Assembly: GCA_028710695.1 (NCBI GenBank)
Contig: JAQTTP010000001.1
Coordinates: forward strand, 206,132-238,131
DNA length: 32,000 bases
Direction of reading: 5' to 3'
From: Candidatus Iainarchaeum sp.
GTDB lineage: Archaea; Iainarchaeota; Iainarchaeia; Iainarchaeales; 0-14-0-20-30-16
The notes beneath the pieces are model-generated. The model searched no databases. It saw only the letters and a program-made list of their open reading frames with translations, and had not been told where the DNA came from. Position 1 is the first letter of the stretch; each line of letters opens with the position of its first letter. The translations under genes were made by a program, and so were the position numbers. Shown here piece by piece: positions 1 through 32,000 of the stretch.

Positions 1-439
1 CCTCACGAAACCCTACTCCTGGGCGGGCAGAAAGAGAAAAGTTTTGTCTTAGTTCGATTATTTCTGAATGGGGAAATAAATACCGCATAGACATTTCTGC
101 GCTATACATACAAATTTCTTTATAATGCCCAGCAACTAGAACTTTATTTGGTTTTATTTGGTGCTGTTCTAATAAGTCTCTTATTTTTGTAGTCCATCCT
201 CCATTGCCAAGAATTTGAATTGGAACTGGGGCTCTGATTTTATCAATAATTTCTTTTGGTGCCTCAGAACTACTATATCCAAAAAGAACAGGCAAGTTAT
301 GTCTGTTTGCAAATCTAATAAGAGCAAGCATTTTATTGTTGTGATTCTCTATTGCTTTTTTAGTTGCTTTGCTTGGCTCCTCTGCATTCCACCATCTTGC
401 AGGAGAATGAACAATAAATATTATTGGCCCAGAGTACAT
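1..439 (-). CDS. Family-A conserved hypothetical alpha/beta protein, paralogue 3 (N-terminus complete, C-terminus runs off the left window edge)
   Basis: Minus-strand frame is open from position 1 to the ATG at 437-439. Hand translation: MYSGPIIFIVHSPARWWNAEEPSKATKKAIENHNNKMLALIRFANRHNLPVLFGYSS...VLVAGHYKEICMYSAEMSMRYLFPHSEIIELRQNFS. AAGGTGA SD-like box 5 nt upstream. It is absent from the ORF track, probably because its stop lies outside the window. Shares GP(V/I)IFIVHSP, the helix + PV(L/I)FG strand and the G(H/W)Y(R/K)E(I/W)C motif with 444..974 and 1722..2306. Confidence 0.6.
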   Translation of the reverse strand, partial: MYSGPIIFIVHSPARWWNAEEPSKATKKAIENHNNKMLALIRFANRHNLPVLFGYSSSEAPKEIIDKIRAPVPIQILGNGGWTTKIRDLLEQHQIKPNKVLVAGHYKEICMYSAEMSMRYLFPHSEIIELRQNFSLSARPGVGFRE

Positions 440-443
440 ATAT

Positions 444-974
444 TCACCTTAAAACCTCTCTTGTTAATGGTCTTCTTGAAACTCCTAATGAGTCCTTAGT
501 TCTTCGTTCTTTTTCTAAAGTTTCTTTACACATTATTCCACGGCCAACCATGTGGTGTACAGTATAATTTCCGTTTAGTTCTATTATTCTTGTGTGTGGG
601 AATAATTGTCTTAAATCTTCCTCAACATTTTTTACGCACCATTCCCTATAATGCCCCCCAACAATAAATTTAGTAGGGGTTATATTGTGCTCTTCAAATT
701 TTCGTTTTATTTCTTCCTTCCAGAGGTATGCAGATAAAGATAAATCAACAGGAATTGCGTCTTTAACTAAATCTCTGAACCATGGAACTTTTTGAATTCC
801 ATAACCATAAACTAATAGAATTTTTCTTTTTTTTGCAAGAGCGATTAATTTTAAAATTAGTTTACTGTGTGAGAGCTTTGCTGTTCTTTCGGATTCTGTA
901 TTTCGCCAAAGATCATCATTGTCTGCAACAAGCGGGGAATGTACTATGAAGATTACTGGGCCAGTATAAGCCAT
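444..974 (-). CDS. Family-A conserved hypothetical alpha/beta protein, paralogue 1 (possible divergent isochorismatase-like cysteine-hydrolase fold)
   Basis: 176-aa ORF. AAGGAG SD 7 nt upstream of the ATG at 974, embedded in the end of the upstream gene (1-nt gap). N-terminus MAYTGPVIFIVHSP. The segment EHNITPTKFIVGGHYREWCVKNVEEDLRQLFPHTRIIELNG resembles the helix-strand-G-x-x-x-x-CV nucleophile-elbow region of isochorismatase-family hydrolases. Basic C-terminal tail. Confidence 0.7.
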   Translation of the reverse strand: MAYTGPVIFIVHSPLVADNDDLWRNTESERTAKLSHSKLILKLIALAKKRKILLVYGYGIQKVPWFRDLVKDAIPVDLSLSAYLWKEEIKRKFEEHNITPTKFIVGGHYREWCVKNVEEDLRQLFPHTRIIELNGNYTVHHMVGRGIMCKETLEKERRTKDSLGVSRRPLTREVLR

Positions 975-975
975 G

Positions 976-1668
976 CTATCTCCTTCTAAGGTGTGGAAGG
1001 AATGGCGTGCCTTCTGCCCTCTTTACTGGTATTTCAATGAAGTTTCTTGGCCTCTCTTCTCTTGGTGCAGTTTGGCGTCTTGGAACTGGCAGTTCTCTTT
1101 CTACTGTTCTTCTTCCTTCTATTACTGCCCTTGCAAACGGGTATCCACCGTAATTTGCCTGTCTTCTGATTATGTGGCTTTGTATGTGGCGCTTTGGAAT
1201 ACTTGTTCTATTTGCAATTCTTACTGCTAATAAGTCAGCAAATAGCTCGTCAGCCATATGGTATGGCAATCCAATTCTTTTAGTATATCTGTATGCTGTT
1301 GTTGGTAATACTATATGTGAATATTCGTGTAATAAGGTCATAACTCCAGCAGGGTTTAAGTTGTTTCCTTTAAATAAGTGCTCAGATGGAACTCTAATTG
1401 CGGATTCAAGGTGTGGAACTCTCATTCCATTTGATTCTTCTATGAAAGATCTTTTTACATTTTCTCCAAATGTAACTCCAGATTCATTAGCAGAAAGATA
1501 GTGCCCTTCTCTGAAATGTATTGGAAGCAGAACAACATTCCTCAAGACGTGACCAAGCATAAGCCTTATGTGTGGGTTTGCTTCGCGATCGTACATTTTT
1601 CTTAGAGAAGTGGCAAGCCTTACTCTAAAAACATTAAAATTCGTAATCTGTTGAGAAGTTAATACCAT
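976..1668 (-). CDS. Arg-rich HExxH zinc-metalloprotease-like protein (gluzincin-type; possibly ImmA/IrrE-like)
   Basis: 230-aa ORF with LLHEYSHIV (HExxH) followed about 27 aa later by ADELFADLLA (candidate third-ligand Glu helix). Very Arg-rich C-terminal third (RRQANYGG...GRRTVERELPVPRRQTAPREERPRN...HLRRR). A-rich TATA-like box about 25-33 nt upstream of the ATG. Confidence 0.65.
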   Translation of the reverse strand: MVLTSQQITNFNVFRVRLATSLRKMYDREANPHIRLMLGHVLRNVVLLPIHFREGHYLSANESGVTFGENVKRSFIEESNGMRVPHLESAIRVPSEHLFKGNNLNPAGVMTLLHEYSHIVLPTTAYRYTKRIGLPYHMADELFADLLAVRIANRTSIPKRHIQSHIIRRQANYGGYPFARAVIEGRRTVERELPVPRRQTAPREERPRNFIEIPVKRAEGTPFLPHLRRR

Positions 1669-1721
1669 GTAGATAAAAGGAAAAGAAGGTATTTATTTTT
1701 TGCTATTTTATGTGTGCAAAA

Positions 1722-2306
1722 TTATTTTAATATTTTTCTTGCTAGAACTGCTCTTCTTATTCCTAATTTTTGTCTTTCTTCCGTATGCTTTTTTTTCAAA
1801 TCACAAAAATGGCGGTTAGTTTCAACTTTAGAATAAGAAGAATGCCCCCTGAGCTCAACAATTTGTGATTTTGGAAATAACTTCCTTAATATTTTTTGAA
1901 CTCTTTCCATGCAAATTTCTCTATACCATCCGCCCATAATTATCTTTGATGGCCTTATTTCGTGTTGTTCAATTGCGGATAAAATATTTCTTTCCCATTC
2001 TACGTTCAAATGATTCTCAGGATTAGGCGAAAAGTCCAATGCATACTTCATTTCTTGGAGCTCTGTAATTATTGGTTTGTTGCAAGAACCGATAAGTGTT
2101 TTATGTCTTTGTCCATCTCGAAATTCCCATCTTGAGAATTGATAATAATCTCCAACCCCGAAGATAACTGGAATATTGTATTTATTTGCAAATTCAACAA
2201 GTCGAAACATTCTTTTTTCGTGTTCTAATTCTCCTCTTGTGACTGTTCTAGAAGTGGGGGGTAATGGAGAATGAACAATAAAGATAACCGGGCCAGTATA
2301 GACCAT
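1722..2306 (-). CDS. Family-A conserved hypothetical alpha/beta protein, paralogue 2
   Basis: 194-aa ORF with AAGGAG SD upstream. MVYTGPVIFIVHSP N-terminus, MFRLVEFANKYNIPVIFGVG, EIRPSKIIMGGWYREICMERVQKILRKLFPKSQIVELRG. Basic tail LGIRRAVLARKILK resembles the tail of 444..974. Confidence 0.7.
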   Translation of the reverse strand: MVYTGPVIFIVHSPLPPTSRTVTRGELEHEKRMFRLVEFANKYNIPVIFGVGDYYQFSRWEFRDGQRHKTLIGSCNKPIITELQEMKYALDFSPNPENHLNVEWERNILSAIEQHEIRPSKIIMGGWYREICMERVQKILRKLFPKSQIVELRGHSSYSKVETNRHFCDLKKKHTEERQKLGIRRAVLARKILK

Positions 2307-2316
2307 ATCATTCTCC

Positions 2317-3351
2317 TTACTTTACATATGCAAATACCTGTACTATTTCTCCCCTATACAAATATCCTGAAATTGTAAATCGTGTTGGGATTTCTGGATT
2401 TAGATCATAAGGTACAATAACATCAACATTTTGGTCGTAAGTGTATGTTTGACTATTATAATCAATAGAATTTACAAATATTTTTCCAGATTTTGTTGCT
2501 TTGAAGCTATTATAATCTTGTAAGAATAACCCTACTTTATCATTAGCTTCTGTTGTTGTGATTTTTGTATAATTTATATTGTTGTCTGGAATTATTTCAT
2601 AATTATAGTCTGAAAAATAAGTTTTTACTAAATCTTCTGAAACATTTACATCTGGTGCGTAAATATTTGTTTCTAGGCTTAGATCCAAGATGTCTACATC
2701 TTTTTCATTTGAAAATAAAATTGGCTGCGCGCTGAAGTTGTATACTTCATAAGCAAATATTTGTATTGGGATGCCTTTTTGTAACATTACTTCAAATCTT
2801 GCTGTTATACTGTCATTTTCTAGTGTGCTTGTCTCGGTAATTATTTTTAATTCAGTATATCCCAAGTCATAATCTAAAGTTTTATTTGAATCTTTTGCAA
2901 CCATATGTATTGGATTTGTAAAAGACAGAATTTGTGTTGGGTAAAGCTGATAAGTTTCAAAAGTGTTGTTTAATGATTCTATAAAATTCATGTCATATTC
3001 TTTTTCTTTTAATTTTATATTTGCAACATAAGCAATCTTGCTGTTTTCAGTGTTATAGTTGCTAGAAATAATGTATTTTACTAAGCTTAAATCTCTTATG
3101 CTATTGTCTAATTTTGTTATATCAAGTTCGTTTGTGTCTGCAATTATTAGTATTTCGTCAGATCTTTCTTTTATAATTCCGTTTAGATCCGCATAATATG
3201 CCTCTTTTATGTCTGGCTCTTTATAATCAACCGTGGGTAAAGCATCGCTGTCCTCTTTGTCTCCCCAACCAATAAAAGAAACACCAATTACTGATGCAAG
3301 CATAATAACAATAACAAAAATACTCAAAATCTGTGCAGTAGTTACTTTCAT
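2317..3351 (-). CDS. N-terminally membrane-anchored protein with a large extracytoplasmic domain, unknown function
   Basis: 344-aa ORF. One N-terminal hydrophobic helix (AQILSIFVIVIMLASVIGVSFIGW), then an N/D/Y/I-rich, probably beta-rich domain. 10-nt gap to the downstream family-A gene on the same strand. Confidence 0.6.
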   Translation of the reverse strand: MKVTTAQILSIFVIVIMLASVIGVSFIGWGDKEDSDALPTVDYKEPDIKEAYYADLNGIIKERSDEILIIADTNELDITKLDNSIRDLSLVKYIISSNYNTENSKIAYVANIKLKEKEYDMNFIESLNNTFETYQLYPTQILSFTNPIHMVAKDSNKTLDYDLGYTELKIITETSTLENDSITARFEVMLQKGIPIQIFAYEVYNFSAQPILFSNEKDVDILDLSLETNIYAPDVNVSEDLVKTYFSDYNYEIIPDNNINYTKITTTEANDKVGLFLQDYNSFKATKSGKIFVNSIDYNSQTYTYDQNVDVIVPYDLNPEIPTRFTISGYLYRGEIVQVFAYVK

Positions 3352-3448
3352 AATAAAATCACCAAATTAGCCTTATTTAATCTATAATTGTGAAATGTAT
3401 TTAAAGCTTAACTCGCTTTTTTATATGATTTTTATGCAGTTAAAGAAT

Positions 3449-4003
3449 ATGAATATTATAATTTGTGGGCTGGTTGCAACAGGAAAGTCTTCTTTAGCAA
3501 GAAAAATTGCAAAAGACTTCAAAATGGATTATATTTCAAGTTCTACTATTTTGAAAGGGGATATGGGCTTTAATTATGTAAAGGAGAAGGCATTTTGGGA
3601 CAAAAAAGGGCTTTCTTTGTTTAAGGATAGAGAAAAAAAAGATTTTGACAAGAAAGTGGACAAATTACAGTTAGGGCTTGCAAAAGAAGGTGGAAAGGTA
3701 TTTGATACTTGGGCATTGGGCTGGCTTTACAAAGGAAAGGCAATAAAGGTTCTTCTTTTTGCATCTGATTCAGTGCGTATTAGTAGGTTAATGGGTAGAG
3801 ATAAAATAACTAAAGCGGAAGCATTAAAGGCAATGAAGGAAAGAGATACAAAGAATGAAAAGTTATTTAGGCGGCTGTATGGAATTGAGGTAACAAAGGA
3901 TCGGAGCCCGTTTGATCTTATTGTGAACACAGATTATTTGACCGAAGAAGAAGTACATAAAATGTTGAAGACTTATTTGTCTAAAGCTTTGAAAACATTG
4001 TGA
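3449..4003 (+). CDS. cmk: Archaeal-type cytidylate kinase-like P-loop NMP kinase
   Basis: P-loop MNIIICGLVATGKSSLARKIAK right at the N-terminus, if the internal ATG at 3449 is used. A TTTTTATATG TATA-like box sits about 25 nt upstream. C-terminal RISRLMGRD...ERDTKNEKLFRRLYGIEV...SPFDLIVNTDYL matches the archaeal Cmk pattern. The track ORF starts at 3395 with an implausible hydrophobic extension. Confidence 0.6.
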   Translation: MNIIICGLVATGKSSLARKIAKDFKMDYISSSTILKGDMGFNYVKEKAFWDKKGLSLFKDREKKDFDKKVDKLQLGLAKEGGKVFDTWALGWLYKGKAIKVLLFASDSVRISRLMGRDKITKAEALKAMKERDTKNEKLFRRLYGIEVTKDRSPFDLIVNTDYLTEEEVHKMLKTYLSKALKTL

Positions 4004-4641
4004 TGTTTATGGCGTATTTTGTAAAGTCTTTTGAAAAAGATTTTGTTTTGAAAACAATAAAAGACAAAAAGAAAGTTGATTTCCAAACTGTAGATAATGT
4101 TTTGACCACTAAAGCCCTGTTGCCAAATACTTTGAGCTTTGGAAAGACAAAAAGATTGGCTTGTAGTTATATTGATAAAAATTACCTGAAAACTTATAGG
4201 TCACAAGGATTGATATTTGAAACAAAACAAAAACCAGACCAAGTTTATCCATTTGATCTTGTGGTTCTAACTAATGCAAATAAATTAGTTGTGCAATATT
4301 ATAGAATTGAAAATAATTTGCATGAATATTATGGGCACGAATTGCTGTCCGGATTTGAAAAGTTTATGTTTGGAGACCCACAAACAATGATTAAAAAAAT
4401 AATTTCTCCAAAGAATGCTTTAGAACTAGTAAATGCTTTTAGAAAAAAGCATGGATTTAAGCTCTTAAGTAAAGCACAATTTAAGCTTGTAGAATATAAT
4501 GAAATGATTTTTAATAAGCCAATAAACATAAAGCCAGTTGCAATATGTGGGTATACAAAATTATCAAAAGAAATTGCAAAGAAATATTCCTTGCCGCATT
4601 TTAGAAATGTAAAAGAGTTTTATAATAAAACTAGCAAGTAG
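4000..4641 (+). CDS. Hypothetical protein
   Basis: 213-aa ORF whose start (GTGATG) overlaps the cmk stop, suggesting translational coupling. I recognise no motif. Confidence 0.5.
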   Translation: MMFMAYFVKSFEKDFVLKTIKDKKKVDFQTVDNVLTTKALLPNTLSFGKTKRLACSYIDKNYLKTYRSQGLIFETKQKPDQVYPFDLVVLTNANKLVVQYYRIENNLHEYYGHELLSGFEKFMFGDPQTMIKKIISPKNALELVNAFRKKHGFKLLSKAQFKLVEYNEMIFNKPINIKPVAICGYTKLSKEIAKKYSLPHFRNVKEFYNKTSK

Positions 4642-4692
4642 GGCAAGAATAAATTGGGCTTATAGGGTCAGGACAGCGTTAGTTAAGTCGCT

Positions 4693-7494
4693 TTAGCTGA
4701 TCAATTCCTTGGTTACACCAATAATACTTGTTCCTCTTGTGTTCTTGGTTATTCCTAGAACATAGTCACAAAGCTTGATTGTTTCTGTATTGTGAGAAAT
4801 AATTAGAATCTGTGTGGTCTTTGAAAGCTCTTTGATTAGTTTTACTACTTTGTCTGTGTTTTGATAATCTAATGCGGCATCTATTTCATCAAGTAAATAA
4901 AAGCTTGCCGGTTTGTGCTGTAAAATTGCTAATATAAACGCAATTGATACAAGGGCTTTTTCTCCACCCGATAGGCTTTGTAAATTTTTCTTTGATTTTT
5001 TGCTTGAGATTGTGATTTTTACTCCAGCTAAATCTAGATCTTTGTCAGTTAAAACTAAATCTCCAGTTCCAAGTCCAAGTTCAGAAACGTTTTTTATAAA
5101 AATTTCTTTTATTGAGTTGAAATTAGACATAAATGTGGTAGTTTTTTCTAGAATTATTTTATCTAATAGTTCAGAAACTTTTGATTTTTCTTCTTCTAGC
5201 TTTTTGATTTTTTCCTCAATTTCTGAAACTTCTTTTAATAAATTATTGTAATCTTCAATTGCTTTGTGGTTTACTGGGCCCAGGGTGTTGATTTGCTCTT
5301 CTGCCGTATTTAATTCTGCTTTTAAAAGGTGTAATGCTTTGCTTGCTTCTTTTGTGTGGGCCTCAATAATGAATCCTTTGTTATTTCTTACAAAGCTTTC
5401 AATTTCTTCTTCATGTTCTTTTAGTAATTGTGTTTTTGACTTTGTCTCAGATTCTCCAATTTCAATGTGATTTTTGTTTATTATTATATTGCTCTTTAAT
5501 TCTGCTATTTTTTTGTTATTAGTCTGAATTAATTCTTCTAAACTTTGCTTTTTTTGTTTTATTTTTTCATGCCTTGCTTTTTCAGAATTTAAGCTTGCCT
5601 TTTCTTCGACTAACTCTGAATTTAGAGAATTAATTTTCTCTTTTATTTTTAATTCTTCTTTGTTTTTTTCCTCAATTTGTTTTTCTATTTTTTTAATTTC
5701 TTTTTTATGAACATCAATTAGTTCTGTTTTGTATTTTATTTCTTCTTTTATTTTTTCGATTTCAATTTTCTTATTATTTATTTCTTCTTGCATTTTTTGT
5801 TGTTGTTTTACTGTGTTCAATTCTTTTTTTACTTTTTCAATTTCTGTAAGTATATTTTTTCTTTTATTTAGAATTGATGTTATTGAAGAATTATATTCTT
5901 CTATTTTTCTTTTTCTTTCTTCATTGATTTTTGAAATTAATGCCTCTTTTTCTTGTTCTTTTATTTCTAAATCTTGCTTGATCTTTTCAATTTTTTTATT
6001 TGATTCTTCTATTTTTGCATCTATTTCAGAGAGAATATCTTCGGGGCTTAAAGTAGTAATATATAGTTTTCCAGATTTTTTTGTATTTTCTAATTCACAG
6101 TCTTCAAGTTCAGAATCTTCTAATGCGAATACAAAAGTACCAAACCTGTTTTGGGAATATAATTCGTCAACGCGGGCTTGAATTTCTGTCTCGTCTTTAA
6201 TAAAAATAACATTTTCTTCTTCAACATAATTGTTCTCAATTGTGCTTCTCTCAATCTCTAGATTTTTTATTTCTGCTTCTACAACTTTTATTTCCTCTCT
6301 TATTGAATCAGATTCCTTTATTTTATCTAATAGTTCTTGTGGGTTTTTTTCTAAATCGCTTATTTTTTGCTTATTGATTTGTAATTCATTATCAAATTGA
6401 TTTAATTCTCTGTCATAATTGCAAACAGTAAATTGTTTAACTTCTGGTACCTCAATTGCATTTCGTAAAAATTCCTGTAATTCAGAAATCCTTTTTTCTA
6501 AGCCTTCATTTTTTTTGTGGATTCCTAAGATCTCTTGGTTCTTTGAATCTATATCAGAATTTAGATATTTTATTTCTCTTTCTAATTTGTGTAATTCTCT
6601 TTCTTCGTTTTGTACAGTAAGTTCTTTTTTTGTAACTTGTTCTTTAATTTTTTCAAATACTTTGAACTCAGAATCAAAATCTTTTGCAATGTTTTTTAGT
6701 TCTAATTCAGATTCCTCTGTTTCTGATTTTAATTTAACGAGCTCTTTTTCAAAAATAGCAATTTCTTTTGTACAAGTTTCAATCTTTTCTGCTAATTTTG
6801 CTAGCTCTCTTTCAGTATGTTCTTTTTGTTTTTTAAGAATAATTGCTTTTGTAGTTGTTTTTTTATTGTTTAGTTCTATGTATCTTTCTGCTGTTTCTTT
6901 TTGAGTTCTTAGATTTGTCAACCATTCATCCTTTTCTCTTAATGCAATATTTATTTTTTCAACATTTACATTAACAGATTCTAGATTTTTTTTAGATAAG
7001 TCTAATCTATCTTGGAACTTTTCAATATCTGAAATTTCATCAATAATCTTTTTTCGTTCTAAGTCTGTAGCTTCGGTAATCTTTTTTATTTTGTCTTGTA
7101 AAATAAAATTGTGACCATCAGGGTAGATGTTATAATTTGAAAGCATTGAAACTATTGATTCTAAAGTTGTTCTACTTCCATTTAGTCGGAAAACAGAGCC
7201 TTTTTCTGAAACTTCTCTTGAGATTTTGTATGTTTCATTTTTCTTTTCGTCTTCTAAAGTAATTGATACTTTTGCGACTTTAGTATCTGATGCTTTGTTT
7301 ATTAATTCTTCAATATTAGCATAACGTAATTTTTTTTGAGATGTGTTTCCTAAAGCAAATATAATTGCATCAAAGAAGTTGCTTTTTCCACAACCATTTG
7401 GGCCAACAACAGCAGTTAAGCCGTCTTTGAGTTTTGCATCAAGGGTTCTGAAGGATTTAAAATCTTCAATGTTTAGCTCCCTTAATTTTAGCAT
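4693..7494 (-). CDS. smc: SMC-family chromosome-segregation ATPase with an unusually short central (hinge) region
   Basis: N-terminal FKSF...GLTAVVGPNGCGKSNFFDAIIFALG (Walker A). C-terminal LSGGEKALVSIAFILAILQHKPASFYLLDEIDAALD (signature + Walker B) and QILIISHN (D-loop/H-loop region). Long K/E-rich heptad coiled coils lie between. Only 933 aa. Confidence 0.85.
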   Translation of the reverse strand: MLKLRELNIEDFKSFRTLDAKLKDGLTAVVGPNGCGKSNFFDAIIFALGNTSQKKLRYANIEELINKASDTKVAKVSITLEDEKKNETYKISREVSEKGSVFRLNGSRTTLESIVSMLSNYNIYPDGHNFILQDKIKKITEATDLERKKIIDEISDIEKFQDRLDLSKKNLESVNVNVEKINIALREKDEWLTNLRTQKETAERYIELNNKKTTTKAIILKKQKEHTERELAKLAEKIETCTKEIAIFEKELVKLKSETEESELELKNIAKDFDSEFKVFEKIKEQVTKKELTVQNEERELHKLEREIKYLNSDIDSKNQEILGIHKKNEGLEKRISELQEFLRNAIEVPEVKQFTVCNYDRELNQFDNELQINKQKISDLEKNPQELLDKIKESDSIREEIKVVEAEIKNLEIERSTIENNYVEEENVIFIKDETEIQARVDELYSQNRFGTFVFALEDSELEDCELENTKKSGKLYITTLSPEDILSEIDAKIEESNKKIEKIKQDLEIKEQEKEALISKINEERKRKIEEYNSSITSILNKRKNILTEIEKVKKELNTVKQQQKMQEEINNKKIEIEKIKEEIKYKTELIDVHKKEIKKIEKQIEEKNKEELKIKEKINSLNSELVEEKASLNSEKARHEKIKQKKQSLEELIQTNNKKIAELKSNIIINKNHIEIGESETKSKTQLLKEHEEEIESFVRNNKGFIIEAHTKEASKALHLLKAELNTAEEQINTLGPVNHKAIEDYNNLLKEVSEIEEKIKKLEEEKSKVSELLDKIILEKTTTFMSNFNSIKEIFIKNVSELGLGTGDLVLTDKDLDLAGVKITISSKKSKKNLQSLSGGEKALVSIAFILAILQHKPASFYLLDEIDAALDYQNTDKVVKLIKELSKTTQILIISHNTETIKLCDYVLGITKNTRGTSIIGVTKELIS

Positions 7495-7526
7495 TTTTTC
7501 ACACTCACATCATGGTTCTTTTACTA

Positions 7527-8246
7527 TTAGTATTTGTGATACATAGTCATTAAAAACCAAGTCCCAACTATTGTGGCTAAAATGATTCCAATAATATAAT
7601 ATCCATAAAGGGGCAAGCCATAACTATATAGGGTTGTGAGTAGAGCATCAACAATATGTACTAATGCAAAGAATAGGATTAAAAGTAATAAAATGCGAGG
7701 GCTTTTTCCTTTTATTTTTTCCTTGGAATTCAGCCATGATTCTCTAAAAGAAGTGGAGTCTAAAACAAGATTTGGAACTAAATAAAAAAGCCTAATTGCA
7801 AGGAAGATTAGTATTATAATTTCAATAATGCCTACTGTGATATAAAGCCAGGTGCTGAAGCTAGCAACCATATTGATCAAAGCAAGAACAATTGATAAAA
7901 TAAAGATAAAACAAAATAGCCCAACTACTCTCCAATAATTTGAAAATGGATTCTTTTTTTCGAAAATATTGTAGGTAATTGTTGGCGCTAAAGAACTAAT
8001 TAAAATGAATACTATTGTACATAACAAAAGTATTATAATATCCCACGGATTTATAGCCAAATAATAACCAAAAGCAGAGAAAATATTTGTCTGGTTTCCA
8101 ATCATTATGAAAATAAGATTTTCCACTATATTGTAGATAAAATACCCTTGTATAAGGGCCAGAGCAGTAACTATTACAGCGTTTATAAGTAAAGCCTTCC
8201 AATTCTTGAATGCATCCGTAAGTCCGTTAATAAAAGAATTTTCCAT
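7527..8246 (-). CDS. Polytopic integral membrane protein, unknown function
   Basis: 239-aa ORF with about 6 hydrophobic helices (e.g. ALLINAVIVTALALIQGYFIY, IIILLLCTIVFILISSLAP, VGLFCFIFILSIVLALINMV, ITVGIIEIIILIFLAIRLFYLV, ILLLLILFFALVHIV, YYIIGIILATIVGTWFLM). Confidence 0.6.
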   Translation of the reverse strand: MENSFINGLTDAFKNWKALLINAVIVTALALIQGYFIYNIVENLIFIMIGNQTNIFSAFGYYLAINPWDIIILLLCTIVFILISSLAPTITYNIFEKKNPFSNYWRVVGLFCFIFILSIVLALINMVASFSTWLYITVGIIEIIILIFLAIRLFYLVPNLVLDSTSFRESWLNSKEKIKGKSPRILLLLILFFALVHIVDALLTTLYSYGLPLYGYYIIGIILATIVGTWFLMTMYHKY

Positions 8247-8358
8247 ATCTACACCTAAAAATACCCAGAAAACGTATAAAATAAACAGATTAGACTTATA
8301 AATGTATAGCCTGAATAAATATTGTATAACTTATTATTGATTATTGAAGGTGAGCAAA

Positions 8359-8640
8359 ATGCAAATTCCAAAAGAAATTAAACTTTATTGTGAAAAGTGT
8401 AAAACACATAAACCACATACCCTGAAGCAGTTTAAGGCTGGCCAGAAGAGAACAATGGGAGAGCACACAAGAAAGCACGAGGCAAAGCACGTTGCAGGTT
8501 ATGGTGGAAAAGCAAGGCACACAATTCCTAAGAAAAAGCAGGGAAAAAGACCAACATACATGGGTACTTGTACTGTATGTGGAAGAAAGACATATTATAT
8601 TGCGGGTTGTAGAACAAAGAAACAGGCAGAGCTTATATAA
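8359..8640 (+). CDS. rpl44e: Ribosomal protein eL42 (L44e)
   Basis: MQIPKEIKLYCEKCKTHKPH...GYGGKARH...CTVCGRKTY has two CxxC zinc-ribbon pairs and the GYGG motif typical of L44e. GAAGGTGA SD 5-12 nt upstream of the ATG at 8359. The track start at TTG 8344 is less likely. Confidence 0.85.
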   Translation: MQIPKEIKLYCEKCKTHKPHTLKQFKAGQKRTMGEHTRKHEAKHVAGYGGKARHTIPKKKQGKRPTYMGTCTVCGRKTYYIAGCRTKKQAELI

Positions 8641-8662
8641 AGCTCCCTTTTTTTAAGGGCTG

Positions 8663-9784
8663 ATGCTAGTGAATTATGCAGAAGTGAGGGAAAAACATTT
8701 GCTTCCCTTTACTGCAAAATTAAAACAAGTTTATGCCAAACCCCAAAAAACAGTAATAATTGCCCATAATGACTCTGATGGGATTACTTCTGCAATCATA
8801 TTCTCAAAGATTCTTGACAGCTTTGGGCTTAAATATAAGAAAGACTATTCTGTTTATTTTGGTGATAATGAGCTTAGAAAAGCAGAGCTTCCTGAGACTC
8901 ATGAGTTAATAAAAGAAATAAAAAGCTCAGCAGTAGTGATTTATCTTGATTATAGAACCGTCCACGCCCAGAATACTGGAAAAAAAGTTTTTATAGTTGA
9001 TCATCATAATAAGTCTAATCTTACTGGTTATAAAGATGCCACTTGGTACTATCCCTTAAATGGAGAAATTTATAGGCCATCTGCTTCTGCATTTTGTTAT
9101 GATATCTACAAAGAACTTCTTGGACAAAACCACGATGTGAAGCTAATGGCGACTATTGGGGCAGTTGGAGACTCTATGTTGCCTAATTCTTTGGATTATT
9201 TGGATATAAAAGAATTGGAACAGCCATTCTTTGTTGGTCGCCAAATATCTTGGTACTTTTTTAATGCTCAACGAATCTTTTGTTTGGCTGGAGACAATAA
9301 ATCTTGTTTAGAAATTTATAATCTGTTGCTTGAAAAACTAGAAAATAAAACCCTTAATGATTTGACTGCCTTGCCAGAATCAATAGAATCAAGAATCTAC
9401 AAACAGCTAAGAAAAGATAACGATGTAGTTTCAAGATTTAAGGGGCGTTTAGAAACTTATGAAGATTTAAAAGTAATGTTTTTGGAAATGACTCCTGCAG
9501 AAGCAGGATCTAAAGATGCAATATTTGGATATGTTTGGTTATATTATCCTGGTTATTTGTGTGTTATTCATATAAATTTTAAAGGTATTGCAAGCCTATC
9601 TATGCGATCTAATACTTATGATATTCTTGATGTATTTGAAAAGGTTCAGAACAAACTTCCGGAATTAAACTTTGGAGGACATCCTTTTGCTGCGGGCGGA
9701 AAGATAGAAAACTCAAAAGTTCCTTTGCTAAAAGATTTAATAATTGCTGAGTTAAAGACTGGAAAAATCAAATCTATAAATTAA
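8663..9784 (+). CDS. DHH/DHHA1-family phosphoesterase (NrnA/RecJ-like)
   Basis: Motifs in order: IIAHNDSDGITSA (DxD), VIYLDY, FIVDHHNK (DHH), GGHPFAAGG (DHHA1 GGGH-type motif). Confidence 0.75.
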   Translation: MLVNYAEVREKHLLPFTAKLKQVYAKPQKTVIIAHNDSDGITSAIIFSKILDSFGLKYKKDYSVYFGDNELRKAELPETHELIKEIKSSAVVIYLDYRTVHAQNTGKKVFIVDHHNKSNLTGYKDATWYYPLNGEIYRPSASAFCYDIYKELLGQNHDVKLMATIGAVGDSMLPNSLDYLDIKELEQPFFVGRQISWYFFNAQRIFCLAGDNKSCLEIYNLLLEKLENKTLNDLTALPESIESRIYKQLRKDNDVVSRFKGRLETYEDLKVMFLEMTPAEAGSKDAIFGYVWLYYPGYLCVIHINFKGIASLSMRSNTYDILDVFEKVQNKLPELNFGGHPFAAGGKIENSKVPLLKDLIIAELKTGKIKSIN

Positions 9785-9801
9785 AGTGATTTGTGATTTT
9801 T

Positions 9802-10212
9802 ATGGCAGTAGAAATAAAAAAAGGAAGCATAGTGAAAATATCCTTTGAAGCTTATTGTGAAGGCAAGCTTTTTGACAAAAAAGACGAAAAAAAGCCTTTA
9901 GAATTTAAGTATGGTGTTGATAAAATAAATTCTTATTTTGAGAAATCTCTTGAAGGCAAGAAAAAAGGGGATTCTTATGAATTAAAGATAAAGGGTTTTG
10001 AAACTCCGGAGTTTTCTCTGCCAATAGAACTGCTTTTTGAAGAAATCCCTGAAGATCTTAAGAAAGGGAACTTGTTAGACATGGATTACGGCGGAAAGAC
10101 CAACACAGTAGAGATAGTGGATTTTGATGACTATGAAATTAGGTTGAAGCTTTACAATCCAATAGAAGGCAAGGACGTTTTGTTCAAAATAAGGGTTTTG
10201 GATATAATATAA
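9802..10212 (+). CDS. FKBP-type peptidyl-prolyl cis-trans isomerase (SlyD-like, short form)
   Basis: KKGSIVKISFEAYCEGKLFDKKDEKKPLEFKYGVDKINSYFEKSLEGKKKGDSYELKI follows the FKBP pattern (V-x-v-x-Y-x-g...G-x-v-F-D...p-l-x-F-x-x-G...i-p-g-f-e-x-a-L-x-G-m-x-x-G). ATG at 9802 preferred over GTG at 9793. Confidence 0.65.
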   Translation: MAVEIKKGSIVKISFEAYCEGKLFDKKDEKKPLEFKYGVDKINSYFEKSLEGKKKGDSYELKIKGFETPEFSLPIELLFEEIPEDLKKGNLLDMDYGGKTNTVEIVDFDDYEIRLKLYNPIEGKDVLFKIRVLDII

Positions 10213-10224
10213 ATTTATATATAT
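10211..10224 (+). promoter_or_regulatory. TATA-box-like element upstream of the giant secreted-protein gene
   Basis: AAATTTATATATAT is centred about 26 nt upstream of the ATG at 10243 and there is no SD in between. This geometry suggests a leaderless or near-leaderless archaeal transcript. Confidence 0.3.
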
Positions 10225-10242
10225 CTATACAATAAATCTAAT

Positions 10243-13200
10243 ATGGCCAAGTATTTGTATATTTTATTTTTTTGTATTCTTTTTGCAGGAATAGCTTTCT
10301 CTTTCCCTGCAGACTCAGATTTCTGCTTTTGTAAAGACAACAAGTTTGTTACTGGAGCGGATGCTCTAAAAGGAATCACCTGCCAAACAGAGAAGATGAT
10401 GTACACCTTCTTTGCAGAGACTTTATCCTGCTTTACAGGTGAGAAGCCAAAGAAACCAGGCCAAGAAGAGTTTCCTCTAAAAGATGAGTTCCCTTCTAAT
10501 GATATTGTTGATGTGCCCCCCTGTAAAAAAAATAATGATGGTATGAAAAAAGATGGGGATTGGAATGGTATTGATAATGTTGATTCTAATATAAACACAA
10601 AAACTAATGATGATACAAGAGTTTGTAAGATAGAGTATGATAAAGCAAAAATAATTTATGGAAAGAACGATAAGCACATAGAAATACGAGACCAAGACAA
10701 TGGCAAAACAAAGTTCTATGATGTAGATGGTATCCCCCAATCAATAGGGACTTGGGGCGATGACTACAAGCCATGTTTAGCTAAATGTAATGCATCAGTA
10801 CCTGGATTTAAAACAATAAACACAGATTTATTGCATTCAGCAAGCTGTCAAGATGCAAGTGGAAATCCAAAACAAGTTAGAATTGATGACCTAACTTATT
10901 TTTTCCCAGTTACTTCAGAATGTGACTCTTCTTATGGAAATAACTCGGGAGTACATTATGATAAAATATGTGTTTTTACTGGGGAAGATACAACAGACTA
11001 TGTTGGTAAACAATATTCTACTGCAGGAAATAGTTATTTGCTTTTTAGATACTCTGTTTGGGACCAGCTAAAACCATTAATACAATCACTTCAATGTAGT
11101 AGAGGTTGTACTCAAAAGTATTTAATACCTGATTCAAATTATCCAAATAATATAATGCAGAACCAATTGGATTGTACAGGTTCAAGTGCTTTAAATTCAA
11201 GTTCTGCAAACATGTTAAACTCATATAGTGGCCCTTTTGGAAATTTTGATACTTTGTCTGATAGTGGTGGATTAAACCCAGAGGCCTTTGTATTGTTACC
11301 GGACTATCCTTCCAATCCAAATATGAGGCCTTGTAAAATCGGGACTGGCTTAAAAACAAAGGAACTTTGTAAAAGCACTAGCTCTAATAATGTATATTGG
11401 AAGCTTGGAGATATTGGAATTTTCCCATATATAGATGGATCTGATAAACACAAGATAAAAGATAAAAATGGGAATCTGGTTGCAGATGAAGTTCCAAAGC
11501 AAACAATAATTAATGCAATTCCTGATATCCTTAATGGAAAGTCTTTAGATAGCATTTTTGGTGGTGTAGATGCTAGCAACGACGAATTTGAAGTATTGAA
11601 TGACACAAAATGTTCTGGGGTAAATGACTTAAAAGGTAAATCTTTTTATGAAATGTTAAAATGTACTGGCTCGACTTCTGGGTGGGGGCGGGTAGAAGAA
11701 CTAGACGATGTTAAAAAACTTACAACAACTGATGTAAGCAATGTTTGTTATAAATATATTTCAGATATTGATCCTAGGCCCGATGTAGCAAGTAATGTAG
11801 ATAAAATGATATTTATAAATCCATCTTTTGATATTGTGCAATATTGCCCTGAAACATCAGGCAATAATTGTATTAGTGAAGAACGCTGTTATCTTGTAAA
11901 GCCCTCAGGCTCAGGAACTGTGGCAGGTGGAGAAAGTTATGGTTCTTTTATATCTTTTAATGCACCCTATAGTAACGAAAACTTAATTGTAATAATAAAA
12001 GATCAAACTCCTCAGGAAGGAGACAAGTTATGTGATACTGATCTGGTGGTTGGAGACTTTTGTAAAACTGGAACAAGTAGAGGGAAAAAACTGGCATATG
12101 GTTCAGTTAAAGAGCATGATCCTTCAGTACCTAATTCAAAAGCAGGAGAATATACTATTAGACAAAAAGGAAACCCAATAGCAATAAATGTTTCTTATGC
12201 AACGATGATTAATAAACTTACCCCAAATGGAACTAATGATTTGGAAAACTTATTTTGTGGTCAGGATGGCCCAGGAAAAGATGCCTCAGGCATGTGTGAT
12301 TATTCTTACTCAGGTTCTGGAACAGCAGCAGGCGGAGATGAGTGGAAATCAGATCCACAATATGGTGATATTGTAAAATATGGCCTACACACAAAAGATG
12401 GTTATCCTGGAGAAACTTTTGTGATAGTAATTAATGGTGTTCCAGATGGTTTGCCAGAAATAGGTAAAGGAAAAACTAAGAACGGAGAATATAGTAGGGA
12501 AAAAAATTCAAAGACAGTTTATCTAAAAATTGCAGATAGGATAATAGCACCCAATGGTAAGGATACATATGAAATTTTTGATCCTAACGGCAACCTGACT
12601 GCAAAGAATGTTCCTAAGAAGACAATTTTAGATTTGATTCCAGATCTTGTTAGTGGAAAAGATCCTGCAGATGTTTTTTGTGATGCTGCACATCCTGCAG
12701 ATTCAACCACAGGGGTTTGTGATTATGGTGCTCCAGTAGTGGAACAACCAAGAGTAGCCCCTGGTTTGCAATCCCAGCCTTATAATCCAGATACTGATGA
12801 AGAAATGGGTGTGTGTAATCTTTGGAGTGGGGTTGATTCAGATATGCCTAAAGAAGGCCCCGGGTCCAAATTTTATGTTTGTGAAGACAAAATAAGGTCT
12901 AAAGAATTATTTTATGAGATCTCTGATTTGGATGTGTATGAAAAAATTGGGCCTATATCTGGAAGACAAGATATAGTAGAAAATGGTGGGCTTGTATATT
13001 TCAAAAAAACATTCCAAAAAAACGTGAATGCAGATCCATACCTTTATTGTGTTAACAAAACTTTAACAAATGGAGTTTGGTATTTGTATAAATATACTCC
13101 AGATTGTTCTAAGGCAAGTACATTGTCTACTTGTGCATCAGACCCTGCTTTGTGTTCTGCAGGGGATTCTGGCGTAGCGGAAGATAACTTTACAAAGGCA

Positions 13201-14127
13201 AGAAAGATGATATCTGATGCAGGATTTGATCCAGAAATATTGCCAAATAATTATACAAAAAAAGATACAGTTGTAATTGAGGGTAACACAATCCAAGCAA
13301 CTCTTACACAAACAGTGGCCTCACCTAATGGCAGAGGAACTCTAATTCTAGGAGATAATTCTGACAAAATTGTTTGTTATGCAGTAACCAAAGGCCCTGG
13401 AGATCCAAAAGGTACAATCAATCCTTGTCCTGTGAATGGGGATGTTATAAAAGGAATGAATGGAAAAGGGATGGGCGTTAAAGTTAAATTAAAAAAATTA
13501 GTGAAAAATGGGAATGGAAGTGTAGATTCTACGTATAAATTAGGAATTATTTCTAATACTGAGCATACAGAACTAAAAGACATAAAACCACTTAGCTTTG
13601 CCCCCTGTAATGATTCTTGTACGGCAGATCCTGCTGATACAAGTGGAGATGTAGCTGAAAGTACAGTCCAACCATTAGCACCTTATAATGCTGCTTTGGG
13701 CGGATTACAGTGGGATACAGTTGTTTCTGGAAATGATACAGAAGATTATTTTGCAGTGACATATTTAGTGTATTGTGATTCTAAAACACAATATACCCTT
13801 GGCGGAGGGACAATGACTCAAAATGTTGCTTGTAGAATAGGCACTGGAAAGAAAGGGTCTGTAGTTAATATAACTGAAACCAAAAATTTTACTTGTAATG
13901 GTGATGCCTATGGTACCATTGGAATTTATGATGGAACCAATTATGCAATAAATGATTTTGTATGTAATTGTGGTGCTGGGCTTTGTTATCCAAACTTGTC
14001 TGTGAACTCACAAGGGTCTAAACAAATTATGCCTCCTAACAAAACTACCTTAACTAACTTAGGTTACAATATGTCTGGTATGATTGCGAATAGTGCTTTG
14101 TCTATAGCAATTACAAAAACGTCATAA
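10243..14127 (+). CDS. Giant secreted Cys-rich surface protein with internal repeats (putative S-layer/adhesin-like)
   Basis: 1294-aa ORF. N-terminal signal-like MAKYLYILFFCILFAGIAFSFPADS. Many Cys, N-x-S/T sequons and G/D/N/T-rich composition. Internal repeats VYWKLGD...KDKNGNLVADEVPKQTIINAIPDILNGKSLDSIFGG vs VYLKIAD...FDPNGNLTAKNVPKKTILDLIPDLVSGKDPADVFCD, and SGSGTVAGGESYG vs SGSGTAAGGDEWK. Confidence 0.75.
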   Translation: MAKYLYILFFCILFAGIAFSFPADSDFCFCKDNKFVTGADALKGITCQTEKMMYTFFAETLSCFTGEKPKKPGQEEFPLKDEFPSNDIVDVPPCKKNNDGMKKDGDWNGIDNVDSNINTKTNDDTRVCKIEYDKAKIIYGKNDKHIEIRDQDNGKTKFYDVDGIPQSIGTWGDDYKPCLAKCNASVPGFKTINTDLLHSASCQDASGNPKQVRIDDLTYFFPVTSECDSSYGNNSGVHYDKICVFTGEDTTDYVGKQYSTAGNSYLLFRYSVWDQLKPLIQSLQCSRGCTQKYLIPDSNYPNNIMQNQLDCTGSSALNSSSANMLNSYSGPFGNFDTLSDSGGLNPEAFVLLPDYPSNPNMRPCKIGTGLKTKELCKSTSSNNVYWKLGDIGIFPYIDGSDKHKIKDKNGNLVADEVPKQTIINAIPDILNGKSLDSIFGGVDASNDEFEVLNDTKCSGVNDLKGKSFYEMLKCTGSTSGWGRVEELDDVKKLTTTDVSNVCYKYISDIDPRPDVASNVDKMIFINPSFDIVQYCPETSGNNCISEERCYLVKPSGSGTVAGGESYGSFISFNAPYSNENLIVIIKDQTPQEGDKLCDTDLVVGDFCKTGTSRGKKLAYGSVKEHDPSVPNSKAGEYTIRQKGNPIAINVSYATMINKLTPNGTNDLENLFCGQDGPGKDASGMCDYSYSGSGTAAGGDEWKSDPQYGDIVKYGLHTKDGYPGETFVIVINGVPDGLPEIGKGKTKNGEYSREKNSKTVYLKIADRIIAPNGKDTYEIFDPNGNLTAKNVPKKTILDLIPDLVSGKDPADVFCDAAHPADSTTGVCDYGAPVVEQPRVAPGLQSQPYNPDTDEEMGVCNLWSGVDSDMPKEGPGSKFYVCEDKIRSKELFYEISDLDVYEKIGPISGRQDIVENGGLVYFKKTFQKNVNADPYLYCVNKTLTNGVWYLYKYTPDCSKASTLSTCASDPALCSAGDSGVAEDNFTKARKMISDAGFDPEILPNNYTKKDTVVIEGNTIQATLTQTVASPNGRGTLILGDNSDKIVCYAVTKGPGDPKGTINPCPVNGDVIKGMNGKGMGVKVKLKKLVKNGNGSVDSTYKLGIISNTEHTELKDIKPLSFAPCNDSCTADPADTSGDVAESTVQPLAPYNAALGGLQWDTVVSGNDTEDYFAVTYLVYCDSKTQYTLGGGTMTQNVACRIGTGKKGSVVNITETKNFTCNGDAYGTIGIYDGTNYAINDFVCNCGAGLCYPNLSVNSQGSKQIMPPNKTTLTNLGYNMSGMIANSALSIAITKTS

Positions 14128-14135
14128 ATATTTTA

Positions 14136-14188
14136 TTTATGATGTCCTAAAGCAATTTTTGTAAAAAATTGTTTTTTGGCGTCATAAA
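14136..14188. terminator. Nested imperfect palindrome between the giant gene and the kinase gene (possible terminator or regulatory structure)
   Basis: TTTATGATG (14136-14144) pairs with CGTCATAAA (14180-14188) with one G:U. It encloses CAATTTTT-GT-AAAAAATTG (14153-14171). A direct copy of CGTCATAAA spans the stop codon at 14120-14128. T-runs follow. Confidence 0.3.
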
Positions 14189-14219
14189 CCTTTAACAACC
14201 TTTTCCCTTTTTTTATATT

Positions 14220-14882
14220 ATGAATAAAAAATTCCACGAGGAAATGTTTGAACAGGAATTTAATTCTAATTCTTATTTGCAAAAATATCTGAAGAAAAAA
14301 GGCCTGGAGTTTGTAAAGCTTCTGGGCGAAGGAAGAAGTGCATGGATTATTGTTGTAAGTCACACAGCACATAAGAAGAACACGAAACCACAATTGCCTA
14401 CTCGCCTTCTTACAATTAAATTGGAGAAGAAAAGAAGTACAAGATCTGAAATGGTAGAAAAGGAAACAAAATATATGAACCTTGCAAACAAATCAAAAAT
14501 TGGTCCGAAGTTTGTTGATTCTAATATTAATGGCAGGTTTATTGTTTATGAATACTTTGATGCTATTTCGCTAATAAATTATTTAGATGAATTTGATAAA
14601 AAAGAATTTGTGGTTTTTTTGAAAGCTTTGTTTGCACAAGGGAAAAAATTAGATAAAATTGGATTGGATCATGGCCAGCTTGTAGGAAAAGGGACTAATA
14701 TTATGGTTCTAAAAAGTGGAAAACCAATAATTGTGGATTTTGAAAAATCATCTAATAATAGAAAAACACATAATGTAAATGTTTTAATTTCATATTTTTT
14801 CTCAGAAAAATCACAGGTGGCAGATAAAGTAGAAAAAATTTTAGGAAAAGATTTTGAAAAAATAAAAAAAGAATTTTTATAA
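14220..14882 (+). CDS. Small RIO/Bud32-like protein kinase-fold protein (archaeal predicted Ser/Thr kinase type)
   Basis: G-loop-like LLGEGRSAWI, VAIK-like LLTIKLEKK, catalytic-loop-like GLDHGQLVGKGTNIMV, DFG-like IVDFEKSS. 220 aa. Confidence 0.55.
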   Translation: MNKKFHEEMFEQEFNSNSYLQKYLKKKGLEFVKLLGEGRSAWIIVVSHTAHKKNTKPQLPTRLLTIKLEKKRSTRSEMVEKETKYMNLANKSKIGPKFVDSNINGRFIVYEYFDAISLINYLDEFDKKEFVVFLKALFAQGKKLDKIGLDHGQLVGKGTNIMVLKSGKPIIVDFEKSSNNRKTHNVNVLISYFFSEKSQVADKVEKILGKDFEKIKKEFL

Positions 14883-15374
14883 CTCTTTTCTTGCAACTTC
14901 TTGGAATACAACTTCTAGATCGTCGCCAACAATCCCAAGTAGAAGGCTTGTTTTTAATCCAAGAGACATTCTTACTGCTCTAGTTAGTTCTGTAGAATTT
15001 ATTTTCTGCTTTTCTTTTATTACCCACACAACGTATTTTGAGTGGCTCTTGTCGGGACTTTTTCCTTTTGGGTAAACTCTGAAATCAAACCCGAATTTTA
15101 GACCTGTTTTTACAATATAACCAAGAGATCTTAGATTTTTAAATACTGCAAAATTATCTAAAATTTCTTTTTTTGATTTTTTTACTATGCTTTCAAAAGT
15201 CTCTTTTTTTGATAGTTTTAGAGTTCCGCGTTCTAAAAAATAAAGGGTTTCATAAATATCTAAAAAGAATGAGTTTCCTACTTTTTCTCCGTAAAACTTG
15301 CTAATAAGCCAAGATTTAGAATCATTCTCGGTTACAAGGGTTTTATTATTTACAAAAGTTCCTTTTAAATCCAT
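14877..15374 (-). CDS. endA: tRNA-splicing endonuclease, short (homotetramer-type) subunit
   Basis: FKNLRSLGYIVKTGLKFGFDFRVYPKG...HSKYVVWV is the catalytic Y...H...K-region signature of EndA. Start moved to the ATG at 15374 (MDLKGTF...), because the track start at 15455 overlaps the upstream gene by 47 nt. About 165 aa. Confidence 0.85.
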   Translation of the reverse strand: MDLKGTFVNNKTLVTENDSKSWLISKFYGEKVGNSFFLDIYETLYFLERGTLKLSKKETFESIVKKSKKEILDNFAVFKNLRSLGYIVKTGLKFGFDFRVYPKGKSPDKSHSKYVVWVIKEKQKINSTELTRAVRMSLGLKTSLLLGIVGDDLEVVFQEVARKEL

Positions 15375-15408
15375 ATATAATACGGAACTAGTATAATTAA
15401 ATAGTTTT

Positions 15409-16152
15409 TTATTGTCTTGGCCTTGAACCTGGCGCAAGCCGTCCTTCTCCAGCAAGGTTAACTCCAGTTATTTTAAAAACATACATTTGTGCAATGTTTT
15501 TGGACATTCTTTTATTCATAAGGTTTAATTCAAGTTCCTTTGCAAAAAAATATCTGTGTGCATGTAAAGATTTTTGAAAAGCAGTAGGATTTCTTAGTCC
15601 AACATAGAACTCTCCCACATTTTCAGCAATAATTTTTGCAAATGAGTTCATTCGTGAGCTACTAAAAAGTTTAAAAAAATCCGGCTCTGCTTTTGATAAA
15701 CATATTGCTAAGCCCTTTATAAATTGAGGAGACTCGAAGACTGGATTTGAGAAATTTGCATTATATAACCAATCTTTTAATAGGCCTGGGCTTACTGACT
15801 CAGCTTCTCCTTTAACAATGCTATCAATCATTTTTTGGTGTTCTTTTCTGAGAGATTCAAGATCAAAAATTACTTTGTCTGATGTCCTTCGTTCATCTAG
15901 GGCGGGCGGAAACCTTGATATAACAGACCCATCATATTGTCCTCTGTCATTGTAAACATCCTGTATATGTTCAACACCGTCAGATGTGTGCAATCGTGTT
16001 CGTCTTTCTAGAATTTGTCTGCCAAGTTCAATTATAATTCTTCTTTTTTCTAATCTGCCATCTGCAGAAAAATGATCAGTTAGGGTGCCTCTATAACCGC
16101 CTTCACGATTGTGCACCAATCTTTCTACAAATGGTTCTCTTACTTTTGGCAT
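15409..16152 (-). CDS. Hypothetical Arg-rich protein lying between truD and endA
   Basis: 247-aa ORF, same strand, with short gaps to truD (30 nt) and endA (34 nt). I recognise no catalytic motif. N-terminus MPKVREPFVERLVHNRE weakly resembles the N-termini of the 28.5-30.9 kb operon proteins. Confidence 0.55.
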   Translation of the reverse strand: MPKVREPFVERLVHNREGGYRGTLTDHFSADGRLEKRRIIIELGRQILERRTRLHTSDGVEHIQDVYNDRGQYDGSVISRFPPALDERRTSDKVIFDLESLRKEHQKMIDSIVKGEAESVSPGLLKDWLYNANFSNPVFESPQFIKGLAICLSKAEPDFFKLFSSSRMNSFAKIIAENVGEFYVGLRNPTAFQKSLHAHRYFFAKELELNLMNKRMSKNIAQMYVFKITGVNLAGEGRLAPGSRPRQ

Positions 16153-16182
16153 AATATATCTTGGTTTGCTCTGTTTTTAAAG

Positions 16183-17403
16183 TTATTGTAAATAGCCAAT
16201 TATAAATTCAGTTACCGTGGTTGCATAATTTCCTTTGTCTAGGATAAAAGAGATCTTGAGGGCTAAGCAGTTTTCATTGAACTCGTCTGGGCAAATATCT
16301 AAGACTTTGAAATCTCCAATTTCTAGTTTGATTTTTCTTCTATCGCCCTCTACAGACATCATTGGGAAATTTGCTATTTTAAAAGTAGGTAAAGAAAAAT
16401 TCTCTTGGTCTAATATGCTTTGTTCTAGCTTGCCTACTTCCTCTTTTGCTAATTCTGTGCTATGGCCGTAAATTGGCCCAAGAACAAAACCTTGTTCATC
16501 AAGAATGTCGCCATCTTGTTTTTCAAGTGGATTTTCGAATTCTTTGACTCTTTTTTCTAAATAAAGATTGAATAAATAAGATTGGTATGCGTGCACAAAT
16601 AAGTATGCAAGAGTTTTTGGAATTTGGTTCCAAGCATTATTGTAATCATTTGGATTTTTTATTAAAGCATTTAGAATTGCCTTTTCATATTTGTTTTCTT
16701 TTGGGAATGTTCTAATTGCATCTTTAAGATTTCCTTGCTTTACTAATTCCCTTGCTTTTACTGTATTTTCCGGTTCAGTTCCTGAAATTCCAGTTAAAAA
16801 TAATTCTACTGCTTCTTTCGTTTTTCCCTCAAAAAATAGTTTGCCAATTAGGTGGTTTGAATTTCTTATTGAACCAAACCTTTGCTCCCCAAAAGCATTT
16901 GGGATTCCGTTTTTAATATCTTTTTGTATTTGTTTAATTATTTTTTCTAAGTCTTTGTTTTTGTCTATTCCACGAATTATTATTTCAAAATAATTTTTGT
17001 CTAAATCCCCTAATTCAAGTTTTTTATCTGACCATTCAAAAGAATGTAATAATACATTTCGGTCTCGGAATTGTTTTAATCTGTCTAAATCTGGATCATA
17101 AATTGTTATGAATTGGGCGGTAACCGCTCTTTTGTCTTTTGTTCCTGCAAAACCAAGACGTTTAATACTAAAGCCTTGTTTGTTAGCAATGGACTTCAAA
17201 GCAAATTGCATTTCTGTAATTCTTTTTTGCATTACGCATTTTAGCTGCTCCTTGCGTTCTCCCTGTAAAGCATCTAACTCAACCCCTATTTTTTGCCCAT
17301 AATCATCAAGGCTTGTTGAAAACTCTTTAATCTCTGCTTTTATGCCATTAGAAATCTCTTGGACTTTAAAATCTTCGTATCTTTGTTTTATTCTGGGTTC
17401 CAT
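16183..17403 (-). CDS. truD: tRNA pseudouridine synthase TruD/Pus7 family
   Basis: N-terminal EDFKVQEI, catalytic-Asp motif GFAGTKDKRAVTAQ (GxKDxxAxTxQ), AFGEQRFG, and C-terminal GNYATTV. 406 aa, typical of archaeal TruD. Confidence 0.85.
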   Translation of the reverse strand: MEPRIKQRYEDFKVQEISNGIKAEIKEFSTSLDDYGQKIGVELDALQGERKEQLKCVMQKRITEMQFALKSIANKQGFSIKRLGFAGTKDKRAVTAQFITIYDPDLDRLKQFRDRNVLLHSFEWSDKKLELGDLDKNYFEIIIRGIDKNKDLEKIIKQIQKDIKNGIPNAFGEQRFGSIRNSNHLIGKLFFEGKTKEAVELFLTGISGTEPENTVKARELVKQGNLKDAIRTFPKENKYEKAILNALIKNPNDYNNAWNQIPKTLAYLFVHAYQSYLFNLYLEKRVKEFENPLEKQDGDILDEQGFVLGPIYGHSTELAKEEVGKLEQSILDQENFSLPTFKIANFPMMSVEGDRRKIKLEIGDFKVLDICPDEFNENCLALKISFILDKGNYATTVTEFIIGYLQ

Positions 17404-17512
17404 AGTATTGTTCTTACCCCAAATGCTTTATATTCTATATGCTAATGGGCTGGAGTCTGCCTACTAATACTAAAGATTGCTTTTTATATCTTATAGCTGT
17501 TATTTTTACATT

Positions 17513-18160
17513 ATGGGGAACTTATATACCTCCTTTGCGCAATTTGAAAAAGCATATGAGAATGAAGTGAAGAAAATAAAATCCAAAGAGAAGAGTGCCC
17601 TAATTTTCTACTTTAAAAAAGGGGGGCTTGTGAAAACCAAGTACACACCCCAATTAAGAGTTACTTACCCTAGCAAACAAAAAGTTAAAGAAGAACTTGC
17701 TAATTTGTCTGCACGAAGAGCAGAAACAATGATTAAGCTCAAAGAATGGGGCAAAATAAAATACGATGCAGATAATTATCTTAAGAAAACAAAAAGAAAA
17801 AGATTTTTTGATTCTTTATATTGGAAACATAAAATGAAGTCCTTTACTGATAAAGATTATAGAGAAGAGATAAAAAAATTAAAAATCCCAATGGATTTAA
17901 TGGCAGATCCAAAGCTAAAAAAGATCTTACATGCATTTATGACAAACCAAACATATAGAGATAATATAATTGACACTGTTGAAAATTCAGTAGTTTATAG
18001 AGATAAAGGATTTGGAGAACAAATTTTGCAGGCAATAGAAATAAAACAAGGAATTGCGGAAAGAAAGATAACTTTATTTTCTGAAGTTTTACAAGGAATT
18101 GATAATCTAATTCTTGGATACAAGGTTGTAAATAGGTGGGTAAGTGTTAACAAAGATTGA
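17513..18160 (+). CDS. Hypothetical Lys-rich protein
   Basis: ORF with the ATG at 17513 (MGNLYTSF...) preferred, since a TTTTTATATC TATA-like box lies about 25-30 nt upstream. Its 3' end overlaps the helicase start by 17 nt. No recognisable motif. Confidence 0.5.
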   Translation: MGNLYTSFAQFEKAYENEVKKIKSKEKSALIFYFKKGGLVKTKYTPQLRVTYPSKQKVKEELANLSARRAETMIKLKEWGKIKYDADNYLKKTKRKRFFDSLYWKHKMKSFTDKDYREEIKKLKIPMDLMADPKLKKILHAFMTNQTYRDNIIDTVENSVVYRDKGFGEQILQAIEIKQGIAERKITLFSEVLQGIDNLILGYKVVNRWVSVNKD

Positions 18161-20231
18161 GCTTTTGAATAAAGTAAAAGAGCTCAATAATATTGCTGAT
18201 TTTAATGAAGTTCAAAATAAAGCAATCCCACAATTAGAAAAAAATATTGTTGTTTCAAGCCCTACTTCTTCCGGAAAAACTTTAATTGCAGAAATTGCAT
18301 CTTTAGAAACTATTCTTAATAAGAAAAGAAAAGTGATTTACACCTGCCCGCTAAAAGCATTGGCAAGTGAGCATTATTCTAATTTCAAAAAGAAATATGA
18401 AAAAGAGTTTGGAATAAAGTGTGCAATTTCTATTGGAGATTTGGATTCCAGTTCAAAATATTTGGAAAATTATAATATTATTTTTACTACTTATGAAAAA
18501 TTAGATTCCTTAATTAGGCACAAATCTTTTTGGTTGTATTCTATTGGGCTTTTGGTTATCGATGAATTACATATGTTAGACTCAGATAGGGGGCCAACAA
18601 TAGAGGTTTCGGTAATACAGCTTAACCTTATGGTAAAAGACTTACAAACTCTTGGGCTAAGTGCAACAATTCCTAATTATAAACAGTTGGCAGAATGGTT
18701 AAACGCAGAAGCAGTATATTCAGAACATAGGCCTGTTGCCCTAAAAAAAGGAGTTTTAGTAGAGAATAAAATTTATTTTGAAAAAGAAACAGAAGAAATA
18801 GATTTTTCTAATGACAAAGAATTGCATAATTTGATAAAAGATACTTTAAAGAAAAATAAGCAAGCATTAATATTTACAAATACAAGAAAAAATGCGCAGT
18901 CTTTGGCGAATCAAATAAAAACAACAACATTAAAAGAAAAAGTAAATGAATATGATTTTGATTCAGAAAATCTGACTTCTTTTGACAAAGAAATTATTGA
19001 TTTGATGAGACATGGTGTTGCATTTCATCATGCAGGATTAAGAGCAGAATTAAGAGAAAAAATTGAAGCTGATTTTAGAAATGGAAAAATAAAAATAATT
19101 TCTGCTACTCCAACTTTGGCTGCGGGTGTGAACACTCCAGCATTTAGAGTAATAATTCATAGCATGTATCGACACAGCATAAATGGAATGCAAAAAATAC
19201 CAATAAGGGAATACCATCAGATGGCAGGGCGTGCAGGAAGAGCAGGATATGATGAAAAAGGAGAAGCAATAATTCTTGGAAAAGATGAATATGAAAAAGA
19301 CAGGTTGTTTGAAGAATATATTTTTGCTGAGCCGGAAGAAGTTCTTTCCCAGATTGGAAATTTAAGTGTTTTGAGAACTCTTCTATTATCATTAATTGCA
19401 AATGGAATTGTTTATGATGATGAAAGTATGCTTAATTTTTTTAAGAAGACTTTGTATTATTTGCAATTTAAAAATGAGTCATTGCTTTATGAGAGGATCC
19501 GATCTGTTTTAGATGAATTGTTGTCTTACGGATTCATAAAAATAACTTCAAAAATAGAAGCAACAGAAATTGGAAAAAGAGTTTCAGAACTTTATATTGA
19601 CCCACTTTCAGCATATAATATAATTAATTATTTGAGTTTTTTGGAAAAGCATAATAACGAGTTTGCACAGTTGTATTGTTTAGTTAATACAATTGAACTG
19701 AAACCATATCCAACTGTTTCAAAAACAATGAAGGACATTGGAATTGAACTTAATGAAAAAAGTTCTTACTTTTTGGCAGACCCGTATGCGATTTTTGAAG
19801 AATATGATATGCCAAATAAGTTCCTGCTTGTAAAGATTTTTTATGACTGGATAAATGAAGTTTCGGACCAAGAACTTTTGGATAGATACGATATGCAGCC
19901 AGGAATTTTGCATCAGAAAGTAGAAAATATGAAATGGATAGCTTATGCAACAAAAGAACTTGCAGAGCTTTCGGGTAGAGAAAAATACAAAGACCTAATT
20001 AAGGAAATTTCTTTGTTTGAAAAGAGATTACAGTATGGTATAAGGAAAGATCTGCTATTCTTAGTAGAGCTTCCAGGGATCGGAAGAGTAAGGGCTAGAA
20101 AGCTATTCTATGGCGGAGTAAGAAACATAGGAGATCTTAGATCCGCAGACCCAATCAAACTTGCAGGATTAATCGGCCAGAAAACAAGAGATAAGTTATA
20201 TGAACATTTGAAGATAAACCAAAACAAATAA
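18144..20231 (+). CDS. hel308: Hel308/Ski2-type superfamily-2 DNA/RNA helicase
   Basis: Motif I SSPTSSGKTLIAE, II VIDELHML, III SATIPN, VI HQMAGRAGRAG. C-terminal HhH LVELPGIGRVRARKL. GTG start preceded by GGTGGG SD. 695 aa. Confidence 0.85.
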   Translation: MLTKIELLNKVKELNNIADFNEVQNKAIPQLEKNIVVSSPTSSGKTLIAEIASLETILNKKRKVIYTCPLKALASEHYSNFKKKYEKEFGIKCAISIGDLDSSSKYLENYNIIFTTYEKLDSLIRHKSFWLYSIGLLVIDELHMLDSDRGPTIEVSVIQLNLMVKDLQTLGLSATIPNYKQLAEWLNAEAVYSEHRPVALKKGVLVENKIYFEKETEEIDFSNDKELHNLIKDTLKKNKQALIFTNTRKNAQSLANQIKTTTLKEKVNEYDFDSENLTSFDKEIIDLMRHGVAFHHAGLRAELREKIEADFRNGKIKIISATPTLAAGVNTPAFRVIIHSMYRHSINGMQKIPIREYHQMAGRAGRAGYDEKGEAIILGKDEYEKDRLFEEYIFAEPEEVLSQIGNLSVLRTLLLSLIANGIVYDDESMLNFFKKTLYYLQFKNESLLYERIRSVLDELLSYGFIKITSKIEATEIGKRVSELYIDPLSAYNIINYLSFLEKHNNEFAQLYCLVNTIELKPYPTVSKTMKDIGIELNEKSSYFLADPYAIFEEYDMPNKFLLVKIFYDWINEVSDQELLDRYDMQPGILHQKVENMKWIAYATKELAELSGREKYKDLIKEISLFEKRLQYGIRKDLLFLVELPGIGRVRARKLFYGGVRNIGDLRSADPIKLAGLIGQKTRDKLYEHLKINQNK

Positions 20232-20234
20232 TAC

Positions 20235-22145
20235 CTATAATACTCCTTCTTCCCAATGGCCTTTGGTGTACTTGCTCTTTTCAACTTTTACTGACTTCTT
20301 TGCAAGAATGTCTTGGTAAAGCAATAATGTTTCTGGGACTTTTGAGTCTAAGTCAAAAAAGAATTTCTTTATTCCAACTTCTTTTAGGGCCAGAATTTTT
20401 TGGAATAATCCTAATTCTACGCTGTTTAAAATTTGGTAATATGTGTGCTCTCTTCTAACTGGGAACACATAATTTTTTTCATCTTTCAACTCATTAGGAA
20501 GCTTGTCGTATTTTGTGTTCATGAAAATTATTCTGCCATGCGTTAATACAGCAAAATTTCTGTTTCTGAATTCTGACAATTCTTTAAAAGAAAGTTCTGG
20601 AGAAATAATTGGTATTGCATTTTCAAAAAACAAAAGATCATAGTCATTGAAAACATTTGCAGAATAATCTAAATATAAATTTAGTCCAGAATTTTTTAGA
20701 AGAGCATAAACTCCTAAGTCTCCAATAAGAATATCTTTTACTTTTAATTCGTTTATTAATTTTATTGCTCTTTCTACTTCAAAGTCGGCTAATATTCTTG
20801 GCACATAAGCACCAAACTTTGGATCATAATCTTTTGCAAAAATATTGTAGAATGCTTTTACACCAATATCTTGTGCTTTTTCAGCATCGGCAATAGAATA
20901 TACTTTAACCAATTGTTCTTCTTTTTTGGAACGCACAACAGGTATTTCTGGTATGATTAGGTTTTTGTAATCTCTTTTTGGGGTAAATATTGGATCGTTC
21001 TTTTCAAATCTAATTGCTTTTGGAGTGAATTCTTTTTTTGCTGATGTTTTGTAAACGCTTGTTCCTGGTGTTGCTTTAATATGTAATTTTACTACATCTC
21101 CTGCTTTGGCATAATTTATTGATATGCCTGCCTTGTCCATTTTTTTTAGTACTGCGCCATCAACTTTATTTCTGAACCAGATTCCTAGTCCATCTCCAAC
21201 AGATAAATCTTCTTCTAGTTTGATAAAATTATCTGCATCCAAAGTTCCTAAAAATAAGCCTCTTGCTATTGGTTTTTCTGGGCTAACTAGATTTTTGTCT
21301 TCTGCAAAATAACCTTCTGTAAATTCTCTGTTAAACGCTAATTTTAGGTCTTTATAATAAGGATAATTTACTCCAAATCTTCCACTATAGTAGGAATCAA
21401 TTGCAAGCCTATATGCTCTTGCTGCAGAAGTAACATATTTTGGAGTTCTTAATCTTCCTTCAACTTTTAGACTTAACACTCCACTTTCAATAACTTGCGG
21501 GATTTTTTCGATTAGGCAGAGCTCTTTCATGCTTAGCAGATGTGAGCCAGAATATTTTTTTCTACATGGCTGAGCACACAATCCTCTATTTCCAGATCTT
21601 CCCCCAAGGAAGCTAGAAAATAAGCATTTTCCACTATAAGAAAAGCATAATGCTCCTTGCACAAATATTTCTGCAGGGATTTTTGTTTTTTCAACAAAGT
21701 TTTTTATCTCTTTTTGGCTGAATTCTCTTGGCAAAATTACTCTGTCTACTTCTTTGATTAGGTCATAAAAATAAGTATTGCTAACTGCTGCCTGTGTTGA
21801 AAGATGTATTTCTAGGCCAGGAAAGTTTTGCTTTAAAATTGAAATAAAAGAAAAATGCTGAATAATCACTGCATCAACAGCAGCTAAATAAAGCTCTTTT
21901 ACAGTTCCCCAAAATTCAGTAAGTTCCTTGTTTTTTACAAGAGTATTTAGGGTACAATATGCTTTGACTCCGTTTTTGTGGCAATAATCAACTACTTTTT
22001 TTACTTCCTCTAAGGAAAAATTGTTTGCTTTTTTACGGGCATTGAAGTTTTGGACTCCAAAATAAATAGCATCCGCTCCATTCTCAACTGCCGCTTTAAG
22101 GCAATCCCAGTTTCCTGCAGGTAAAAGTAACTCTATTTTTTGCAT
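20235..22145 (-). CDS. Peptidase U32 family protein (collagenase-like / RNA-hydroxylation-associated family)
   Basis: N-terminal ELLLPAGNWDCLKAAVENGADAIYFG...FNARKKANNF...CHKNGVKAYCTLN and the U32 signature EIFVQGALCFSYSGKCLFSSFLGGRSGNRGLCAQPCR. Confidence 0.8.
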   Translation of the reverse strand: MQKIELLLPAGNWDCLKAAVENGADAIYFGVQNFNARKKANNFSLEEVKKVVDYCHKNGVKAYCTLNTLVKNKELTEFWGTVKELYLAAVDAVIIQHFSFISILKQNFPGLEIHLSTQAAVSNTYFYDLIKEVDRVILPREFSQKEIKNFVEKTKIPAEIFVQGALCFSYSGKCLFSSFLGGRSGNRGLCAQPCRKKYSGSHLLSMKELCLIEKIPQVIESGVLSLKVEGRLRTPKYVTSAARAYRLAIDSYYSGRFGVNYPYYKDLKLAFNREFTEGYFAEDKNLVSPEKPIARGLFLGTLDADNFIKLEEDLSVGDGLGIWFRNKVDGAVLKKMDKAGISINYAKAGDVVKLHIKATPGTSVYKTSAKKEFTPKAIRFEKNDPIFTPKRDYKNLIIPEIPVVRSKKEEQLVKVYSIADAEKAQDIGVKAFYNIFAKDYDPKFGAYVPRILADFEVERAIKLINELKVKDILIGDLGVYALLKNSGLNLYLDYSANVFNDYDLLFFENAIPIISPELSFKELSEFRNRNFAVLTHGRIIFMNTKYDKLPNELKDEKNYVFPVRREHTYYQILNSVELGLFQKILALKEVGIKKFFFDLDSKVPETLLLYQDILAKKSVKVEKSKYTKGHWEEGVL

Positions 22146-22235
22146 TAAATCTTAAAGTTCCGAAAAGTTATTAAAGAAAAGGCGGAAAAACAGGGTAGAG
22201 AAAAGGATTAAATAGGAAAGTAGAGTATATGTAAC

Positions 22236-22616
22236 ATGGAAAGAAAAGTAGGCAAATTCCTATACTGGACTCCAAGAATACTGTCAATAATACTTGTAAT
22301 ATTCATGTTTCTAATGTCTCTGGATGTTTTTGGTAATGGCTTGGGATTTTGGCAAACAGCTCTGGCATTTTTTATGCATAATATTCCTGCTCTAATTTTG
22401 CTTATAGTTTTGATCATCTCTTGGAAGTATGAAATAGTTGGCGGTATTACATTTATTTTGGCGGGATTATTGTATATTGTCTTGTTATTTAGGAATCCAT
22501 TTGAGTGGTATATGCTTGCTTGGGCTATACAGATTTCTGGGATTGCTTTTTTAATTGGAATTTTGTTTATTATTGGTTGGCATAAGAAAAAGGCAGCACT
22601 TGAGCTTTCGACTTAA
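22236..22616 (+). CDS. Small integral membrane protein (about 4 TM helices)
   Basis: 126-aa ORF with four hydrophobic stretches (ILSIILVIFMFLMSL, IPALILLIVLIISW, GGITFILAGLLYIVLLF, ISGIAFLIGILFIIGW). Confidence 0.55.
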   Translation: MERKVGKFLYWTPRILSIILVIFMFLMSLDVFGNGLGFWQTALAFFMHNIPALILLIVLIISWKYEIVGGITFILAGLLYIVLLFRNPFEWYMLAWAIQISGIAFLIGILFIIGWHKKKAALELST

Positions 22617-22714
22617 ATAACTTACCTTTTTAAACATTTTACATCAAATATATAGTTAGATCTTATTTTTTGGTTATAAAAACATATGACTTATAGCGAT
22701 TTGGAGGAGAGAAA

Positions 22715-24343
22715 ATGGCAGAAATGCAGAATCAGCAAAATGCGTTCTTAGAAGAGGGTGCAAAGAGAATTAGAGGAAAAGATGCTCAAAGAATTAATAT
22801 TTTGGTTGCAAGGGCAGTAGCTAATGCAGTTAGATCTACTTTGGGCCCTAAAGGAATGGACAAAATGATAGTTGACGAAATGGGGGATGTGACAATCTCA
22901 AATGATGGTGCGACTATTCTGAAGGAAATCTCTATAGAACACCCTGTTGGAAAGATGATGGTTGACATTGCAAAAACCCAGGATTCTGAAATTGGAGATG
23001 GAACAACTACTGCTGTAGTAGTAGCTGGAGAACTTCTTGCTGAAGCTGAAAAGCTATTAGATAATGGAATACATCCTTCAAGTATAATTAATGGTTATAG
23101 GTTGGCAACAACAAAAGCATTAGAGTTTTATAACGCAATATCATATAAAATTGGTCCTAAAGATTCTAAGAAATTATATAATATTGCAGTGACTTCCATG
23201 ACTGGGAAGGCAGCAGAATCTAGTTCTAAGTTGGCACAATTGGTTGTAGATGCAGTGTCACAAATTGCTATTGAAGATGACAAGAAAATTGTTTTAGATA
23301 ATGATTATATAAAAGTGGAAAAGAAGGAAGGAGCAAGCCTAGATCATAGTGAATTGATTAGAGGAATCGTAATTGATAAAGAAATTGTGAGCAATAATAT
23401 GCCAAAGAAAATTTCAAATGCAAAAATACTTCTTTTAGATGTGGCTTTGGAAATAAAAAGCCCAGAAACAGACACAAAAATACAGATTACTAGCCCAGAC
23501 CAATTACAACAGTTTTTAGATCAGGAAGAAAGAATGATACAAGATATGGTAGACAAAATAATAGCAACAGGTGCAAATGTGGTAATTTGTCAAAAAGGTA
23601 TTGATGATTTGGCTCAACATTTCTTGGCAGAATCTGGAATTATGGCAATAAGAAGAGTAAAGAAATCAGATATTGATAAATTAGCAAAAGCAACTGGTGC
23701 AAAAGTTGCATCAAGATTGAAAGAAATAAACAAGAATTATTTAGGAAATGCAGAAACAGTTAGAGAAACAAAAATCTCTGGCGAAGAAATGATTTTTGTT
23801 GAAGGCTGTAAAGATCCTAAAGCAGTTACAATACTAATAAGGGGCGGAACTCAGCATGTTGTTGATGAAGCAGAAAGAGCAGTAGTTGATGCTTTGGGTT
23901 CAGTATCATCAGCAATAAAATCAGGTAAATATGTTGCTGGTGGTGGTGCCTGCGAAATCGAAGTTGCAATGAGATTAAGGGATTATGCTAAGGACGTTGG
24001 TGGAAGAGAGCAGTTGGCAATAGAAGGATTTGCTACTGCATTAGAAATAATACCAAGAACTTTGGCAGAATCTGCAGGATTAAACCCATTAGATATATTG
24101 GTTGCTTTGAAGAACAAGCACAAAAAGAATGAAATCGCTTATGGTGTGGATGTACTAAATGCAACAATATCAGATATGGAAAAGTTGAATGTTATCGAGC
24201 CTACAGAAATAAAGATCCAAGCAATTAATTCAGGGTCAGAAGTATCACAAATGATTTTAAGAATCGACGACATAATTGCTGGAAGCGGAAGATCTAAAGG
24301 CGGAATGCATAACATGCCACCAGGAATGGGAGATGCAGATTAA
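22715..24343 (+). CDS. ths: Thermosome subunit (group II chaperonin)
   Basis: [18 protein letters not shown]-like ([11 protein letters not shown]), [30 protein letters not shown], and a C-terminal Met/Gly-rich tail [23 protein letters not shown] upstream. 542 aa. Confidence 0.95.
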
Positions 24344-24356
24344 TTACTTGAGTTAA

Positions 24357-24385
24357 GGGGTCTGATTTAAAAACAAATCGGCCCC
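24357..24385 (+). terminator. Stem-loop immediately after the thermosome gene
   Basis: GGGGTCTGATTT-AAAAAC-AAATCGGCCCC forms an 11-bp stem with one bulged T and one G:T. It starts 14 nt after the stop codon. No long T-run follows, so a terminator role is uncertain. Confidence 0.35.
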
Positions 24386-24415
24386 CAAATATATTATTTA
24401 TGGAGGTGCTTTAAT

Positions 24416-24931
24416 ATGAAAAGCATAAATTTTGTAATAGTAGTATTATTAGCATTGCTAATTTTGCCAATGGGGTTTTCCTACGTTAAATTTACTAGTA
24501 GCTCATATCATCCCGGAGAACTACAAGTAGATGGTACAAAGGCACCAGGCTATTGGGATGTTACAGCAACATTTAGCGAAAACAAATATAGTGTACCTTA
24601 CGCAACATTTAGTGGATACTTATTAAAACTTGGAGCAACAATAAATAAGCCAGTTGATGTTGAAGGTGTAAGTACAAATTGTAAAATAAATCTAAAAGAA
24701 ATGACTAATAAAAAAGATTCTTACACAAGCACAGCTTTATTCCAAATAAATAGTGCTTTGCCAGAAAGAGCAGGTAATGTATTTTATAGTCGTGGAGCTT
24801 ATTCAATGATTTCTCCAACTGGAAATTACATGACTCCTACATATGTTAAAGGTATGTGTAACACTATGTTTTTGTACTTTGGAAACAACTTAGTATTCCC
24901 TGGTACTGCAATGATAATGGACGTTAAGTAA
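24416..24931 (+). CDS. Small secreted protein, unknown function
   Basis: 171 aa. N-terminal signal-like MKSINFVIVVLLALLILPMGFS. GGAGGTG SD 8 nt upstream. Confidence 0.6.
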   Translation: MKSINFVIVVLLALLILPMGFSYVKFTSSSYHPGELQVDGTKAPGYWDVTATFSENKYSVPYATFSGYLLKLGATINKPVDVEGVSTNCKINLKEMTNKKDSYTSTALFQINSALPERAGNVFYSRGAYSMISPTGNYMTPTYVKGMCNTMFLYFGNNLVFPGTAMIMDVK

Positions 24932-24955
24932 GAAGGGTAGCCTTCTTTTTTTTTT
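24932..24955 (+). terminator. Hairpin + oligo-T terminator
   Basis: GAAGG-GTAG-CCTTC followed directly by T10 (24946-24955), starting right after the stop codon at 24929-24931. Confidence 0.55.
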
Positions 24956-24997
24956 ATTTTAGAAAGATATAAATAATTCCTTGCTTTACTTATTTTC

Positions 24998-26842
24998 ATG
25001 ATTAAAAGATTACTATTTTTGATACAATTTTTGATAATTGTTTTTTGTCTTGCAGGGTTTGTTTTTGCTGCCTTTGAGTCAGTCCCTCCTGTAGGCCCTT
25101 CTAGTTGTGTAACATATGACCAGGCAAGAGCGCAAGGAATAACTGGAACTGATGCTCAACTAAATAGCATGGGTTTCTGTGCGGGCAGTAGTGGCGATAC
25201 AACTACAAGCTCCGAAGGTGATACTGACACCCAAGATTTACAAAGCCAGATTGATGCTCTTAATGAAAAACTTGCACAAGATCAGAAAAATTTGCAAGAT
25301 GCCCAAAATATTTTGGATACAGTTGATCCAATGGCAGCAGATAAAGCAGCAGGGGCATGTAATTTAGATTGGACAAAACCTGATGGAGCTTGTGATGAAT
25401 TATATGAAAAAGCCCAAGAAGCAGCAGATGCTTGGAATAAAGCCAATAAAGAAATATACGGATATCAAGTTGCAGTTGATAATGATAAAAGTCAGTTAGA
25501 GTTGCTAACTGAGCAATTAGAAACAGCGACAAAACCAATTGATTCTGGGACAACAAATGTGACTGATTTATTAATATCAGATACTATGGCCCAATATATG
25601 GATCAGGTTAAAAACAGCCAAGAAGAACAAGATTTTCTTGATAAAATGTTAGAATCCTGTTCTGCAGATATAGTTGATTGTAGTTCAAAATGTGATCACC
25701 TTGCAGAAACAGACATAAAAAAATATGAGTGTTATGGAGAATGTGAGCAAGATCAGCTTAAAGAAGATTATAAATATAATGATTGTTTAAATGGCATAGA
25801 TGGCGGATCAAGTTATGCTGCAAGTGTTATATTGGAAAAGGCAAGCGAGTATGAAAAAATTTGTAATGATCTTGTAAATTTTATTTGGAAAGATTATGAT
25901 TCTGATGGTTGTTTTGATGCCTGTGCAGGATCAGACGGTGATGCTTGTGGCAATATTTGTTTAATGAAAGATATGAGGCGTTGGCTTGCACACGATATCT
26001 GTGAAAGTGAAGGATATATTAAAGCACAACCTGATGTAAAAGCTTGGTTTCAAAATCTGAAAGCAGAAAAAGAAAATAAAAAGAAGACAATTCAAAATCA
26101 AACTAAGCCATATACAACAGGTAATTCTGGGGTGGTAACTTCTCCATCTGTGACTAATACAACAACAATACCTACGTCAAGTAATTCAAATATAACTATT
26201 GATGATTTTTACGGACGAGAATTAATTTTTGTTAGTACTTATTCTGAAGCTCAAAATAACTTGGATAAAATTATGCCTACTTGTATGACTGTTATAAATG
26301 CAAAAGGGGACTATGAAAATGCCCTAAAAACAGAAATAAGCAAAGAAGAACTACAAAAATTAAAAGCGGATTATGAAACTAAACTGCTTGGATTAGCACA
26401 AAATATTTATGACAAAGTATTATCAAAAGATCCAACCAACCCTGATGCCTTGTGGTATATGGGTACTTTAGCAAAATGGAATGGAGAAAATACAAAATCA
26501 TATGAATATTATAGGGAGGCATTGCTTCAAACACAAAATAAAAATCCGTTCAAATATAACCAACTTTTGGATTCTGTTAAAAACCCCGCAATGCAAATGT
26601 ATTTAGTACAAAGTATACAACCAGATGAAAAGCTTTTTAACTTGCCAACTATAGAAACATCACCACTTCTGAAAAAATTAAAAGATCATTTTGATAATAT
26701 GATTAAGCCAGTTAAGGATGAGATGAAATCTGTTGCAAGTGAAGTAGAAAAAGTTTCAAGAATATATTCAATTCAAGGGGTGTCTTCGCAAGCCGAGGAA
26801 GAATTTGGCATTTCTTCTATAGGGGGTGGTGAAGATGAATAA
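24998..26842 (+). CDS. Secreted/anchored Cys-rich protein with acidic coiled-coil region and C-terminal TPR-like segment
   Basis: 614 aa. N-terminal hydrophobic MIKRLLFLIQFLIIVFCLAGFVFAAF. Low-complexity GDTTTSSEGDTDTQD. Q/D/E-rich helical region. Cys cluster CSADIVDCSSKCDH...YECYGECEQD...CLNG...CFDACAGSDGDACGNICL. TPR-like DPTNPDALWYMGTLAKWNGENTKSYEYYREALLQ. Confidence 0.65.
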   Translation: MIKRLLFLIQFLIIVFCLAGFVFAAFESVPPVGPSSCVTYDQARAQGITGTDAQLNSMGFCAGSSGDTTTSSEGDTDTQDLQSQIDALNEKLAQDQKNLQDAQNILDTVDPMAADKAAGACNLDWTKPDGACDELYEKAQEAADAWNKANKEIYGYQVAVDNDKSQLELLTEQLETATKPIDSGTTNVTDLLISDTMAQYMDQVKNSQEEQDFLDKMLESCSADIVDCSSKCDHLAETDIKKYECYGECEQDQLKEDYKYNDCLNGIDGGSSYAASVILEKASEYEKICNDLVNFIWKDYDSDGCFDACAGSDGDACGNICLMKDMRRWLAHDICESEGYIKAQPDVKAWFQNLKAEKENKKKTIQNQTKPYTTGNSGVVTSPSVTNTTTIPTSSNSNITIDDFYGRELIFVSTYSEAQNNLDKIMPTCMTVINAKGDYENALKTEISKEELQKLKADYETKLLGLAQNIYDKVLSKDPTNPDALWYMGTLAKWNGENTKSYEYYREALLQTQNKNPFKYNQLLDSVKNPAMQMYLVQSIQPDEKLFNLPTIETSPLLKKLKDHFDNMIKPVKDEMKSVASEVEKVSRIYSIQGVSSQAEEEFGISSIGGGEDE

Positions 26843-27278
26843 TTATTTGAAGATGGCAATTACAATTCCAGGGATAATTATAGGATTATTGATTTTATTA
26901 TTTATAATATTAGTAATATACTATGCATTTGCAGGAACAGCAGATGTTTGTACAACAAAAGAGTGTTTCTTAGTGGCTACTGATTCAAATCAGTGCCCCC
27001 CTACAGTGTACAAAGAAGTAACGGGTATTGGAACTTTTAATTATGTTGTTTCTCCAACTTATGGAGTAACTGATAAATGTACTTTTACAAAGCAAATTTT
27101 GGACCTAAATGAAAATGAGGATCCTTTTTTGAAAAAAGCGTTGAAATCAAAAGAAATGACTTGTAGTTATGTCCCTGGAGAATTCAACGAGAATTGGATT
27201 GACTCTTTGATAGATGGAACAGAAGATTGTAGCGGAGAATTAAAAGATGCAATTGTAAAGTTATTGTCTCTAGTTTAA
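26835..27278 (+). CDS. Small N-terminally anchored Cys-containing protein
   Basis: ATG at 26835 overlaps the upstream stop by 8 nt (coupling). TM helix AITIPGIIIGLLILLFIILVIYYAF followed by a Cys-containing ectodomain. Confidence 0.55.
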   Translation: MNNYLKMAITIPGIIIGLLILLFIILVIYYAFAGTADVCTTKECFLVATDSNQCPPTVYKEVTGIGTFNYVVSPTYGVTDKCTFTKQILDLNENEDPFLKKALKSKEMTCSYVPGEFNENWIDSLIDGTEDCSGELKDAIVKLLSLV

Positions 27279-27291
27279 AAATAGTAAAAAA

Positions 27292-27451
27292 TGGGGTCAC
27301 AGGGACTCGAACCCTGGTCCGCAGGTTTCTTCCATATCATCCTAAGATGCTTCCCTGCAATTATCATCATCGCCAATTTTTACAAATTAGCTCCGCCTTC
27401 ACGCTCTTTATTGTCTGGAGCCTGAAGTGCTAGCCGCTACACTATGACCCC
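27292..27451 (-). tRNA. tRNA-Trp (anticodon CCA) interrupted by an intron of about 88 nt
   Basis: Minus-strand cloverleaf: acceptor GGGGTCA/TGACCCC, D arm GTGT-AGCGGCTA-GCAC, anticodon stem TCAGG/CCTGC (one T:C at 27:43), loop CTCCAGA, T arm CAGGG-TTCGAGT-CCCTG, discriminator A, no encoded CCA. The two halves are separated by extra sequence inserted at or near the canonical 37/38 position. Confidence 0.85.
27327..27414 (-). other. tRNA-Trp intron (boundaries +/-1 nt, inferred from the cloverleaf only)
   Basis: This sequence between anticodon-loop position 37/38 and the 3' anticodon-stem strand must be removed to give a 72-nt tRNA. It contains ATGATGA (27364-27370) and ATGATAT (27334-27340), 30 nt apart. 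I could not trace a clean bulge-helix-bulge by eye. Confidence 0.6.
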
Positions 27452-27494
27452 CCAATTAATAATAAAAAAGTAGAGATAATTTAATAAAGAAGTG

Positions 27495-27941
27495 TTACTT
27501 TCTTGGGGAAAAACCCCAAATCTCGTCGCCAACGTAATGTAAGTTCTTTACTACTTTTCCCTTATCCATGCCTTTAATCTCTGTAGAGCTATATATTGCA
27601 AACCCTAAGGCCAGATTTTGTTTGTGTTCTGCATCGGCAATGAAAACCACAGAATCTTTTTGAAACTCTTCTGTAGAGATTATTCCTGGGCGCATTAAAT
27701 CTGCGCCTTTTACCACAAAAGGTATTGCTCCTTTGTCTACATAAACATGTGGGAAAGTCAGAGTTGTATTTTTTAGAGTGGGATATATCTGTCCATCATG
27801 CTCAAAAAGTATTGGTGTTCCATTTTGTAAGAATAAGTTTTCTGCTTTTTGAACTCTATCTTTTATATCAAATGAAATGTTATATTTAGAAATCTTTTCA
27901 TTTAGTTCCTTTATTTCTTTTTTGCTTAAAGTTTGTAGCAT
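27495..27941 (-). CDS. PUA-domain RNA-binding protein (archaeal MCT-1/Tma20-like)
   Basis: 148 aa. C-terminal half VYVDKGAIPFVVKGADLMRPGI...VVFIADAEHKQNLALGFA matches the PUA-domain pattern. Confidence 0.7.
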   Translation of the reverse strand: MLQTLSKKEIKELNEKISKYNISFDIKDRVQKAENLFLQNGTPILFEHDGQIYPTLKNTTLTFPHVYVDKGAIPFVVKGADLMRPGIISTEEFQKDSVVFIADAEHKQNLALGFAIYSSTEIKGMDKGKVVKNLHYVGDEIWGFSPRK

Positions 27942-28001
27942 ATAATCCCTAAATATGTATAGTAGAATTAGATTTATATATGTTAGAGGAGTATATCACT
28001 T

Positions 28002-28469
28002 ATGTACGAAAAAAAATACTTACTGATGGCTATTAATGAGGCGAAAAAAGGGGTAAAGAAAAAACATGGCGGACCTTTTGGGGCTGTGCTTCTTGTAGAT
28101 GGAAAAATCTTCAAAGCCCACAATATGGTTCTAACAGATCACGACCCAACAAGGCATGCAGAGATAAGAGTTATCTCTAAAGCCTGTAAAAAATTAAAAA
28201 AAGAAAAACTTAAGAATGCAGTTTTATATTCTTCAACAGAGCCATGTCCTATGTGCCTATCCGCAATCCATTGGGCAGGGATAGATACAGTTTATTATTC
28301 AACAGAAATAGAAGATGCCGATAAAGCAGGATTTGATGAAATTAATTTGCATGCGGATAAAATCATTAAGCTTGCAAAACTAAAAATGAAAGTTATTGGC
28401 GGCTTAGAAAGAAAAAAAGGACTGGAAGCATTTGAATTATTAAAGAAAACAAAACTAAAAAGATATTAA
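28002..28469 (+). CDS. CDA-fold zinc deaminase (guanine deaminase GuaD / TadA-like)
   Basis: HAEIRVI (H-A-E zinc/catalytic motif) and LYSSTEPCPMCLSAIHWAGIDTVYYS (PC-x-x-C). 155 aa, the size and pattern of GuaD-type nucleobase deaminases. Confidence 0.75.
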   Translation: MYEKKYLLMAINEAKKGVKKKHGGPFGAVLLVDGKIFKAHNMVLTDHDPTRHAEIRVISKACKKLKKEKLKNAVLYSSTEPCPMCLSAIHWAGIDTVYYSTEIEDADKAGFDEINLHADKIIKLAKLKMKVIGGLERKKGLEAFELLKKTKLKRY

Positions 28470-29248
28470 ATTCCAAGGATTTCTTTTACTCTTGATTTTG
28501 TAAGATCTAATTCATAAGGATAAAATCCATCAGTTCCTTCTTTGAAATATCTCTCAATTAATGAAAGATAGTTTTTTGCATAGGCTCTGCCTACTACTCT
28601 ATTTAGAAGAATTTTTTTTCCACGTAATAATGCTGATTTGTTTCTTAATATGAACTCTGCCAGCAAAAATTCAGCAGGATGCATGCCCAACTCTTTTCTG
28701 AATTTGTTTGCTTCATTTGTTTCTGTTTTATAATCATAAAGCCCATCTCTGAATAATGTAGGTCTATGTAAATATCCGGGTTTAGTTCTTAATCTTTGTA
28801 TTACGTCAATTCTAATACAATCATCAAAATATCCGTTACCACTAAAAAAACCTAAAACAAATCTGGGGGCTCCAATAGAATCTTTTAAAACATAGTGCTG
28901 GTGTTTGACAATTGCTGCTCCAAGTCTGTTTCTTACTTCTTCTTCGTCGTATGCATCTCCATATCTCCATTCGCTTGCAAAATCTATGGAATAAACATCT
29001 GTTCTTTTTTTTGCTTCGTGGAAAGGAATAGATTTTCTTTCATCTATTTTGGACGCCGTTTTTTGTCTAAATCTTCTATCTTTGATTCTTCTTGCACTTT
29101 CCATAAGCTTGTAAATAATGTCCTGGCTCGCACCTTGTTTTACTGCCTTTTCAACAAGTTCTTTTAATCTAGTATCAACTGGATTTCTTTGTTCTCTGTT
29201 CATAATACTATGAAAATGTCTTTCGGGGCTATAAGGTCTTTTTGGCAT
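28466..29248 (-). CDS. Family-B protein, intact paralogue (B1): basic N-terminus + helix-GAS-helix (RHH-like) module + unknown, possibly GNAT-like, C-terminal domain
   Basis: ATG at 29248 (MPKRPYSPERH...) preferred, with a GGGGGT SD-like box upstream. Alignable along its whole length with the two ORFs 29792..30022 + 29229..29753. Conserved blocks VD-x-RLK-x-L-x-E-x-A-x-x-QGAS, ESA-x-RIKD-x-RF, IQR-x-RTKP, ELGM-x-P-x-EFLLAEFI-x-RN, LRG, NY-x-x-L-x-x-RYF. Confidence 0.7.
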   Translation of the reverse strand: MPKRPYSPERHFHSIMNREQRNPVDTRLKELVEKAVKQGASQDIIYKLMESARRIKDRRFRQKTASKIDERKSIPFHEAKKRTDVYSIDFASEWRYGDAYDEEEVRNRLGAAIVKHQHYVLKDSIGAPRFVLGFFSGNGYFDDCIRIDVIQRLRTKPGYLHRPTLFRDGLYDYKTETNEANKFRKELGMHPAEFLLAEFILRNKSALLRGKKILLNRVVGRAYAKNYLSLIERYFKEGTDGFYPYELDLTKSRVKEILGI

Positions 29249-29753
29249 TGTTTGTACCCCCGCTTCCAATAATTTCTTGTACTTTCTTTTTGTTTAAATC
29301 AAGAGTATATTTGCCTATGTTGAGTAACCCTTTTTTTGGTATAAAATATCTATCTAATAGTGGCGGATAATTCTTTTGGCCATAACCCCCAAACATCATG
29401 AAATCCATGATTACTTCTCCTCCACGCAAGATAAATTCTCTATTTCTAAATATAAATTCTGCTAGCAAAAACTCAGATGGATACATACCTAATTCTTGTT
29501 TAAATCTGTCAGATTCCACTTTTTCTTTTTCTGGATTCCATGCATATCCATGTTCATCTCTTGTGTATGCTGGTTTTGTTCGTTCTCTTTGTATAGAATG
29601 TATTACTATCTTTTTTCTGCTTACCTCATCATAGCAGAGGGTAAACCTTGCGGCTCTATTTCCATCTCTCAGTACTAAATGTTTATAACCAACTAGGCCA
29701 GGAACTATTGCATTTGTGTGCACATCTAAGAATTTGTCTGCATAGCCCCACAT
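29229..29753 (-). CDS. Family-B paralogue B2, C-terminal fragment ORF (in the -1 frame relative to 29792..30022)
   Basis: 174-aa ORF homologous to the C-terminal two-thirds of B1 (IHSIQRERTKPAY, QELGMYPSEFLLAEFIFRN, LRGG, KNYPPLLDRYF). Its reading frame stays open upstream of its ATG, through the A8 tract, and that upstream stretch also aligns to B1. Confidence 0.65.
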   Translation of the reverse strand: MWGYADKFLDVHTNAIVPGLVGYKHLVLRDGNRAARFTLCYDEVSRKKIVIHSIQRERTKPAYTRDEHGYAWNPEKEKVESDRFKQELGMYPSEFLLAEFIFRNREFILRGGEVIMDFMMFGGYGQKNYPPLLDRYFIPKKGLLNIGKYTLDLNKKKVQEIIGSGGTNNAKKTL

Positions 29754-29791
29754 TGGAACTTCATAAAAATCGTATGTGCCTGTTTTTGCTT

Positions 29792-30022
29792 TTACATCTT
29801 GGAAAGAAAGAGTTTTTTTTCTGGGCCTTTTGCTCTTGGGGCGTGAAATCTATTATCTTTTATTCTAATTGCTGATTCTAGTAAAGAATGCATTAATTCT
29901 CTGCTGGCCCCTTGTTCTTTTGCACGTTCTAAAAGTGATTTTAATCGTAAATCAACAGAATTAGTTTGTTTTCTTTTTAAAACACTTTCAAGATGTCTTT
30001 CTGGCTTGTAAGGCTTAGGCAT
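29792..30022 (-). CDS. Family-B paralogue B2, N-terminal fragment ORF (RHH-like module only)
   Basis: ATG at 30022 (MPKPYKPERHLESVLKRKQTNSVDLRLKSLLERAKEQGASRELMHSLLESAIRIKDNRF...), with a GAGGT SD 8 nt upstream. Terminates 7 codons after the A8 tract. Confidence 0.65.
   Translation of the reverse strand: MPKPYKPERHLESVLKRKQTNSVDLRLKSLLERAKEQGASRELMHSLLESAIRIKDNRFHAPRAKGPEKKLFLSKM
29813..29820 (-). other. A8 homopolymer (T8 on the + strand) = frameshift point joining the two B2 ORFs; A_AAA_AAA slippery heptamer in the zero frame
   Basis: Zero frame reads GGC CCA GAA AAA AAA CTC ... TAA. A -1 slip, or one extra A, gives GPEKK|TLSFQDVKAKTGTYDFYEVPMWGYAD. This aligns residue-for-residue with B1 ...DERKSIPFHEAKKRTDVYSIDFASEWRYGD. 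Confidence 0.7.
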
Positions 30023-30032
30023 ATAATTACCT

Positions 30033-30914
30033 CTACTGCCTGCCGTTTCCATTTTTTTTCATTTCTGCTTTATGAATATACATCTTTTTTTCTGCAGCAG
30101 ATTTAAGATCATCAAGATATTGATCTATTTGTTCTATTTTTTCAGGAGTTAGGCCGCTATATTGTAGAACATTTTTAATTGCTATTGGACAAGGCTTTGC
30201 CCCAATATTAAATCCAGATGCAAATTCTAAATCTGGAACATCCATCTTTAAACTGCGGGAAACATTTTCTTTTTGTTCTAGCCAAATTTGCTTAGCAATA
30301 TTATATAACTCGTTGACTAATTCTGTAGTGATTTTATAATAATCATAACCTCTTGCTCTTGGACAACTAACAAGCATTTCAAATTCGTCTCCGCCAGTTC
30401 TTCCCATCGTGAATTTTGTGTCTGAACCTTCATGTTTTCTTGCAAGTTCGGTTGCTGCTAAACCCATAACACTTAGATAGGTGTTTCCTAAACCATGCCC
30501 AAATTCGTCGTTTATTTTTTTCAAATTATTCATATCAATATATACATATGAAAAAACCCTGTCTGGATTTGTAACATAATGTCTTGCCCTAAGTTTAAAT
30601 CCTCTTTTATTTAATAATCCTGTTCCTTCATCTCTTTCTGAAAAACTTACTAATCTATGGAGATGCCTTATTCTCATTGTTTCGTATCTTTGTTTTAAAG
30701 TTTCAACGAAATTTCTGCTTGCTTTATCTCTTCTTGCTTGTAATAAAAGTTCTGGGTAATTGTTAGTAATAGTTTCAATCCTTTGGGCAGCACCCATTGG
30801 CGTATTTGAGGGATTAGCTCTTCGATCTAATTGCTCCGGAACTTCGTGTTCAGTTCTAGTAATTCTTCTTTCATGATGTCTTAAATTACGATTAGGTTGT
30901 CTTACTTTCCCCAT
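30033..30914 (-). CDS. Stand-alone GGDEF-domain protein (diguanylate-cyclase-type nucleotide cyclase) with a basic/helical N-terminal module
   Basis: 293 aa. RDEGTGLLNKRGF, VYIDMNNLKKINDEFGHGLGNTYL, MGRTGGDEFEMLV and ASGFNIGA occur in the canonical GGDEF-domain order and spacing. No TM segment. N-terminal PELLLQARRDKASRNFVETLKQ aligns with the helix-GAS-helix module of B1/B2. Confidence 0.8.
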   Translation of the reverse strand: MGKVRQPNRNLRHHERRITRTEHEVPEQLDRRANPSNTPMGAAQRIETITNNYPELLLQARRDKASRNFVETLKQRYETMRIRHLHRLVSFSERDEGTGLLNKRGFKLRARHYVTNPDRVFSYVYIDMNNLKKINDEFGHGLGNTYLSVMGLAATELARKHEGSDTKFTMGRTGGDEFEMLVSCPRARGYDYYKITTELVNELYNIAKQIWLEQKENVSRSLKMDVPDLEFASGFNIGAKPCPIAIKNVLQYSGLTPEKIEQIDQYLDDLKSAAEKKMYIHKAEMKKNGNGRQ

Positions 30915-30936
30915 AATGAAATATAACTAGCTCAGG

Positions 30937-30944
30937 TATAAAAA
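30937..30944 (-). promoter_or_regulatory. TATA-box-like element for the GGDEF operon
   Basis: Minus-strand CTTTTTATACC has its TATA core 23-30 nt upstream of the ATG at 30914, with no SD between. This suggests a leaderless first gene, while the downstream genes carry SD-like boxes. Confidence 0.3.
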
Positions 30945-31047
30945 GATTTCTATGATATAAAATGTATTAATTGAATATCCCAAACCCACTGGTTTGTGGA
31001 TCTGGTCTGTTTTTGGCAGACCGTGCCTTTTTTCCAAAAAGGCTGGC

Positions 31048-31119
31048 GCGGCTGTGATGTAACGGTTAGCATAATGGCCTTCCAAGCCGTTCGTCCGGGT
31101 TCGAATCCCGGCGGCCGCA
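31048..31119 (+). tRNA. tRNA-Gly (anticodon UCC)
   Basis: 72-nt cloverleaf: acceptor GCGGCTG/CGGCCGC (one T:G), D arm ATGT-AACGGTTA-GCAT, anticodon stem ATGGC/GCCGT, loop CTTCCAA, variable TCGT, T arm CCGGG-TTCGAAT-CCCGG, discriminator A, no encoded CCA. Confidence 0.9.
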
Positions 31120-31125
31120 TTTCTA

Positions 31126-31161
31126 AGCTTTTCTTTCTTTTAAAAAAAGAAAAGAAAAGCT
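31126..31161 (+). terminator. A/T-rich hairpin with T-runs after tRNA-Gly
   Basis: AGCTTTTCTTTCTTTT-AAAAAAA-GAAAAGAAAAGCT is a near-perfect inverted repeat with one bulged A. It starts 7 nt after the tRNA 3' end, and its 5' arm contains the oligo-T tracts used as archaeal termination signals. Confidence 0.45.
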
Positions 31162-31183
31162 CCAGTCGTGCAAAAGAAAGAAA

Positions 31184-31951
31184 ATGGTGGACGCAAGGTC
31201 CACAGAACACTATTTGTTTGGTGGTTGGTTGTTAGGATATATTTTGTTAAGCTCAATTATTGTATCTCTAATATCTGTATTGGGGGTAGTATTCCTTTAT
31301 GGAAAAACTTGGGCTCAAAGATTTGTGGATTTTGCAGTAAGCTTTGCTATTGGTGCAATTCTAGCAAATGTTTTTTTACATCTTTTTGAAGAAGCTGCGG
31401 AGTCTTATTCAATTTTATTTGGAATATTTGTTTTACTTGGAATAATTTGTTTTTTTATATTTGAAAAATATTTATTTTGGCACCACTGCCACAAACTTGA
31501 AGACCATGATCATTGCATAAAGCCGGTTGGTTATCTTACTTTATTTGCTGATGGAATACACAATATTTTTGATGGTTTTTTGATTGCAACCGCATATAGT
31601 ATAAATATTTCTGCAGGATTGTCTACTACATTAGCAGTGATTCTACACGAACTTCCACAAGAAATTGGGGAGCTGGGTTTGCTTATTGCAAGCGGATTCA
31701 AAAAAGGGAAAGCAGTTTTGTACAATTTTTTGAGCTCTCTATTAATTTTTTTAGGAGTTGGATTATTTTACTTATTATCTTCAAATTTTGCAAACATCCA
31801 GCCGTATTTAATTGCTTTTGTTGCAGGTAATTTCCTTTATATTGCGATGTCTGATCTGATACCTATCCTTCACGAGGAAAAGAAGCTATCAAAGTCCATA
31901 TTGCAGCTAGGATTTATCATATTAGGCATAGTTTTGATCCTAATCTTGTGA
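31184..31951 (+). CDS. ZIP-family divalent-metal (zinc) transporter
   Basis: Multi-TM 255-aa ORF with a His-rich loop WHHCHKLEDHDHC and the ZIP signature helices DGIHNIFDGFLIA and AVILHELPQEIGELGLL. Confidence 0.8.
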   Translation: MVDARSTEHYLFGGWLLGYILLSSIIVSLISVLGVVFLYGKTWAQRFVDFAVSFAIGAILANVFLHLFEEAAESYSILFGIFVLLGIICFFIFEKYLFWHHCHKLEDHDHCIKPVGYLTLFADGIHNIFDGFLIATAYSINISAGLSTTLAVILHELPQEIGELGLLIASGFKKGKAVLYNFLSSLLIFLGVGLFYLLSSNFANIQPYLIAFVAGNFLYIAMSDLIPILHEEKKLSKSILQLGFIILGIVLILIL

Positions 31952-32000
31952 TAGATTTATTTTTATTAATTTGCCCACCAAATCTTTCTAATCTTTAAAG

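Follow-up and report, generated by a model that had tools for sequence, protein, structure and literature searches.

The stretch of DNA analysed here, called the window below, spans 32,000 nucleotides of a Candidatus Iainarchaeum sp. contig and carries on its minus strand a gene for a GGDEF-domain protein, followed directly past its stop codon by three co-directional ORFs, the first two of which are the parts of one split gene (Table 1). An ORF check agreed with the coordinates, the minus strand and the length of 293 amino acids that a sequence-only reading of this DNA had given for the GGDEF protein, and the four motifs quoted there all lie at the residues named: RDEGTGLLNKRGF at residues 94-106, VYIDMNNLKKINDEFGHGLGN at 124-144, MGRTGGDEFEMLV at 170-182 and ASGFNIGA at 232-239. 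The same reading had described the surroundings as archaeal. Genes for EndA, a Hel308-type helicase with the archaeal domain 4, the thermosome and TruD were indeed all found in the window, together with an intron-containing tRNA and a gene for an SMC-like ATPase. The divergent orientation of the tRNA-Gly gene was seen wherever the upstream flank of a related locus was readable, and the tRNA sequence itself was seen in two of these loci (L002 and L003; L numbers designate individual loci throughout).

Table 1. Features of the GGDEF locus, with positions in the window.
Feature	Position	Strand	Remarks
Intron-containing tRNA	27292-27451		160 nt across a 71-nt model
Partner copy 2, intact, 260 aa	28466..29248	-	paralogue; orphan DPANN family, weakly GNAT-like C-terminal fold
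Partner copy 1, C-terminal part, 174-aa ORF	29229..29753	-	
Partner copy 1, N-terminal part, 76 aa	29792..30022	-	ends at a stop made by a -1 frameshift
A8 homopolymer, frameshift site of partner copy 1	29813..29820	-	one extra A restores the frame of the L038 orthologue
GGDEF protein ORF	30033..30914	-	293 aa plus stop; NCBI MDD4983470.1
Residues 94-289, GGDEF (palm) catalytic domain	30048..30635	-	Pfam, alignment, AlphaFold2, Foldseek
G174-G175-D176-E177-F178 signature	30381..30395	-	invariant in the family and 30 aligned relatives
N144 codon	30483..30485	-	Watson-Crick-face base-specificity position (PleD D344); Asn in type A, Asp in type B
Residues 39-93, two long helices (39-62 and 67-93)	30636..30800	-	AlphaFold2 model
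Residues 1-35, basic N-terminal segment	30810..30914	-	predicted disordered; family motifs NLRHxERR and LDRRxxPxNTPMGxAQ
TTTTTATA box	30937..30944	-	centre 26-27 nt upstream of the ATG; invariant in 5 aligned loci
tRNA-Gly(TCC)	31048..31119	+	divergent from the GGDEF gene and its upstream neighbour

The observation of a GGDEF-domain protein on an archaeal contig is confirmed. The protein matched PF00990, the Pfam GGDEF model, with an E value of 1.4e-12 and 48.1 bits against a gathering cut-off of 23.8, and the NCBIfam model TIGR00254 with 43.3 bits against a cut-off of 37.4, so that both profiles bear out the assignment previously made from the sequence alone. The PF00990 alignment covers profile positions 3-93 of 161, corresponding to residues 94-187, which is the first half of the domain only. 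A profile search of PDB sequences matched 43 GGDEF chains, and among the NCBIfam equivalog models every score for the GGDEF protein was far below the model's own cut-off. An identical protein is present in NCBI (MDD4983470.1, 'MAG: GGDEF domain-containing protein [Candidatus ainarchaeum sp.]', on a 238-kb contig), and since it is annotated there as GGDEF domain-containing, the GGDEF call as such is already public. The PADLOC defence-protein models gave no match for either the GGDEF protein or the partner proteins, and among the PHROGs the GGDEF protein matched only generic GGDEF-containing families of unknown function. A scan of IMG/VR found no member of the GGDEF family, returning two generic GGDEF matches at 32% identity, and no match for the partner family, which lends no support to a viral origin.

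An AlphaFold2 model, built on an alignment of the family with bacterial relatives, had a mean pLDDT of 85.9 and a pTM of 0.77 and placed residues 94-289 in one domain. The top 50 Foldseek matches of this model in the PDB were all GGDEF proteins or diguanylate cyclases (target TM up to 0.75), among them SadC, PleD, WspR, DgcB, SiaD, DgcR, DgcZ and a T. maritima GGDEF protein. The predicted model thus superposes on solved cyclases, as expected for the palm fold that had been proposed from the motifs. The Pfam alignment stops short of the second domain half because of an extra long helix (residues 192-222) and an insertion at about residues 239-256, both of which lie outside the Pfam model. This second half is present in the protein, with G234, A274 and K282 falling in near-invariant columns of an alignment with bacterial GGDEF proteins.

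Disorder was predicted at residues 1-26, and the two long helices that follow in the model may form a stalk, for dimerisation or regulation, that runs into the catalytic domain, an architecture that resembles the coiled-coil-plus-GGDEF structures of DgcB, SiaD and WspR among the Foldseek matches. It had been stated earlier that the protein lacks a TM helix and a recognizable PAS, GAF or REC sensor in its N-terminus; none of these was found, and Pfam gave no match of any kind in the N-terminus. A search with residues 1-95 against 1.84 billion representatives recovered the family and one spurious repeat protein, with no homologue outside the family. A possible homology between the N-terminus of the GGDEF protein and that of the downstream partner was considered and rejected (BLASTP E values of 0.6-8).

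Conservation of individual residues was assessed in an alignment of the family with 25 bacterial GGDEF proteins. Columns D95, T98, D127, K132, N135, D136, H140, G143, R172 and G174-G175-D176-E177-F178 were invariant. Based on a motif alignment and on the PleD sequence, we take D127, K132, N135, N144, D176, K282 and K286 to be the equivalents of PleD Asp327, Lys332, Asn335, Asp344, the acidic residue 370, Lys442 and Arg446, and the cross-dimer cation of PleD (R300) is presumably K103. These PleD residues form the functional set described for the enzyme (PMC6629876), and the fixed offset of 44 residues between the cross-dimer and the Watson-Crick position, reported for GacA and an Idiomarina enzyme (PMC6456294), agrees with the mapping. 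Of the seven active-site residues defined in PleD, five are unchanged; K286 replaces Arg446 and N144 replaces Asp344. The equivalents of Asp327, Lys332 and Asn335 are all invariant, and the phosphate-binding pair is kept, with K282 near-invariant and K286 standing in place of Arg, as Lys does in several bacterial relatives. The positions of D176 and E177 are those of the Mg-binding Asp and of the general-base Glu, which acts across the dimer (PMC6456294).

The description of the domain as a motif-complete GGDEF palm domain thus stood as far as motifs and fold are concerned, but not in the sense of a fully canonical set of residues, the guanine-reading Asp being Asn here. Asn is rare at this column, which holds D in 115 and N in 4 of 119 relatives. 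The specificity position is Ser in Hypr GGDEFs (PMC6456294, PMC6629876), and D-to-S changes at this position inactivated four of five canonical enzymes, with GGEEF signatures, while one with GGDEF was still active (PMC6456294). The RxxD I-site, which lies five residues before the GGDEF signature and is typical, not obligatory, for diguanylate cyclases, occurs in 105 of 120 relatives, but no member of the family has it; D-x-K/R-F stands in its place. Judged by its residues, the domain looks catalytically competent.

The gene order ZIP transporter, tRNA-Gly, GGDEF, optional partner, deaminase and PUA protein is common to 11 independent assemblies, these syntenic contigs being ENA, JGI and GTDB MAGs that were assembled independently in different projects. 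The dCMP/cytidine deaminase gene is convergent, and the thermosome gene comes after the PUA protein gene where the contig is long enough. The GC content of the ORF (0.335) is close to that of the window (about 0.33), which is flat throughout. The TTTTTATA box upstream of the gene is invariant even in the most distant of the five loci aligned. Because its location at -26/-27 fits the established geometry of archaeal promoters, we read TTTTTATA as a probable archaeal-type TATA box, which implies a leaderless mRNA. A scan for sigma-70 promoters showed no enrichment.

A profile search of 5.8 billion proteins found seven members of the GGDEF family (P0001-P0005, P0008 and the truncated P0009), beyond which the first bacterial cyclases scored 72 bits, down from 338. 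All members with readable flanks lie in one archaeal neighbourhood, and the more distant relatives are all bacterial, mainly from Clostridia with some from CPR bacteria; no more than about 90 residues, 30-38% identical, can be aligned between them and the family. One of these relatives, P0058, is a GGDEF protein of 169 aa that shares TGLLNKRGF and the unusual Asn; its context is bacterial and CPR-like (topoisomerase I, Pth, FtsA and signal peptidase). The seven-member archaeal family, the sharp fall in score and the bacterial next relatives together favour acquisition from bacteria. By these comparisons the gene was most probably acquired by an ancestor of a narrow Iainarchaeota group and then domesticated, so that, of the origins offered by the sequence-only reading, acquisition from bacteria followed by domestication in the archaeon is the best supported. 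A Micrarchaeia (Norongarragalinales) contig, L019, also carries a GGDEF match, but this runs off the end of the contig and was uninformative.

Compared with L001 and L004, the flanking proteins of the window are 90-91% (deaminase), 93% (ZIP), 78-87% (PUA) and 85% (thermosome) identical, and the GGDEF protein is only 44-45% identical. DNA identity is 75-85% in the flanks and 45-60% in the GGDEF ORF, with 76% in the catalytic-core segment. Nei-Gojobori dN was 0.50 for the GGDEF gene versus 0.05-0.09 for the flanks, and its dN/dS was roughly 0.3; since the synonymous sites were saturated (dS of 0.8-2.2, undefined for two pairs), only relative dN is informative. The GGDEF protein evolves 6-10 times faster than its neighbours, and the near-identical pair L004 and L043 shows a single codon difference. 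A dN/dS of about 0.3 combined with a high relative dN indicates a protein that is constrained yet fast-evolving. From the same ratio and from the higher DNA identity of the core relative to the rest of the ORF, the catalytic core appears to be under purifying selection.

Residue 144 divides the family into two allelic types. Type A, with Asn, comprises the window, L002 and L038, while type B, with Asp, comprises eight loci (L001, L003, L004, L043, L047, L048, L049 and L050). The truncated L044/P0009 ends before residue 144 and groups with type A by its N-terminal similarity. The types are discordant with the relationships of the flanking genes: among loci whose deaminase is about 90% identical to that of the window, the GGDEF gene is of type A and 63% identical in L038 but of type B and 43-45% identical in the others, and the deaminase of L002 is 42% identical to that of the window (over the 57 residues available), yet its GGDEF gene is a 58%-identical type A gene. 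We regard both types as old.

The gene that lies downstream of the GGDEF gene, referred to here as the partner, is variable among close relatives. In L038 an intact orthologue directly follows the GGDEF gene, and a full copy follows it also in L003 and L049. L004, L043 and L047 have only a remnant of 79 aa, L001, L002 and L048 have no partner, and L050 yielded no partner ORF. Twelve members of the partner family were found among 5.8 billion proteins; the more distant of them sit beside FtsZ and MscS genes on other archaeal contigs, where no GGDEF gene is close by. Because the partner is variably present beside the GGDEF gene and its distant members have no such gene in their vicinity, the link between partner and cyclase is facultative. 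The partner proteins had no Pfam, NCBIfam, PADLOC or meaningful PHROG match, and searching all 12 members against Pfam at E values up to 5 also gave none. The partner model had a pLDDT of 80; its top 50 Foldseek matches were all GNATs, at non-significant levels (best E value 3e-3, TM 0.34-0.40).

With bacterial stalk or coiled-coil GGDEF cyclases such as the DGC domain of PleD, WspR, Caulobacter DgcB and Pseudomonas SiaD, the window protein has in common the palm fold and the GGDEF signature, the ligands of the metal, the Asn at the sugar face, the Lys/Lys(Arg) pair for phosphate binding and a helical stalk ahead of the domain. Unlike these, it has an archaeal host and promoter, N-terminal 93 residues without an outside homologue, additional helical insertions in the second domain half and Asn for the guanine-reading Asp, and it has neither REC or another sensor nor an RxxD I-site. 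The SiaD profile (NF038266) aligns to residues 22-219 with 49.6 bits against a cut-off of 290, a likeness of architecture only. A non-Asp specificity residue combined with GGDEF, not GGEEF, and the lack of Arg at the cross-dimer position (K103 in the window protein) are shared with the Hypr GGDEF enzymes that make 3',3'-cGAMP (Geobacter GacA and Bdellovibrio Bd0367). Ser or Thr at the specificity position needs GGDEF for activity (PMC6456294); the window protein differs from the Hypr enzymes in having Asn, not Ser or Thr, in having no REC, and in having sister alleles with the canonical Asp.

The sequence-only reading had called the c-di-GMP machinery essentially absent from archaea. This agrees with the published census view (PMC5847659, PMC10249747), but more than 300 unverified hits in archaeal MAGs have been listed (PMC8646023) and NCBI already labels the window protein as a GGDEF protein. 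Galperin et al. (2018) knew of one archaeal GGDEF domain and questioned MAG hits as contamination (PMC5847659), and according to Römling (2022) archaeal GGDEF proteins 'need to be confirmed in archaeal contigs' (PMC10086821). The hits of Braun et al. (2021) came from BLAST searches and were in many cases from DPANN or Asgard archaea, and the same authors found no c-di-GMP in two model archaea (PMC8646023); a 2023 review also describes c-di-GMP as undetected in archaea (PMC10249747). Earlier archaeal GGDEF hits include Methanocella arvoryzae CAJ37382 and a Ca. Micrarchaeum protein with REC and an inactivated GGDEF domain (PMC5847659, PMC8646023). Unlike these, for which contamination was left open, the gene in the window has conserved synteny and a conserved promoter, and its catalytic residues are intact, not inactivated. 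The locus is a well-supported addition to a known enzyme family in an unexpected host, and on present evidence no new kind of system.

On balance, the locus probably holds a native, expressed gene for a soluble, stand-alone GGDEF nucleotide cyclase that was in all probability acquired from bacteria and domesticated. As to its dimerisation, activity, product and regulation, we infer a scheme in which two monomers would pair via the N-terminal helical stalk and each would bind one purine NTP. D127 and D176 would coordinate Mg2+, N135 would contact the sugar face, residue 144 the Watson-Crick face, and K282 and K286 the phosphates. E177 of one monomer would then deprotonate the 3'-OH of the NTP bound to the other monomer, giving a 3',3'-cyclic dinucleotide. 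For type B, with Asp144, c-di-GMP would be expected; type A, the Asn144 form found in the window, may also make c-di-GMP or may accept ATP as well through a relaxed purine specificity. Product feedback inhibition is not expected, because there is no RxxD I-site. Control would instead be exerted by transcription or by the family-specific N-terminal segment and stalk, and we think regulation through this orphan segment and the stalk probable. A protein partner is also possible, as SiaC is for SiaD, the downstream GNAT-like protein being one candidate. ORF profiles and Rfam detected no EAL, HD-GYP or PilZ domain and no c-di-GMP riboswitch in the 32-kb window. This negative result counts against the main reading, as do the lack of any detection of c-di-GMP in an archaeon (PMC10249747), the loss of activity in most canonical enzymes with D-to-S changes, and a rate of evolution, 6-10 times that of the neighbours, which one would not usually expect of an enzyme in housekeeping signalling.

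That fast divergence bears on the main alternative, namely that the protein is the signal synthase of a conflict or interaction module, serving antiviral defence or the interplay of a DPANN symbiont with its host and not housekeeping. The cyclic nucleotide would be an alarm or manipulation signal, and an arms race would diversify the gene and its variable GNAT-like partner. We do not think this probable, but it deserves to be taken seriously: the GGDEF ORF is a sharp divergence hot-spot in both dN and DNA identity, the two old types differ at the base-specificity residue and are discordant with their flanks, the partner has been gained, duplicated, frameshifted, truncated or lost among close relatives, and the locus adjoins a tRNA gene. 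Against it stand the lack of a PADLOC match for GGDEF or partner, of a recognizable effector (nuclease, pore, TIR, Sir2 or similar) and of a family member in IMG/VR contigs, the dN/dS below 1, and the distant partner homologues that have no GGDEF gene nearby. The gene also occupies one fixed site among housekeeping genes in every genome, with no integrase or repeats noted. It is tempting to speculate further that the types differ in product, B making c-di-GMP and A a mixed or adenine-containing dinucleotide, and that with the GNAT-like partner they form an archaeal lineage-specific signalling or conflict module. We consider this unlikely; if true, it would be the first GGDEF-based cyclic-di-purine system in Archaea, with nucleotide specificity under diversifying selection.

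The domain might also have been kept without cyclase function, as an NTP-binding or NTP-hydrolysing regulator like the GGDEF domain of GdpP/YybT or as a scaffold, the change of D344 to Asn then being a sign of lost cyclase function in type A. Degenerate GGDEF domains mostly lose the metal ligands, the general base and the signature. In this family, however, all of these, together with N135 and K282/K286, are strictly conserved in both types, type B keeps the canonical Asp, and the AlphaFold2 model superposes on active cyclases. A non-cyclase role is thus unlikely, even with Asn for the guanine-reading Asp in the window's type, a second domain half too divergent for the Pfam alignment and no c-di-GMP turnover enzymes nearby. 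An artefact, in which bacterial DNA was mis-assembled or mis-binned into an archaeal contig, might be suspected from the nearest non-family relatives, which are all bacterial, and from published warnings of contamination among archaeal GGDEF hits (PMC5847659, PMC10086821). The junctions on both sides, however, recur in the 11 independently assembled contigs, the GC content is uniform, the conserved archaeal TATA box is not accompanied by a sigma-70 signal, and the orthologues and their archaeal flanks diverge together. We consider an artefact effectively refuted: a mis-join or chimera, which had been raised as a risk, is effectively excluded, and the gene belongs to the archaeal contig.

Reviews confine c-di-GMP enzymes essentially to bacteria, and archaeal hits awaited confirmation in contigs (PMC5847659, PMC10086821, PMC10249747). 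For one lineage the locus provides this contig confirmation, with an intact GGDEF gene at a housekeeping site, under an archaeal promoter, in at least 11 assemblies. Features worth testing are the Asn at the specificity position, the lack of an I-site, the N-terminus without outside homologues and the rapid evolution of the gene. As a small, soluble protein of 293 aa, the enzyme offers a way to ask whether any archaeon makes c-di-GMP or a related dinucleotide, and the natural Asp/Asn pair at the base-reading position provides a ready comparison of specificity. The fast divergence, confined to this gene, hints at a role outside routine signalling.

The gene downstream of the GGDEF stop encodes an orphan protein whose family comprises 12 members among 5.8 billion proteins, all of them on archaeal metagenomic contigs. 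The members keep the motifs WxYxD, SIQRERT, LGxHPxEFLLxEF and KKRVxEILG, and the predicted fold weakly suggests a GNAT-like protein. Some loci carry several copies of this partner gene. In copy 1 of the window, the ORF is split by a -1 frameshift at a run of eight A's (29813-29820); with nine A's it would be open throughout, as it is in the intact orthologue at L038, a locus whose GGDEF protein has Asn at residue 144 (type A). A sequencing or assembly error may explain this frameshift, as may a fresh pseudogene or phase variation at a slippage-prone site.

Coordinates of partner-family copies and of other genes
Feature	Locus	Position	Remark
Partner copy 1	window	29229-30022	minus strand
Partner copy 2	window	28466-29248	
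Partner	L003	6916-7671	
Partner	L038	653-1423	
Partner	L039		further locus
Partner	L041		further locus
Deaminase	window	28002-28469	
PUA	window	27495-27941	
Thermosome	window	22715-24343	
EndA	window	14877-15455	
P0009, type-A-like GGDEF	L044	1607-2014	adjoins ZIP gene

The GGDEF gene itself stops short on one compared contig, L044, where the reading of family member P0009 ends past residue 135, directly beyond the KKIN motif, and is followed by unrelated sequence to the contig end. P0009 is either a disrupted copy or part of a chimeric contig end.

In the window, the stretch separating the GGDEF promoter region from tRNA-Gly holds a 9-bp stem-loop with a T-run behind it (31003-31032, plus strand). 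It is the sole terminator-like site within 28.3-31.2 kb, which is no excess over shuffle expectation. At 27292-27451 (minus strand), an Rfam tRNA match spans 160 nt on a 71-nt model, indicating a long intron; this tRNA was not detected by ARAGORN in default mode.

Elsewhere in the window, a 373-aa DHH/DHHA1 phosphoesterase is encoded 20 kb from the GGDEF gene (8663-9784, plus strand); DHH/DHHA1 proteins include RecJ/GAN-like nucleases as well as nanoRNases and phosphodiesterases that act on cyclic dinucleotides or pNpN. The 1294-aa ORF at 10243-14127 (plus strand) matched nothing in Pfam at E <= 0.001, and several other sizeable ORFs (444-3351, 14220-14882, 15409-16152, 17477-18160 and 24416-24931) were likewise without matches.

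At L003, whose GGDEF protein has Asp at residue 144 (type B), a CYTH-domain protein (9257-9787, plus strand; CyaB/thiamine-triphosphatase superfamily) is encoded between the PUA and thermosome genes, and none was seen in the corresponding interval of the window. Gene by gene, the relationships among the window, L003 and L004, a second type B locus, are mosaic. The thermosomes of L003 and L004 share 94% identity, against 85% to that of the window, whereas the window and L004 group together by deaminase (91%) and PUA (87%), with L003 distant by both (71% and 63%). This conflict in grouping points to recombination among related lineages or to paralogy that is hidden.
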